A stretch of 64,000 nt of DNA from Myxococcales bacterium (GTDB taxonomy: Bacteria; Myxococcota_A; Polyangia; Polyangiales; DASUME01): positions 1,600,001 through 1,664,000 of the forward strand of contig JASGJH010000001.1 in assembly GCA_047601445.1 (NCBI GenBank), written 5' to 3'. The notes under the pieces were generated by a model. That model was given only the letters and a program-made list of their open reading frames with translations. It was not told the origin of the DNA and did no database searches. Every line of letters begins with the position of its first letter. The first letter of the stretch is position 1. Positions 1-64,000 of this stretch are shown piece after piece. Made by a program: the position numbers and the translations under genes.

Positions 1-717
1 GACGGCTTTCCACGCACCTGGTCTGCACTCAACTTGCTCTCGGAGTCCGCGCTCGTGCTCGCCGTCTCCTGGGAGTCGCAGGCGCTGGCCTGGCTAGGCG
101 CGTCACTGCACTCCGCGGCCACCGAGCTCACTTCGCAGGGACTCTTGCGTAAGGTCACGGCGGCCGCGACGCACCAGACCACGCTGCGCCGCGCGGACAC
201 CGATGCCCGCCTGCCTGCCTGGCCCGACGCTGGCTTCTCGCTGCTCAATCTGTTCGATCTCCCCTGGGACGTGGTGCGACAACGCGCCGAGAAATCGGGC
301 CGCATCCTGGCGCAGGAGATCATGCAGGGCACCTTCAGCCGCGCCCCCATCTCGCTGTGCGGCTTCTCGCTTGGGGCGCGCGTGATCCTGGAGGCGCTCG
401 CCCACCTCGACCTTTACGGTTGCCATCATCGGATCCAGGACGTCGTGCTGCTGGGTGGAGCGGCAGGCGTGCGCCACCCCGGCCTCTATGCCCTGCCCCG
501 CGTCTGCTCGGGACGCGTGATCAACGGCTACGCCGAGAACGACTGGGTGCTCGGCTATCTCTACCGGGCACGGCAACATGAGCGCGCCATCGGTCTCGTG
601 CCCCTGCACCGCACGGGGGTCGTGGACGTCGACCTGACGCGTCTCGTCAGGGGACATCTGACCTACTCGCACAAGCTCGAGCCGTTGCTGCGCGTCTGTC
701 TCGAAGCAGCGTCGTAG
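1..717 (+). CDS. DUF726/TMCO4-like alpha/beta-hydrolase-fold protein (5' partial)
   Basis: Frame is open from base 1. GFSLGARVI nucleophile-elbow motif, DVVLLGGA, INGYAENDWVL and GHLTY are typical of DUF726. Confidence 0.7.
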   Translation, partial: DGFPRTWSALNLLSESALVLAVSWESQALAWLGASLHSAATELTSQGLLRKVTAAATHQTTLRRADTDARLPAWPDAGFSLLNLFDLPWDVVRQRAEKSGRILAQEIMQGTFSRAPISLCGFSLGARVILEALAHLDLYGCHHRIQDVVLLGGAAGVRHPGLYALPRVCSGRVINGYAENDWVLGYLYRARQHERAIGLVPLHRTGVVDVDLTRLVRGHLTYSHKLEPLLRVCLEAAS

Positions 718-719
718 CG

Positions 720-1313
720 CTATTTCAGGCGCAGCTCGTTGTCCACGTGAGCTTGGCCCGCGATGCCACGCACGATGTCGTCGAGCGCTGCGCGCTCCTT
801 TCCGCTGTTCACCACACCGCGCAAAGTGACGTGACCATCCTTGGTCACGATGCTCACGTTCTTGGCGTTGTAAGAGAGCCGCTTGTCCGCGAGGACGACC
901 TTGCGAATGCTCTGGGTGAGCGCACGGTCCGTCTCGCTCGTGCCTTGCTCACCCGTCGTGGTCAGCACGTCGCTCGCGTCGAGATTGCGCTTCATGGAGT
1001 CGAAGGCTCCAAAGTCAGGATCGGTGGTGGAGGCGTTCGGATCCTTGTGGCTGACTCGCGCTGGCGCGGGCGGCGCTTCGGCGTCCCTCGCTTGCGCTTG
1101 CGAGTCGTTGGCGGGCATCACGTAGGTTCCGAGTGCCGCGTTGTGCTCGTCCGCGGCGTGCCGCGGGGCATCCGCCAGGCCCAGCTGTGCCTGACTGTCT
1201 GCCATGCGGCCCAGGGACTGCACGGCCTGTTGCGAAGTCGTGTGATCCTGGGCGTGCTGGTGGGCACACCCGATGACTGCGATGGCGCTCAACAAAACGG
1301 AGGTGCGAAACAT
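720..1313 (-). CDS. BON-domain lipoprotein
   Basis: Lipobox-like AVIGC. C-terminal DRALTQSIRKVV...NVSIVTKDGHVTLRGVV...VDNEL is a BON domain. Confidence 0.8.
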   Translation of the reverse strand: MFRTSVLLSAIAVIGCAHQHAQDHTTSQQAVQSLGRMADSQAQLGLADAPRHAADEHNAALGTYVMPANDSQAQARDAEAPPAPARVSHKDPNASTTDPDFGAFDSMKRNLDASDVLTTTGEQGTSETDRALTQSIRKVVLADKRLSYNAKNVSIVTKDGHVTLRGVVNSGKERAALDDIVRGIAGQAHVDNELRLK

Positions 1314-1546
1314 CTGCTCCCTCTCCTTCGCATGCGGACGGGGCCGCTCAAGAGCTGCCCGCTAGCAGTGCATACCGTGTGCCGCAGCGAATTTGCCGGA
1401 GTTTTGCTGGTGCCCTCGCTGTTCGATCTCGCGCGTCAGTGTCAGCGATGCTCAGGCGTGACGTCCCACCACACCGCGCGTCGGGCGCTCTGCACCGTCC
1501 TCGACGCCGGCGCTGCTCCCAACGCGGAGGAGCTCGCGTACTCGCC

Positions 1547-2553
1547 TCAACGCTCGCTGTCGAGGTGTGCCATTTGAGCGTCCGCGTAGCGCGATCCTGC
1601 GACGGCATCGGCCGGCACCAACGCCTCGAACTCGCGCGCTTCGGCGGCGCTCAAGGGGCGCTCGAGCGCCGACAACGTGTCCTTCAACTGTTCCCGCGTT
1701 CGTGCCCCCACCAGCGGTACCAGGCGCGGCTGCTTGTGCAGGACCCACGCGATGCACAGCTGCGCCGCGCTCTGACCACGCGCTCGCGCGAAGCCCTCGA
1801 TGGACTGCACCACGCGCTCGTTCTGGGCCCGGTTCTGCTCGGCGAAACGCGGCAAGAAGCGCCTAAAATCAGCGGCGTTTACGCCCGGTTTGCGGCCGCT
1901 CAAGAGGCCGCGCGAGAGCACTCCATAGAGGGTCGCGCCGATACCGAGCTCCTCCAAGGCGGGGAAGATGCGCTGCTCGGGCCCACGCGTCACGACCGAG
2001 TACTCGATCTGGAGATCGGCGATGGGATGCACGCGTTGGGCGCGCCGGATGGTGTCGACGCCCACCTCGGACAAGCCGACGTGCCGTACGTAACCCTGCT
2101 TGACCAGATCCGCGATGGCACCGACGGTGTCTTCGATGGGCACATTGGGATCGAGCCGACAAGGTCGATAGATATCGATGACGTCGACGCGGAGGCGCTT
2201 GAGGCTGTAGGCCACCCAGGTTTCACGGCCGCGGGCCGCGTATCGAGGCCAAGCCACGCCCCGTCGGGACCACGCATGGCACCGAACTTCACCGAGACGA
2301 GCGCCTTGTCGCGTCGGTCTGCCAGGGCACGTCCCACCAGCAGCTCGTTGTGGCCCATGCCATAGAAGTCGCCCGTATCGATCAAGTTCACGCCGCGTTC
2401 GAGCGCTTCGTGGATGGTGGCGACGCCCTCGTCGTCGCTGCTCGCACCATAGGCACCAGACATCCCCATGCAGCCGAGCGCCAGCGGGAACACCCTGGGA
2501 CCAGTGGCACCGAGTGCACGCACCTCGCTTGCTGTTTCGCTCAATGTCGTCAT
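1547..2553 (-). CDS. Aldo/keto reductase (single frameshift near 2222)
   Basis: N-terminal [15 protein letters not shown] in ORF 1990-2553 joins the C-terminal IDIY/VGLSE/LQIEYS in ORF 1547-2560. Adding one A to an A3 run restores VKTWVAYSL. Confidence 0.85.
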
Positions 2554-2677
2554 GGATCACCTCGTGCTGAGGGATCCAAACTAGGCCGCGCGGTCTCCCG
2601 AATCTAGCCCAGCATCGACGCCACAGCGGAAAGACCTGCTGGGGTCGCTGGCCGCGGCCACAACGTTACGCAGCGGC

Positions 2678-2740
2678 GCGACGCGGCTCACGGCCCCGCA
2701 CACGCGTGGCGGTCGCACCACGCCCGTGAGCGCGCGTCGC
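2678..2740. terminator. Long GC-rich hairpin downstream of the VWA gene
   Basis: GCGACGCG-GCTCACGG (2678-2693) pairs with CCGTGAGCGCGCGTCGC (2724-2740), plus an inner GCGTGG/CCACGC stem. No U-tract. Confidence 0.4.
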
Positions 2741-2759
2741 TAGGCTCCCCGAGTGGGGC

Positions 2760-4103
2760 TCAGATGAGATCGATCAGGAGGGGCGGTTCCTCGTCGGGAG
2801 GATCCACCGGCACGCACTTGCGGCTCTTCAGCTCGTACTGGCCATCGTCGCCATCGCCGTCGCCATCCCCGTTCGTGGCAGGCGGTGCAGGCGGAGCCGG
2901 AGGCGCAGGCGGCGCAGGTGGCGGCGGCGGACACACAGCCTTCACTCGCAGCGCGTGACCGCTGCCACCATGGGCGGCATCACAGGAAGTCCCCAGCAAT
3001 GTGAGGTTGTCGCCTGCGGCATCGAGGGCATAGCCGTTGGCGTCGCCCACCGTGAGAACTTGGCCGTCGAGCGTGACTTCGACCTTCCAGGGATCGACCA
3101 CCTTCGACTTGAGTGCGAGTTCGCAGCTGGCCGCGCGACCCGCCAGAGCTTCGAGGGTCTTGAACAGCGTGTCGTGGTCTCCCACGGCGTGATGCTGCGT
3201 GTCACCCGTGCCGCCCGCCTGGGCCATCATGTCGAGAGCGCTGCGCAGGTCCTTATCCTGCTGGGTGTCGTAGCCGAGCACGTAGGTCTTGATGCCGTCC
3301 TGGGTCATCGCTTGAATGCGCGCCACCGTCTGCGGAATTGCTTCGGGCTGGCCAGTCCCCGCGGTACCGAGTCCCAACCCGACCGAACCGAGTCCACCCG
3401 AGTCGCCCGACGCGCAGTTGGGCGCACCGTCCGTCACCAAGAGCACCGCCTGGGAGCTCGTGGGCGACGCCATCGCCTTGAGCGTCTCGTGGGCGTTGCG
3501 GAGTGTGGAAGCCGTGGGCGTGGCCCCCGAGGGCGCCATCGAATGCAGCTGCTGACTGATCGCGGTGCCGGTGCCCATGCCAGGCATCACGCGCACTTGG
3601 CCGGGTTCGCAGGTGTACTCGCCGAGCACGCTACCACTCTGACGGAGCAAGCAGTCCTGCTGCTCTGCCGCGGTCTTGAATGCCGAGCAGTCCCCGGGAA
3701 AGGTCATCAATCCCAGGCGGAGTGTCTCGGGTACGCTGTGCGTGAGATCCTCGACGGCCGACACCGAAGGATCCCACCGGTTGGCGTTCAGGTCGTGCAT
3801 GCTGCCCGAGCGGTCGAGCACCACCAGCACGTTGGCGATCGCGTTGTCGAACTCGACCGTGTAGTCCTCGCAGCCTGGCGTCGTGGGCGTGTTGCCGTCG
3901 CCGTCGCCAGCGGGCGTCTCGGTGCAATCGAGGCCCTGGCCATCGAGATCCCCGTCACCCTGATTTCCGTCCCCATCACCGCCATCGCCTGCGCCGCGCA
4001 TGCGACCCGAGCACGCGGAGAGCAACAAGAGCGCGCACAGGGAGGCCGAGCGAGGGGCCGAACGGAGGTTGGGCAAGTTTGACCAAGATAAGGAAATGTT
4101 CAT
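2760..4103 (-). CDS. VWA-domain lipoprotein with Gly-Asp linkers and a Pro-rich tail
   Basis: Lipobox LLSAC; MIDAS elements VLDRSGSM, GATPT and LLVTDGAPNC; GDGD runs; PPPPPAPPAPP. Confidence 0.8.
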   Translation of the reverse strand: MNISLSWSNLPNLRSAPRSASLCALLLLSACSGRMRGAGDGGDGDGNQGDGDLDGQGLDCTETPAGDGDGNTPTTPGCEDYTVEFDNAIANVLVVLDRSGSMHDLNANRWDPSVSAVEDLTHSVPETLRLGLMTFPGDCSAFKTAAEQQDCLLRQSGSVLGEYTCEPGQVRVMPGMGTGTAISQQLHSMAPSGATPTASTLRNAHETLKAMASPTSSQAVLLVTDGAPNCASGDSGGLGSVGLGLGTAGTGQPEAIPQTVARIQAMTQDGIKTYVLGYDTQQDKDLRSALDMMAQAGGTGDTQHHAVGDHDTLFKTLEALAGRAASCELALKSKVVDPWKVEVTLDGQVLTVGDANGYALDAAGDNLTLLGTSCDAAHGGSGHALRVKAVCPPPPPAPPAPPAPPAPPATNGDGDGDGDDGQYELKSRKCVPVDPPDEEPPLLIDLI

Positions 4104-4221
4104 GAGTCGCTAGTTAGCTTTGCATTTCTGGCCATTTCAATGCCCTGCCGCGCCAGGACATGTTTTGTCCGCCAGCAGACATGGGCTTGCGCATGCGAGA
4201 TTGCGCACGCGAAGCGAACGC

Positions 4222-5337
4222 TCAACGCGATGCTTTGGGGGGTGGAGGTGCGCTGCTGCTGGGCCGCAACGCCGCGGGCGACTTGCCGGTCCAGCGCCGC
4301 ACCGCGCGGTGGAATGCGCTGGCGTCCGCGAAGCCCAGGGCATGGGCCACTTGCTTCACCGAGCGCGTCGGATCCAGCAACATTGCCTCGGCCTGCTCAC
4401 GCTGCACACGCTGCACGAGGGCGGGAAACGGCGTGCCTTCGGACTGCAGGCGTCGCCGCAGCGTGCGTCCGCTCGTGCCGAGTTGGGAAGCGATCTCGTC
4501 CATGGTGAGCCGATGGTTGTCCGGACTCGCGCGCAGCAGGTTCAGCACGCGCGCGGAGAGTCCGTCGAAGCCGTGCTGCGCCAACAGACCGTCCGCATAC
4601 TCCGTCAAACGCGCCTCGAGATCGGCCACGTAGTTGGGCTGCGGTTGCAGGGCGTGCTCGCGGTCGACCACCACCTCGGTGGCAGGCGCGTTGAAGCGCA
4701 GCGGACAACCGAGCACCTGCTCGTACACCTCGACGTGGTCCGGAGCCGGATAGTCGAACGCGATCAGGCGAGGCACGCCTGCGATGCCCGCGTGCTGTCG
4801 CAGCAAGCGACGCAACGAGAAGGCCACCGATTCCATGTACGCGCGGTGCGCGCGCAGCGATGGCGAGTGGCGCACCATGGAGATGCGGCAGAGCTCGGGC
4901 TCGTCGTACACGTAGAAGAGCGGTAGGCTCGAAAACAGGGGCCAATAACGGGCCATCAGGTCGACGCCGGATCGAAAGTGCTGCACCACCGTGAGGGCGT
5001 GGGCGACGGCGCCGAAGGCACCGAAGGTGGCGCGCTGCCACCAGTGCAAGCCGAGTGCGGGATCACCGGTGAGGTCGAGCGCGCGCTCCACGAGCTGGTC
5101 GAGTTGGATGAGCGGCTGGTTGCGCTCGGAGGAAGCGAGCTGCGCGTCGGACAGCGAACTGCCGCGCAACAGGTCGGCGCGGGCGACGCCGCTCGCCTCG
5201 AGCGCTTCGATCAAGCCGCGCGTGAAGGCCAAGGATATGACTGGCCCGCGAGTTTCGCCGTCCCCCACGAAGCGACGGTTAACCCGACCAATGTGGGCAG
5301 GTCGTTGACCCGAACGACCATTTGTTCTTGCCGCCAA
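4222..5337 (-). CDS. AraC-family transcriptional regulator (OruR-like); true start may lie downstream
   Basis: C-terminal IASQLGTSGRTLRRRL...VAHALGFADASAFHRAVRRWTGKSP; N-terminal GDPALGLH arabinose-binding-like domain. Confidence 0.9.
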   Translation of the reverse strand: MAARTNGRSGQRPAHIGRVNRRFVGDGETRGPVISLAFTRGLIEALEASGVARADLLRGSSLSDAQLASSERNQPLIQLDQLVERALDLTGDPALGLHWWQRATFGAFGAVAHALTVVQHFRSGVDLMARYWPLFSSLPLFYVYDEPELCRISMVRHSPSLRAHRAYMESVAFSLRRLLRQHAGIAGVPRLIAFDYPAPDHVEVYEQVLGCPLRFNAPATEVVVDREHALQPQPNYVADLEARLTEYADGLLAQHGFDGLSARVLNLLRASPDNHRLTMDEIASQLGTSGRTLRRRLQSEGTPFPALVQRVQREQAEAMLLDPTRSVKQVAHALGFADASAFHRAVRRWTGKSPAALRPSSSAPPPPKASR

Positions 5338-5949
5338 GACGCACGGGATACTGAATTTTACGCCGCAGTTGCACTACTGCGATCAGTTCTCGCTCGTTCG
5401 TTGGTCGCAACTGCACAAGACCGTTCTGACTTTTTCGTTCGGCACGCATCGCGAACGCACGGCGACGTTCTACTCTGTCTCGGCTCTCGGCCAGACGCGC
5501 ATGCGGCGCCGAACGAGCTCCACAGAGAACCTTCTTCACGCGTTCGGGTTCTCTTCACGGAGCTCTGACGATCGCGCGGCGTCCGGCGTACGCGCGACGA
5601 GAGCACTCCAGCATTCGCTTGAAGCACGTTGAAGAAAGTCCTCCACCGTCGCTCCGCTTCGACGCGCGCATCGAACCAGCACGCGCTGGCTCCTCCCACT
5701 TGCGTTCGCCACGCGCGTACCAAGCGAGGCCAGGCACCGCTCCGCGCATCGCCTCAAAGCGATCCCGCGCGCGGTCCCATCGGGCGTCGAAAGAGGAGCG
5801 CCCCCCAACTCCTCGTGCCGACCGAAAGACGCCGCAAAAGCCAGACTCCCCTCCCCAATTGGCGCCCAACCAGCTGAAACAGCACAACATTCAGGAAGCT
5901 GTTCGCCCACGAAACAAGCCAGGCCGACCGGGCGCCCATTGAGTCCGAT

Positions 5950-6540
5950 GTGTTTCTCGTACGTTTCCTATTTAGTGGCGGCGGCCTCCTGCGTCCGCTA
6001 CAACTTTGCGCCGTGAGCCTCGCCCGCGTAGACGCCCCTTCCCGTCGCGTCCTGTTGTCCTCGGTCGGCGCCGGACTCTTCATTTTGAGCCTGGCCGCGG
6101 TGGACCTGGTGCTGCGCGGTGCCGTTCCGCTGTCCGCCCTGATCCCTCCTTTCGGAGCGAGCACGGTGATCGTGTTCTTCTCCCCGGAGAGTCCCGCAGG
6201 TCGTCCCTGGAACGTCACGGCAGGTCATCTCGGCTCGGCGCTCGTCGCCATCTCGGCCATGACGCTGATCCCGAATTCGCCCGTCGCCGTGCAGGCGGCG
6301 CTGGCCGTGTCTGGTGCCGGCATCTGGATGGTCCTGAGCCGCAGCATTCATCCACCGGGCGGTGCCACGGCGCTGCTCGCCACGCTCGGCGGTCCCAAGC
6401 TGAGCGCGCTCGCCTTCTGCGCTTGCCTGCTCACGGGCTGCTTCACGCTGTGCAGCGTGCGCTGGCTGGTCGACTTCGGCGTACGCATCTCGGAACGCTC
6501 CGTCCCGCGCTCAGCCACCGACGCGGGACCTCACGCGTAG
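5950..6540 (+). CDS. HPP-family membrane protein
   Basis: PPFGAS...SPAGRPWNV.GH and IHPPGGATAL motifs; hydrophobic segments. Confidence 0.9.
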   Translation: MFLVRFLFSGGGLLRPLQLCAVSLARVDAPSRRVLLSSVGAGLFILSLAAVDLVLRGAVPLSALIPPFGASTVIVFFSPESPAGRPWNVTAGHLGSALVAISAMTLIPNSPVAVQAALAVSGAGIWMVLSRSIHPPGGATALLATLGGPKLSALAFCACLLTGCFTLCSVRWLVDFGVRISERSVPRSATDAGPHA

Positions 6541-6560
6541 CGCAAGACGCCCACGTCTCG

Positions 6561-7031
6561 TCAGTGGACGGGCGGGGGCGCCATGACGCAGTGCACGACC
6601 TTGGCCTGCTCGGCTTCGCAGAAGCCGGACTTGATCGCTGCGAGTCCCTGCTCGGTGCACTCCCAGTTCGCGGCGGGTTCACGCAGCATGCAGGCCGTAG
6701 CCGCCCGCATCTCCGCGTCACACAGTCCCTCGGTCATCGATGCCTTACAGACGGCCTCGCAGGTGGATGCCTTGGCGCACGCGAGCTCGGTGGAGCGCGT
6801 GCAGATGGCGGCGCAGGGAGAGTCTGCGCGCAGTTTGCCGGCCGGAGCAGGGCGCGGCGCTTCCTGCGCGGACGCGTCGACGCCTGGTGTGGGTGCGGGC
6901 TTGGCCGCTGCGGGATGTCCCGACCCGATGCCCTCGGCAGCCAGCAGCGGATTGGAAGGGGCCGGTGGATCACAGGCGAGGATGCTCGGAACCAGGAGCA
7001 TCGCCAACGCCAACATTCTCAGCTTCGACAT
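6561..7031 (-). CDS. Cys-rich lipoprotein
   Basis: MSKLRMLALAMLLVPSILAC lipobox; Pro/Ala linker; regularly spaced Cys in the C-terminal domain. Confidence 0.65.
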   Translation of the reverse strand: MSKLRMLALAMLLVPSILACDPPAPSNPLLAAEGIGSGHPAAAKPAPTPGVDASAQEAPRPAPAGKLRADSPCAAICTRSTELACAKASTCEAVCKASMTEGLCDAEMRAATACMLREPAANWECTEQGLAAIKSGFCEAEQAKVVHCVMAPPPVH

Positions 7032-7167
7032 GGCCCCTACTCTACTCGACCTGGTGCGACCGGGCTCCCCTCGAAGCCTCCCGACGACTCCCCCATGCCT
7101 CCCGACGGACACGTCGGCGCCGCGCACGCGATGGCCGGGTGCGCTATGCACCCGGGCGGAGGCTCCC

Positions 7168-7806
7168 ATGAACACCACCGCAGTTCTCGGATGTCGTTGC
7201 GGCAAGGTGCGCGGCCATGTGGCCGACGCCGCGCCTGACCAGGTCAATCGCATGGTCTGCTATTGCGATGATTGCCAAGCCTATCTGCACTACTTGAAGC
7301 GCTCCGACTTGCTCGACGAGCACGGCGGCACGGACATCGTCCAGGTCGCGCCGGCGGCCCTGCGATTCGACCGCGGCGCCGAGCTCATCGTCGGCATGCG
7401 CCTGTCTCCCAAGGGTCTCTTCCGTTGGTATGCGAGCTGCTGCAACACGCCCGTGGGCAACTCGCTGACGCCGAAGATCCCCTTCGTGGGCATCGTGGCG
7501 AACAGCTTCGAAGATCCGGACCGGCACTTCGGAAAGCCCACTGGCGCGGTGCAAGGCAAGTTTGCCATCGGCGCACTGCCCGCAAGCGCCAACAAGACGC
7601 CGGTGGGTCTCTTGATCGGCGCCGTGCTCAAGGTGCTCGGCTGGCGTCTGCGCGGGAAGGCGTGGCCCCATCCGTTCTTCGCGCCTGGCTCGAACGAGCC
7701 GAGCCACCCCGTGCGCGTGATCGACAAGGCCGAGCGCGATGCTCTGCGCGCGTGGTGCGGCCCCAACCCGACCGCGGCGGCCGAGCCTCACGGCATGCCA
7801 GGCTGA
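7168..7806 (+). CDS. DUF6151 / GFA-like Zn-binding protein
   Basis: CRCG...CYCDDCQAY...RWYASCCNTP motifs; GGAGG ribosome-binding site upstream. Confidence 0.8.
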   Translation: MNTTAVLGCRCGKVRGHVADAAPDQVNRMVCYCDDCQAYLHYLKRSDLLDEHGGTDIVQVAPAALRFDRGAELIVGMRLSPKGLFRWYASCCNTPVGNSLTPKIPFVGIVANSFEDPDRHFGKPTGAVQGKFAIGALPASANKTPVGLLIGAVLKVLGWRLRGKAWPHPFFAPGSNEPSHPVRVIDKAERDALRAWCGPNPTAAAEPHGMPG

Positions 7807-7870
7807 GCGGCCGGACCGCGGGTCCTCGTTGGCGCCCCGCTGGCCCCGGCGTGCTACACCGGCGGCCCCG

Positions 7871-8494
7871 ATGTCGGCACTCAAAGGTTCCCTGACTTAC
7901 GCGCGCTTCTTCGTCGAAGGCGAGCCGCCCAAGGACTTTCGCGAACGCTACATGAAGGCCATCCGCCTGCGCGTGATGAAGCCGCTCGTAGCCGACGAAG
8001 ACGCCCTCGAGCGCTCGGGCTGGTGCGCCATGGGCGACCCATTCGAGCTCGAACTCCGACACGACAACTGCTTCTACAACAACTTCATCAACCTCGGCCT
8101 GCGCACGGACCGCTGGGCCATCCCCAATACGTTGCTGAAGACCAAGACCCGCGAGGCGGAGCAGGCCTTTCTGGAGAAGAAGGGGCGCGAAAAGCTGTCC
8201 AAGCGCGAGCGGACCGAGCTCAAGGAGGTGGTCGCACGCAAGCTGCGTAAGCAGTTCGTGCCAGCCATGCGCGTGACCGACTTCTCATGGTCACTGGAGG
8301 AAGGCGTGGTCCGTTTCTTCAGTCAATCCGCCAAACCCGGGCTCGCCATGGGGGACCTCTTTCAGAAGACCTTCGGGCTCAAGCTGATCCCGGATGCGCC
8401 CTACACCCTGGCCGACCGACTCGGGCTCTCCAAGGGCGAAGAAAAGGCCTGGGACAGCCTCGAGGAGACCCAGCTCCTCACGCGGGAGGTCTGA
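7871..8494 (+). CDS. RdgC-like recombination-associated protein, N-terminal half
   Basis: SGW, LRTDRWAIP and EKKGREKLSKRERTELKEVV resemble the RdgC N-terminal region. Confidence 0.65.
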   Translation: MSALKGSLTYARFFVEGEPPKDFRERYMKAIRLRVMKPLVADEDALERSGWCAMGDPFELELRHDNCFYNNFINLGLRTDRWAIPNTLLKTKTREAEQAFLEKKGREKLSKRERTELKEVVARKLRKQFVPAMRVTDFSWSLEEGVVRFFSQSAKPGLAMGDLFQKTFGLKLIPDAPYTLADRLGLSKGEEKAWDSLEETQLLTREV

Positions 8495-8495
8495 C

Positions 8496-9152
8496 GTGCA
8501 GCTCGTCGATCGCATCGAGAAGCGTCGCTTCGTGGGCCGAGAGTTCTTGCTTTGGCTCTGGTTCGAGTCCGAGATTCTGGAGGCGACCCTGAGCACGACC
8601 GAACATGGCCCCTTCGGGCTGTGGCTCGAGAAGCGGCTCGTCCTATCGGCCGGCAAGGTAAGCACCAAGATCAGCGCGCCCTCCCCGGGCTTGGGCCGCG
8701 AGGCCAAGGAGGCGCTGCTCGCCGGACAACTGCCGGAGAGCGCCGGCCTGCGCGTGGCCTGGAACGGCGACGAGACCAGCGTGACGTTCAAGGCGGAGCA
8801 GATGGCCCTCTCGGGGCTGAAGCTACAGACCGTGCTCGGCAAGGAAGAGAGCATCCAGAACACCTTGGTGGAGGACCTCAAGCCCAAGGCGAAGCCCAAG
8901 CAGCGCCGCGGCCGCGAGGCGCCCGACGAGATCGACGAGTCGCGCGAAGCCTTCTACGAGCGGATGCACATGACTCAAGCCTTCGAGGGACTCATCGAGG
9001 CCCTCTACCGCGATTTTCTCGATCTGCGCTTGAGCGGGAGCTGGGACGAGTCGGTGAAGCCGATGCTGCGCACCTGGGCCCAGGGCGGCAACGTGGACCC
9101 CGAACGCTACGCGCGCGTGAAGCGTCCTCGCAAGGGCGGTCGCTCGAGCTGA
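8496..9152 (+). CDS. RdgC-like protein, C-terminal half
   Basis: GTG start 1 nt after the upstream stop; GREFLLWLW, EAKEALLAGQLP and LSGLKL resemble the RdgC C-terminal region. Confidence 0.55.
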   Translation: MQLVDRIEKRRFVGREFLLWLWFESEILEATLSTTEHGPFGLWLEKRLVLSAGKVSTKISAPSPGLGREAKEALLAGQLPESAGLRVAWNGDETSVTFKAEQMALSGLKLQTVLGKEESIQNTLVEDLKPKAKPKQRRGREAPDEIDESREAFYERMHMTQAFEGLIEALYRDFLDLRLSGSWDESVKPMLRTWAQGGNVDPERYARVKRPRKGGRSS

Positions 9153-9183
9153 GGGCTCGCGCGGAGCCTGGCAGCCGAGCGGC

Positions 9184-10353
9184 TCAGGCAGCGCGCGGGC
9201 GCGCGCGAAACGGGACGGTACGCGAAGACTGACGCTGACCATCGGCAAACACGTCCACGGCGATACCCAAATCCCTCTCCACGCGCAGCACCACCCGGCC
9301 AAAATGCATCTCGGCCGCACGCCGAATCGCCTCTTGAGTGTCCACGATGAGCCAGCGTGCCACCGGCATGGTCACCATGCCCTGAGCTGCCCGGGGGCCC
9401 ACCTCCCAGGCAGCAGTCAACGGCACGCGTGCCGAGCGAGCTTCCACCTGCAAGAGGTTCACCGTGCTGACAATGAAGTCGCGCGCGCTCATCGAGTTCT
9501 TTTGGAGCACGTCACTGGCCAGACTGAAGGCAGCTGCGCCGCTCAGATACGCGGCCAGCGAGTCCGAGGCAGCGCGCAACAGGAGCTCCCCTTGGCTGGT
9601 GAAGATGCGCTTGGCGCCCAGCTCCACCTGCAGCCGCGCTGCGGTCTGGGACTGCACGAGGTCTTGGTGGAGCAAGGCGATGGTCTGCGCCTGCGGGTCC
9701 CGCTCCGCGCGCAACCTGCCGAAACGCTCCATCAGCGAGACCGCGTGAAGCTCCGCCTCGATACCGATGGCGGTCAGCGCGAACAGCGGCTGCAGGCGAT
9801 CGGCCAGCGCGGCTTCTTGCACGGCCAGGCACAGCGCGCCCGCCACATCGAGCTCCGGAGACAGCAAGGGAACTCCGTGGCACGTGTTCCGGTGGAACCC
9901 GCGGATGAAGTGCTCCCTGCCAGAGACCTCGACGTAGCGCGCCTCCGCGAGGGCCGTGCCCACACCGTTGGATCCGACGTACGCCTCGCCCAAGAGCGTC
10001 CCGCAGGCGAAGTGGCTGCCGGGGTCTTCGTGCCCCAGCACGCTCTCGCGGGAGTCCACCACCACACCATCGGGCGACGTCACCATCACGGTGTGCTCGC
10101 GCAGGCCCGCGGCGGATGACAGTGCCTCCAAGTAAGGTCGAGCAGCGGACGCGAAGGCGTAGTGGTCGCGCAGCACGCGCTCTGCATCGTGGACCGAAAG
10201 GTGCTTGGCGCCCGTCAGTTCCTTGTTGATGTGCAGGCGCTTCGAACGTTGCCACTGGCGGCTCAAATCGTCGCGACGCTGCTCCGCGGTGCGTTCCCCT
10301 TTGGAGTAGCTACGCCAGGGGACTCGTGCGCGTGCGTTGGCCGCGAGTTGCAT
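9184..10353 (-). CDS. GAF-domain protein (AcoR/DhaR-type GAF) with a degenerate kinase-like C-terminus
   Basis: EAYVGSNGVGTALAE...VSGREHF...CHGVPL is the AcoR-type GAF signature; no sigma-54 GAFTGA motif. Confidence 0.6.
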   Translation of the reverse strand: MQLAANARARVPWRSYSKGERTAEQRRDDLSRQWQRSKRLHINKELTGAKHLSVHDAERVLRDHYAFASAARPYLEALSSAAGLREHTVMVTSPDGVVVDSRESVLGHEDPGSHFACGTLLGEAYVGSNGVGTALAEARYVEVSGREHFIRGFHRNTCHGVPLLSPELDVAGALCLAVQEAALADRLQPLFALTAIGIEAELHAVSLMERFGRLRAERDPQAQTIALLHQDLVQSQTAARLQVELGAKRIFTSQGELLLRAASDSLAAYLSGAAAFSLASDVLQKNSMSARDFIVSTVNLLQVEARSARVPLTAAWEVGPRAAQGMVTMPVARWLIVDTQEAIRRAAEMHFGRVVLRVERDLGIAVDVFADGQRQSSRTVPFRARPRAA

Positions 10354-10770
10354 ACCCTGAATGTGGTTTAGTCCGCCTGAAGCTTCAAACCCGCATTCGT
10401 CCTTTGTCGAGCCTTTGTTGCAGCCAACCGGCGTGTTCCATGCGTGCTCGAGCGAGCGCTTGCGCGAAGTTCCGAGCCGTCCCGAGCAGAGAACATCAAC
10501 GCACCGAAGCTGGAACAGCGCCTCGTCGAAAGGTCGTCGAATACGCTGCCAGATCCCTCGTCGCGCGCTTGCTGCGTACGCATTGCGTCGCAGCTGGCCG
10601 TGCAACAGTGCGTGTTATAGTGCGCAGACGTGTCGTTCTGCAGACGACACGCGGGGGGGGGACCTCGATTGCGGCACGAGTCGCGCTCGAGGTGCAGCGC
10701 CAGCTTCCCAAGCTGCCCCCGAATCTGCCTGTTCTGACTATCTCGTTGTCCCTCCAGGGGTACAGACCGC

Positions 10771-12375
10771 ATGCGCGGAGACGTCCACCATTTCGGTTCC
10801 TCGGGCGCCTTACTGGCCCGCGTAGCGCTCGCCGCCTTGCTGCTTTCGCTGGGAGCCTGTCCGGTCGGACCCAACTTCAAGAAGCCCGAAGTCGCGCTGA
10901 ATCCCGCCTGGAGTAAGAGTGGCGACACGCGCCTCTCCGCCCAGGCCAAGAGCGACGGTCGTTGGTGGCAAACCTTCCACGACCCGGTCCTCGATCACCT
11001 CATCGAGCTCGCCTATCGACAGAACCTGCCGCTACAGATCGCCGGTCTCCGCATCATGGAGGCGCGCGCTCGACTGGGCATCGCCAAGGGGAAACAGTTC
11101 CCGCAGGCGCAGGAGATCTTCGCCGGTGTGAGCGCGGTCGGCATCCCGGACTCCGTGGCCAGCGCAGTCGGTTTCAATCGCAACCTCGCGGCCTATCAGC
11201 TCGGCTTCGACGCCGCCTGGGAATTCGATCTGTGGGGAAAGTACCGGCGCGGCGTGCAGTCGGAGCTGGCCAATCTGATGGCGACCATGGCGGACTACTA
11301 CGGAGCCCTGGTCTCCCTGAACGCCGAGGTCGCACGCACCTACGCCGAGGTGCGCACCTACCAGACGCTCATCGAACTCGCCGAGCAGAACGTGGGCATT
11401 CAAGAGGACTCCCTGCGCATCGCCGAGTCCAGGTTCCGAAATGGCGCTACCTCCGAACTCGATGTGACCCAGGCGTCGAGCCTGCTCGAGAGCACGCGAG
11501 CCTCCATCCCGCAGTTGCGGGCCAGCCTGCAGCAGACCGAGAACGCCTTGAGCACCCTGCTCGGGCAGCCGACGGGTAGCGTGGACGGCTTGCTCGGCGA
11601 CGCGCACGAGATCCCCCAAGCCCCCTCGACGGTGTCGGTCAGCGTGCCCACCGAGATGCTGCGCAGGCGGCCGGACATCCGCAGCGCGGAGCTGATGGCC
11701 GAGGCTCAGTGCGCACGCATCGGCGTCGCCAAGTCCGAGCTCTATCCGAGTTTCTCGCTGGCGGGGGCCTTCGGCTTGTGGGGCAACACCACCGGCATCG
11801 GATCGCACAACCTGTTCTCCGCGGACAGCATCTTCTACTTCGTGGGACCACGGTTCAACTGGCCGGTCCTGAACTACGGTCGCCTGACCAACAACGTGCG
11901 CGTGGAGGACGCCCGCTTCCAGCAAGCCCTGGTCCACTATCGGGACACGGTGATCCGTGCGGCGCAGGAGGTGGAAGACGCGCTCAGCGGCTTCGTCCTC
12001 TCGCAAGACGCGCTGGGCGCCCTCGAACAATCCGTGAGCGCAGCGCAGCGCTCCCAGGAGATTGCGTCCGTGCAGTACCGGGAGGGAGCCGTGGACTTCC
12101 AACGAGTGCTGGATGCACAGCGCTTCCTCCTACAGCAACAGAATCGCCTGACCGAGCTGCGCTCCTCGGTCGCGACGAACCTGATCGCTCTGTACAAGGC
12201 GCTCGGCGGTGGATGGGAGTCGCGGATCGATCAGCCGGTGGTGCCCGAGCGCATGAAGAAGGAGATGGAGGACCGCACCAACTGGGGTGATCTCCTCTCC
12301 GAGCGTCCGCCCGCGCCGCGGAATCAGGTGCAACCAGCAGGCAGCACGGCGGCCACTGCGCCGCGGGGGAAATGA
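10771..12375 (+). CDS. Outer-membrane efflux lipoprotein (NodT/OprM family)
   Basis: LGAC lipobox, WWQTFHDPVL, AWEFDLWG, LRRRPDIRSAE, LYKALGGGW. Confidence 0.95.
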   Translation: MRGDVHHFGSSGALLARVALAALLLSLGACPVGPNFKKPEVALNPAWSKSGDTRLSAQAKSDGRWWQTFHDPVLDHLIELAYRQNLPLQIAGLRIMEARARLGIAKGKQFPQAQEIFAGVSAVGIPDSVASAVGFNRNLAAYQLGFDAAWEFDLWGKYRRGVQSELANLMATMADYYGALVSLNAEVARTYAEVRTYQTLIELAEQNVGIQEDSLRIAESRFRNGATSELDVTQASSLLESTRASIPQLRASLQQTENALSTLLGQPTGSVDGLLGDAHEIPQAPSTVSVSVPTEMLRRRPDIRSAELMAEAQCARIGVAKSELYPSFSLAGAFGLWGNTTGIGSHNLFSADSIFYFVGPRFNWPVLNYGRLTNNVRVEDARFQQALVHYRDTVIRAAQEVEDALSGFVLSQDALGALEQSVSAAQRSQEIASVQYREGAVDFQRVLDAQRFLLQQQNRLTELRSSVATNLIALYKALGGGWESRIDQPVVPERMKKEMEDRTNWGDLLSERPPAPRNQVQPAGSTAATAPRGK

Positions 12376-12378
12376 GTC

Positions 12379-13395
12379 GTGCCAGCAAAGCTCTCCAAGT
12401 CCACACTCCGACACATCTTGATCACGGTCGCCGTCCTCGGCGCGAGCTTGGCTGCGTTCCTGTACTGGCGCTCCAAGCGCGACGCGCTCCCGGAGGGAAT
12501 CATGTCGGGCAATGGTCGACTCGAGGCCAAGCTCGTCGACGTGGCTGCCAAGGAACCGCTGCGCGTGAAGGATATCCTGGTGGACGAAGGCGCTCTGGTG
12601 AAGCCCGGTCAGATACTCGCACACCTGGACACGGTCACCCTCGACGCTCAGCTCGCCGAGGCCAACGCCGGTGTGGCGGCGGCCCAGGAGCGCCTCGCGG
12701 TGGCCAAGGCATCCATCGTGAAGCAGGAGCAGGAGATCGATCTGGCGCAAATCGAGATGGACCGCTCAGGTCGCCTGGTGCAGGAGAGCGCGGGCTCGCA
12801 GCAGGACTTGGACGTACGCAAGACCAAGCTCGCCACCACCCAGGCCAGCCTCACCCAGGCCGACGCCATGCTCCGCACCGCCAACAAGCAGGTGGAGGTC
12901 GCGCAAGCCAACGCCAACACGGTGCAGACGCGCATCGACGACGCGACCCTCACCTCCCCGGTGACCGGTCGCGTGCTCTATCGACTCGCCGAGGCAGGCG
13001 AAGTGCTCGCAGCGGGCGGCAAAGCCCTCACGTTGGTGAACCTCGAGGACGTGTACATGGAGATCTTCCTGCCGTCCGAGCAGGCCTCCAAGCTCAAGAT
13101 CGGCTCCGAAGGCCGCATCGTGCTCGACTATGCGCCCGACCAAGCCATCGTCGGACACGTGAGCTTCGTGTCGCCTGAAGCTCAGTTCACGCCCAAGCAG
13201 GTGGAGACGCGCAGCGAACGCGAACGCCTGATGTTCCGCGTGAAGATCCAGCTCCCGAAGGAGCTCGCAAGCCGGTATGCGCTCGAGCTCAAGACGGGCG
13301 TGCGCGGCGTGGGCTACGTGCGGACGAATCCGAATCAACCGTGGCCGGCGAACCTTCAGAAGCTGGTCACCTTCCAACCACAAGCGGCCCGCTAG
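12379..13395 (+). CDS. yhiI: HlyD-family membrane-fusion protein (YhiI-like)
   Basis: SGNGRLEA, coiled-coil hairpin, AQFTPKQVET, MFRVK, KTGVRGVGYVR; directly upstream of rbbA. Confidence 0.85.
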   Translation: MPAKLSKSTLRHILITVAVLGASLAAFLYWRSKRDALPEGIMSGNGRLEAKLVDVAAKEPLRVKDILVDEGALVKPGQILAHLDTVTLDAQLAEANAGVAAAQERLAVAKASIVKQEQEIDLAQIEMDRSGRLVQESAGSQQDLDVRKTKLATTQASLTQADAMLRTANKQVEVAQANANTVQTRIDDATLTSPVTGRVLYRLAEAGEVLAAGGKALTLVNLEDVYMEIFLPSEQASKLKIGSEGRIVLDYAPDQAIVGHVSFVSPEAQFTPKQVETRSERERLMFRVKIQLPKELASRYALELKTGVRGVGYVRTNPNQPWPANLQKLVTFQPQAAR

Positions 13396-13415
13396 CCGCG
13401 GCGTGAGGTGCTTGC

Positions 13416-16202
13416 TTGGTCTCTCCAGCAGAAGACCTGCCGAGTGGTCGCGAGCGTGGTCCCGTCGTGATCACGCGCGGACTGACCCATCGCTATGGCA
13501 AAGTCACGGCCCTCGAGAACCTCTCCCTCAGCATCCCCAGCGGCATCATGGTGGGCGTGGTGGGGCCGGATGGCGTGGGAAAGTCCACATTGCTGGGCTT
13601 GATGGCAGGGGCCAAGAAGCTCCAGCACGGCGCGCTGCAGGTGCTCGACGGCGACATCGGTGACCCCGCCCATCGCAGACAGGTGGGGCCGCGCATCGCC
13701 TATATGCCTCAGGGGCTCGGCAAGAACCTCTATCTCGACTTGAGCGTCTACGACAACGTGGACTTCATGGCGCGCTTGTTCGGGCTCGATGAAAGCGAGC
13801 GCCGTGCCCGCATCGACGGCCTGCTCGATGCCACGGGGCTCGGACGCTTCGCCGGGCGTCCGGCGGGCAAGCTCTCGGGTGGCATGAAGCAGAAGGTCGG
13901 CCTTTGCGGAGCGCTCGTGCATGACCCGGACCTGCTGATCCTGGATGAGCCCACCACGGGCGTCGATCCGTTGTCGCGCCGCCAGTTCTGGACCCTGATC
14001 GACGATATCCGCGCGCAGCGCCCGGGCATGAGCGTGGTGATCTCCACGGCCTACATGGACGAAGCCCAGGCCTGGGACTGGATCGTCGCCATGGACGCGG
14101 GGCACGTGCTCGCCACCGGTAGCCCCCCCGAATTGATGCAGCGCACGGGCACGCGCGACCTGGAGCAGTGCTTCATCGCCCTCTTGCCTGAAGAGAAGCG
14201 CAAGGGGCACCGCGAGGTCAGCATCCCGCCGCTTTCGTCGCAGGACGCCGAGGTGGTGATCGAAGCGGACGGACTCACGAAGCGCTTCGGGGACTTCACG
14301 GCGGTCGACCACGTCACGCTGTCCATCAAGCGCGGCGAGATCTTCGGCTTCTTGGGGTCCAACGGGTGTGGGAAGTCCACGACCATGAAGATGCTCACTG
14401 GCCTGTTGCCGCCCACCGAGGGCAGCGCGCACCTGTTCGGAAGCGCGGTGGAGGCGGGCAGCATGGAGGTGCGCCGCAACATCGGCTACATGACGCAGGC
14501 GTTCTCCCTCTACGGCGAGCTCAGCGTGCGCCAGAACCTCGTGCTGCACGCGCGCCTCTATCACCTGCCGCCCGACGAGGCCAAGGCGCGCATTCAGGAG
14601 CTCGTGCAGCGCTTTGGGCTCGATCCGCACCTCGACGCCCTCTCCGATTCTTTGCCCATGGGCCTGCGCCAGCGGCTCTCCCTGGCGGTGGCGGTACTGC
14701 ACGGGCCGCAGATCCTGATCCTCGACGAGCCCACCTCGGGCGTAGATCCGGTGGCGCGCGACAGCTTCTGGGAGCTCTTGGTGGACCTATCGCGCAGTCA
14801 GGGTGTCACCATCTTCGTGACCACCCACTTCATGAACGAGGGCATGCGCTGCGACCGCATCTCCCTGATGCACGCGGGCAAGGTGCTGGCGGCCGACGCG
14901 CCGAATGCGCTGATCGCCCAGCGCGGAGCCGACAGCCTCGAGGAAGCCTTCATCGGGTACATGGAGGACGCCATCGCCGAGGCCGCACCTCCCGCGGCCG
15001 CGGCCAAGTCCGGGGCCCCGCTGGCGCCGGAGCCCACGCCAGCCAAGCAGCCTGGCCAGCCGAGCGCTACGGCCCTGCGGCTGCGCCGGCTGCTCGCCTA
15101 TACCGTCAACGAGACCAAGCAAATCTTGCGAGACCCCGTGCGCTTGGCCTTCGCGTTCGTGGGCTCGGCGCTGCTCATGCTGGTGTTCGGCTTCGGCATC
15201 ACCACCGACGTCGAGCACATCCGCTACGCGGAGCTGGACCTGGATCGCTCCCCGGAGAGCCGCATGTACCTGGAACAGTTCGCCGCTTCACCGCGCTACT
15301 TCACCAGGACCGCGCCGACCTCGTCGTCCGACGAGGCGCTACGCAGGCTGCAGTCCGACGACGTCTCGCTCGTGGTCGAGGTGCCGCCGAGCTTCGGAGC
15401 GGACTATCGGCGCGGATCGGAGCCCGAGGTGATGGCCCAGGTCGACGGCGCCATGACCTTCCGAGGCGACACGGTGGCGCAGTACGCCCAGGGCGTGCAT
15501 GCGAGCACGCTCGCGGACCCCGCGAGCGGACTCGGGTCGGAGGGCCCCACGAAGTACGTGGCCGACGTGGAAGAGCGCTACATGTACAACCCGACCTTCG
15601 AGAGCGTCTACTCCATCGTCCCGAGCGTGCCCGCCCTCCTGCTGCTGCTCATCCCGGCCATCCTGATGGCGGTGAGCATCGTGCGCGAGAAGGAGCTCGG
15701 CTCGATGATCAACTTCTACGTCACCCCCACCGGCAAGCTCGAATATCTGCTGGGGAAGCAGCTGCCCTACGTGGCCATCGGGACCCTCAACCTGTTGGCC
15801 CTCACCGCCATCGCGCTGCTCATCTTCCGGGTCCCCTTGAAGGGGAGCTTCCTGATGCTGGCGCTGTGCAGCTTGCTCTATGTCACCGCCACCACCGGCA
15901 TCGGCATGGTCATGTCCACCTTTACGAGCAGCCAGGTCGCCGCGGTGTTCGTGACCTCCATCGTGACCATCGTGCCGACCATCCAGTTCTCGGGCCTGTT
16001 GCAGCCCATCTCCACGCTCGAGGGCAGCGCGGCCGTGGTGGGCAAGCTCTGGCCGGCTTCCTACTACATGCACGCGAGTTTGGGCGCCTATACCAAGGGC
16101 CTCACGCCGAGCCTCATGCTGACGGACGTCTGGTTCCTGGCGGCCTGCATCCCCGTGTTGTTGGCCGTGAGCCTCGCCGGGCTGAAAAAGCAGGAGAAAT
16201 GA
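13416..16202 (+). CDS. rbbA: Ribosome-associated ATPase / dual-ATPase ABC-2 transporter RbbA
   Basis: Two ABC domains (GPDGVGKST/LSGGMKQK; GSNGCGKST/ILDEPTSG) fused to a permease (VREKELGS); YMPQGLGKNLY signature. Confidence 0.92.
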   Translation: MVSPAEDLPSGRERGPVVITRGLTHRYGKVTALENLSLSIPSGIMVGVVGPDGVGKSTLLGLMAGAKKLQHGALQVLDGDIGDPAHRRQVGPRIAYMPQGLGKNLYLDLSVYDNVDFMARLFGLDESERRARIDGLLDATGLGRFAGRPAGKLSGGMKQKVGLCGALVHDPDLLILDEPTTGVDPLSRRQFWTLIDDIRAQRPGMSVVISTAYMDEAQAWDWIVAMDAGHVLATGSPPELMQRTGTRDLEQCFIALLPEEKRKGHREVSIPPLSSQDAEVVIEADGLTKRFGDFTAVDHVTLSIKRGEIFGFLGSNGCGKSTTMKMLTGLLPPTEGSAHLFGSAVEAGSMEVRRNIGYMTQAFSLYGELSVRQNLVLHARLYHLPPDEAKARIQELVQRFGLDPHLDALSDSLPMGLRQRLSLAVAVLHGPQILILDEPTSGVDPVARDSFWELLVDLSRSQGVTIFVTTHFMNEGMRCDRISLMHAGKVLAADAPNALIAQRGADSLEEAFIGYMEDAIAEAAPPAAAAKSGAPLAPEPTPAKQPGQPSATALRLRRLLAYTVNETKQILRDPVRLAFAFVGSALLMLVFGFGITTDVEHIRYAELDLDRSPESRMYLEQFAASPRYFTRTAPTSSSDEALRRLQSDDVSLVVEVPPSFGADYRRGSEPEVMAQVDGAMTFRGDTVAQYAQGVHASTLADPASGLGSEGPTKYVADVEERYMYNPTFESVYSIVPSVPALLLLLIPAILMAVSIVREKELGSMINFYVTPTGKLEYLLGKQLPYVAIGTLNLLALTAIALLIFRVPLKGSFLMLALCSLLYVTATTGIGMVMSTFTSSQVAAVFVTSIVTIVPTIQFSGLLQPISTLEGSAAVVGKLWPASYYMHASLGAYTKGLTPSLMLTDVWFLAACIPVLLAVSLAGLKKQEK

Positions 16203-17323
16203 CCTCGCTCCTCAACATCGTCTGGCTCGGACTCAAGGAGCTCCGCAGTTTGATGAGCGACATGGTGATGGTCGCGTTCGTGGTCTATGCGTTCACCTTC
16301 GCCATCTACGTCCAGGCCACGGGCACCTCGAGCGAAGTCAACAATGCCTCCATCGCCTTCGTCGACGAAGACGGCTCGGCCCTCTCCAAGGAGCTGTTCA
16401 ACGCCTTCTATCCGCCTCGCTTCAAGGTCCCCGAGTGGATCACGGCCGTCGACGTGCAGCGCACGATGGACGAAGGACGCTACATGTTCGTGGTGGTGAT
16501 CCCGCCACGCTTCGAGGAGGACCTGCGGGCCGGGCGCCGCCCGAGTATCCAGTTGAATATCGACGCCACCGCCATGCAGCAGGCCGGCATCGGATCGGGC
16601 TACATCAAGAACATCGTCCAGAGCCGCATCTCCTCGTTCCTGAAACGCTCGGAGGAGCTGCCTCAACCCGCCATCGAGCTCGTGGTGCGCAAGCTCTTCA
16701 ACCCCAACGGGCTCTCGTCTTGGTTCAAGAGCGTGGTGGCCATCATCAACCAAATCACGCTGCTCACGGTGGTCCTCACCGGGGCCGCGGTGATCCGCGA
16801 GCGCGAGCACGGCACGCTCGAGCACCTGTTGGTGATGCCCTTGAGCGCCTTCGAGATCGCCATGGCCAAGGTGTGGTCGAACGGCCTGGTGATCCTGCTC
16901 GCGACGGCGGCGTCGCTGTTCCTGGTGGTGCAGCTGGCCTTGAAGGTGCCCTTCGCCGGCTCGATGACGCTGTGGTTCGTGGGCGTGGTGCTGTATCTCT
17001 TCTTCGCCACGGCGTTGGGCATCTTCCTCGGGACGATCTCGCGCTCCATGGCCCAGTTCGCGCTGCTGATCATCCTGGTGAACGTGGTGCTGATGTTGCT
17101 CTCCGGCGGTAGCACGCCGGTCGAGAGTCAGCCGCGCTGGCTGCAGTGGCTCACCTATCTCTTGCCGGCGCGGCACTTCGTGTCCTTTTCGCAGGTGATC
17201 ATCTATCGCGGCGGCGGCCTTCGCGCGGTGTGGCCGCAGTTCGTGATGGTCGGCTCGGTGGGGCTCGGTTTCTTCGTGTACAGCCTGGCCCTCTTCCGCA
17301 AGTCCATCGCCGTCAGCAAGTGA
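16199..17323 (+). CDS. yhhJ: ABC-2 permease YhhJ
   Basis: ATGA overlap with rbbA; LGLKELRSL, REREHGTLEHLLVMP, LSGGSTP. Confidence 0.88.
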   Translation: MTSLLNIVWLGLKELRSLMSDMVMVAFVVYAFTFAIYVQATGTSSEVNNASIAFVDEDGSALSKELFNAFYPPRFKVPEWITAVDVQRTMDEGRYMFVVVIPPRFEEDLRAGRRPSIQLNIDATAMQQAGIGSGYIKNIVQSRISSFLKRSEELPQPAIELVVRKLFNPNGLSSWFKSVVAIINQITLLTVVLTGAAVIREREHGTLEHLLVMPLSAFEIAMAKVWSNGLVILLATAASLFLVVQLALKVPFAGSMTLWFVGVVLYLFFATALGIFLGTISRSMAQFALLIILVNVVLMLLSGGSTPVESQPRWLQWLTYLLPARHFVSFSQVIIYRGGGLRAVWPQFVMVGSVGLGFFVYSLALFRKSIAVSK

Positions 17324-17397
17324 GCCGAAGAGGCCGAGGTCGGCGCGCCTTTCCCAGGGCCGGCGAGGACCGCCTCATTTGGCGTTATTCAATTAAC

Positions 17398-17426
17398 TTG
17401 ACGCTCATAACATCAATATGTAGAAC
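17398..17426 (+). promoter_or_regulatory. Sigma70-like promoter, probably leaderless, for the TetR operon
   Basis: TTGACG-17 bp-TAGAAC in an AT-rich patch; the ATG begins 7 nt after the -10 box. Confidence 0.55.
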
Positions 17427-17432
17427 CTGGTC

Positions 17433-18122
17433 ATGGCTCCCCGCAGCTACTCGAGCGCCATCCGCGATGCCCAGGTCGAGCAGACGCGCGCTCTCCTCTT
17501 GGAAACCGCCCGAACCATGTTGGCAGAGGGTGGCATCGACGCGCTGACCCTGCCCAGGCTCGCGCAGGTGGCCGGTGTCTCGGTGCCCACGGTGTATCGA
17601 CACTTCCCCAGCCTGGACGACCTGTTCCGCGCGTTCCTCGAGTGGCTCCGTCCGAGGCTCGGTCTCACCGAAGAGCGCCTGATGAGCGTCACGCCCGAGC
17701 AACTCCCGGCGGTCCCCGGCGAGAACTTTCCGCGCTACGAGGCCGAGTCCGGCGTACTGCGTCCGCTGATGGAGTCACGCGAGTTCAATCGCGTGCGGGT
17801 GGCCAGCATGCGCGACCGCGCCCGCAAGGCGGCTGCGCGACTGAAGGCGGAGAGCGACGGCTGGTCCGACGCGGAGCGCGAAGCACGCGCAGGCGCCATC
17901 TGGGTCCTGCAGTCTCCGCATGTCTGGCGCTGGATGCGCGACACCTGGGGCCTCGACAACGAGGAAGCCGCCGAGGCGGCGAGCTGGGCCATGGCCACGC
18001 TGCGCGACGCCCTGCGCCGGGGCAAGCCGGAGAACACCAAGGCAAAGAGCAAGGGCAAGATCCGAACCGCGCCCCAAGCCAACACTGGAAGAGCCAACGG
18101 AAAGGCCAAGAAGAGAGCATGA
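17433..18122 (+). CDS. TetR/AcrR-family regulator
   Basis: LAQVAGVSVPTVYRHFPS helix-turn-helix. Confidence 0.92.
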   Translation: MAPRSYSSAIRDAQVEQTRALLLETARTMLAEGGIDALTLPRLAQVAGVSVPTVYRHFPSLDDLFRAFLEWLRPRLGLTEERLMSVTPEQLPAVPGENFPRYEAESGVLRPLMESREFNRVRVASMRDRARKAAARLKAESDGWSDAEREARAGAIWVLQSPHVWRWMRDTWGLDNEEAAEAASWAMATLRDALRRGKPENTKAKSKGKIRTAPQANTGRANGKAKKRA

Positions 18123-19156
18123 GTAAGGGACGGAAGATCGCGCGCATCGTCGGTGTCGCGCTGGGAGTGCTGGTCGTTGCGGCAGGGACTGGCTTCTGGC
18201 TGGCCTCCTCGCAGGCGCGCGCAAAGCTCGAGCGTCACTTCGAAGCTCACACGGTGGACTTTGCAGTGCCCAATCCGCTCACGCAGCAGGAGCTCGACGA
18301 GCTGCGCGCCGAGCGGGCCAAGACCTTGCCGCCCGCAGTCGACGGCGAGGCTGCCGCGGATCCGCTGGCGGGCGTCGACCTCCCTGGCATCGCGCTCGAG
18401 CGCGCCATCGCGCGCGGCAAGCACCTGGTGGAGGCGCGCTATGCCTGCGGTGCGTGCCACGGAGCCAACTTCGCTGGCGGAGTCATGATAGACAACGGCG
18501 CCATCGGCACCATTCGTGGCGCCAACCTCACGTCCGGCAAGGGCGGCCTGCCCGCGAACTACGCAGTAGCCGACTGGGACCGCATCGTGCGTCACGGAAT
18601 CAAGCCCGATGGGTCGCCCGCCGTCATGCCCTCCGAGGACTTCTTTGCCATGACGGACCAGGAACTCTCGGATGTGATCGCCTACTTGCGCTCGCAGCCA
18701 TCCGTGGACGCCGAAGTGCCGAAGCCCACGTTCGGCCCAGTTGGTACGGTGCTGCTCGCCGTGGGCAAGTTTCCCTTGGCCGCGTACAAGCTGGGCGATC
18801 ATCAGCGCCCCCACGCGAAGCAAGCTCCGGACGCAGCGAATACGCCGGAGTTCGGCGCGCACCTGGCGGCCATCTGCACCGGTTGCCATCGCGAAAACTT
18901 GGCGGGTGGTCCCATGCTGTTCGGTCCGCCTGACTGGCCCGCGGCGGCCAACCTCACGCACCACGAGGCCGGGCTTTCGAGCTGGAGCTTCGACGACTTC
19001 GAGCGCGCGCTGGTGCACGGCAAGAGCAAGGATGGCCGCGCCTTGCGCCCGCCCATGAGCGAGGTGGTGCCGGCGACACGCGCGATGACAGCCACGGAGC
19101 GCAAGGCTCTGTGGACCTACCTAGCCAGTGTTCAGCCCATGCCCACCAACCCCTGA
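18119..19156 (+). CDS. Membrane-anchored diheme c-type cytochrome
   Basis: N-terminal transmembrane helix; CGACH and CTGCH heme motifs; ANLT repeats; ATGA overlap with TetR. Confidence 0.88.
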   Translation: MSKGRKIARIVGVALGVLVVAAGTGFWLASSQARAKLERHFEAHTVDFAVPNPLTQQELDELRAERAKTLPPAVDGEAAADPLAGVDLPGIALERAIARGKHLVEARYACGACHGANFAGGVMIDNGAIGTIRGANLTSGKGGLPANYAVADWDRIVRHGIKPDGSPAVMPSEDFFAMTDQELSDVIAYLRSQPSVDAEVPKPTFGPVGTVLLAVGKFPLAAYKLGDHQRPHAKQAPDAANTPEFGAHLAAICTGCHRENLAGGPMLFGPPDWPAAANLTHHEAGLSSWSFDDFERALVHGKSKDGRALRPPMSEVVPATRAMTATERKALWTYLASVQPMPTNP

Positions 19157-19168
19157 AGGCAATGAACC

Positions 19169-19627
19169 ATGCGAATCCACCACGTCACCATCCCAGCCCG
19201 TGATCCGCAGCGCGTTGCGGGCGTGCTCGCCGAGCTGTTCGGCGCGCGTGTGATTCCCCTCCCCCATCCGCAAGGCAACCTCCTCGTCTACGCGGGCGAC
19301 AGCGATGGAACCGCCGTCGAGGTGTGGCCCGCAGCGCTGCGTGGGGAGGTGGGAGCAGCCGAGCTCGAGCCGCGCGACTTGCCGCTGCCCGAGGCCTGGC
19401 CCCACCACGCGTACATCAGCAGCGACGCGTGCGACCCGGACCGTGTGGTCGCCACATTCGAGCGCGAAGGGTGGCGCGCTTTCAAGGTGCGCAACGGGCC
19501 GCCCGGCGGCGGCTTCACACTGGTGCGCGGATGGATCGAGAACCAGACAGCCATCGAGATTGCGGGCCAGGCCATGCGCCTCGAGTACGAGCGCTTCTTT
19601 CGTGAGGCGCTCGGCCGGGCCCAGTAG
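19169..19627 (+). CDS. VOC/glyoxalase-superfamily protein
   Basis: IHHVTIPARDP...EVWP...HHAYI...WIEN pattern. Confidence 0.7.
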   Translation: MRIHHVTIPARDPQRVAGVLAELFGARVIPLPHPQGNLLVYAGDSDGTAVEVWPAALRGEVGAAELEPRDLPLPEAWPHHAYISSDACDPDRVVATFEREGWRAFKVRNGPPGGGFTLVRGWIENQTAIEIAGQAMRLEYERFFREALGRAQ

Positions 19628-20243
19628 CTCGCCGTTTCCTCGCATTGGGCAGGCGGAGGTGTCGCCCGCGTCTCTTGCCCGCCAGGTCACCTTCGTGGCG
19701 TTTTGCAGCGGCGAGACAAAATGCCGCAACCAGGATTGGCACGGACGACCCGCACGACGCGGAGTTGCCGGCCAAGCACCCGCGCGTTCCCGAGTGCGTC
19801 TCCTCTCATGGGCTCGCGCTCGGATCCACCGAGCCGCTGTAACCTTGGAGGCGGGGTGAAACGTTCGGGCAGCGCTCGGCGTGACAGGTGGCCAGCGAAG
19901 CTGACTAAGTAAGGTAGGCAACCTTGGCCAGAAGTCTCTCGCGCCAGCTCAAACGAGCGTTGGCCAGGCCCGAATCACGCTGCGGCAAAACGCGCTAGTG
20001 GGGCAAAAGAGCACTTCAAAAGCCGTGTTTTCAAGCCATTCTCGTGATTGCTTCGGGCGCGAAAAGCACGCAAGCTTCCAACCTTTAGGACTGGCCGCGG
20101 GCGCGCCCAGTCGCCCCTCCCGTTCACGCATTGCGAGAGCCGAATGCCCCCTCTCTCTCAAGCGAACGTCGTTTCAATCGAGCCGGGTCTGCTCGCGTCC
20201 TACTTGCGCGCTCAGCCGAGCGGACAACGTCGCGAGGCCCTGT

Positions 20244-20723
20244 GATGACGCAGGACGTCGCCGATGCATGGGACGAAGACTGCCACGAGCTCACGCTGGC
20301 CTGCGACAGCACGGGCGCCATCGTATGGGCTGACCGTCGCGCGCAGAAGAAGTGTCGCACCAGAAGCGTGAGCTCGAACGCCAGCAGCACGAGCTTCAAG
20401 AAACCAACCTGTTGGCCGCCATACGCGGACAAATGCGCCCTCTCCTGTCTGCCAGCGAAGGCGTGGAGCTGGTATTCGACGACCCGCCTGCCGACCTATG
20501 GCTCGACACCGACCAGGGAAAGGTCGCTGAGGTCCTGCGCAACCTGATCTCGAACGCGCTCAAGTTCACCGAACGGGGAGAAGTGCAGGCGAGCGCATAC
20601 GTGGTGGGCAACCAAGCCCTGCTGCGGGTGAAGGATACGGGCATCGGAATTGCACTGAAGAGAGCCTCTCCAGGGAGCTCGCAATCAACCGCATTCGAGA
20701 CGCCTTGCGCAAGGCGGGGGTAG
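20244..20723 (+). pseudogene. Internally deleted histidine kinase remnant
   Basis: N-box LRNLISNALKFT and G1 DTGIGI are present; the H-box and G2 box are absent; the N-terminal fragment is in another frame. Confidence 0.65.
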
Positions 20724-20735
20724 GACAGGCTGTCC

Positions 20736-22365
20736 ATGGATAACGAAGCGCTGAAGGGCTCAGAACTCAAGACAGCCGCCCGTCGTCCTGCGATGGTGCT
20801 CAACGTCAACGACGCCGAAGGCGCCCGCTACACGACGAGCCTCATGCTGCGAAAGGCGGGTTTTGCCGTGCTCGAAGCGGCCAGCGGCGCAGCCGCCCTC
20901 GAGCTCGCCGAAGAGCTGCCCGAGGTCATCGTGCTGGACGTGAGGCTACCCGACATCGATGGGTTCGAGGTCTGTCGACGGATTCGCGCCAATCCCAGGA
21001 CGGCCTCGATCAAGAATCCTGCACACCTCCGCCACTTTCGTCACGCTGGAGAAGCGCGTGCAGGGGCTTGAGCTGGGCGCCGACGGCTACCTCGCCCAAC
21101 CCTTCGAGGGCCAGGAGCTGGTGGCCACCGTGCACGCGCTGGTGCGCTTGAGTCGAGCGGAGCAGGACCTGCGCACACGCGCGGAGGAGCTGCAGGCAGC
21201 CGGCCGCAGAAAGGACGAGTTTTTGGCCATGCTCGCCCACGAGCTGCGCAATCCCCTCTCGGCTATCAGCGCGTCGCTACCGCTGCTGTCGCGACACGCG
21301 GCCCACGACGGGACGGAAGAGCGCGCTCGCGAGATTGTCCAGCGCCAGGTGCGCCAGCTGAGCGGACTGGTGGACGACCTGCTGGATGTGGCGCGGGTGA
21401 CGCAGGGTAAGATCGAGCTGCACCGAAGCACGATCGATCTCGCCGAGCTGCTCGTGCGCACGGTTTGCGCGCTGCGCGACACCAAGGCTCGCCCGCGCCG
21501 GCAGACCATGACGCTGTCCTTGCCTGACGGCCCGCTGTGGGTGGACGGCGACCCCATGCGCCTCGAGCAAATCTTCGCAAACTTGATTGACAACGCTTGC
21601 AAGTACACACCCGAGGGCGGGTCCGTCACGATCTCGGTGAGCAAGCGCCCGAGTGACGGCCGGGAGCGCCTGAACGTGAAAGTCTGCGACACGGGCATGG
21701 GCATCGCGGCGGACGGGCTGTCTCAGATCTTCGAGCTGTTCTCCCAGGTGGCTGTGGCCATCGATCGATCGCGCGGCGGGCTCGGCATCGGTCTCACGCT
21801 CGTGCGCACCCTGGTGGGTCTTCACGGCGGGCGAGTCAGCGCCAGCAGCGAGGGGCCCGGCATGGGTGCCGTCTTCGAAGTCGAGCTGCCCTGCGCGTCA
21901 CCCGCCAGCACAGCGAACTCGAAGTGCGACCAAGAGCCGTCTGGCGTGCACAAGGGCGTGGCGCGCCGGCGTCGCGTGCTGCTCGTGGAGGACAACGACG
22001 ATGCCCGCCAGGGGCTGATGGACCTGTGGCAGCTGTGGGGTCACGAGGTGATTCCGGCGGGCGACGGTGCGGAGGCCATCGAACGCGCGCTGGCGGACGA
22101 ACCAGACATCGCCTTCGTCGACATCGGCTTGCCGGAGTTGGACGGCTACGAGGTCGCACGACGCTTGCGGGCCAACCCGAGGAGCTCGGAGCTCTTGCTG
22201 GTGGCGCTCACCGGTTACGGCTCACCCGAGCAGAAGGGCAAAGCGTTCGAGGCCGGCTTCGACCACCATCTATTGAAGCCGGTGGAACCCGCCATGGTGC
22301 GCAAGCTGATCGACGACCTGAGCGCCACGCGCGCGAGCTCACGACGACGCTCGCGCAGCGCCTAG
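20736..22365 (+). CDS. Hybrid REC-histidine kinase-REC (frameshift near 21015)
   Basis: REC (VLDVRLPD), H-box AHELRNPL, NLIDNACKY, DTGMG, GLGIGL, C-terminal REC (VDIGLP). An extra A in AAGAATC splits the gene. Confidence 0.88.
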
Positions 22366-22408
22366 CAAATCGCGTGGAACCTGCGCGACCCGATGCTGTC
22401 TTGGATGC

Positions 22409-22771
22409 ATGCAACCCAAGACCCCTGCCGCTCTGGTCCAAAGCTATGTGGCGCGCGTACAGCAGCGCGAGCTCGAGGCGCTGCTCTCGCTCTACGAGCC
22501 GGATGCTCTGTTCGTCCCCAAGCCCCACGTGCACGTCCGCGGGCACGCCGCCCTGCGCGAGGGCTTCGAGGAGCTGTTCGCGATCGAGCCGGTGCTAACC
22601 GTGCACATCGCCGAAGAGCATCAGGCCACGGACCTGGTGCTCCTCGCCAACGACTGGACCCTGGAAGGCACCACACCCGACGGACGCGCGGTCGCGCGCT
22701 CGGGGCGCAGCGCAGTGGTCCTGCGGCGGGGCGACGATGGCTCGTGGCGGATCGTAATGGACCGCTTGTAG
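22409..22771 (+). CDS. NTF2/SnoaL-like (YybH/DUF4440) protein
   Basis: LYEPDA...VLRRGDDGSWRIVMD. Confidence 0.8.
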   Translation: MQPKTPAALVQSYVARVQQRELEALLSLYEPDALFVPKPHVHVRGHAALREGFEELFAIEPVLTVHIAEEHQATDLVLLANDWTLEGTTPDGRAVARSGRSAVVLRRGDDGSWRIVMDRL

Positions 22772-22800
22772 CAGGGCGCTGACCAAGTCAGCGCCCTGCT
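22770..22800. terminator. Perfect 14-bp hairpin between convergent genes (probable bidirectional terminator)
   Basis: AGCAGGGCGCTGAC-CAA-GTCAGCGCCCTGCT. Confidence 0.6.
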
Positions 22801-22841
22801 CCCGTGCCAACCTTGCGCCAGCAAGGCTGGCCGTGCCCGAA

Positions 22842-23444
22842 CTACTTCGAGCCCTTGGCGGCATCGTCCACCATGCGCGAGAGCTGCTGCGCGCGCGTGG
22901 ACTCCTCTTCGAGCGAGCCGATGCGGTCGTTGATCAGCTGGGCGACCTTCTCCTCCTGCACCTCACCGCGCAGGGTTCGCAGGCTGCTGATGGACTGGTC
23001 GTTGCGCTGGATGAAGGTACTGAGGGCGAGCTTGGAGGCCTTGAGGCCCTCGGCCTGCTTGATCTTCTTGTTCTCCTTCGCCCAGGCCTCCTCGACCTTC
23101 TTCGTCTTCTGCTGCATCTGTGGAGAGTTCACGTCCACGCCGTAGGTCAGCGCGAAGGCGCCGAGACGGGCATCGCTCTTCTCGTACTCGATGTGGCGCT
23201 CCTTGAAGAACGAGCGAACCTCCGGGAGGTCGGCGACCTCGGCGGCAGCGCCAGAGTACGCGGACCGCGCCTGGTTGAGCGCGTGAAGCTCGGCGACGGC
23301 TTGCTGCGCCTTACCACTGAGTTGCCGGGGCTGCGCCTGGCCGGGAACCGCGGGCGCAGCCGGCCGGTCCTGTGCCAGAACGTGTGAACCTGTGAGAAGG
23401 CCGCCGCAGACAGCCAGCAGTTGCACGTGCTTCATGATGTTCAT
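22842..23444 (-). CDS. Secreted helical protein, DUF4142-like
   Basis: Signal peptide ending VLA-Q; ferritin-like helical pattern (LHALNQ...EVRSFF). Confidence 0.5.
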   Translation of the reverse strand: MNIMKHVQLLAVCGGLLTGSHVLAQDRPAAPAVPGQAQPRQLSGKAQQAVAELHALNQARSAYSGAAAEVADLPEVRSFFKERHIEYEKSDARLGAFALTYGVDVNSPQMQQKTKKVEEAWAKENKKIKQAEGLKASKLALSTFIQRNDQSISSLRTLRGEVQEEKVAQLINDRIGSLEEESTRAQQLSRMVDDAAKGSK

Positions 23445-23596
23445 GCTTACCTCCGGTTCCAGGCGCTCCTGGAAACCCAGCGGAAGTAGTCACGTGACGA
23501 CCAGGTGCAAAGTGATGTCCCTCTCTCCTCCTGTCCGACCAACGAATTCGCTCAACTTGGCTCGGTGCAACTCGCCCAGTGTGCTCACTCGGCCTC

Positions 23597-23685
23597 GGCC
23601 GGCGCTGCGGAGGCGCGGGGCCGACAAAGCGCCCTCTCGCAGCCATCAACTCCATGCGCCCCCGCAGCGCCGACCTAGACCAAAG
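23597..23685. repeat. Short palindromic copy of the hairpin repeat family at 53.6-56.9 kb
   Basis: GGCCGGCGCTGCGG...CCGACAAAGCGCCCTCTCGCAGCCAT...GCGCCCCGCAGCGCCG matches the reverse complement of about 53620-53675. Confidence 0.7.
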
Positions 23686-23737
23686 GACAAACTTGGGTAG
23701 AGGGAGCGCGCAAGAGGTCGGGAGGGTTGGCAGAGTC

Positions 23738-24349
<612 letters not shown>

Positions 24350-24449
24350 GGACCCGAGGATGCAGCGAGACGGCCGCTTCGGCCAATCGCCCTGACGTGG
24401 AAAATGGTCGGCGTTCCTGCCACGCTTGGGGCCCCAGGTGACCCTTCCG

Positions 24450-25136
24450 ATGAGCCCAACTCTCGAACCGTGCATCCCCTCGAACGGCGTTGCCCTGCAC
24501 GTGGAGGCCGTGGCCTTCGACTTCGACGGCACGCTCGCGGACACCACCGGGGCCATCGTGAATACGGCGCTCCAAACGCTGCGCGAGCTCGAGCTTCCCA
24601 GCGTCCCGCCTGAGACCTTCGTGGCGATGATCGGGTTGCCGCTCAGGCAAGCCTTCATCGGGGCCGGGGTCGCGCCCGAGGCCGCCGACGCCTGCGTGGT
24701 GCACTATCGCGCCTGCTTCCCGGCGAACGCCCGGGCAGTGACGTTGTTTCCCGCGGTGCGCGAGTGCCTGGAGGAGCTCACGCGTCAGGGAAGACGACTC
24801 GGGATCGTCTCGAGCCGCGGCCGTGCCTCCCTGCTCGAGCTGCTCGATCGCCTGCAAATTCGCGCACATTTCCGGCAGGTTCTCGGCGACGAAGACGTGC
24901 TGCGTAAGAAGCCCGAACCAGATCTCGTGCACATGCTGGGTACCCGCTTGCAGATCGCTCCGGCTCGCATGCTGGTGGTGGGGGACACCACCTATGACAT
25001 CGAGATGGGCCACGCGGCTGGCGCTGCAACCTGTGCGGTGACATACGGCAGCCACGACGGGGCGCGCCTGCAAGCAGCACGTCCCACCTACCAACTCGAC
25101 TCGCTCTCAGGTCTGGGAGCACTGCTGGCGCGATGA
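24450..25136 (+). CDS. HAD-family hydrolase (PpaX/phosphoglycolate phosphatase-like)
   Basis: FDFDGTL, KKPEP, VGDTTYDI. Confidence 0.9.
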   Translation: MSPTLEPCIPSNGVALHVEAVAFDFDGTLADTTGAIVNTALQTLRELELPSVPPETFVAMIGLPLRQAFIGAGVAPEAADACVVHYRACFPANARAVTLFPAVRECLEELTRQGRRLGIVSSRGRASLLELLDRLQIRAHFRQVLGDEDVLRKKPEPDLVHMLGTRLQIAPARMLVVGDTTYDIEMGHAAGAATCAVTYGSHDGARLQAARPTYQLDSLSGLGALLAR

Positions 25137-27685
25137 GCGCGACTCCTCTGCATCGCCCCGAAATCCTCGCCCCCGCAGGCACCGAGGAGTCCTTTGCGGC
25201 CGCCTTGGCGAGCGGCGCGGACGCGGTGTACCTGGGCCTTTCGGAGGGCTTCAACGCACGCGGCCGATCCACGGCGTTCAATCTGGAGCTCCTGCCGGGC
25301 CTGGTCCGACGCGCTCACGCGGCCAACGTGAAGCTCTACCTCACGCTCAACACGCTGGTGTTCGAGAGCGAACTGGCCAGCCTCGAGCAGCTCCTGCGGG
25401 CGGTGGTCGCGAGCGGCGTCGACGCCCTGATCATCCAGGACCCTGCCACGGCCTTCATCGCGCGCCGGCTCTCCGCCGAGATTCGCCTGCACGCCAGCAC
25501 CCAGATGACCATCTCGAGCGCCGAGGGCGCGCTCTTCGCGGCTAGCCTGGGCATGCAGCGAGTGGTGCTTCCCCGTGAGCTGAGCAGCGAGGAGATTGCG
25601 CGCTTCACGCGCGAGAGCGGGATGGAGTGCGAGGTCTTCGTGCACGGGGCCCTGTGCATGGCCTGGAGCGGGCAGTGCCTCACCAGCGAAGCCTTCTCCG
25701 AGCGCTCGGCAAACCGAGGCCAGTGTTCCCAGGCCTGTCGCATGCCCTACGAGGCCATCGTCGACGGCCAGCGCCGCGAGCTCGGCGACAAGCGCTACCT
25801 GTTAAGCCCGCAGGATTTGGCCGCCCACGAGGCGCTACCCGACCTGCTGCAGGCGGGCGTGCACAGCTTGAAGATCGAGGGACGCTACAAGGGCCCCGCC
25901 TACGTGAGCACCGCGGTGGACTCCTGGCGCAACTGGCGCGATGCCTTGCTGCGCGGAGCCACCGAGGCCGATCGCGAGCGCCTGGCACGCGATGTGGAGC
26001 GCACCCAGCTCGCCTTCTCGCGCGGCGGATCCATCGGTTTTCTGCGCGGAGAGAACCACCAAGCCCTGGTGGTGGGGACCACGCCCAAGCATCGCGGGCT
26101 CGCGCTCGGTGAGGTCGTCGAAATGCGCGCGCGCAGCGTGCGCGTGGCCTTCGCGGGCGAGCCGGAGCTGCGCGAGCGGCTGCGCGCGGGCATGGGCGTG
26201 AAGTTCGAGCTGATGGGGCGTAGCGCGCAGGAACACGATCCCGAGCATGCCCCGGGTGGCCCCCTGTTCGGGCTGCGCTGGATCGACGACGCGTGCGTGG
26301 AGCTGAGCTTCGGTCAGCCTGGGCCGGATCTCGCGCGCGTGCGCGTGGGCGACGCCGTACGTCTCACCGGCGATCCGGAGCTTGCGCGCGAGGCCGAGCG
26401 ACGCGTCCACCAGTCGGTGGAGGGCCGCATCCCAGTGACCCTACGCGTGCAGGGACGTCAGGGCGAGAAGCTCGGTGTGGAGGCTCACGCGAGCTTCGGC
26501 GCGCGAGCGCTGCACGCGACTGGCGAGGCCCCCCAGCTGCTCGCGCCGGCACGCGCCGGATCAGGGCTCGACCGCGCGCTGCTCGGCGAGAAGCTCGGTG
26601 CGTTCGGCGGCACGCCCTTCCACCTGCACGAGCTCGACATCGGCGACCTCGAGTCGGGTCTCCATGCCCCCGTGTCCGAACTCAAGCGCCTGCGCCGTGA
26701 GCTCGCGGGTCAGCTCGAAGCCGACCTCCTCGAGCACAGACACGCGCCGCTGCCCGAAGCGCCGGTCGTGCGCGAGCTGCGGAGCGAGCTTGCCCGCAGC
26801 CAACCTGATGACCTGGGTCCTCCTGCGCTCGTCCCCCTGTGTCGCACCGAAGAACAGCTCGAGGCGGTGATCGCGAGCGGACTCGGTGCCGACGCCGAGG
26901 TGGAGCTCGACTGGATGGAGATGGTGGGCCTGGGTCGCGCGGTGCAGCGCGCGCGCAGCGCCGGCCTGCGCGTCACCTTGGCCACCGTGCGCGTACAGAA
27001 GCCCGGTGAGGAGACCTACGACCGCCGCATTGCCAACCTCAAGCCGGACGCCGTGCTGGTGCGCCACTGGGGCGCGCTGATGCATTTCGCGAACGCGCAA
27101 GGGGCCCAGGCCGCACCCGTGATTCACGGGGACTTCTCCCTCAACGTCACGAACTCGCTCACGGCTCACCACTTGCTGGGCCTGGGACTACGCACCGTCA
27201 CGGCCTCCCACGACCTGAACCAGAACCAGCTCCTGGACTTGCTCGCGCAGGTCCCGCGCGGTCGCGTCGCGCTCACGCTCCACCATCACATCCCGACCTT
27301 CCACAACTCGCATTGCGTGTACGCGCACCTCTTGAGCAGTGGCACCGACTACCGCAGCTGCGGGCGACCCTGCGAAGCGCACCGCGTGGCGCTGCGCGAT
27401 TTCGCGGGCCACGAGCACCCAGTCGTGGTGGACGTGAGCTGCCGCAACACCGTGTTCAACGCGTTCGCGCAGAGCGCCGCGCCGCTGGTACCCAAACTGC
27501 TCGAGCTTGGAGTTCGGCGCTTCCGTGTCGAACTCGTGTGGGAGCGCGGCGACGAAGTCACGCGCACGCTCGCGGCCTACCGCAGGCTGCTGGGCGGTGA
27601 GATCAGCGCGGCCGAGGCGCTCAAAGCAGCCTCGGTCCACGAGCGCTACGGCGTGACCACACCGCTGCGCATCCCCAAGCGCTGA
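25133..27685 (+). CDS. Peptidase U32-family protein with DUF3656 (RlhA-like rRNA hydroxylase)
   Basis: PEILAPAG, HASTQM, VHGALCMAWSGQC, NRGQCSQACR, LKIEGR; 850-aa long form. Confidence 0.85.
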   Translation: MSATPLHRPEILAPAGTEESFAAALASGADAVYLGLSEGFNARGRSTAFNLELLPGLVRRAHAANVKLYLTLNTLVFESELASLEQLLRAVVASGVDALIIQDPATAFIARRLSAEIRLHASTQMTISSAEGALFAASLGMQRVVLPRELSSEEIARFTRESGMECEVFVHGALCMAWSGQCLTSEAFSERSANRGQCSQACRMPYEAIVDGQRRELGDKRYLLSPQDLAAHEALPDLLQAGVHSLKIEGRYKGPAYVSTAVDSWRNWRDALLRGATEADRERLARDVERTQLAFSRGGSIGFLRGENHQALVVGTTPKHRGLALGEVVEMRARSVRVAFAGEPELRERLRAGMGVKFELMGRSAQEHDPEHAPGGPLFGLRWIDDACVELSFGQPGPDLARVRVGDAVRLTGDPELAREAERRVHQSVEGRIPVTLRVQGRQGEKLGVEAHASFGARALHATGEAPQLLAPARAGSGLDRALLGEKLGAFGGTPFHLHELDIGDLESGLHAPVSELKRLRRELAGQLEADLLEHRHAPLPEAPVVRELRSELARSQPDDLGPPALVPLCRTEEQLEAVIASGLGADAEVELDWMEMVGLGRAVQRARSAGLRVTLATVRVQKPGEETYDRRIANLKPDAVLVRHWGALMHFANAQGAQAAPVIHGDFSLNVTNSLTAHHLLGLGLRTVTASHDLNQNQLLDLLAQVPRGRVALTLHHHIPTFHNSHCVYAHLLSSGTDYRSCGRPCEAHRVALRDFAGHEHPVVVDVSCRNTVFNAFAQSAAPLVPKLLELGVRRFRVELVWERGDEVTRTLAAYRRLLGGEISAAEALKAASVHERYGVTTPLRIPKR

Positions 27686-27766
27686 CGCTTCGACGGTGGC
27701 TCACCCGTCATGCCGGACCTATGCCCCCCGGCGGCCTTCCCGGGGTACGCTTCGGCAGGCGGCCCG

Positions 27767-28717
27767 ATGACCATTACCCACCCTGACAAACTCCTGTTCC
27801 CCGCCGACGGGATCTCCAAGGGCGAGCTCGCCGCCTACTACGCGAGCGTGGCGGCGGTGATGCTGCCGCACCTGCGCGGGCGACCGGTGACCATGGAGCG
27901 CTTCCCCGCGGGGATCGAGCAAAAGGGCTTCATGCAAAAGGACGTCTCCAAGGGCTTCCCGTCCTGGTTGAAGCGCGTGGAGGTCCCGAAGCGAAACGGC
28001 ACCGTCCACTATCCGCTCATCGACGATCGAGAGTCCCTGCTTTGGCTCGCCAATCAGAACTGCATCACACCCCACGTCTGGTCTGCGCGCGCGCCTGCCC
28101 TGGAGGCCCCGGATCTGTGCGTATTCGACCTGGATCCCTCCCATGAAGAACCCGAGGTGCTGCGGCGTGCCGCGCTCCTGGTGCGCGACGTGCTGGCGGA
28201 ACTTGGACTCACGAGCTGGCTGAAGACCTCCGGCTCCAAGGGCTTTCATATCGTGGTGCCGCTCGAGGTGCAGGTCGGCTACGAGCTGACCTGGCGCTTT
28301 GCCCAGGGCGTCGGAGCGTGGTTGGTCAAGCGCGACCCTGATCACCTGACCCAGGAGTTCATCAAGGCCGACCGCCACGGGCGCATCCTGATCGACACCG
28401 GACGAAACGGATACGGTGCCACGTTCGCCGCCGCCTACGCGGTCCGGGCGCGGGCCGGGGCACCCGTATCGGCCCCCTGTGCTTGGGCCGAGCTCGAAGC
28501 GGGGCAGGTATCTCCCACGAGCTTCACCCTGCGCGACCTGCCGGCTCGCCTCCAACAGCGCGGCGACCTCTGGAGTGACCTGCACCACCACCCACAGGGG
28601 CTCGCGACCGCCATGGAGCGCCTCCACACCGTGCTCTCGCCCGAAGATTGGGCAGAAGCCCACGCGGCGTCCACCCGCAAGCCCAAGGCACGTTCGCGTC
28701 CCACGCAGGGCGAGTGA
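27767..28717 (+). CDS. Stand-alone LigD-type primase-polymerase domain
   Basis: ITHPDK, RPVTMERFP, FDLDP, KTSGSKGFH, ILID, PVSAP; no ligase domain. Confidence 0.9.
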   Translation: MTITHPDKLLFPADGISKGELAAYYASVAAVMLPHLRGRPVTMERFPAGIEQKGFMQKDVSKGFPSWLKRVEVPKRNGTVHYPLIDDRESLLWLANQNCITPHVWSARAPALEAPDLCVFDLDPSHEEPEVLRRAALLVRDVLAELGLTSWLKTSGSKGFHIVVPLEVQVGYELTWRFAQGVGAWLVKRDPDHLTQEFIKADRHGRILIDTGRNGYGATFAAAYAVRARAGAPVSAPCAWAELEAGQVSPTSFTLRDLPARLQQRGDLWSDLHHHPQGLATAMERLHTVLSPEDWAEAHAASTRKPKARSRPTQGE

Positions 28718-28762
28718 GCGCGCCAACGCAGCCCAGCCAGATGCCCGGAACGGCCCGCTTGC

Positions 28763-29320
28763 TCAGAAGCCGAAGCCGGACTGGAACAGCACGGTCAAGC
28801 TGGGCTTCATCTCGGTGCCGTTGTCGCGCAAGAACATGGGCAGATCGAGCTCCACGAAGTAGCTCACGCCATTGCCGAGCGCGAAAGGCTTCACGATAAT
28901 CGGGACGAGGCCGATGTTGCGCGCCGCGCCGACCTCGGTGGCCACGCGCAGGCCCGCGGCGAGCGAGCCGAAGGAGTAGACCACTCCGGGGTCGACGATG
29001 AAGGTCGTGGCGGTGGTGCCGTTCTTCCACTTGTTGAAGGCGATGAACTCGAAGTCCACCGACCAGTGCTCATCGAGGTGCACGGTGATGCCGGGCGTGA
29101 TGCCAACGGTCACGAAGTCCCTGCCGATCAGCGTGTTCTCCGGAGAGGCCACCGTGAGGATGGGCAAGGCGAAGCCCAAATGGCCGCCCACGCTACGGGT
29201 CGGCGCAGGCGCTTCCTGCGCTCGGGCCGAGGCAGGCGCCATGCCGGCGAGCGTCGAGCCGAACAATCCCATCAACAATGCCAACACAAACCGAGCGTTC
29301 ACACCGCGCACAAACCGCAT
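28763..29320 (-). CDS. Small outer-membrane beta-barrel-like protein
   Basis: Signal peptide (ARA-Q); amphipathic beta strands; C-terminal Phe. Confidence 0.55.
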   Translation of the reverse strand: MRFVRGVNARFVLALLMGLFGSTLAGMAPASARAQEAPAPTRSVGGHLGFALPILTVASPENTLIGRDFVTVGITPGITVHLDEHWSVDFEFIAFNKWKNGTTATTFIVDPGVVYSFGSLAAGLRVATEVGAARNIGLVPIIVKPFALGNGVSYFVELDLPMFLRDNGTEMKPSLTVLFQSGFGF

Positions 29321-29611
29321 TCTCGAGCACTCCCGCCTCCCGCCACGGGGCCACCGGCGGTGACCTTCGGGGAGGCATCGGAAATTAAATCGCAGGCACG
29401 CGCTCCATTTCCAGCGTGCTCGACGGGTGCCTCGTATTTCATAGGGCCACTGACCTACATGTGAGCGGCGCTGTCCACGGACGTTTCTGCAGCGAGCGAT
29501 TCGAGCATTGAGCGGAGAATCCTCGTTCGATGGAGGCGCAGCGACCACGGAAGGGAGGCCAAGACCGAGGATCACGCCGCATCGCCAGCTCCCGTGCTAC
29601 GAGGCGCCCGC

Positions 29612-32600
29612 ATGGGGCAGCCGTACCTGAGACGCGAGCAAACTGCCGACGTGCTCCGCTATTGGCTCTCTTCGCTGAAGCTCGAGGCCGCGCTGGAGCT
29701 TCGCCCCCAAGCGCGCCGCGCCCCCGCGACCGCGCCTGCTCCGAGGCTCGACCTGCCCACGCCAGGCCAGGACTACTTCAAGCTGCCCTTGGACAGCGCC
29801 CTCGCGGGCCTGTTGGGACAGCGAGAGAGCGTGCGGCGCCCCCTGGACGGCGAGCTTTCCGCGTTCTTCGAGACCTGGCTCCACGCGCAATACCGCCGCG
29901 CCGAGGAGCAGGGTGACCTCTCGCAGCTGTTGTGCTTCCCGGTGGTGCACATGCCGCGCGGCGAGCTGGCCGGCCTGTTGCGCTGCGGCGTGCGCCTTCG
30001 CTTCGGACGCACGACGGGAGAAGCCTTCCGGGTGCCGAGCTTCGCGGAGCGGCAGCGAGGGCAATATCCAGCACCGCCCCAGGAGGTGTTGGTAAGTCAG
30101 TCAGCGCGCCAAGACGGCGCCTGGCCCTTCTTCGTGGATACTCGCCTGCTCAACCAGACGCTCGGTGTTCCGAGTGAGGCCATCGATGCCCTCTTCGACG
30201 GCCTGCGTGCGCTCGACGGTCCCTCCGAAACCCAGATGCTGGCACTCGTGCTCCGCACGCTGGAAGGCGCCCTCCCCGCGGATGCATCAGCGCGCGCACC
30301 AGCGAGTCCGGCCCCGTCGGCGCACGAGGACGCGGAGGCGCTGCTCGAGGGCATCACCGGCTGCATGCGCACGTTGCTCGAGCGTGCCAACTCGCGCGCG
30401 CAGGTGTACGCGGTCGGCATCGTGCTGGACGGAACCCAGGCCAAGACCACCTGGCACCTGCAGCGCGACCTGCGCGAACTCCTGGAGAGTGAGCCCCCGG
30501 AACGTCTGCGTAACGACCGTTGCTTGGGCGCCTATCTCGCGGGCCGCCCGCTCGAAGGCACGGAGCTGCCACAGCAAGCGTTGTTCCCGGGTCCCGTGCT
30601 GACGGCCCATCAACGGCGCGCGGCCGAGCACTTCTGGGGTTCGCGCTTCACCTCGGTGGAGGGGCCGCCAGGCACTGGAAAGACCACGCTGATCCTGCAT
30701 CTGTGTGCGGAGGCCTTGCTCGGCAAGATCGCGCGCTTCGTGGAGCAAGGTGTGATGGACGACGCCTTGCTCCTGATCACCAGCAGCAACAACCGCGCAG
30801 TCGATAACGTCCTCGAGGGGCTCGGCGGCGGCGCCGGCCTGCCACTCGCGCTGCGCGCGGGAAGCCGACAAATCTGCGAGCAGGTGCTCGTCCATCAGCT
30901 GCGCCAGGTGAAGCGCTGGCTCGAGCAGGCGGAGGCGGAGTCGCGCGAGCAACGACAGGCGGCGCTGGCCCACGCAGTGGAGCGCTTCCGGCAGCTGCGC
31001 GCGCGAATGGAGCCCCTCTATGCACCGCGCCTACGCGCACTGGGCCGCCGTGCGGAGCGCGACCGAGTGCGTGAGGAGCTCGCGGAAGCCGTACAGCGCG
31101 CGGCAGAAGACGGCCAAGCGCTGGTCCTCCCAGGCGACGCGCTCGAGTTGCCCGACGGACTGGCGCAGCCGCTGCGCAACGCGCTCCTCAAGCTGGAGCA
31201 GCGCCTCGTTGCGCTGAGCAAGCTGTGCGAAGCGAGCCCGGGACTCGCCCAGCTCAACGCGGTGGCGCGTCACTACGGCCGCACCGCCGACGGCGACCTT
31301 CCCGTCTTCGAAGCGGCCCTCTCGGCGGCTCGGCTCGCGCTCGATTTGCCGCTCCCGCCGCTCGTCGCCCCGCTCGCGCCGCGCGAGCTGATGGACGCCT
31401 GGGAGGACGCCACCGAGCGCAGCTTGACCCTGCTCGGCGAGCTGCGCGAGCGACTCGATGCCACGCGCGCACATGCCCAGCGCAGCCAACAGCGAGCGGA
31501 GCGCGCGCGAACCATCGAAGGCCTGCGCGAACGCCTCGCGAAGCTCGAGCAGGAGGCCGGCGACCTGCCCGAGGTCGTGCACGACGCGGCGCTCTCCTGC
31601 ACGCTGTTCGCGGACGCGGTAAGCGTACGCGAGGCCTGGGCGAAGGCCGAAGCCGGTAGCTTGCGGGAGGCCGTGGTCGCCGCGCTCGACACCCTCGAGT
31701 CAGACCGCTCGCTCAGACCGCTCTACCGCGACCAGCCCCAGCACGCCCGCACCCTGCAGCGCTTGTTCGGGGTGTGGGGCTCCACGCTATTGTCCCTGGC
31801 CAACTGCTTCCCCAGCGCGGCGGGCAGCATCGCCCGCGTCGTCATCGACGAAGCCGGCCAGTGCCATCCCGCCCACGCCATCTCCGCCTTGATGCGTTGC
31901 GACGCAGCGCTGGTGATCGGCGACACCAAGCAGCTAACGCCCGTGATCGAGCTAAGCGCAGACGAAGAGGCGCGCTTGCTGCAGAGCTGTGGGCTTCGGC
32001 CGGAGCCCTGGCTCGAGCCCTATCGCCTGCACACGCAGGCCTGGGTCTCCACGCAGAGCCTGGCCGAGCGCGCCGTGCAAGCGCGCCATACACTGATCGA
32101 TCACTTCCGGTGCCAGCCCGAGATCATCGAGGTCTCGGACGCGCTGTGCGGGTACGGTCTGCGCGTCCACACGCCGCGCGCGACCCGAGCGCACGAAGCG
32201 CCCTTCCTCGCTGCCCCTCTCTCCTGGGTGGATCTCGAGGGCCAGCAAGAGTCCCTGGGTGGGAGCCTGTGCAACCAGGTCGAGCTGCGCGAGGTCGTCG
32301 CGCTCGTGCGGCGCCTGCTCACGTGTGGCATCTCGGCCTGTGACGTCGCCGTGATCACGCCCTACCGAGGTCAGCTCGAGCTCTTGCGGCGCGCATTCGC
32401 CCACGAACGCGTGCCGCTCGAATACTCACCTGAGCTCGTCGAAGGCCACGACGCGGGTAGCGCGCGGGCGAGTTCGGGCCTCGCGCTCGGCACCGTGCAT
32501 CGCTTTCAGGGGGGCGAGCGCAGCATCGTGCTCTTCACCAGCGTGGTCACGCGCGCTCAGTCCCTTGGCTTCTTGAACGCCCGCCCCAACCTGCTCAACG

Positions 32601-32728
32601 TGGCCGTATCGCGCGCACGCCATCATTTCGTGGCGCTCGGACACCGTGGCGTGATGGGACAGGGCGCACGCACGCGGCTACTAAGCGACGCGGCTCACCC
32701 TCTGTCCAGGCTTGCCTACGCCACCTAG
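29612..32728 (+). CDS. SF1 (Upf1/Dna2-like, AAA_11/AAA_12) helicase with a long helical insert
   Basis: GPPGTGKTT, SSNNRAVDN, IDEAGQ, GDTKQL, HFRC, ITPYRGQ, TVHRFQGGE, NVAVSRA. Confidence 0.9.
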   Translation: MGQPYLRREQTADVLRYWLSSLKLEAALELRPQARRAPATAPAPRLDLPTPGQDYFKLPLDSALAGLLGQRESVRRPLDGELSAFFETWLHAQYRRAEEQGDLSQLLCFPVVHMPRGELAGLLRCGVRLRFGRTTGEAFRVPSFAERQRGQYPAPPQEVLVSQSARQDGAWPFFVDTRLLNQTLGVPSEAIDALFDGLRALDGPSETQMLALVLRTLEGALPADASARAPASPAPSAHEDAEALLEGITGCMRTLLERANSRAQVYAVGIVLDGTQAKTTWHLQRDLRELLESEPPERLRNDRCLGAYLAGRPLEGTELPQQALFPGPVLTAHQRRAAEHFWGSRFTSVEGPPGTGKTTLILHLCAEALLGKIARFVEQGVMDDALLLITSSNNRAVDNVLEGLGGGAGLPLALRAGSRQICEQVLVHQLRQVKRWLEQAEAESREQRQAALAHAVERFRQLRARMEPLYAPRLRALGRRAERDRVREELAEAVQRAAEDGQALVLPGDALELPDGLAQPLRNALLKLEQRLVALSKLCEASPGLAQLNAVARHYGRTADGDLPVFEAALSAARLALDLPLPPLVAPLAPRELMDAWEDATERSLTLLGELRERLDATRAHAQRSQQRAERARTIEGLRERLAKLEQEAGDLPEVVHDAALSCTLFADAVSVREAWAKAEAGSLREAVVAALDTLESDRSLRPLYRDQPQHARTLQRLFGVWGSTLLSLANCFPSAAGSIARVVIDEAGQCHPAHAISALMRCDAALVIGDTKQLTPVIELSADEEARLLQSCGLRPEPWLEPYRLHTQAWVSTQSLAERAVQARHTLIDHFRCQPEIIEVSDALCGYGLRVHTPRATRAHEAPFLAAPLSWVDLEGQQESLGGSLCNQVELREVVALVRRLLTCGISACDVAVITPYRGQLELLRRAFAHERVPLEYSPELVEGHDAGSARASSGLALGTVHRFQGGERSIVLFTSVVTRAQSLGFLNARPNLLNVAVSRARHHFVALGHRGVMGQGARTRLLSDAAHPLSRLAYAT

Positions 32729-32760
32729 CGAGCGTGCGCGGAACTGCGCGCCGCGACTGC

Positions 32761-33531
32761 TCAGACGGGCTTCCGCGGACGCTCGTGATCCGGTCGCGCC
32801 TTCACGCAGCGGAAGATGCAATCGTCCCACAGCCCCCAGCGGCGCGCGTCCTCCGCGTCCATGGAGCGCTGGGGCCGCAGCTCGTCCACCCGGAAGCCTG
32901 GCGCACGCAGTCTCGCCAGCAGGTCGTGACCGTAGCTTCGGACGTGGTCGAATTGGCCGAAGCGCCGCGCTCGCTCGCGAGGGTCCGTGACACTGAGGTC
33001 CTCGTCCGTGCGCTGGTCGGATGCGTAGGGCACCTGGATGTACGCAATGCCCCCGGGCCGCAGCACACGGTGCAGCTCCCGGACCGCACGCTGGTCATCG
33101 GGCACGTGCTCGAGCACATGGCAACAGATCACCACGTCGAACGATGCGTCGGGCAGGTCGATGGCCGTGATGTCGCAGCGTACGTCGACCTTGGGGGCCC
33201 CCAGATCGGCGGTGACGTACCGGCGCACTCGCGCGTCCTTGCGAAAGCGGCGCTCGGCGCCCCACTCGGGCGCGAAGTGAAGCACGTCGACGAAGGGAGG
33301 AAAACGACTCCATTCGTTGGCGAGGCTGAGCTTCAGCAACCTGTGGCGCGACGCCGAGCCGCAAAAAGGACAGTTGCCCACGCTGTGGTTGCCCAGGAAG
33401 CGCGAGAACGTTCGCTCACAGATGGGGCATTCCACGCGAGAGCCGGCGTAGCGCAGCTTGGCAGCGTGCCGAAAGCCGGTGCGGTACACGTCACTCAGGA
33501 CGGGAACCCAACGATACGGTGATTGCAGCAT
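32761..33531 (-). CDS. Class I SAM methyltransferase with an N-terminal Zn-ribbon
   Basis: CPIC...CPFC, LHFAPE, FDVVICCHVLEHV, RVLRPGG, FGQFDHVR. Confidence 0.85.
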   Translation of the reverse strand: MLQSPYRWVPVLSDVYRTGFRHAAKLRYAGSRVECPICERTFSRFLGNHSVGNCPFCGSASRHRLLKLSLANEWSRFPPFVDVLHFAPEWGAERRFRKDARVRRYVTADLGAPKVDVRCDITAIDLPDASFDVVICCHVLEHVPDDQRAVRELHRVLRPGGIAYIQVPYASDQRTDEDLSVTDPRERARRFGQFDHVRSYGHDLLARLRAPGFRVDELRPQRSMDAEDARRWGLWDDCIFRCVKARPDHERPRKPV

Positions 33532-33645
33532 TCATCCCCCATGGTCGATGGGGCAAATCCGCGGATCCGCCCGGTGCGCAATCAGGAGTGAGATCCTGAT
33601 GCTTACGGGGATGGGATGTGCAGGCGTTGTGCCAGTGACGGCTAT

Positions 33646-34824
33646 TCACGCGACATAAAGCGCATCTCGCACGCGCTGAGGAAACTGCCCCATCATTCCC
33701 TCGATGGCCGTATTGGTCAGGCCCACCACCACCAGCGCACGAAGCGGGTCCACGAACCAACTGTGTCCCCAGACTCCGCCCCAGCTCCAGGTCCCCGCGC
33801 TCTGCGGCGTGCCCGCGAGCGACGGGTCGACGAGGACTGCGCCACCGTAGCCGAAGCCCCAGCCCGGCCCGAACACCACCGGCAGGTCGCCGACCTGATT
33901 CTCGAGCATCGTGCGGGCGGTCGCCGCGCTGAGCACGCCGCCCCCACCTGCGCGCACCGCCTCCAGCATGCGCGCCACGTCGCGTGCCGTGCCGTTCATC
34001 CCGGCGCCTCCCGAGGCAAAGGAGTGATCGTCGAACGCGCGCAGCGGGGACACGCTGATGCCGGACAGGCCCATGAACGGCAGCACCTGACGTCCCTCGA
34101 TCCTGACGGGCGGCGCTCCATCCGCGTAGGGAACCGCGAGACCCGCCGCGGGCACCTCGAACCCCGTGTCCAACATGCCGAGCGGTCCCGTGACGAGCGC
34201 TCGCACGGCCCCTGCCAGCCCCTGCCCACTGACGCGCTCGATCACCGCCCCGAGCACGTCGATGGCCACCGAGTAGCCCCAGTGCGTGCCGGGCGCATGG
34301 TCGAGCCCCGCCTGACTGATGCGCCGGAGCTCCTCCTCCATGCCGAGGCCCGGTTGGTCGAGTCCATCCGAGACCTGTGCGCGCAGATAGGAGCCGCCCG
34401 CGGCTTGAAAATGCCCGTACGACAGCCCCGCGGTGTGGGTCAGCAGCTGCCGCACGGAGACGGCGGGCGCGCTCCCGTCTGCGAGCCGGGGCCGAAACTG
34501 CGGCAGATAGCGCGCGACCTCGGCGTCGAGCGAGAGCTTGCCTTGCTCGACGAGGCGCAACGCCGCCACGCTCACGATGGGCTTGGTCACCGAGGCCAGG
34601 CGAAACACCGTGTCTTCCCGCATAGGCACGCGCGACTCGCGGTCGGCCCAGCCCGCCGCGTGCACGTACAACGGCCTCCCATGCTCCAGCACCACCACCA
34701 CGGTGCCCACGATGCGCTGCGCCTCGAGCGCCTCCTCGATGACCGCGTCGAGTCGGCCCTGGATGCCCCTTGCGTCGAGTCGAGTTTGCTCCCGAGTTCC
34801 CAGCCTTTGCACGTCGACACTCAT
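33646..34824 (-). CDS. Beta-lactamase-family serine hydrolase (family VIII esterase)
   Basis: ASVTK (SxxK), LLTHTAG, WGYS, WGG. Confidence 0.9.
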   Translation of the reverse strand: MSVDVQRLGTREQTRLDARGIQGRLDAVIEEALEAQRIVGTVVVVLEHGRPLYVHAAGWADRESRVPMREDTVFRLASVTKPIVSVAALRLVEQGKLSLDAEVARYLPQFRPRLADGSAPAVSVRQLLTHTAGLSYGHFQAAGGSYLRAQVSDGLDQPGLGMEEELRRISQAGLDHAPGTHWGYSVAIDVLGAVIERVSGQGLAGAVRALVTGPLGMLDTGFEVPAAGLAVPYADGAPPVRIEGRQVLPFMGLSGISVSPLRAFDDHSFASGGAGMNGTARDVARMLEAVRAGGGGVLSAATARTMLENQVGDLPVVFGPGWGFGYGGAVLVDPSLAGTPQSAGTWSWGGVWGHSWFVDPLRALVVVGLTNTAIEGMMGQFPQRVRDALYVA

Positions 34825-34883
34825 GGCGATCCGCTCCTCTTCTGGATGAACCCAATGTGGGCCGTCCCCAGGTCATATCGCCA

Positions 34884-34898
34884 ATGCATGTTCGTCAT
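34884..34898. promoter_or_regulatory. Candidate LysR T-N11-A box
   Basis: ATG-N9-CAT palindrome in the divergent esterase/LysR gap. Confidence 0.4.
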
Positions 34899-34900
34899 CT

Positions 34901-35863
34901 ATGCTCATACCCATGACGCATCTTGCCGGAGTCGACCTCAACTTGCTCCCGTTGCTCGACGCAATCCTCGCCGAGCGTCACCTCACGCGCGCCGCCCGCC
35001 GCGTGGGCCTCTCGCAGCCCGCCGCGAGCCGTGCCCTCGGGCGCCTGCGGACCTTGCTCGCCGACCCACTGCTCGTGCGTAGCGGCCCCCACTGGATCCT
35101 CACGCCGCGCGCGGAGGCCTTGCGCGGGCCCGTGCGGCGTAGCCTGGCCTTGGTCGAGGAGACGCTGGCTCCGCCTGGGGCCTTTCGTCCGGAGCTCGAG
35201 CGACGCCGACTCCGCATCGCCTGCGACGACTACTCCGAGTTCGTGGTGCTGACGCCGCTGTTCAGGCGTCTCGCGCGCCGCTCTCCTGGCATCGACGTGG
35301 AGGTGCTGCCCAACCGCGGCGACGTGCTGCAGCAGCTAGCGCGCGGTGAAGCCGACTTGGCCTTGGCTCCCCTCATGGAGCACCTACCGACCGGCGTCAT
35401 GGGCGACGTGCTCTCCGAGGACGGCTTCGTCGGCATGGTGTCGACGCGGCATCCCTTCGCTCGCAAGCGCCCTACCCTGAAGCAGTTCGTCGCGGCCCGA
35501 CACGCGCTGATCGCTCCCTCGGGAGAGCGCGGCGGCTTTGTCGACCGGGCGCTACGAGAGCTGGGGCACGAGCGCCACGTCTCGCTGATGCTGCCCCATT
35601 TCCTGGCGATGCCCTTTCAGATCGCCCATACCGACCTGGTGCTCACGATGGCCGAGCGGGTGGCCCGTGTGTTCGCTGGCTTCTTACCGGTGAAGCTCTT
35701 CGCGCCACCGCTCGCGTTGCCACGCTTTCAGACCACGCTCTACTGGCACCAGCGCGACGAGCATGACCCTGGGTCGCGTTGGGTTCGCCACCAAGCGCTG
35801 GCGCTGCGCGCAGAGCTCGAGCGCAGCGGTACACGGGCTCGCCGAACCCGCGGAGCTCCCTGA
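34901..35863 (+). CDS. LysR-family regulator (NodD/MexT-like)
   Basis: DLNLL...LTRAARRVGLSQPAASRALGRLR...DPLLVR; divergent from the esterase. Confidence 0.93.
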   Translation: MLIPMTHLAGVDLNLLPLLDAILAERHLTRAARRVGLSQPAASRALGRLRTLLADPLLVRSGPHWILTPRAEALRGPVRRSLALVEETLAPPGAFRPELERRRLRIACDDYSEFVVLTPLFRRLARRSPGIDVEVLPNRGDVLQQLARGEADLALAPLMEHLPTGVMGDVLSEDGFVGMVSTRHPFARKRPTLKQFVAARHALIAPSGERGGFVDRALRELGHERHVSLMLPHFLAMPFQIAHTDLVLTMAERVARVFAGFLPVKLFAPPLALPRFQTTLYWHQRDEHDPGSRWVRHQALALRAELERSGTRARRTRGAP

Positions 35864-35871
35864 ATGGGAGG

Positions 35872-36273
35872 CTACATGCACCTGCCGTTGGTACACGAGG
35901 TGTGACCGCAACCGAAAAAGCTGCAGTCCTTCACGTAATCACTGCAGGTCCGTGCGCACATGCCGCCATCAGAGCCCGCGTCCTTGTCGCCCCCGGCATC
36001 CTTATCGCCGTCGCCGTCGCCATCGCCCGCGTCGAGATCGCGACCGGCGTCTCCGTCGCCATCCCCGTCTCCGTCGCCATCCCCGTCTCCGTCGCCATCC
36101 CCGTCGCCGTCTCCATCCCCGTCGCCGTCACCATCTCCATCGCCGTCACCACCGGCGTCGTTGACGTACTTCGGTGCGGGCGCCGGGTCGTCGCCGCAGG
36201 CGATGATCAGCAGGCCAACGAAGAGCGCGACCAGGCCGCGCCGGAGGATTCGCGAAGACAGGGAGAAGCTCAT
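35872..36273 (-). CDS. Small lipoprotein with a (Gly-Asp)17 linker and a Cys-rich tip
   Basis: LIIAC lipobox; GD run; six Cys in the C-terminal ~30 aa. Confidence 0.7.
   Translation of the reverse strand: MSFSLSSRILRRGLVALFVGLLIIACGDDPAPAPKYVNDAGGDGDGDGDGDGDGDGDGDGDGDGDGDGDGDGDGDAGRDLDAGDGDGDGDKDAGGDKDAGSDGGMCARTCSDYVKDCSFFGCGHTSCTNGRCM
36049..36150. repeat. Coding hexamer tandem repeat (17 units)
   Basis: RTCNCC x17, including three perfect GTCTCCGTCGCCATCCCC units at 36049-36102. Confidence 0.85.
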
Positions 36274-36350
36274 GCTGCAAGCGTTGCGGATCTTGGGGCG
36301 TTCTGCCGTGACATCCCTGGCCGCTCACGCTGCCTGATCGCGGCCAGACT

Positions 36351-36804
36351 TCACGCGCCGTCGGCGCTCCCCGTCATTCGCAGCGCCAGCTCTTCCATAT
36401 CGAGCAGCGTCAGCGGCCCATCGTCCGTCAATACCGGCTCGCCCGGCGTGAGGGCTGCGCGGAATGCCACACTGCCCACCGAGCGCGTGCTCTCCGCCGG
36501 GACGCCCAACAACCCAAGACTCGACTTGCACACCACCAACCTGCGCGTTGCGGTGGCGGCATGCAGTGGGCGCGCGACCGCGACGAGTCGTCCGCGGTCT
36601 TGAACCACCCCGAGCACCTCGCCGGCCGTTTCCGGGATCTCCGTTGGGTTCCGTCCAGGGCACGATTGAATCGACGGCGGTCGGCGCGATGCCGAGCAGG
36701 ATGGGTCCCTGCGTCAGCACCAGCAGTTCTCGTTCGCCATGCGCCGCATCCACCGCACCGACTTGCTCCGCCAGCTCGGCGAACGCAGAAAGCTCGTCAC
36801 TCAC
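36351..36804 (-). CDS. CheW-like coupling protein (frameshift near 36645)
   Basis: Removing one base gives ELLVL...LLGIAPTAVDSIVPWTEPTEIPETAGEVLGVVQDRGRLVAV...LTLLDMEEL, a CheW pattern. Confidence 0.7.
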
Positions 36805-37113
36805 TCGCACTACCTCCGAGCCCGCGATCTTACCGTTTTGCGAGCTGCGCCACGCGCGAAGCATCGCTGACATTACACGTATTTTTGAGGCGCTTTTGTC
36901 TGCCTGCAGACAACGCCAAAACTGTTGCCTGCGAACGCATCACCCCTTTACGATTCAGCAACATTCGATCCGAATCGCCCACAGCGCCTGGGGAGGCTCT
37001 GCGGGAATCACTGGATCGAGAAGTCTCTACATCGGGGGAGACATCGCGAGCTCCAACGAGCTGCGTGGATGGCATGGGTTTGCCGTGTGAACGAACGGCG
37101 GGCAGGGGAAAAC

Positions 37114-38150
37114 ATGAAGAAGGTCACGAGCGCTCTCTAATGCTTGGGTTGGTAGGTTCGGCTTGCGGTGGCGATGACGGTGACAAAACCGTGCGCGAGA
37201 ACACCGGCAAGCTCCGCGTTGGCTTCGTCAATTTCCAGGAAATCAGCGTTTGGCGCGACGAGGAGAACCGCAGCGTGCAGGCCGAGGCCGAGAAGCGCGG
37301 CTACGAGCTCGTGTATCGCAACTCCGTCGACGAGTCGCGCCAGGCGGACGACATCGAGGAGCTGGCCGCGATGGGCCTCGACGGCATCTTCCTCGCTCCG
37401 AAGGTCGTGTCGCTCGCTTCCTCCGTCGTGAGTGCGAGCAAGGCCGGCGTGCCGATCATCCTGCTCGACCGCGGCGTGGACGAAAGCGTGGCCAAGCCCG
37501 GACAGGACTACCTGACACTCATGTCCTCTGACTTTGCGCTCGAAGGTAAGATGGTCGCCGAGTGGGTCAACGACCACTTGGGCGAGTTCGAGGCCAAGTG
37601 GGGCGCGATGCCGGCGGGTGGCTGGCCCGCGCTCGAGCTCGAGGGCAGCATGGGTGCGGACCCGGCCATCAAGCGCAAGCAAGGCTTCGACGCCGAGATT
37701 GCCGCCAACGGTGGCGGCAAGGTCAATATCGTCGCCTCGATCACGGCGAACTTCGACGACGCCAAGGCCAAGGAAGTCACCACCGCCCAGCTGGCCGCTC
37801 ACCCGGACCTCAAGATCATCTACACGCACAACGACGGCATGGCGATGGGCGCCATCAGCGCCATCGAAGCCGCCGGCCTCAAGCCGTCCGACTTCATGAT
37901 CGTCTCCATCGACGGCGCCAAGATGGCCACCCAGGCGATCTTCGACGGCAAGATGAACCTGACGGTGACCTGTAACCCGAGCTTCGGCCCCTCGGCCTTC
38001 GACAAGCTCGAGGCGTTCCTGGCCGGTCAGAGCCTGCCCACGCACATCGTCACCAGCGACGTCGCCTGTGACCTCGCCGCGGTGATGCAGGCGTTCGGGA
38101 ACACCGACGACGCCCACGAGCCCTGCGACGGCTTCGGGTCCGCCAACTGA
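37114..38150 (+). CDS. Sugar-type periplasmic binding lipoprotein (RbsB/YtfQ-like; frameshift near 37135 in the signal peptide)
   Basis: MKKVTSAL(L)MLGLVGSAC; GVPIILLDR, HNDGMAMGA, IVSIDG. Confidence 0.85.
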
Positions 38151-38224
38151 TTTAGGTGCGCGAGACGGCTCACGGGCCGGTGCGAGCCCCCGTGAGCCCG
38201 AGATTGGATACGCCGGCGAAGACG

Positions 38225-39472
38225 ATGCGCAATTTCTCTGTGACGATCCTCCGCTCTAGCCTGCTCCTGTGTTTGTTGCATGGCTGCTCGGACCCCGCCC
38301 CTGCCGATACGGTCTCGTTCGGTCTGGCGTTGCCCTTTACGGGCGCGAGCGCCCAGCGCGGCGTGAACATCGAGCGGGCCATGATCACCGCTGGCGACGA
38401 GATCAATCGCGCCGGAGGTGTGCTCGGACGTGAGGTGCATTTCCGTGCCGTGGACACGCACTCCACCACGTACGAGGGGATGCGTGCAGCGACTCCGCTG
38501 TTTTCGGACGGCGACGCCGTGGCGGTGCTCGGGCCCGACAGCAATGACCTCGCCCTGAGTCTGGCCCCGGTTGCCCACAGCTCGGACAAGCTCCTGGTGA
38601 CGCCCAGCGCGACGCCGCGCAGCGTGGCCGTGTCCAAAGACGAGCGCGACCACTGGCTTCGCCTCAACCCATCGGTGTCCCTGCTGGCCGACAAGCTCGC
38701 CGAGCAGATCATCGCCGACGACCGCAGGCACGTGCTCATCGTACACGTGGTGGATTCGCTGATGGTGGCGTTGAAGGATCAGATCACCAGCCGGCTGGTC
38801 CGCGACACGCAGACGCGCGTGCCGGCCGCCGTGGCGATCACGCCCGATCGTTTTCCCGACAATACCGCGGTGATCGAGGCGCTTGCGCATGCCGGAGACA
38901 CCTACGACGCCGTCGTCGTCCTGGCCTATCCCAACCGCGCCGCGAGCATCGTGAACGACGTGGTGCTCTCCTATGCACCCGCGCGCCGCAAGGCCATCGG
39001 CTGGTACTTCTCGCATACCGTGCGGAGCCCCGAGTTCCTCGAGCACGTGCTGACCGAGTACATCGAGGGTGGCACCGGCGTGGCCTTGGCCGTCGGCCAG
39101 GATGCCGCGGCATTCCGTGAGCTCTTCCGCGAGCGCTGGTTCGGCGATGAGCCCACCGAGGAGGCCTACTACTACGTCGACGCGCTCAACCTGCTCGCGC
39201 TGGCCACGGAGGCGACGGGCGCCGACGACCCCAGCGAGGTCGCGGCCGCCACGCTGAGCGACAACATCCGCAAGCTCGCGCAGGCGGGCGGGCAAGAAGT
39301 GCGCTGGAACCAGCTCGACGCGGGCCTCGAGGCGGTGCGCGCGGGCAAGCCGGTTACCTATCTCGGACTCACTGGAAATCTGCAGCTGATGGGAGGCGAG
39401 CTTCAGCGTGAAGTGGTCGACGCATCGTTGTGGCGAATCGAAGGAGGGAAGTATGCGTCCTTCACGCGCTAA
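38225..39472 (+). CDS. Branched-chain amino-acid-type periplasmic binding lipoprotein
   Basis: LHGC lipobox; LPFTG, INRAGGVLGR, VLGPDS, YLGLTG. Confidence 0.85.
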   Translation: MRNFSVTILRSSLLLCLLHGCSDPAPADTVSFGLALPFTGASAQRGVNIERAMITAGDEINRAGGVLGREVHFRAVDTHSTTYEGMRAATPLFSDGDAVAVLGPDSNDLALSLAPVAHSSDKLLVTPSATPRSVAVSKDERDHWLRLNPSVSLLADKLAEQIIADDRRHVLIVHVVDSLMVALKDQITSRLVRDTQTRVPAAVAITPDRFPDNTAVIEALAHAGDTYDAVVVLAYPNRAASIVNDVVLSYAPARRKAIGWYFSHTVRSPEFLEHVLTEYIEGGTGVALAVGQDAAAFRELFRERWFGDEPTEEAYYYVDALNLLALATEATGADDPSEVAAATLSDNIRKLAQAGGQEVRWNQLDAGLEAVRAGKPVTYLGLTGNLQLMGGELQREVVDASLWRIEGGKYASFTR

Positions 39473-41867
39473 GTCGGTGCGCTCTCGAAGTCTTCTTCTG
39501 TTGGCCGGCTCCTTGGCCATGTGTGCGAGCGCGGTGCACGCACAAGACGCGGCCTTGCCGCCGTCCGAGCCAGCCACGTTGCCTCAGGCTCCCGTCGAGC
39601 CGCCTGCGCAGGTCCCCGAGCAAGTCGGTGAGACTGCCCCCGTGGCAGCACCCGAGCCTGTCCTTGTCGATGCGACAGCCGGTCAGCCGGCGCCCGAGCA
39701 GCCCGCGGCAGCGGCCCCAGCGGCACCGCCAGCCGACGAGGCTGGTTCCGAGGCACCCGTAGAGCCAGCGTCCGAGGACGCGGTGCCAGCAGACGGATCG
39801 ACCGACGAAGCGGAGCTCGCGGAGCTGAGCCTCGAGCAGCTCCTCAGCCTGGAGATCGTCTCCGCCACCAAGGACAAGCAGCGTCTCGAAGAAGCCCCCG
39901 CCATCATGACCGTCCTCACGCAGGACGACATGCGCAAGTGGGGCTATCGCACGGTGGTCGACGCGCTCAAGCACGTGCCCGGCTTCTATGTGGTCGACGA
40001 CGGCACCATCCCCAACGTCTCCACGCGCGGCATGGGCGGAAGCCTGCATGCCGAGAGCGGTGGCATCAAGGTCTTGATCAACGGCACCGCTGCCACCTAT
40101 CGCAGCACGGGTGGCCAGTGGCTCGACTCGGCCAACCTGCCGGTGGCTGCCATCGAGCGCATCGAGATCATCCGGGGACCGGCCTCAGCGCTCTACGGCG
40201 CCGACGCGTTCCTGGGCGTCGTCAACATCGTGACGCGGCAGTCCTTCAGCAGCACCGATGTCGGCGAGCTCACCGTGGGTGGCCGGCACCGCTTCGCGAC
40301 GGACAACAACGGTGGTGACGGCTCGTTCGCGGTAGGCCGGAACGAGGAGCGCTATCGCTTCATGTTCTCCGGCAACTACGACCGCGACGACCGCTCCGGC
40401 CTCAAGCTGCCTTCGAGTTCCCCGGCTCCCAACACCGGCGAGCGCGACGCGCACAGCCTGCGCTCACAACAGCATCAGGACTCCGCCTCGTTCTACGGGC
40501 GCGGTGAGTACAACGCGTCCGACACCGTCAAGCTCAGCCTGGCCGGCTACTACGCTCAGCTGCGGCGCGACGACGAGTTCTCGTACCTGACCCAGTTCGC
40601 CAACATCACCGACGAGAATGGGCGCCCTTCTCGCAACCAAATCGCGCGGCAAAACGCCTTCGTGACCGCGCGCGCCGACTGGGCCGCCACCGACAAGGTG
40701 AACCTGTCCCTGGACAGCACGTTCTTCGAGGGCCAGCCCCTCAAGGGCGACCGCACCGAAAACGGCGACGAGTTCTACTACTACCAGAAGCGCCATCGTT
40801 CGCGTGGCAACCAGACCAGGCTCGAGGGACAGTGGAAGCTCGAGCGCGTGTCGCTCACCGTGGGCGCGGAGTCCATCTACGACATGGAGCTGCTGCCGCA
40901 GGTCACCGTGCGCTCGAAGGTGCCCGCCGGCACCATCGAGCCCGGCGAGACCGTCGCCTCCCACACGCAGGGCGAAAAGGCCTTCGTGAACTTGGCCGCC
41001 TTCAGCCAGGCGCAGTGGAAGGTGTGGGACCAGTACCTGACCCTGACCGGTGGTGCACGTTACGACCACCACAACATCTACGGTGGCCAACCGAGCGGCC
41101 GCATCGGCGCCGTCTCGTCGCCGGTCGAGAGGCTCTCGATCAAGGCCCTGTATGGCACCGCTTTCCGGGCACCGACGCCGGAGCTCCTGTACGCCATCCC
41201 TGCGGCTCCCGGTGACATCAGCGGTAACCGCGGCCTCGCTCCGCAGCGCGTGCACACCATCGAGGGAGAGGTCTCGTACCGCTTTACCCCGAACTTGATG
41301 GCCACGACCGGCCTCGCCTACAACATCCTGCAGCACGGCGCCGAGTTCGTTCAGGTCGGAGCGTTCAAGGAAGCGTTGAACCTCACCAGCTTGAACAGCC
41401 TCTCCTGGGAATCGTCCGTACGCCTACGTTACCCGGACAACATCGAGGCCTACGCGAGCTACGAGCTCAACCACACCGAGCGTGACGTGGGCGGCTCGAG
41501 CTACCAGTCATCGCTAATCGGCAAGGACGGCGTCATCTATCCGCGCATGCAGCTCCACACGGGCGTGAACAAGGCGTTCCCGAGCCTCTACTTCCGGGTC
41601 TTCGGTGAGTTCACCTTGATCGGCAAGCGTCGGGCCAGCGTGGACAACATTCTCGAGAAGGGCGCGTCCTACTACCTGAGCCAGTACTACTTGTTCGACT
41701 GCGGCGTGAGTACGATGAAGCTGCAGGCCCTCGAGGGTCGCGACACCGATATCTCGCTCTTCGTTCGCAACGCGTTCGGCGCCAACTCGCCCGACCCAGG
41801 CTTCGGCGGCGTCGACTATCCCCGCCTGCCGCTCACTGTTTTCCTCCAACTTCGTCAGAAGATCTGA
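39453..41867 (+). CDS. TonB-dependent receptor (YfiR-associated type) with a long acidic Pro/Ala N-terminal linker
   Basis: Signal peptide; LSLEQLLSLEIVSATK...EAPA plug; IERIEIIRGPASALYGADA.GVVNIVT; YGTAFRAPT. Confidence 0.92.
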   Translation: MRPSRAKSVRSRSLLLLAGSLAMCASAVHAQDAALPPSEPATLPQAPVEPPAQVPEQVGETAPVAAPEPVLVDATAGQPAPEQPAAAAPAAPPADEAGSEAPVEPASEDAVPADGSTDEAELAELSLEQLLSLEIVSATKDKQRLEEAPAIMTVLTQDDMRKWGYRTVVDALKHVPGFYVVDDGTIPNVSTRGMGGSLHAESGGIKVLINGTAATYRSTGGQWLDSANLPVAAIERIEIIRGPASALYGADAFLGVVNIVTRQSFSSTDVGELTVGGRHRFATDNNGGDGSFAVGRNEERYRFMFSGNYDRDDRSGLKLPSSSPAPNTGERDAHSLRSQQHQDSASFYGRGEYNASDTVKLSLAGYYAQLRRDDEFSYLTQFANITDENGRPSRNQIARQNAFVTARADWAATDKVNLSLDSTFFEGQPLKGDRTENGDEFYYYQKRHRSRGNQTRLEGQWKLERVSLTVGAESIYDMELLPQVTVRSKVPAGTIEPGETVASHTQGEKAFVNLAAFSQAQWKVWDQYLTLTGGARYDHHNIYGGQPSGRIGAVSSPVERLSIKALYGTAFRAPTPELLYAIPAAPGDISGNRGLAPQRVHTIEGEVSYRFTPNLMATTGLAYNILQHGAEFVQVGAFKEALNLTSLNSLSWESSVRLRYPDNIEAYASYELNHTERDVGGSSYQSSLIGKDGVIYPRMQLHTGVNKAFPSLYFRVFGEFTLIGKRRASVDNILEKGASYYLSQYYLFDCGVSTMKLQALEGRDTDISLFVRNAFGANSPDPGFGGVDYPRLPLTVFLQLRQKI

Positions 41868-41901
41868 GCACTCGCACCTGGTGGCGTCCAAAGCCGCACC
41901 C

Positions 41902-42270
41902 ATGAACATCCTCATCATCGACGACAGCGAGCTCTCCCTGCAGGCCATGGAGACGACCCTGAAGGCCCATGGCCACCGGGTGGTCTGCACGTCGTCCCCC
42001 ATTGGGGCCACGCGTCTCATCCTCAACGAGAAGATCGACGTGGTGGTGGTGGACGTGAATCTGCCCAGTATGCGCGGAGACAGCCTGGCTGCTCTGTTCC
42101 GTAAGCAGCCGCGCATGCAGCACGTCGGTGTCGTCTTGGTCTCGGGCGTCGAGCCGGAGGAGCTCAAGCGACTCACCGACGAGAGCAAGGCCGACGCCAT
42201 GTGCAACAAGCAGGACGTGCGCGAAGGACTCCATCCAGCCGTGATGACGGCTCGCCGAGCCCGCAAATGA
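41902..42270 (+). CDS. Single-domain response regulator
   Basis: ILIIDDS, VVDVNLP (phospho-acceptor Asp), LVSG, K. Confidence 0.88.
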   Translation: MNILIIDDSELSLQAMETTLKAHGHRVVCTSSPIGATRLILNEKIDVVVVDVNLPSMRGDSLAALFRKQPRMQHVGVVLVSGVEPEELKRLTDESKADAMCNKQDVREGLHPAVMTARRARK

Positions 42271-42620
42271 CTCAAGTGTTGACCTTCATCCATCGCAGCG
42301 TTCGGGCTGCCATCCCGGCCCAACAAGCCGACGGCCTGGCCGCCAGTGACGCAGGACTCGAGCGCATCGCGTTGTGGCGCGGCGGCTCCGAGGTCATCGA
42401 GCGTTGGTTGCGCCTGCGCGCTGCGCGCGGTCATTTCGGCCTGAGCTGCAGCGAAGTCGAGCTACTCGAGGTTCCCTCGCGCGAGCTCATTCCCATCAGC
42501 GGCGTACTGGCCGCAGCGCTCAAACTCCCGCACGTCGTGGGCTTCGCCACGATCGCACACAAGCCGACCTGGTTGGTCGACGTAACCCGCCTCACGGCCA
42601 ACAACGCACGGGTAGAATAG
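42267..42620 (+). CDS. Degenerate CheW-like protein
   Basis: ATGA overlap; AAIPA...LIPIS...VVGFA...PTWLVDV; position within a che cluster. Confidence 0.45.
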   Translation: MTQVLTFIHRSVRAAIPAQQADGLAASDAGLERIALWRGGSEVIERWLRLRAARGHFGLSCSEVELLEVPSRELIPISGVLAAALKLPHVVGFATIAHKPTWLVDVTRLTANNARVE

Positions 42621-42623
42621 GTT

Positions 42624-43211
42624 ATGGGTACTCGCGTCCGGGTCGCTATGGAGAAGCGCCCTCGAGTCCAATGGAGCCGCACCGCGCGAGCGTGCCTGCT
42701 GCTTACATGCCTGGCGCTGCCGTGCATCGCACTGGCTCAGCAGGTCCCCGCCGCCATTCGGGCTGCGATTCTGCTCCGTTCGTTGTCCTACGAAAAGGGC
42801 TTCGCTGCCGGCACCGGCCCCGCCACGGTGCTGGTTCTGAGCGGCTCCAACGGGACCAGCGACGGCAACGAGACGGCCGCCTCCATGAAGAAGCTGGCGA
42901 CCAGCGGCGGCTCCACCCGTCAGCTGCGCGTGGAGACCTCGAGCTCCGACGCGAGTGCGGCCGAGGCGAAGCGGACCAAGGCCCAGGTGGTGTATGTCGC
43001 CAGCGGCAACGAGCGGGCCCTGTCGGAGCTCTCCGAGCTCCATCACATCATCGTGCTGTGCGGCGATCCCGCGGGCATCGGCAAAGGCTGCGTGCTGAGC
43101 GTCGAAGTCTCCGGGACGAGCTCGCGGCTCGTCATCGACTTGGCCCGCGCGACCAAGCTGGGATTGCAGCTCGACGCGCGCATTCTCCGCCTCGCGCGCG
43201 TGGTCCGCTGA
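42624..43211 (+). CDS. YfiR-family (DUF4154) periplasmic protein
   Basis: Signal peptide; AAILLRSLSY; C-terminal LVIDLARATKLGLQLDARILRLARVVR is the YfiR signature. Confidence 0.8.
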   Translation: MGTRVRVAMEKRPRVQWSRTARACLLLTCLALPCIALAQQVPAAIRAAILLRSLSYEKGFAAGTGPATVLVLSGSNGTSDGNETAASMKKLATSGGSTRQLRVETSSSDASAAEAKRTKAQVVYVASGNERALSELSELHHIIVLCGDPAGIGKGCVLSVEVSGTSSRLVIDLARATKLGLQLDARILRLARVVR

Positions 43212-43233
43212 GCCGCTGGCTCGACGAGGAATC

Positions 43234-44754
43234 ATGGGTACGTTCATCTCGATTCGATTCAAGATCGCCGCGTTGATCGCCTTGCTGGGCTTCGCGTTGG
43301 CAGGTTTGGGAGCCGCCGCACTGCCGCGCTACGCGGCGAGCGCCGAGCGCGAAGGTCTGGAGCAACGCGCCGCGGGCGCCGCGGCCATGCTCGCAGGAGC
43401 CGTCTCGCCGGCCCTGGAGTTCGACCAACCCGATACGGCGCGCGAGATCCTGGAGGTGGCCCGCGAGGATCGCCTGGTGCGCTGGGTGGCTGCCTACTCG
43501 GATAGCGGCAAGCTCGCGGTGGCCGTGGGACGCGGCGCACTCGATCGCGTCGAAAAGGTCGACTCCGCGCGCCTGCTGAGCGGAGACAATGCCAGCATCG
43601 TGACGCTCGCCCCCTCGCGCTCCCAGGGCAAGGTGGTGGGCGCTGTCGTGGTGGCCCTCGACTCCCGCGGCATCGGCCTGCGTGAAGAGCAGACCCGACG
43701 CGCGATCCTGCTGCAGGCCACCGTGCTCAGCGCGGTGTTCGTGCTGCTCTCCATCTGGTTGTCCGGCCGCATGACCCGCGTACTCGGTAAGATTGCCGCG
43801 GCGGCGGAGCGCATCGCGCGCGGAGACGTGACCGAGGACTTCGCGCTCGAGCATCCGAACGACGAGCTGGGCAAGATGGCCCACGAGTTCGTCCGGATGG
43901 CGCACCGGCTGCGCGAGCTGCAGCAGAACGCGGCCCGCGTGGCGGCGGGCGACCTCGACGTGAGACAAACGGGCGACGGCGAGCTCTACGTCTCGTTCCG
44001 CACCATGGTGAACAACCTGCGCACCCTGGCGGCCCGCATCGGTGCGAGCTCCGACGCGGTGGCCCAAGCCGCCGCCGCGCTGTTCTCCGCCACGCGTGAG
44101 CACGAGGCCTCGGCAACGCAGCAGACGGCCTCGGTGGAGGAGATGCGGCGCACGCTCGAGTCGTTGGCGTCTTCGGCCGAGCGCGTCAATGCCGACGCCG
44201 GTCAGGTGCGCGACATGGCCGAGCGCAGCTTGCACAGCTCGCAGCAGACCGCCGACCAGACCAAGCTCGTGAGCACCCACTCGGACCGCATCGGCGAGAT
44301 CCTCACCTTGATCCAGGACATCGCGGACAAGTCGGATCTGCTCGCGCTCAACGCGGCCCTCGAGGGCACCAAGGCGGGCGAAATCGGGCGCGGTTTCTCG
44401 CTGGTGGCCGCCGAGATGCGGCGTCTCTCCGAGCACGTGGTCGACTCGGTGCGCGACATCCGCAAGCTGGTCGCGGACATGCGCACGGCGTCCCACGCAT
44501 CGGTGCTGGCCACCGAGGAGAGCATCAAGCTCGCCAAGGAGGCCGCCACCTCGGCGGGCAAGATCACGAGCGCCGTGGGACAACAGCGGGAGGGCACCTC
44601 GCAGGTCAAGGGCGCAGCCGAGGAGATCGTGCGCGTGGTCAACACGTCGCTCGATGGCACGGCCCAGATCACGCGCTCGGCCGAGTCATTGCTGCAGCTT
44701 TCGCACGAGCTCAAGGACGCAGCGAAGGCCTTCCGGCTCAACGCGGCGGCGTGA
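43234..44754 (+). CDS. Methyl-accepting chemotaxis protein with a CHASE8/YfiN-like periplasmic domain and two HAMP domains
   Basis: Two TM helices; periplasmic SPALEFDQPDTAREIL...VAAYSDSG; two HAMPs; tip IADKSDLLALNAALEGTKAGEIGRGFSLVA. Confidence 0.9.
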   Translation: MGTFISIRFKIAALIALLGFALAGLGAAALPRYAASAEREGLEQRAAGAAAMLAGAVSPALEFDQPDTAREILEVAREDRLVRWVAAYSDSGKLAVAVGRGALDRVEKVDSARLLSGDNASIVTLAPSRSQGKVVGAVVVALDSRGIGLREEQTRRAILLQATVLSAVFVLLSIWLSGRMTRVLGKIAAAAERIARGDVTEDFALEHPNDELGKMAHEFVRMAHRLRELQQNAARVAAGDLDVRQTGDGELYVSFRTMVNNLRTLAARIGASSDAVAQAAAALFSATREHEASATQQTASVEEMRRTLESLASSAERVNADAGQVRDMAERSLHSSQQTADQTKLVSTHSDRIGEILTLIQDIADKSDLLALNAALEGTKAGEIGRGFSLVAAEMRRLSEHVVDSVRDIRKLVADMRTASHASVLATEESIKLAKEAATSAGKITSAVGQQREGTSQVKGAAEEIVRVVNTSLDGTAQITRSAESLLQLSHELKDAAKAFRLNAAA

Positions 44755-44757
44755 AGC

Positions 44758-46891
44758 GTGCCCAGCCTCGACGAGCTCGTCCGCACCTTCCTGCGCGGGC
44801 TGCCGGACCGCATCGTCACGGCCACCGACCTGTGGCTGGACTTCGAAGAAGGCCGGCGCCCGGAATCTGACGGCGCTCAAGCGCGTCCTCCACACCGTGA
44901 AGGGCGAAGCCCACATGCTGGGGCTGTCGGCCACGGGCGGGCTCCTACAAGAGCTCGAAGGGCTGGTGGTCAAGGCGCAAGCGGCGGGTGTCGCAGGCCG
45001 CTCCGCGGGGTCGTCGGTGCTCGAAGCACTCGATGCACTGTCGGTGCTGTCGGGGACCCCCGAGCAAGGAGAGGCGACGTTCGACCTCGGACCGGTGCTA
45101 GACAGCCTACGCCATTCGGCCGCGGCGCTCGTCGTGGCCCCTTCGCAGGCCCCCGTCGCGCACCCCGAGGCTGACGCAGGAGCTTCGCCGCCGGATGGCG
45201 TCCAGGGAGCCGCCCGCCACGACGATGACAGCGACGACAGACGCTCGGTGAATCAGGTGCGGGTCGATGAGATTCAGCCCACCATTCACGATCTGCGACG
45301 CCTCTTCGAAGAGCAAGCGCAGACCCAACGACGTCTGCGCGAGGTACAGCGGATCCTGCGTGCGGTGGTGGCCGAGATTGATCCCGCGCTGCCCCCTGCC
45401 GTGCTCGGCGAGCGTGTGATCAAGACCCTGGGTGCCACGGCCGACCTCGAGCGTCGCTTGTCGGCCATCCGCAGCGAGTGGTCCGCCAACGCTTTCGCGA
45501 CCGGCCTCGCGCTCGACCATCTCTCCGACACCACGCGCCGCGCCGCAGTGGTGAGCGTGGCGCGCCTGCGCACGAGCTTGGAGCGCACCCTCCGTAGCAC
45601 CAGCAAGTCGCTCAAGAAGGAAGTCCAGATGCGCGTCGAGGGCGACGCGTACATCGACGCCGTGATCGCCCAGCGCCTCGAGCCCGCGCTGCTGCACGCC
45701 GTCCGCAATTCCGTGGATCACGGCATCGAAGAGCCGGCGGAGCGGATCGCCCGGGGCAAAGCCGCGAGCGGCATGATCGAGGTGCGCATCTCCCAGCTGG
45801 TCTCCATGGTCCAGGTCATCGTTCAGGACGATGGACGTGGGGTCGACGTGCGTGCCTTGCGCCGGCGCCTCCAGGCCGCAGAGGACCTGAGCGATACCCA
45901 GGTGCTCCACATGCTTTTTCGAAGTGGCGTATCGACACGGGATCAAGTGAGCGACATCTCGGGCCGAGGCGTCGGACTCGACGTGGTCGCGCGCGAGGTG
46001 GCCGCGGTGGGTGGATCGGCCCAAATCGAGACCACGCCAGGCCTTGGATTTCGGCTCATCCTCACGCTTCCCTCGGTGCTCCGCGCCGACCTCGTGGTGC
46101 CGATCGGAATCGGCGACAAGCGGCTGGCCCTGCCCTGTCGCAGCGTCGAGGGCTTCTCGCGCATCGCGCGCATCGAGGACACGACGCGCGGCCTGTACGC
46201 GCGCGTGCGCTCGGGGGACCAGGACGTGTCGTTGCCGGTGTACAGCCTCGCCAGCGTGTTCGGCCATAGCGCCGCTCCCAGCTCGGGTGCCCGGGGTGTT
46301 TTGGTCGTACACGAAGGCTTTCGGTTCGTCCTGGTGGTGGACCAGCATGAGAACCCGCGTACGCTGCCCTTTCAGCCCATCTCGGAGCTCGCCGTGCGCT
46401 CACGCGTGGTGCGCGCCGTGGCCCCCAGCCCCGAAGGCGTACGCCTCCTGCTCGACGTGGGCGCCCTGGTGCGCGCGCTGCAGGGCTCGACCCTCAAGGT
46501 CAGCACCGAGCAATCGCGCGGCACGGCGCGCGTCGTCGTGGTGGAGGACGCACCGGTCGCGCGCGAGCTCCTGTGCGGCATCTTGCGTTCGTTCGGGCTC
46601 GAGGTGTTCGAGGCAGCGCACGGGCGCGAGGGGCTGGCCGTGATCCGGGAGCGGGCGCCGAACCTCGTACTCAGTGACGTCGAGATGCCCTTCCTGAGCG
46701 GGCTCGACATGGTGAGTACGCTTCGGCAGGAGGCGCGCTTCGCCGATCTGCGCGTGATCTTCCTGACCACCGACACCAGCGAAGTCACGCGCCGCAGAGC
46801 CGGCGCCCTGGGTGCCGTGGGCTTTCTCTCCAAGCAACGCTTCGTTGAGGACGAGCTCAGGAGGTTGGTCGACTCGTGCCTGGCACTCTGA
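44758..46891 (+). CDS. cheA: Hybrid CheA-REC kinase (frameshift near 44853)
   Basis: Hpt LHTVKGEA, HAVRNSVDHGIE, DDGRG, GRGVGLDVV, CheW domain, C-terminal REC (SDVEMP). Confidence 0.9.
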
Positions 46892-47841
46892 TCTCGGCCC
46901 CAGTGCGCGTGGTGATCGCGGACGACTCCGCCATCGCTGTCTCGCGCCTGGCTCAGCTCCTATCCGAGGAGGCCGGCATCGTAGTGGTGGGAACCGCAAA
47001 CAGCGCCGACGAACTCGAGGCGCTGGTCGACAAGCTCAAGCCCGACGCGGTGACCCTGGATATCCTGATGCCGGAGCGTCCCGGCTTGTCTGCCATCCGC
47101 GGGCTCTCGACGCGCACGCAAGTGGTGGTCGTGAGCGACATCGAATCCGGCTCGGCCCTGGCGGGGGAGGCGCTCGCGCAAGGAGCTGCGCTGTTCGTGT
47201 CCAAGCGCGAGCTCGGCAGCCCCGCAGGAGCAGCGCGGCTGGTGAGGGCGCTGCTACAGCACGCGCAGGCGCCCCGGCCGCTGCAGCTGGTGGCGATCGC
47301 AGGTTCCACCGGAGCCATGCCGGCCCTCGAGCAGATCATCCCGGACCTGGCAGATTGTCCGGCCGCCTTCGTCATCGTCCAGCACCTCCCTGCTGCGCGC
47401 ATGCCCGCATTCGCCGAGTGGATCTGCGAGCTCGGACTGCCGAGTGAAACGCTGCCGGGCGCGCGTGCGCTGCGTCCCGGTATGGCCTGGGTCGCCCCTG
47501 GTGACCGACACCTGCGAGTGGTGGGCTCCCATGCGACCCTCGACGATGGTGAGCCCGTGATGGGACACAAGCCTTCGGCCACCGTCATGGTGTCCTCGCT
47601 CGTGCGCCTGGCCGCGCGCACCACGCTCATCATCCTCTCCGGCATGGGCAGCGACGGCGCCTCCGCCGTGCCTGCATTCGTAGCGGCCGGAGGCAAGCTC
47701 GTGGTGCAGCAGCCCAGCACCTGTGCAGTCCCCGGAATGCCCGAGGCAGCATTGGCGGCCAGCCCACGCTGCCACGAGCTCGGGCCTCGGGAGATCGGTC
47801 GCTTCGTCACCGGCAGCCTGAGCGCGCGCCGCCATGTCTAA
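46876..47841 (+). CDS. cheB: Chemotaxis methylesterase
   Basis: REC (TLDILMP); catalytic GSTG, VQH and GMGSDG. Confidence 0.92.
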   Translation: MPGTLISAPVRVVIADDSAIAVSRLAQLLSEEAGIVVVGTANSADELEALVDKLKPDAVTLDILMPERPGLSAIRGLSTRTQVVVVSDIESGSALAGEALAQGAALFVSKRELGSPAGAARLVRALLQHAQAPRPLQLVAIAGSTGAMPALEQIIPDLADCPAAFVIVQHLPAARMPAFAEWICELGLPSETLPGARALRPGMAWVAPGDRHLRVVGSHATLDDGEPVMGHKPSATVMVSSLVRLAARTTLIILSGMGSDGASAVPAFVAAGGKLVVQQPSTCAVPGMPEAALAASPRCHELGPREIGRFVTGSLSARRHV

Positions 47842-48937
47842 GTCGCTCGACCAACTCCTGACTGGCTTGCTCCACGAGCGCCTCGGACACATGGGACCAT
47901 GGCCGGCCCACGTGCGGCGCTTCGTGAGGGAGCGCGCCGAGGCTGCCCGCCTGTCGGAGCTCGAATGGCTCGAGCGTGTGAGAGGTCGACCCGACGAACT
48001 GTCGGCCCTCGTGGACGCGGCCACGGTGAACCACACGTCGTTCTACCGGCATCGCGAGCACTTCACACAGCTCGCGGCCAGCTTGCCGCGCCTACTGACG
48101 CGCAGAGCTCCGCTCCGCGTTTGGTCGGCGGGTTGCTCGACCGGCGAGGAGACCTGGAGCATCGCCCTCACCCTAGCGGCCCACGGCGCACCGTTCCACC
48201 TGCTCGCCACGGATGCCTGCTCCCGCGCAGTCAGCGTGGCTCGGCGCGGGCACTATGCGGCCGCCCTGACCCACGGCCTGCCGGGGCACGACGGCGGGCT
48301 GGCGTTCACCGCGCCGGCCGACTTGCGCAAGCACGTGCGCTTCGAGGTCGGCACGCTGCTCGACGAGCTGCCGTCCGGGATTCGCGGCCCCTTCGACATC
48401 ATCTTCTGCCGCAACGTGCTGATTTACGTGTCGCCAGAGTATCTCCGGCGCGCCTGGGGCCGCTTCGTCTCGTTGCTTTCGCCCTGGGGCGTGATGGCGG
48501 TCGCTCCCGTGGAGTCCTTGCACGGGGTCCCCACGTCGCTGCGACGCCGGGGTCCGCTCGGCTGGCTCGAACCGTCGGAGACCGCGGCCCCCTCGCAAGC
48601 TCCTGCGGAACCTCGCCCACGCGCAGTGGCCGCTCCTGTCAGACCCGCCGAGCTGCCGAACGACGCGGAGGCGGCCGATCCCTCACTCGCCACGGTCGAA
48701 CACTACCTGTCGACCGGCGACCTGGGAGCCGCCGAAGATGCACTCCACGAGTTGCTCGCGCGCAACGACGACGGAGTCGCGTGGTTCCTGCTCGGAGAGG
48801 TGTGCGCCAAGCGCGGCGCGACGGCGCAGGCGAAGGTCGCTTTTAATCGTGCCAGCACGGCAACCTGGACCTCGGGCAGCAATGACCTGGAGACCATCCG
48901 TGCAGCCGCCAAGCGTCGGGCTCGACAGTGTGGTTGA
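47834..48937 (+). CDS. cheR: Chemotaxis methyltransferase with a C-terminal TPR
   Basis: TSFYR, VWSAGCSTGEE, IFCRNVLIY; TPR AWFLLGEVCAKRG. Confidence 0.92.
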   Translation: MSKSLDQLLTGLLHERLGHMGPWPAHVRRFVRERAEAARLSELEWLERVRGRPDELSALVDAATVNHTSFYRHREHFTQLAASLPRLLTRRAPLRVWSAGCSTGEETWSIALTLAAHGAPFHLLATDACSRAVSVARRGHYAAALTHGLPGHDGGLAFTAPADLRKHVRFEVGTLLDELPSGIRGPFDIIFCRNVLIYVSPEYLRRAWGRFVSLLSPWGVMAVAPVESLHGVPTSLRRRGPLGWLEPSETAAPSQAPAEPRPRAVAAPVRPAELPNDAEAADPSLATVEHYLSTGDLGAAEDALHELLARNDDGVAWFLLGEVCAKRGATAQAKVAFNRASTATWTSGSNDLETIRAAAKRRARQCG

Positions 48938-49043
48938 CAATCTGAAGCCTTCAACCCGTGTGCGAACTCAGAACTCCTGCGGAGCCACCCGACCGCATAC
49001 GCGGAGCCGACGCCCAGGCTAGACAACCCCTGAGAAAGCGAGG

Positions 49044-49976
49044 ATGCTCCCGCGCATGCGCAGCCCGAGCCTACTTCTCGCCTTGTCGCTAGGAGCCGCC
49101 TGCAACGCTGGCTCGGATCCAGGCCACCTGGATGCAGGCCTCGCCCCAGACGATGCGGGCATGCAGGCACAAATGGACGCGGCGACGCACGCGGACGCCA
49201 GCGATCACGAGCGCGATGCTTCGCAGCCAGGCAAGCATGGCGACGCCGGCACCGACGCCGCGGTCGACCTGGCTCTGCCTCCCATCAACGCCGGCTTCGA
49301 CTACCAGTTGGGCGGCGGCTATCCACCGCCCAGTGGCGTGGGCATCGTGTCGCGGGATCGCACGGACGAGCCCGCCAAGGGACTCTTCAACGTCTGCTAT
49401 GTCAACGGTTTTCAGGTCCAGCCAGGCGAGGAGCAACGCTGGGCACAGGACCTCATCCTGCGTGACGCAGCCGGCAACGCCATCATCGATCCGGACTGGA
49501 ACGAAGCCCTGCTCGACGTGAGTACGGCGGACAAGCGCACGCGCATCGCGGCCATGCTGAACGGCTTCATGGACGGCTGCGCGAACGCCGGCTTCGATGC
49601 GGTCGAGATCGACAACCTCGACAGCTATGCGCGCTCCAAGGGCAAGCTCACGCAAGCCAACGCGGTGGCACTGATGGCATTGCTCTCCGGGCACGCGCAC
49701 TCGCGCGGCCTCGCCATCGCTCAGAAGAACAGCACCGAGCTGCTCGCGCGCCGCGCCGAGATGGGCACCGACTTCGCCGTGGCCGAGGAGTGCAGCCGCT
49801 ACGATGAGTGCAAAGACTACGTGGATGCCTACGGGTCCCACGTGTTGATGATCGAATACCGGAAAGCCGACTTCGACAAGGGCTGCAAGGCCTACGGCAG
49901 CACGCACTCCATCGTGTTGCGCGACCTCGACCTGGTTCCGAAGGGTCAGGCGGGCTATCTGTTCGACGACTGCTGA
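49044..49976 (+). CDS. GH114 endo-alpha-1,4-polygalactosaminidase-like lipoprotein
   Basis: LGAAC lipobox; FDYQLGG, CYVNGFQ, GFDAVEIDNLD, AQKN, AVAEEC. Confidence 0.85.
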   Translation: MLPRMRSPSLLLALSLGAACNAGSDPGHLDAGLAPDDAGMQAQMDAATHADASDHERDASQPGKHGDAGTDAAVDLALPPINAGFDYQLGGGYPPPSGVGIVSRDRTDEPAKGLFNVCYVNGFQVQPGEEQRWAQDLILRDAAGNAIIDPDWNEALLDVSTADKRTRIAAMLNGFMDGCANAGFDAVEIDNLDSYARSKGKLTQANAVALMALLSGHAHSRGLAIAQKNSTELLARRAEMGTDFAVAEECSRYDECKDYVDAYGSHVLMIEYRKADFDKGCKAYGSTHSIVLRDLDLVPKGQAGYLFDDC

Positions 49977-50053
49977 GCGCTCGCTCTCCCGACGCTCGCT
50001 ATTCTGCGACCGGTCGCCAGTTCGCGCGCGAGGCTGAGGTTGGTCCTCTGCCC

Positions 50054-51572
50054 TCAATGTTCTCCGTGCTGCAGCTCTCGCGCGAGCTTGTCGGCAGCGC
50101 GGGCCGCGAGCGCCATTGCGGTGAGTACGGGGTTCTTCTCGGGTCCGGTGGTGAATACGGCAGAGTCCGCGACCACCACGTTGCGTACGCCGTGCACGCG
50201 TGAGTAGGCGTCGACCACCCCCAGCGCAGGTGAGGCGTGCATGCGACACGTCCCCCCGTAATGCACGGAGTTGCCCGGCGCCTCGAGCTTCCACAGCTCA
50301 ACCTTCGGTGCCCACCCTGCGCGAGCGAGCACCTCGAGCAGCTCTTCCCGCGCCCGCTCCAGCGTCTCGCGTGCCAACGTCGGGTGTCGCAAGTGTACCC
50401 GCACGCGCGAGCGTCCCCCACGGCCGACCCCGGGCGCGAGCTCCACGAAGTCGTCGCGACTGGGTGCCATCGTCCCAAACACACTGAAGCCGAGCGAGCT
50501 CGAACGACCAGGCCGTCCGCGCAGCGCGCTCCGCAACAGGGCGGGGGTGCCACACCACTGCATGAATGCGGCCGCATAGAGCGGCTCTGCACGTTCGAGC
50601 GCAGGCCGCGTGATGTAGCTGGCCGGATAGATCGACACCGGACGAGCCAGTTTGACGATCAACTTGGCGAGCGGATGATCGTGGAGATAGCGCCCCACGA
50701 CGCCATGTTGGTTCCCAAGCCCCGCGGGAAACTCGGCATTCTTCGACTCGAGCAAGATCTGCGCGCTGCCGAGGGCACCGGCCGCCAGCACCACCGCGCG
50801 ACAGGCGAGCCGCTCGGTGCGCCCGGTCCCCTGGTCACGAACACGCAGCGCGACCACCCGCCGCTCTTCGCGCGACCACTCGAGACCAAGCACCTGAGCG
50901 TCGTGGCGAATCGCGAGGTTACCCACGCGCAACGCAGGCAGCAGCAGCTGGTTGAATGCATTGAAGGCCGTCGCGCTGCGCGTGAGGAGCGAGCTCGCAC
51001 CATTGGCGTAGGGCATCACGACCACCGAGCGTCCGAAGTCCGCGGCGCTCTGCTCCACGCCCTGCCATTCTCGGCCGAGCTCCCAGGCGGTGCTTGCCCT
51101 CCCCGCAGGAAGCTGCGCTAGAATCGCGTGAGCCGGCCGCGATCCGCAAGAGTGGCTCCACCCGATCGTACCAAGGAGCGACGTCGGCGTAGTCGATGGG
51201 CCACGTGTAGGCCTCCCCGGCGCGCCGCGCGTCCAGGAAATCTTCTTCGGCAAAGCGCGGTACGGCGCACGCCCAATGGTTGGAGAGCCCACCCGGAGCG
51301 AGCGCCTCGTAGAGTTCGAGCGAGGGATCGCCGCTCGCCACGAAGTCATCGCGCTGTCGAAGCGAAGCGCGAAGCTTGGCCAGCGTGATGCCGCGCAGTC
51401 TGGCGGTAAAGCCAAGCGGGGCGTCGGCAGCCCCTGCTTCGAGCACCAAGGTCTCCACGCCGGCGCGACTCAGGAACAAGGCCGCCGCTGCGCCAGCCGG
51501 CCCGCTACCGACCACGACCACGGGCACACGGGGTTCGGAGGGCGATGACATGACAGGCAATCCATGCAGCAA
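50054..51572 (-). CDS. GMC-family FAD oxidoreductase (frameshift near 51120)
   Basis: GSGPAG, VLAAGALGS, VGRYLHDH, HYGGTCRM, NPVLTAMALA. Confidence 0.85.
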
Positions 51573-51835
51573 CGATGCCGACCAGGGTTCCGCTCGCTTT
51601 GGCCTCTTGCGCTACGGCCATTCGTGACACCTGGCGCGAGGCGGCTCTTCCCGGTCGCCCGTAGAGGCCGCGAGCACGCGCACGATTTATCCAGGCTGCC
51701 TGCGTCCACGCAGATTTTTCGCGAAACTCGCGCACTTGGCCCGTTCACCTCGGCCGTCCGAGCACGTCACGCTGGCGCCAAACTTGCAAACTCCGCATCG
51801 CGCCCCTGTTCGCGCATGCCCAAGGACCCCACCGA

Positions 51836-52654
51836 ATGTCGCTGCCGTCTCCGGTCGAAGGTACACGCCCGCCCTGGTCGATTCCCCCATCCACGGCAGG
51901 ACTCGCCGGTGCGTTCGCGCGCGACGGCTACCTGGTGTTGCGCCGTGTGGTCGATCGCAGGCGCCTGGCATCCCTCACCGAGGAGCTCGTGGCCGAGTTC
52001 TCACGCGCCAGCGCCGCCGGCGAACTGTTCTCCGGCGGCGGTCTCCTGAGCGGACACCTCAACTGCTTTCCGGGGACCCCGTCGCGCTTCGCCTTCGATG
52101 CCTTGCGTGAGCGAGGCGTGCTCAAGCAAGTACGCGAACTGTGGCCAGACGCCACGCGCCTACCGAACATCGGCTGTAACTTCAACCTCCCGGGAAGCTG
52201 CGAACAGAACGTTCACGTCGACGGCTACGCCGCCCGCCCGTTCATCGTGGCCAACGTAGCGACGGTGGACACCACCCTCGAGAACGGCGCCATGGAGGCG
52301 ATCCCAGGAAGCCATCTGCGCCCCTATAAGTACTGGCAGCTCGCGTTGTCCGACCTGCCCCGCGTCCGCATCGAACTCGAGGCAGGCGACGTGCTCATCC
52401 GCCCGTCCACGCTCTGGCACCGCGGCATGCCCAACCGCACCCGCGCCTGCCGTCCCATGCTCGCCTTCACCTGGGAAAACGGCGGCAGCGAGCTCGCCGA
52501 TCCCTACGCACGCAACGCCGGGCGCATTACCTTCCTCCCCAACCGCTACACCCGAGACTTGAGTGGAAACATGCGCGAGTTTGCATTCGCGGCGCTGCCG
52601 CGGGTCGGCTCTGCCTATCTCTTTTTGCGGTCTCTCTTCTCCTCCTCCCACTAA
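51836..52654 (+). CDS. PhyH-family Fe(II)/2-oxoglutarate dioxygenase
   Basis: FARDGY, HVD, IPGSH, AGDV, WHRG. Confidence 0.85.
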   Translation: MSLPSPVEGTRPPWSIPPSTAGLAGAFARDGYLVLRRVVDRRRLASLTEELVAEFSRASAAGELFSGGGLLSGHLNCFPGTPSRFAFDALRERGVLKQVRELWPDATRLPNIGCNFNLPGSCEQNVHVDGYAARPFIVANVATVDTTLENGAMEAIPGSHLRPYKYWQLALSDLPRVRIELEAGDVLIRPSTLWHRGMPNRTRACRPMLAFTWENGGSELADPYARNAGRITFLPNRYTRDLSGNMREFAFAALPRVGSAYLFLRSLFSSSH

Positions 52655-52673
52655 CTTCTCCCCTCCGCCCCGA

Positions 52674-52725
52674 TGCGCTCCCTTGGTTGGCGCCCCGCAG
52701 CGCCGGCCAGAACCAAGGGAACGCA
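52674..52725. repeat. REP-like hairpin; terminal fragment of the repeat family
   Basis: TGCGCTCCCTTGGTT / AACCAAGGGAACGCA (14/15 paired); the reverse complement resembles 53604-53640. Confidence 0.65.
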
Positions 52726-52792
52726 CGGGACAGGAGGACGCTGAGCAAAGGAGGCCGTCGAGAAGGCACAGCTATGGTAGGGTGCACTCACC

Positions 52793-53593
52793 ATGAACTC
52801 GACCAACTCCAGTCGTAGTCAAACGGCGCTCGTAACGGGCGCCTCCACTGGCATCGGAGTCGACCTCGCCGAGTGTTTTGCGCGCGACGGCTACGATCTG
52901 ATCCTCGTCGCACGCAGCGACGGACCGTTGCGCGAGGTGGCCAGCCGGCTCGCCAGCGCCCACGGCGTGCGCGCCGTGCCCATCGCGCAAGACCTCGCAA
53001 AAATCGGCGGCGGCAGCGAACTCGCGCGCTCCGTGGCGAGCGCGGGCTTGCAGGTCGACGTCTTGGTGAACAACGCGGGCTACGGCGACGCAGCCCCTCT
53101 CGCCGAGTCCGAACTCGACACCCAGCTCGGCATGGTGGATCTGAACATTCGCGCGCTGCTCGAGCTCACGCACCTGTACTGGCCCAGCATGCTCAAGAGC
53201 GGCCGCGGTGGCGTGCTGAATGTCGCGTCCACGGCCGCCTTCCAGCCCGGCCCCTTCATGGCCACCTACTACGCCTCCAAGGCCTTCGTGCTCTCCTTCT
53301 CGGAAGCGCTCTGGGAGGAGGCGCGTGGCACGGGTGTGCACGTGAGTTGTCTCTGCCCCGGACCCACGGTCAGCCAGTTCCGTCAGCGCGCCGGCACCGA
53401 CAAGAAGAAGCTCAGCCAGGCCGCGACCCCGATGAGCTCCGCCGAAGTCGCCGAGCTCGGCTACCAGGCCTTCAAGCACAACAAGCGCGTCGAGATCACG
53501 GGACTGCGCAACCGAGCCCTGGCCGCAGCCGTACCCTTCGTGCCTCGCAAGACGCTGCTGGGCATGGTGCGCAATCTCCAATCCCCCATCTGA
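52793..53593 (+). CDS. Short-chain dehydrogenase/reductase
   Basis: TGASTGIG, NNAG, YYASK. Confidence 0.93.
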   Translation: MNSTNSSRSQTALVTGASTGIGVDLAECFARDGYDLILVARSDGPLREVASRLASAHGVRAVPIAQDLAKIGGGSELARSVASAGLQVDVLVNNAGYGDAAPLAESELDTQLGMVDLNIRALLELTHLYWPSMLKSGRGGVLNVASTAAFQPGPFMATYYASKAFVLSFSEALWEEARGTGVHVSCLCPGPTVSQFRQRAGTDKKKLSQAATPMSSAEVAELGYQAFKHNKRVEITGLRNRALAAAVPFVPRKTLLGMVRNLQSPI

Positions 53594-53773
53594 GACCTAC
53601 TAGTGCGCTCCTTGTTTGTGGCCGGCGCTGCGGGGGCGCAGGGGCGTCGTGGCTGCCAGAGGGCGCTTTGTCGGTCGGTGGGAGCGCTTCGATGGGAGTC
53701 GGTGGCGGTTCGATGGCCGGCGCACCTGTGGGGATGAAGTTCCCCCGGTTCCGTTGACACGCAGGAGAGACCC

Positions 53774-54112
53774 ATGCGTGTTCAGAAGCAGCAGCGCTAC
53801 ACAGATGAGTTCAAGGCAGAGACGATCGCGCTGATGAAGCGAGACGACCGGACTTTCGCGCAATTGGCCGCGGATTTGGGGATAAACAAGTGGACCCTGC
53901 GGGAGTGGTACAACAGGGACCAGATGGCCAAGAAGAGCAAGCGAAAGCCGGGAGCACCTGTAGCTCCGGCTCCCTCTCAGGAGACGGCAGAGGAGAAGGC
54001 TGCGCGGCTGGAGCGTGAGAACGAGCGGCTGCGCAAGAAGGTCGAAACCCTCGAGATGGACCGCGAAATCCTAAAAAAAGCGGCAGCCTTCTTCGCGAAG
54101 GAAAGCGAATGA
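53774..54112 (+). CDS. IS3 transposase OrfA
   Basis: YTDEFK, helix-turn-helix, leucine zipper, ILKKAAAFF. Confidence 0.93.
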   Translation: MRVQKQQRYTDEFKAETIALMKRDDRTFAQLAADLGINKWTLREWYNRDQMAKKSKRKPGAPVAPAPSQETAEEKAARLERENERLRKKVETLEMDREILKKAAAFFAKESE

Positions 54113-54984
54113 GGTTCGCCTTCATCCACGCGGAGAAGGCGAACTTCCCGGTGTCAGCGCTGTGCCGGAACCTGCAGGTGACCCGGCAGGGGTACTACGC
54201 GTTCGCGAGTCGCCCGCCGAGTCCCCGTGCGGACCAGGACCGGGCCCTCTTGGAACGGGTCGGCCAGGTGCACGCGGAGAGCCGCAACGCCTACGGAAGT
54301 CCGCGAGTTCGAAAGGAACTCCGACGTCGTGGCATTCGGGTCGGCAAACGCCGGGTGGAGCGCGCCATGCGGAGCTTGGGGCTCTGCGCCCGGCCTCGTC
54401 GCCGGTTCCGTGTGACCACCGCTGCAAATCCGCGGCATCCAGTCGAGCCTAACGTGCTCAACCGCGAGTTCCGCGCCGAACGTCCCAATCAGCGCTGGGT
54501 GACGGACATCTCGTACGTCTGGACCGACGAGGGCTGGTGCTACCTCGCTGTCATCATCGACCTGTTTTCCAGGACCGTCGTGGGCTGGGCGCTGGACGCC
54601 ATGCTCTCGACCCAGCTGCCCCTCGCAGCGCTGGACATGGCGCTTCGGCGCCGTCGTCCCGACGCAGCAGGCCTGCTCCACCATTCTGACCGGGGCTGCC
54701 AGTACACGAGTCAGGAATACCGCTCTGAGCTCGCCCAGCGTGGGCTCTCGGTCAGCATGAGCCGCAAAGGCAACTGCTGGGATAACGCGGTCGCCGAGAG
54801 CTTCTTTTCAACCATCAAGGCCGAGCTAATTCATGGTCGACGTTGGGCCGGGCGCCTTGAGCTTCGGTCGGCGGTCTTCGAGTACATCGAGGTCTTCTAC
54901 AATCGGCGGAGGCTTCATTCGTCACTGGGGTATCGAACCCCAGCCGAGTTCGAGAAGGACTACACTGCGGCTCAGGCCGCCTAA
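54109..54984 (+). CDS. IS3 transposase OrfB (DDE)
   Basis: WVTDI, HSDRG, CWDNAVAESFF, YNRRRLHSSLGY; in the -1 frame relative to orfA. Confidence 0.95.
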   Translation: MRFAFIHAEKANFPVSALCRNLQVTRQGYYAFASRPPSPRADQDRALLERVGQVHAESRNAYGSPRVRKELRRRGIRVGKRRVERAMRSLGLCARPRRRFRVTTAANPRHPVEPNVLNREFRAERPNQRWVTDISYVWTDEGWCYLAVIIDLFSRTVVGWALDAMLSTQLPLAALDMALRRRRPDAAGLLHHSDRGCQYTSQEYRSELAQRGLSVSMSRKGNCWDNAVAESFFSTIKAELIHGRRWAGRLELRSAVFEYIEVFYNRRRLHSSLGYRTPAEFEKDYTAAQAA

Positions 54985-55533
54985 GCAGGTGTCAACGGAT
55001 TCGAGGGAAGCTCAGGGACGCATGTTCGACAAAGCGCGCACTCTCTTCGCCACGACGCCCCTGCGCCTCCTCGCGCGACCCGAGTTCGCAGGAGCGAACT
55101 CGGGCGGTTGGGAGAGTTGGAGGCGTTCGATTTAGCGAACGCAAAGCAGGGCGCACAGGGCGCGCTGGATGAAATCGGCGGCCGCTTTGCTTGGTGTTTT
55201 TCCCAAGTGAACGGTCGTGAGTACCAGACCATTTGTGGACTCGAGTCCACTCGAGCACAATCCAAGCCCTTTCGAGCGCAACAGCAACCAGCGAACCCGA
55301 TCACCTGACGGAACCCGATCACCTCACGGTCAACGCGCAGCCCCCCACTCTTTGCGTTCGTCGAACCAACGCCCTCACTTCTCCTCAACGTTCCCGGCCC
55401 CAGTTCGCTCCCGCGAACTGGGGTCGCGCGAGGAGGCCCAGGGACGCTATGGCGGAGCGAGCGCTTTGTCGAACATGCGTCCTCACAGGTGCGCTGAAGC
55501 TCCCCCAGTTCCGTTGACACGCAGGAGAAACTG

Positions 55534-55872
55534 ATGCGTGTTCGGAAGCACAACAAGTACACCGATGAGTTCAAGGCAGAGACGATCGCGCTGATGAAGC
55601 GGGACGACCGCAGTTTTGCCCAGTTGTCCGTGGATTTAGGCATCAGCAGCTGGACCTTGCGGGAGTGGTACAACAGAGACGAGATGGCCAAGAAGAGCAA
55701 GCGGAAGCCGGGGGTACCGGTCGCTCCGGTACCTGCTGCTGAAACGGCAGAGGAGAAGGCGGCCCGGCTGGAGCGGGAGAACGAGCGGTTACGCAAGAAG
55801 GTGGAGTCGCTCGAAATGGACCGCGAAATCCTAAAAAAAGCGGCAGCCTTCTTCGCGAAGGAAAGCGAATGA
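55534..55872 (+). CDS. IS3 transposase OrfA
   Basis: Paralog of 53774-54112 (15 of 112 aa differ). Confidence 0.93.
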   Translation: MRVRKHNKYTDEFKAETIALMKRDDRSFAQLSVDLGISSWTLREWYNRDEMAKKSKRKPGVPVAPVPAAETAEEKAARLERENERLRKKVESLEMDREILKKAAAFFAKESE

Positions 55873-56744
55873 GGTTCGCCTTCATCCACGCGGAGAAGGC
55901 GAACTTCCCGGTGTCAGCGCTGTGCCGGAACCTGCAGGTGACCCGGCAGGGGTACTACGCGTTCGCGAGTCGCCCGCCGAGTCCCCGTGCGGACCAGGAC
56001 CGGGCCCTCTTGGAACGGGTCGGCCAGGTGCACGCGGAGAGCCGCAACGCCTACGGAAGTCCGCGAGTTCGAAAGGAACTCCGACGTCGTGGCATTCGGG
56101 TCGGCAAACGCCGGGTGGAGCGCGCCATGCGGAGCTTGGGGCTCTGCGCCCGGCCTCGTCGCCGGTTCCGTGTGACCACCGCTGCAAATCCGCGGCATCC
56201 AGTCGAGCCTAACGTGCTCAACCGCGAGTTCCGCGCCGAACGTCCCAATCAGCGCTGGGTGACGGACATCTCGTACGTCTGGACCGACGAGGGCTGGTGC
56301 TACCTCGCTGTCATCATCGACCTGTTTTCCAGGACCGTCGTGGGCTGGGCTCTGGACGCCATGCTCTCGACCCAGCTGCCCCTCGCAGCGCTGGACATGG
56401 CGCTTCGGCGCCGTCGTCCCGACGCAGCAGGCCTGCTCCACCACTCTGACCGGGGCTGCCAGTACACGAGTCAGGAATACCGCTCATCGCTCGCCCAGCA
56501 CGGGCTCTCGGTCAGCATGAGCCGCAAGGGCAACTGCTGGGATAACGCGGTCGCGGAGAGCTTCTTTTCGACCATCAAGGCCGAGCTAATTCACGGCCGA
56601 CGTTGGGCCGGACGCCTTGAGCTCCGGTCCGCAGTCTTCGAGTACATCGAGGTCTTCTACAATCGGCGGAGGCTACATTCGTCACTGGGGTATCGGACCC
56701 CAGCCGAGTTCGAGAACGATTACACTGCGGCTCAGGCCGCCTAA
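55869..56744 (+). CDS. IS3 transposase OrfB (DDE)
   Basis: Paralog of 54109-54984 (3 of 291 aa differ). Confidence 0.95.
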   Translation: MRFAFIHAEKANFPVSALCRNLQVTRQGYYAFASRPPSPRADQDRALLERVGQVHAESRNAYGSPRVRKELRRRGIRVGKRRVERAMRSLGLCARPRRRFRVTTAANPRHPVEPNVLNREFRAERPNQRWVTDISYVWTDEGWCYLAVIIDLFSRTVVGWALDAMLSTQLPLAALDMALRRRRPDAAGLLHHSDRGCQYTSQEYRSSLAQHGLSVSMSRKGNCWDNAVAESFFSTIKAELIHGRRWAGRLELRSAVFEYIEVFYNRRRLHSSLGYRTPAEFENDYTAAQAA

Positions 56745-56926
56745 GCAAGTGTCAACGGATTCGAGGGAAGCCCATGCGCCGGCCATCAAACCGCCACCGA
56801 CTCCCACCCAACCGCTCCCCACGACCGACAAAGCGCCCTCGCGCAGCCATAGCGTCCCTGGGCCCCGCGGCGCCGGCCACAACCAAGGAGCCCACCAAGT
56901 AAGGGGACGTTGAGGAAAGAAAGGCG

Positions 56927-57457
56927 TCACCAGCGGAGCATGGGAAACGGATTGCCGTGGCGCAGCAGCTGCCGGATGGAGAGCTGCACCAGGCGCCCAT
57001 GAAACCCCGCATCGGGAAAAGCCGCGAACAACTCGCGGACGAAGCCGTAGCGCGTGCCAAAGCGCCAGAGTCCCAAGCTAACGTCGGTCCAGTCTGCGCG
57101 GCGAAACGGCTCCACGAGCCCTGCGTGCTGACCGCGATAGGAACGCAGCTTGTGGTGTTCGCCGATCATGGCCTCGATCTCCGGCACCCAATCGGCGCGC
57201 TGACCCGGTGTCAGGTAGCCGCGCGCCAGAGCAACCGAAGGCCCGAGGTAGTCGAAGGTACCCGCTGTCCAGATGCCAATATCGTGGAACGCGGTGGCGA
57301 TGGCGACCTTCTCGAGCTGCGCTGCGCTGCCTGCTCCTTGCGCGGCGCACAGGTTGAGCACCCGATAGGCGTGGTTGCGGTACGCCGTGAAGTCGCGGCC
57401 GAGCGCATGCGCGTGAGCATTCAGGAGTTCGTCGAGGAGCGCGACTTGAGTGAGCAT
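56927..57457 (-). CDS. HD-domain phosphohydrolase-like protein
   Basis: RNHAYRV, FHDIGIW, HHK, RADW. Confidence 0.75.
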   Translation of the reverse strand: MLTQVALLDELLNAHAHALGRDFTAYRNHAYRVLNLCAAQGAGSAAQLEKVAIATAFHDIGIWTAGTFDYLGPSVALARGYLTPGQRADWVPEIEAMIGEHHKLRSYRGQHAGLVEPFRRADWTDVSLGLWRFGTRYGFVRELFAAFPDAGFHGRLVQLSIRQLLRHGNPFPMLRW

Positions 57458-57491
57458 GGGTGGACTTCCCTGTGGGTTTGACGCGCGGCGC

Positions 57492-58448
57492 TCAAGGCGA
57501 GGCGAACACCGACTCGAGCAAGGGATTGATGATCTCCGGTCGCGTGAAGTGCATCATATGTCCGCCCTCCACTTCGCTGAAACGCACGTCTCCGCCAGCG
57601 AGCCGCATGATCTCGAAGAGGCGACGGGCATAGGCAAGACCGACCAAGGCATCCGCACGCGCGTGGATGAACCAGACGGGTACCCGCACGCGGGATGCGT
57701 ACTCGGCGACCTTGCGGCATGGATCGTCACCCGCAAGCCGCGCCATGGTTCCGAGCACATGGGGCGGCATGCCCAGGCTCTCCGCCACGACAGACGGCGA
57801 CACGGGATCGGGGGCGAAGCTGGTGCGCATGGCCGCTCGGAGCACCCAGGCTAGCGAGCGCTCCTTCAAGCCGCCCGGCGCGGCGCGAACGGCCGCCGCA
57901 TCGAGCCCTGCCGTCGCGAGATCTCGAATGGGCGCCAGCAGATTGGCCAGCGAGACCAACACACGTTCGAGCCCGGGCAAGGCGAGCACACGATAGGCAA
58001 GGTGCGCAGGCGTACCGCCGGTCCCCAGCAGCACCACGCTTCGCACGCGCTCGGGCGCCCGGGCCGCCAGCGCCAGGGCGACCATGCCTCCGTGGCTCTG
58101 GCCGATGACGTCCACCTGCTCCTCCCACCCCACGCGGTCGAGCAGCGCGAGCGCGATATCCGCGCTGCGCTCCAGGCTGTGTCGTGAGTCGGCAAAGTCG
58201 TCGCTACGCCCCAGACCCGGCTGGTCGTAGGCCAGCACGTGGGCGTGTCGGCGCAGGGCGGGCACGTTATGGATCCAGTGATCGAGATGGGATGGATTGC
58301 CGTGGATCAGCAGCACCCGTCGTGGAGCGCTGACGCCGCGCTGCGGTGCAAGCTGCGTGAAGCACAGACGCACCGGTCCCGTCGGCTCCGCGCCCACCAG
58401 CGCATGGCCCGCAGAGGAGTAGAGGCTGACGCACTGGAGCGAGGACAC
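57492..58448 (-). CDS. Alpha/beta hydrolase
   Basis: LIHGNP, DQPGLGRS, GQSHGG, GGHM. Confidence 0.88.
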   Translation of the reverse strand: MSSLQCVSLYSSAGHALVGAEPTGPVRLCFTQLAPQRGVSAPRRVLLIHGNPSHLDHWIHNVPALRRHAHVLAYDQPGLGRSDDFADSRHSLERSADIALALLDRVGWEEQVDVIGQSHGGMVALALAARAPERVRSVVLLGTGGTPAHLAYRVLALPGLERVLVSLANLLAPIRDLATAGLDAAAVRAAPGGLKERSLAWVLRAAMRTSFAPDPVSPSVVAESLGMPPHVLGTMARLAGDDPCRKVAEYASRVRVPVWFIHARADALVGLAYARRLFEIMRLAGGDVRFSEVEGGHMMHFTRPEIINPLLESVFASP

Positions 58449-58549
58449 CCGGCTACTTTACCCAGCCCATGCAGCCAGGTCACGGGCACCGTCGCCTAAA
58501 CGTCGCTTGGCGGTCGATCGATCCATCGATGCGCTCGAACCAGCCGGCC

Positions 58550-59278
58550 CTACGGACACGCCTTGCCAGAGTTGTTGCGGAGGGGCTCGACCGGGCCAGA
58601 CGCCACGCCATTTGCGATCAACTGCAGACGCAGCGCCTCGAGGTCGCATGCCGACACGGCGGTGTCCTGGATGTCCGCCCAATCCAGCTCGGTGATGTGG
58701 CCGAGCGCGCTCACGTCGTGGAGCAACGGCGCGCCGTCGAAGTGGATCATCGAGAGCGATCGCAGGTGCTCGAGCCCGCGCAGCGTTTCAAGCTTGGCCG
58801 CGTCGAAGACCTCCAGGTCGCCGTCGATGGTCTCCAGGCATCCGAGGTCCTCCAAGCTCTTTAGATCGTCGGCCGTGATGGTCACCCAGGCCGCCTTGGT
58901 ATATCCGCGTAGCTTGAGCGCGTCGGCGGCGGACTTGATCTGTGCGGTGCTAGAACCGTAGTCACCCTTGTCGCAGGCAAAGCTCGGCTTGGGCGGCTTG
59001 GGCGTATCTCCACCGGGTCCCGCGTCTCGTGGGGTCTCTCCGGCGTCGTGCGCGCCCCCAGCGTCCTGCCTACCCTTGCCGCCATCCTGAGGACCGCGGC
59101 CTGCATCTTCGTCGTCCTCTACTTCGGCGTCCCCGGTATCCGGCCCCGCGTCGAGGCCCTCGTCGCCATGCTGCGTTCGACCCGCGTCGAGTGGCCCGCG
59201 CGTCGGCGAATCGCCGCCGTCGCCGCAAGCCGCGAGTGCCAGAGTGAGCGTGATGAGTGAAAGGGTTCGCATCGACAT
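58550..59278 (-). CDS. Lipoprotein with an acidic linker and receptor-L/leucine-rich repeats
   Basis: LAAC lipobox; LKSLEDLGCLETI, LETLRGLEHLRSL, LHDVSALGHI. Confidence 0.65.
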   Translation of the reverse strand: MSMRTLSLITLTLALAACGDGGDSPTRGPLDAGRTQHGDEGLDAGPDTGDAEVEDDEDAGRGPQDGGKGRQDAGGAHDAGETPRDAGPGGDTPKPPKPSFACDKGDYGSSTAQIKSAADALKLRGYTKAAWVTITADDLKSLEDLGCLETIDGDLEVFDAAKLETLRGLEHLRSLSMIHFDGAPLLHDVSALGHITELDWADIQDTAVSACDLEALRLQLIANGVASGPVEPLRNNSGKACP

Positions 59279-59581
59279 GGACGCGATCTGGCTCACCAAA
59301 CTAGGCCCTCGCAAGGCCAGATCACCCCGAGCGACGCCTTGGCACCAACAAGAGCGGACGCCCGATCCAAGACGTGGCGAGCTCCACACGCAGGGTCCAT
59401 AGCCGCAGGCGCATGCCCCATAGCCGAAGGCCGAAAGCACAGCGTTCGAGGGCGCTCATGGCTCCCCTCGCCCGGAGGCCGAGCCGCGCCTGGAATTGAG
59501 GTGCGATTGCATGGGAGGACGCTAGCAAGCATTGCGGACAGGAACGGTCCGCAATGAAAAGGCCCTAGGACGACGTCTCGG

Positions 59582-60463
59582 TCACGCCGCTTCGCGCTCC
59601 TTGCGTGCGACGATGAACCAGGTGCTCGAAGGAAGGAACACTCCTTCCTCGCGCAAATGCGGCAGAAACAGTTCCCGCAAGCGCGCTCGAATTTCGGGTA
59701 GCAGCCGCTGCCCCTCGGCCCCCGCCTCGCGAACAATCTCCCCGGAAGGCCCCACGAGGATCTGATAGTCGATGGCCTCTTCCAACGTCGTACCCACGCA
59801 GATGTCCGCATCCACCTGCTCGAAGCGCTCCACGGTGTGAAAGCCGGCAGCCCTCAGCATCGCGCGGTCGGTCTCCTCATCGGACCACGCGAAGGGCCCC
59901 GGTCCACAGGTCTGCGCTGCGTCGCCCGGAGGCGGCAGAAACTCGCGCACCACGGCCTTCGCCGCACCCCATGCAGGATTGTGCGCCAGGGATCTCCACA
60001 CCAACAGCGCCAGCGTTCCGCCCGGCACCATGGCCCTGTGAATGTTGCGCAGCGCTCGCACGCTGCTGTCGAAGAACATCACGCCGAAGCGAGCATAGGC
60101 GAGGTCATAGTGCGCCGACCGCAGCGGATGCACCTGAGCGTCGCCGAGTTCGTAACGCACATGGCCAACCCCCGAGGCGAGGCGCTCGCGCTCCGCGATG
60201 TCGAGGAATGCCTGCGTGCAGTCCAGGCCCAAGACCTCGCCGGCAGGCCCGACCCGTTGGCCGAGTTCGAGAGTGGTCTCACCGAAGCCACAACCGAAGT
60301 CGAGCACGCGCGCCCCCGCTTTCACGGGCAGCGACGGCATGGTGAGCTCGCTATGGCGTTGGCCGTTGCCCGAGAGCAGGTGACGAAAACGGATCCATTT
60401 GGGCGTCAGGATCTCGTTCCAGCAATGGATGAACTCGGTGTTTTCTGGGGCCCAGGTGCTCAT
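59582..60463 (-). CDS. Class I SAM-dependent methyltransferase
   Basis: VLDFGCGFG, RFGVMFF, GPGPF. Confidence 0.9.
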   Translation of the reverse strand: MSTWAPENTEFIHCWNEILTPKWIRFRHLLSGNGQRHSELTMPSLPVKAGARVLDFGCGFGETTLELGQRVGPAGEVLGLDCTQAFLDIAERERLASGVGHVRYELGDAQVHPLRSAHYDLAYARFGVMFFDSSVRALRNIHRAMVPGGTLALLVWRSLAHNPAWGAAKAVVREFLPPPGDAAQTCGPGPFAWSDEETDRAMLRAAGFHTVERFEQVDADICVGTTLEEAIDYQILVGPSGEIVREAGAEGQRLLPEIRARLRELFLPHLREEGVFLPSSTWFIVARKEREAA

Positions 60464-60628
60464 TGGCTCTCCTCGCCACCCCACGTGGGCGGCTCGCTGA
60501 GAGCATGTACGCGCCCCCCGACCTCGCGTCCCTTGCCGTCCGTCCGGAACGCATACCCCATTCACCGGCAGTGACGGCGACGCTCCGAAATCGCGGCTCC
60601 TGCCCGCTTTACCGCCGGTGGCGCACGC

Positions 60629-61561
60629 CTAGCCCGGCCACGGCCCCCGCTCGGCCGACAGCTCGATGACCGCCTCACGCGCGATGTAGGGCACGTAACG
60701 GAAGTCGCGAATCAGGGCCACGCGCTCGTCGACGAGGGTGAGCTCCACGAAGTAGCCGGGCCGCATGTCCTCGGCACGCCGAAACACGGCGATGACTTCG
60801 CGTCCCTCGAGCATCGCAGGCACCATGTGCCAGTCGTGCTTGGTGGCGTAGTTGCTGGTGTAGCTCTCCACCTCGCGCCCGCTGCGGCGAGCCCTCGAGA
60901 CCAAGTCGAGCCGGACATCCTCGGCGAGCAACGCGCGCACACCTTCCCAATCGCGCGCATTGAACAGGCGCGCGTAGCGTGCGACCACAGGCGAAGGCGC
61001 AGACGGTTTGGCCGGTCCGTTCGACTCCGCTGCCTCTTGCTCCTGCCGCAGCCGTGCGCGTCCGCGATGTAAGGCGGCCTTGACCGCAGGCAGACTCAGC
61101 TCGAGCAACTCCGCGATGTCATCGAGCGAGTGACCGAGCACGTCCTTGAGGATCACCGCGCTGCGTTGGGCGGGCGGCAACTCCACGAACACCGAGATGG
61201 CTGCGTGCACGGCCTGGTCCTGCGACAGCGCTTGCTCCGGATCAGCGGCCCCATCGGCCACCGACTCGTGCACCACCTCGAGCGGCCGTCCCATGCGCCG
61301 GTCGTAGCGACGCAGATGATCGATGGCGCGGCTGTGGGCGATGCGAAACAGCCACGGACGCAGGGCCGGCAGCGACTCGAGCTCCGAGAGCCCATAGTAG
61401 GCGCGCGCAAGCGTCTCCTGCACCAGGTCCTCCCCGTCCGCCACGGAGCCCGTCATGCGCGCGCAATAGCGATGGAGCTCGGGGCGCACCTCTGCCACGA
61501 GCTCCAAGAAGCGCTCCCGTCCTTGCTGACGATCCTCGGTGAGCGAGCGGAAGTCGGTCAT
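60629..61561 (-). CDS. ECF sigma factor with a C-terminal SnoaL-like extension
   Basis: EDLVQE, WLFRIA, LPPAQR, VKAALHRGR; FNARDW C-terminal domain. Confidence 0.9.
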   Translation of the reverse strand: MTDFRSLTEDRQQGRERFLELVAEVRPELHRYCARMTGSVADGEDLVQETLARAYYGLSELESLPALRPWLFRIAHSRAIDHLRRYDRRMGRPLEVVHESVADGAADPEQALSQDQAVHAAISVFVELPPAQRSAVILKDVLGHSLDDIAELLELSLPAVKAALHRGRARLRQEQEAAESNGPAKPSAPSPVVARYARLFNARDWEGVRALLAEDVRLDLVSRARRSGREVESYTSNYATKHDWHMVPAMLEGREVIAVFRRAEDMRPGYFVELTLVDERVALIRDFRYVPYIAREAVIELSAERGPWPG

Positions 61562-61564
61562 GGT

Positions 61565-62314
61565 TCAACCATCGAGCGAGAGGATACCCGTGTCGCCTTT
61601 CACGCCAAAGGCCGTGATGCTTTCGTAGCGAGGTTCGGTCAGGATGCTGATCACGTGTTGGCCGAACTCCCGCGGAGACATCGGCTTGCCGAAGCCCGCC
61701 AAGAATTCCTCCACCGTGATGCCCTTCTTCGTGGCGTAGGCCGTCGCACAGGCTCGCCCATGATCGGTGGCACCCATCATCTGACGCGGCACAATGGCCT
61801 GGAAGCGCAGGTCGAGCCCGCGTTCCGCGGCAACGCCATTGGCGTAGTGCGCCATCATCCAGATCATCCGCTTGGCACCGCCGTGGCCACCCGAGAGCGG
61901 GGACCCCGACACGGCCGCGCCGCTGGATCCCAGCAGCACGCGGCTGCCCTTCTCGAGCGGCAATCGAATGGCCGCCTGGGTCCACTGCAGTGCTGCGCGG
62001 GTATCGGTGTTCCAGGTTGCGCTGAAGTCCTCCCATGAAATCTGGTCGATGGCCCGCATCGGCGGCGTCACGCCCGCGTTGAGGACCAAGACCGCAGGTC
62101 GAACCTCACGCAGGGCCCGGCCGGGGAGTTCGGGATCCGCGATGTCCCCCGCGATGGTGGTCACGCCCAGGCGTTGCGCGAGCTCCGCGAGCCGCCCTGG
62201 ATGGCGAGCGATCACAGTGACTTCGGCTTCGGCTTCCAGCAAACACTCGACCAGTCCCAGGCCCAGACCTCGGCTTCCGCCCGTCACGAGCACGCGCTTT
62301 CCTCGGAGCTGCAT
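61565..62314 (-). CDS. SDR-family oxidoreductase (catalytic Tyr replaced by His)
   Basis: TGGSRGLG, LNAG, HGGAK in place of YxxxK. Confidence 0.8.
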   Translation of the reverse strand: MQLRGKRVLVTGGSRGLGLGLVECLLEAEAEVTVIARHPGRLAELAQRLGVTTIAGDIADPELPGRALREVRPAVLVLNAGVTPPMRAIDQISWEDFSATWNTDTRAALQWTQAAIRLPLEKGSRVLLGSSGAAVSGSPLSGGHGGAKRMIWMMAHYANGVAAERGLDLRFQAIVPRQMMGATDHGRACATAYATKKGITVEEFLAGFGKPMSPREFGQHVISILTEPRYESITAFGVKGDTGILSLDG

Positions 62315-62424
62315 GGCTGCGATTTCCTTTGTAGCGATGGACCACGTTGGTTCATCGAGGAAAGGACGATCGAGCCCCCCAAAAGGATGCGGAGGTGGCG
62401 CAACGAGCCGACAGTGAGCGTAGC

Positions 62425-63588
62425 TCAGGGGCGGTGCACGGTGGCGGCGACCCAGTCTGCGTTGACCTCGAGCGCGAACGCCGCGCGCGAGTCCGGGTCG
62501 ACCCAGTTGGGCTCCAGGGTCTCCGTGTTACCCAGACAGTTGATCTTGTCGAACCAACAGTGGTCTGCCGCGGTGAGCTGGCAGTCTGCCTTCTGCACGA
62601 GCACCCAGCCGCTACCGTCCGCCCGCAAGCACTCGGTACGACCGTCGTTGGGGCACTGGGCCGCGCTGAAGCCCACCGTCTTGTTCAACGTGGCCACGTC
62701 CGCGTTCATGCCGTCGGCCGCACCGTTGACCACACGCAGGCGATTCTTGGGCAGGGCCGCAGCGTCGAAGCCCCCGTAGCCCGTGGTCCACACGGCGCGC
62801 ACCCGCGGGTCGAAGTTGGCCGCGATGTGGGCCGCGAGCGCGCCCTGGCTGTGCCCCCAGGTCGCGATGCCCTTGTCGCAGTCGACCTCGGGCAGCGCGC
62901 AGGCGATGGAGAGCAGGTCCGCGTCGCCGTTGTTGTACGCGCACTTGAGCTTGTTATCGAAGGCGAAGGTCAGGCTGTTGTCATACTGAGCGGAGAGCGC
63001 CACGAAGCCACGGCGCGCCATCGCCTCGGTCACCGCCAGCGCGGCCTTGCAGTCGTAACGTGAGCCCTCGTCGTCGGCCGTCACCGAGGTGCCCACGAAG
63101 TACAGGAAAAGCGGGTAGCGCGCGCTACTGTCGCCCTTCGGCATGTGCCCGATGGTCGCGTACTTCTGCGAGCATGTGGCGCCCCCGTTGACGCTGCCCA
63201 AGTAGGTGGGCGGATTGGCGAACGGCTTGGCCTCGAGCAAAGCGGCGCCCCCATCCGGTTGCCACGAGCCGCCGCCATCCACCGGGCCACCGCCGTCGTA
63301 TCCCGGAGCGTCGTCGCCATCCCCCCCGCGTCGCCTGCCAGGTCCCCGTCGCCGTCTCCAGCCCCCGTCGCGTCGCCATCCCCGTGGTGAGCGCCCGGCT
63401 TATCTCCGTCGCCCTGCCCTTCGCCATCGTCGTCGTCCCCGTCACCCGCAGACGTGGAATCGCCCCCTGCGTCCAGACCGCGACCTGCGCCAGGCGACTT
63501 CCCGCTGTCGCAGGCCGCCAAGAGCAAGAGTCCCAACCACGCAACCTGGCGGATTCTTGTTCTGACTGCGGCGCGTGGTGGTCATCAT
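62425..63588 (-). CDS. Lipoprotein alpha/beta-hydrolase with a Gly-Asp linker (frameshift in the G7 run near 63324, probably another near the start)
   Basis: LLLAAC lipobox and GDGD linker in one frame; WGHSQG hydrolase domain in the next. Confidence 0.65.
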
Positions 63589-63782
63589 GGGGCAGGCTCC
63601 GTCGGGAGCCTCGCTTTTGACCACGTCCCGAGCCAGCGAAGCAATGGCCTCAGGGACCCCGAGAGAGGCCCTGGCGCCCGCTCTTGCTCACAAATCCCGT
63701 GAAGCCTGGATTTTTCTCGCGTAGAAGCTCGCAAAACGCACGCGTGCCCCCGGCGTTGGCTCAAGCGCGACGAGCTTCGCGC

Positions 63783-64000
63783 TCAGCGCAGCTGCACCAT
63801 GTTGTAGGAGCTGCCCTGGATCTTGAAGCCCTTGATGGCCTGCCCACTCACGACCTCGTAAGCGGTGGTCTCCGAGTAGTCCGCGTTCGGCACCATGAGG
63901 AACGTGCGTTCACCGACTTTGACGTCCGTGTAGCCGCCAGCCTTGAAATCGAGTCCCTCGAGTGGACCCCCCGTCTTCGTGTTCAGGTCGATTTCCCACA
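63783..64000 (-). CDS. C-terminus of a probable MxcI-like lipoprotein (partial; not in the ORF track)
   Basis: Open frame WEIDLNTKTGGPLEG...VGERTFLMVPNADYSETTAYEV...FKIQGSSYNMVQLR*. Confidence 0.45.
   Translation of the reverse strand, partial: WEIDLNTKTGGPLEGLDFKAGGYTDVKVGERTFLMVPNADYSETTAYEVVSGQAIKGFKIQGSSYNMVQLR

Follow-up and report, generated by a model that had tools for sequence, protein, structure and literature searches.

Among the closest described systems is YfiBNR of Pseudomonas aeruginosa (DgcN in E. coli), which resembles the locus described here in having a YfiR-fold periplasmic protein, a TM-CHASE8/PAS-TM-HAMP sensor with an aligned YfiR-binding motif, and an outer-membrane partner upstream. 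The differences concern output, which is MCP-CheA in the window (the whole 64,000-nucleotide stretch of Myxococcales DNA that was analysed) versus GGDEF in YfiN; YfiB, which the window lacks, with no OmpA-family match among the 14 window proteins scanned; and the YfiR disulfides (C71-C110 and C145-C152), which are not at aligned positions in the window protein. The portions consulted of Malone et al., 2012 (PMC3375315) report YfiNR pairs without YfiB and, in one genus, Polaromonas, YfiN with an MCP in place of GGDEF; TonB is not mentioned in the main text or the consulted supplements of that study, or in PMC4655355. An NCBIfam trio, NF053590/NF053591/NF053592 (TOL_0244 receptor, TOL_0243 YfiR-like protein and histidine kinase; likened here by model names), has a kinase as its output, and its models match the corresponding window genes with E values of 2.5e-26, 2e-6 and 2e-14, in each case below the curated cut-off (92.5 vs. 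645, 27.9 vs. 125 and 53.6 vs. 194 bits). The idea of a YfiR-gated MCP is not new: the MCP-output YfiN and the receptor-YfiR-kinase trio precede it. A literature search outside subscription journals found no paper on a link between YfiR and a TonB receptor or on a characterised YfiR-gated MCP. What is new here, from sequence comparison, is a putative acidic-leucine helix shared by the receptors at yfiR-MCP loci and by an unrelated barrel encoded next to yfiR.

In both profile and Foldseek searches, the window's YfiR-like protein matches RmSBP of Rhodothermus marinus (5z6v, 6k1w) best, at 12-17% identity. RmSBP is a single-domain solute-binding protein (SBP) without an assigned function; members of its family are reported to be encoded close to MCP genes, and the source (PMC10805632) contains no mention of YfiR or TonB. 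The non-flagellar Che3 system of M. xanthus (CrdB, Mcp3A/B, CheA3) resembles the window operon, likely non-flagellar too, in its chemosensory architecture and related MCP tips, and CrdB, a lipoprotein with an OmpA domain, is proposed as its upstream input in the portion of PMC3147164 consulted. The window operon was considered as a Che3 orthologue and rejected: Che3-type CheA forms a separate clade. That CheA (cut by a contig end) ranks fourth among the M. xanthus matches, the combination of CrdA/CrdB and two MCPs with an orthologous CheA is not found in the window operon, no sigma-54 activator is present here, and no YfiR was found in the M. xanthus genome examined. In FecA-FecR-FecI, a TonB-dependent receptor signals across the periplasm via its N-terminus, as is proposed for the receptor here; however, no STN domain was found on the window receptor with Pfam and NCBIfam profiles, the operon has no anti-sigma or ECF sigma gene, and the proposed relay is soluble YfiR.

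Organization of the locus and reading-frame breaks

The first-pass annotation described a run of eight co-oriented, tightly packed genes, from the receptor gene to the gene for CheR-TPR, and this description holds: every gene is on the + strand, with successive spacings of 34, -4, 3, 22, 3, -16 and -8 nt (Table 1). The unit starts 5' of that run, with an RbsB-type gene followed by a LivJ-type gene, the last 20 nt of which coincide with the start of the receptor gene. No sigma-70-like promoter was found at the locus, and terminators are not in excess. The whole unit is present and co-oriented in a cultured strain, Sorangium cellulosum So ce26 (locus L076); cheB and cheR are both missing at six Sorangium loci, and cheB alone at one locus.

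Table 1. Features of the locus, in window coordinates
Feature	Position	Strand	Basis
Canonical cheW, divergent	36351..36804	-	CheW HMM matches in two frames
RbsB-type (Peripla_BP_4) solute-binding protein	37114..38150	+	PF13407 E 2e-33
LivJ-type (Peripla_BP_6) solute-binding protein	38225..39472	+	PF13458 E 7e-17
TonB-dependent receptor, 804 aa	39453..41867	+	PF07715 (Plug, E 4e-20), PF00593 (barrel)
Acidic-leucine helix motif, receptor residues 122-133	39816..39851	+	motif comparison
Single-domain response regulator (REC)	41902..42270	+	PF00072
Divergent CheW-like protein (FrzB/CrdC-like), 117 aa	42267..42620	+	Atlas structure clusters
YfiR-like periplasmic protein with signal peptide	42624..43211	+	PF13689 (DUF4154) 37.8 bits
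MCP: TM1, CHASE8-like sensor, TM2, HAMP, MCPsignal	43234..44754	+	domain search
CheA-REC: Hpt, HATPase, CheW, REC	44758..46891	+	domain search; +1 frame break inside
CheB (REC-methylesterase)	46876..47841	+	PF01339 E 7e-38; alignment
CheR with C-terminal TPR-like region	47834..48937	+	PF01739 E 9e-31; TPR matches below cut-off

CheA-REC/CheR-TPR systems include Wsp, and the clustering of MCP, CheA-REC, two CheW, CheB and CheR-TPR places the operon in the ACF-type (Wsp/Che3-like) class, with cheA and cheW frameshifted in this assembly. The 117-aa protein, earlier called CheW-like, has no Pfam or NCBIfam match; the Atlas comparison with CheW-domain clusters (feature score 0.94, TM 0.75-0.81) upholds the assignment, and the gene is conserved in orthologous loci. 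In the single-domain REC the acidic pair and the phospho-Asp, Ser and Lys positions are filled (alignment with three orthologues), and this regulator is likely the pathway output. The host genome yielded no convincing match to FliM/FliN and one marginal FliMN_C match; the operon is likely non-flagellar.

The earlier description of a complete pathway is not confirmed for the locus as encoded here: cheA is frameshifted, and the canonical cheW lies outside the eight-gene run and is frameshifted too. The first ~33 codons of cheA (from 44758) are out of frame with the Hpt histidine and the remaining protein, with a +1 break near 44850-44860, 5' of the Hpt histidine codon; in six of six orthologous loci compared, the two pieces share one frame. 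The canonical cheW has a +1 break near 36646, and its pieces, in two frames, are 47% and 53% identical to the orthologue at locus L022; orthologues at related loci match PF01584. A third break, near 37135, divides the signal peptide of the RbsB-type gene. At loci L022 and L023 the set of MCP, CheA-REC, two CheW, CheB and CheR-TPR is intact.

For all three breaks (cheA, cheW and the first lipoprotein gene), assembly error is a more probable source than genuine mutation. One extra base accounts for six of seven clear breaks, and such a bias suggests an artefact of assembly; reading frames are also broken elsewhere in the genome (five further genes flagged among 173 tested, three of them clear on inspection), including in genes 85-89% identical to their own orthologues; and the other genes of the unit have no in-frame stops or large deletions. 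A decaying operon in this strain, with genuine breaks and a mechanism that may still work in relatives, is the less probable explanation, to which several observations nevertheless point: all three breaks fall within 12.6 kb, the two core breaks (cheA, cheW) exceed the 0.25 expected from background (P 0.026), both orthologues (yfiR and the sensor MCP) are present in three and neither in seven of ten genomes of the genus, and the Sorangium loci show partial gene loss.

The chemoreceptor sensor and the YfiR-like protein

The MCP sensor is a single PAS/Cache domain with an ALEF motif at residues 60-63. The Pfam CHASE8 match is 19.6 bits for the whole MCP and 24.7 bits for the excised domain, both below the cut-off of 27. 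The orthologous sensors at loci L023, L025 and L118 exceed that cut-off, 29 of 39 aligned sensors match CHASE8 at E<=0.01, and hhalign of the window sensor with E. coli DgcN (P 72%, E 3e-5) pairs ALEF with the AAVVF motif. In a Foldseek search with the whole MCP model, helical bundles dominate, with only weak PAS/Cache matches such as CitA, and no YfiN periplasmic structure is among the PDB matches. We conclude from the DgcN profile alignment and the orthologues above the cut-off that the sensor is CHASE8-like, as first annotated, and carries a counterpart of YfiN's YfiR-binding motif, on which YfiR may dock. A strict, standard methylation-site consensus matches one site on the MCP; Q296/Q297, E302 and Q450/Q451 are conserved candidate methylation sites.

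The small protein encoded upstream was correctly read as YfiR: PF13689 (DUF4154) exceeds its cut-off of 24.9 bits, and the structural model (pLDDT 92) has the YfiR fold, matching YfiR 4zhu with a VIA Z of 14.3 (2.8 A over 138 residues) and RmSBP 6k1y with a Z of 13.4. The window gene is the single YfiR-like match in the host genome. Its product has one mature Cys pair, C146 and C156, and no other mature Cys. The surface of YfiR that binds YfiN and YfiB includes F162, L166, V176, L181 and L183, according to the portions consulted of PMC3375315 and PMC4887326; all five align to leucines in the window protein (5/5, hand count), and V160 and E163 of YfiR are not kept in the alignment.

The yfiR gene is present at 35 of 45 loci with sensor-bearing MCPs versus 1 of 35 sensor-less loci, in a sample biased by kinship (14 Sorangium among sensor-positive and 23 two-MCP Che3-type among sensor-negative loci), with a sensor HMM built from the window's own orthologues and an MCP-seeded sample of named genomes. 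The pairing spans at least four CheA lineages, and within the genus the two orthologues occur together (3 of 10 genomes) or are both absent (7 of 10). The proposed conservation of gene order holds for YfiR-MCP linkage and not for order and orientation, which vary among loci. We conclude that the co-encoded YfiR-like protein likely controls the chemoreceptor.

The TonB-dependent receptor and the acidic-leucine helix

The receptor comprises a signal peptide, a Pro/Ala-rich linker, the helix, a plug and a barrel, and the host genome contains TonB_C matches. Receptors occur at 23 of 45 sensor loci, with yfiR at all 23, versus 1 of 35 sensor-less loci. No receptor was found within the other 12 of the 35 yfiR-MCP loci, nine of them full length; the TonB receptor is an optional component of these loci (23/35). 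At yfiR loci chosen regardless of receptors, one lies within 4.5 kb in 24 of 40. Queries with the window-type receptor gave no match in genomes G021 (85% complete), G031 (54%) and G028, and receptor orientation and lineage differ between strains. A LivJ-type gene is present at 11 of 11 MCP loci with the window's receptor subfamily and accompanies all 17 distinct listed receptors of that subfamily; the RbsB-type family also adjoins the receptor at L023 and L088, with no permease gene beside the RbsB-type gene of the window. Both solute-binding proteins are likely lipoproteins.

The first-pass annotation placed the receptor in the position of YfiB, a proposal that the complex prediction weakly favours, together with the helix pattern given below, and that the missing receptors at 12 of 35 loci disfavour. 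The predicted receptor-YfiR complex passed with a score of 0.49, versus 0.02 for the best of three controls. The score lies in a band where most passes are false if the pairing was not already likely: in calibration, 116 of 157 solved pairs and 2 of 215 mismatched ones passed, and passing scores of <=0.60 account for only 18 of the 157 solved pairs, yet for both mismatches. No fewer than 84% of contacts recur between runs, and the partner pLDDT is at least 83. The receptor is weakly predicted to bind YfiR, and may do so through the short helix. The prediction gives a score and no interface location.

The acidic-leucine helix, 12 residues that form a candidate YfiR docking site, directly precedes a strand that we take to be TonB-box-like. 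It is present on 23 of 23 receptors at yfiR-MCP loci (PSSM scores 16.5-31.1); for the 11 outside the training set, scores were 17.3-24.2, and nine of these 11 come from Sorangium and share, over short stretches, just 22-26% identity with the window receptor. The one receptor at a locus lacking yfiR scored -3.1. Held-out receptors from five genomes scored higher near yfiR (11 receptors) than far from it (18 receptors; p 0.006), with L178 counted as near, yfiR having been found beside it, and L200 too short to score; a regular-expression test (3/10 near, 2/20 far) was judged too strict, and the PSSM was used instead. An unrelated PF13557-like barrel carries the helix in 3 of 3 cases with adjacent yfiR, two of them discovery cases, and in 0 of 27 without; the three may share one origin. 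Two receptor paralogues in the host genome carry the helix (24.0 and 16.7) beside proteins that are not YfiR; the genes after them were considered as degenerate YfiR and rejected. Five motif-bearing receptors have no yfiR in the 7-13 kb searched.

Models of signalling and their significance

We regard it as somewhat probable that the locus is a chemosensory operon whose CHASE8-like receptor is switched by YfiR binding, with the TonB receptor as an optional YfiR-binding input. YfiR would dock on the ALEF helix of the sensor, as on the AAVVF motif of YfiN, holding the MCP in one signalling state. The receptor and its solute-binding lipoprotein partner or partners would capture a solute, ligand binding or TonB engagement would make the acidic-leucine helix next to the TonB box more or less accessible, and the helix would take up or release YfiR, the role played in Pseudomonas by the N-terminal segment of YfiB. 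The MCP would then alter CheA activity via two CheW-type adaptors; CheA would phosphorylate its own REC, CheB and the single-domain regulator; and CheB and CheR would provide adaptation where they are kept.

TorT and LuxP present ligands to their sensors, and a ligand relay without receptor-YfiR contact, in which receptor and lipoproteins import a solute that the YfiR-like protein binds and presents to the MCP, is a less likely competitor. It draws on the match to RmSBP and the proximity of that family to MCP genes, on equally high model scores against the two-domain SBPs 3lft and 6hni (Z 14.5 and 14.4), on the constant LivJ-type companion of the receptor subfamily, and on the reported weak binding of Trp and vitamin B6 by P. 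aeruginosa YfiR. YfiR-fold proteins are, in the sources as consulted, half solute-binding proteins that bind small molecules weakly, which counts against YfiR switching as the main reading. However, soaking RmSBP in metals and amino acids did not clearly reveal a ligand (PMC10805632, portion consulted), and a relay leaves unexplained both the helix that an unrelated barrel carries only beside yfiR and the weak pass of the receptor-YfiR complex. We consider it improbable that YfiR and MCP form a self-contained envelope or redox sensor, with YfiR lost by misfolding, and that the genes for the receptor and lipoproteins form an uptake module that is only loosely linked and plays no part in signalling. 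The 12 yfiR-MCP loci without receptor, the variable orientation and lineage, the known YfiNR pairs without YfiB and the invariance of C146/C156 in 15 close homologues would fit such a sensor, but every one of the 23 sensor-locus receptors shares its locus with yfiR and bears the helix, across differing receptor lineages too, and receptors are near yfiR at more than half of the receptor-blind loci.

With YfiR switching as the preferred reading, we suggest, tentatively and with some doubt, that the helix is a portable YfiR-docking tag grafted onto unrelated barrels, making them stand-ins for YfiB, and that its TonB-gated exposure would titrate out YfiR that otherwise acts on a chemoreceptor or kinase. 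The barrels concerned are the PF13557-like one and TonB receptors from two or more distant lineages.

The YfiR-sensor core is widespread, and the question of what provides input to its copies has stood since 2012 because most divergent copies lack YfiB. Single-domain SBPs encoded beside MCP genes, such as RmSBP, have solved structures and no assigned function, and the locus joins both questions. It offers a 12-residue candidate interface whose binding could be assayed using one purified protein and the corresponding peptide. If the helix is a mere subfamily signature, the locus is an ordinary, already catalogued domain swap of YfiBNR. If the proposal is true, TonB receptors could pass signals to kinases and chemoreceptors independently of anti-sigma factors, and protein partner switching would gate a chemoreceptor; the tag reading, if true, would mean a general, sigma-factor-free form of trans-envelope signalling, read here by a methylation-adapting Che pathway.

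An eight-gene operon and its frame breaks

The first-pass annotation had described eight co-oriented genes and read them as a complete chemosensory pathway. Gene positions and a domain search bear out the packing and domain content on the + strand; the pathway genes are present, but cheA and the canonical cheW are split by frame breaks in this assembly. The unit is headed by two solute-binding lipoprotein genes, not by the receptor gene; the first has a frame break within its signal peptide, the second shares a 20 nt overlap with the receptor start, and the 117-aa gene encodes a divergent FrzB/CrdC-like CheW. In cheA, ~33 initial codons from 44758 are out of frame with the Hpt histidine and the remainder, and both pieces share one frame in 6/6 orthologous loci compared. 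G000, the genome of the window, is assembled as a single 9.5-Mb contig, and the closest relatives of the window CheA in the CheA tree carry the label Myxococcota, in several cases Polyangiales.

A frame-change screen against G000 of 244 proteins from 23 loci of two same-genus genomes (173 testable) flagged six proteins, cheA included; four of the other five, on inspection, comprised three clear breaks and one ambiguous case, and the fifth has the appearance of a miscalled query. A background counted from four genes predicts 0.25 breaks per 12.6 kb, with a probability of 0.026 for two or more. One extra base accounts for 6 of 7 clear breaks; one such break is in a regulator that shares 89% identity with its orthologue. 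The pattern suggests systematic error in the assembly. We consider the frame breaks probably assembly artefacts rather than real lesions.

Positions of features in the window and in loci fetched for comparison (L-handles)
Feature	Source	Position	Strand	Remark
TonB receptor, REC, CheW-like, yfiR, MCP, cheA, cheB, cheR	window	39453-48937	+	
Canonical cheW	window	36804-36351	opposite	one-base frame break
Small Cys-rich lipoprotein-like ORF	window	35872-36273	-	long tandem array of Gly-Asp; immediately downstream of divergent cheW; no Pfam match
GH114 glycoside hydrolase	window	49044-49976	+	lipoprotein-like; starts 106 nt past cheR; not found in 7 related loci compared
IS3-like transposase pair	window	53774-54984	+	from ORF list alone
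orfA-like sequence	window	within ~54981-55889	opposite	resembles the IS3-like pair; from ORF list alone
HAMP-Hpt-HATPase membrane kinases (CheA-like)	L032; L036	2905-5103; 2135-4315		CHASE8 in one; near yfiR and a TonB receptor
455-aa secreted porin-like proteins	L110; L035	2156-3523; 6150-7517		upstream of yfiR
Second G000 chemosensory operon	L031 and L028	L031: C1:4553001-4573000		porin-like gene (weak Porin_O_P) first
Paralogous helix-bearing receptors of G000	L029; L030	C1:3.67-3.69 Mb; 6.75-6.77 Mb		one frame break in each cassette

The YfiR-sensor pairing and its conservation

The small periplasmic protein is, as had been proposed, YfiR: it passes DUF4154, and its model (pLDDT 92, built from an 83-row alignment) matches P. 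aeruginosa YfiR (Z 14.3, 2.8 A, 138 residues). In a profile alignment to YfiR (E 0.09), F162, L166, V176, L181 and L183 correspond, by our own count, to leucines, and V160 and E163 are not conserved; these residues lie on a YfiR surface for which YfiN binding is proposed and YfiB binding shown (PMC3375315, PMC4887326). The sole mature Cys pair, 146/156, is invariant in 15 close homologues, at positions not aligned with the YfiR disulfides. The MCP model has a single PAS/Cache-like domain between two transmembrane stretches, and the proposal that this sensor is CHASE8-like holds: CHASE8 falls below threshold in the window copy and matches at E<=0.01 in 29/39 aligned sensors, and in a comparison of the sensor profile with DgcN, the E. 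coli YfiN counterpart, the ALEF motif falls on the AAVVF motif (P 72%), the predicted YfiR-binding site (PMC3375315).

Among the best 80 of 454 loci matching the MCP alignment, annotated with our own HMMs, yfiR lies within 35/45 sensor-bearing loci vs 1/35 sensor-less loci, a co-occurrence inflated by kin (14 Sorangium loci; 23 negatives that are two-MCP Che3-type loci, three checked by gene calls). In the lone yfiR-positive locus counted as sensor-less, the MCP sensor may have been overlooked. Of the ten sensor loci without yfiR, five are short contigs, and another, L119, has yfiR elsewhere in its genome. A tree was built from 67 CheA kinase regions, with loci of partial, broken or missing CheA excluded; on it the sensor-plus-YfiR label requires 5-6 changes and occupies at least four lineages; the window CheA falls within a 30-row clade (support 100/100), 28 rows of which are sensor-plus-YfiR. 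Within the genus, 3/10 genomes have both orthologues and 7/10 neither (completeness 72-99%).

Conservation of gene order, which the first-pass annotation proposed to survey, extends to the yfiR-sensor pairing but not to receptor presence, order and strand, which vary between loci. A TonB receptor is present at 23/45 sensor loci, each also with yfiR, vs 1/35 other loci. L076 is fully co-oriented (lipoprotein, receptor, cheW, REC, cheW-like, yfiR, MCP, cheA, cheB, cheR). Six Sorangium copies (L077, L078, L081, L083, L095, L096) have neither cheB nor cheR and L091 lacks cheB only; the CheW-like gene is also missing from six of these copies, and their upstream receptor is of another lineage, or absent, depending on strain.

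DUF4154 occurs in 28/201 genomes of the phylum sample (46 matches). Of the 45 foreign matches 40 were analysed: 24 have a receptor within 4.5 kb, 13 an MCP and 18 a kinase, and 9 show no clear output; six combine receptor, YfiR and MCP, the full trio. CHASE8 is found in 4/4 MCPs Pfam-checked. In this sample the MCP version is thus common rather than rare. The membrane kinases of L032 and L036 represent a further output type of yfiR-receptor loci.

An acidic-leucine helix on outer-membrane proteins, a candidate YfiR-docking site

Receptors adjacent to yfiR have in common a 12-residue acidic-leucine motif (residues 122-133 of the window receptor), immediately N-terminal to a strand that we take to be the TonB box. 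A PSSM trained on 38 receptors beside yfiR scores 16.5-31.1 for 23/23 receptors at yfiR-MCP loci, 11 of them outside the training set (nine of the Sorangium lineage, with 22-26% identity to the window receptor over short stretches only), and -3.1 for the receptor at a yfiR-less locus; over 160 residues of unrelated proteins the 95th percentile is 6.7, with scores up to 15.6. With the rows of five genomes held out, and 29 of their 30 best receptors scorable, 11 receptors near yfiR outscore 18 far from it (p 0.006).

Two unrelated barrels immediately upstream of yfiR, one weakly matching PF13557, bear the motif past the signal peptide. Among the best 30 loci of the PF13557-like family (matches in 40/401 genomes), yfiR-adjacent barrels rank 1-3 by PSSM (16.8, 11.0, 10.2), two of the three being the cases in which the motif was discovered, and no score above 6.9 is seen among the 27 that have no yfiR within about 1.5 kb. 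In the PF13557-like barrels of L066, L051 and L256, immediately upstream of yfiR, the helix replaces a His-rich N-terminal segment found in many yfiR-less homologues. The porin-like proteins of L110 and L035, in which the motif is absent (PSSM 1.5 and -0.4), are possibly another type of outer-membrane partner.

The motif also occurs without a yfiR neighbour, on 2/8 of G000 receptors and on 5/6 examined elsewhere (yfiR adjoins the sixth after all); such receptors could act in trans. The two G000 cases at L029 and L030 are accompanied by orphan SBPs (LivJ-type, SBP_bac_8, phosphonate-SBP-like, ABC_sub_bind-like) and HAMP hybrid kinases, with no permease among the called ORFs. In the second G000 chemosensory operon (L031/L028), genes for a small secreted protein and a lipoprotein also precede the MCP, making another outer-membrane/periplasm/MCP trio, without YfiR. 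The motif may be no more than a subfamily signature, and the three helix-bearing barrels, spread over three families, may be of single origin; we tentatively entertain, as the less probable hypothesis, that the helix is a portable YfiR-docking tag across unrelated outer-membrane proteins.

Complex modelling, as proposed earlier, gave weak support for the pair without indicating contact at the helix: receptor residues 113-804 with mature YfiR, both supplied as alignments, scored 0.49 vs 0.02 for the best control, a pair-level score that does not locate the interface. At least 84% of contacts agree between runs, and partner pLDDT is at least 83. The mark used is met by 116/157 solved pairs and 2/215 mismatched pairs; scores of 0.60 or under comprise 18/157 solved pairs and both mismatched passes. 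The predictions weakly support a direct receptor-YfiR contact.

Proposed partner switching and its rivals

We favour partner switching. YfiR would keep the MCP in one signalling state; solute capture by receptor and lipoprotein, or TonB engagement, would alter access to the helix and move YfiR; CheA would then signal to the single-domain REC, with adaptation optional. The main rival is a ligand relay in which YfiR would serve as a half-SBP. The model of the YfiR-like protein is about equally close to YfiR (Z 14.3), RmSBP (Z 13.4) and a single lobe of two-domain SBPs (Z 14.5), and a LivJ-type SBP accompanies the receptor subfamily of the window in 11/11 MCP loci and for 17/17 distinct receptors of the receptor set; the RmSBP paper (PMC10805632), in the parts consulted, places single-domain SBPs near MCP genes and does not name YfiR. 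The second rival holds that YfiR-MCP is a stand-alone sensor with which the uptake module hitch-hikes; 12/35 yfiR loci, nine of them full length, have no TonB receptor.

Che3 is the nearest studied analogue of the operon, and orthology with it was rejected by CheA comparison and tree. All three models of an NCBIfam receptor/YfiR-like/kinase trio match the operon's genes below cut-off; the third member of that trio is a kinase, whereas in the window it is an MCP. The literature consulted yielded no characterised YfiR-gated MCP and no link between YfiR and a TonB receptor, and TonB goes unmentioned in the main text of Malone 2012 (PMC3375315) and 8 of its supplementary files. That paper describes a YfiR-PAS/HAMP core with MCP, kinase and GGDEF-EAL outputs, the MCP in one case. 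We conclude that the operon is a real, conserved variant built on this known YfiR-sensor core.
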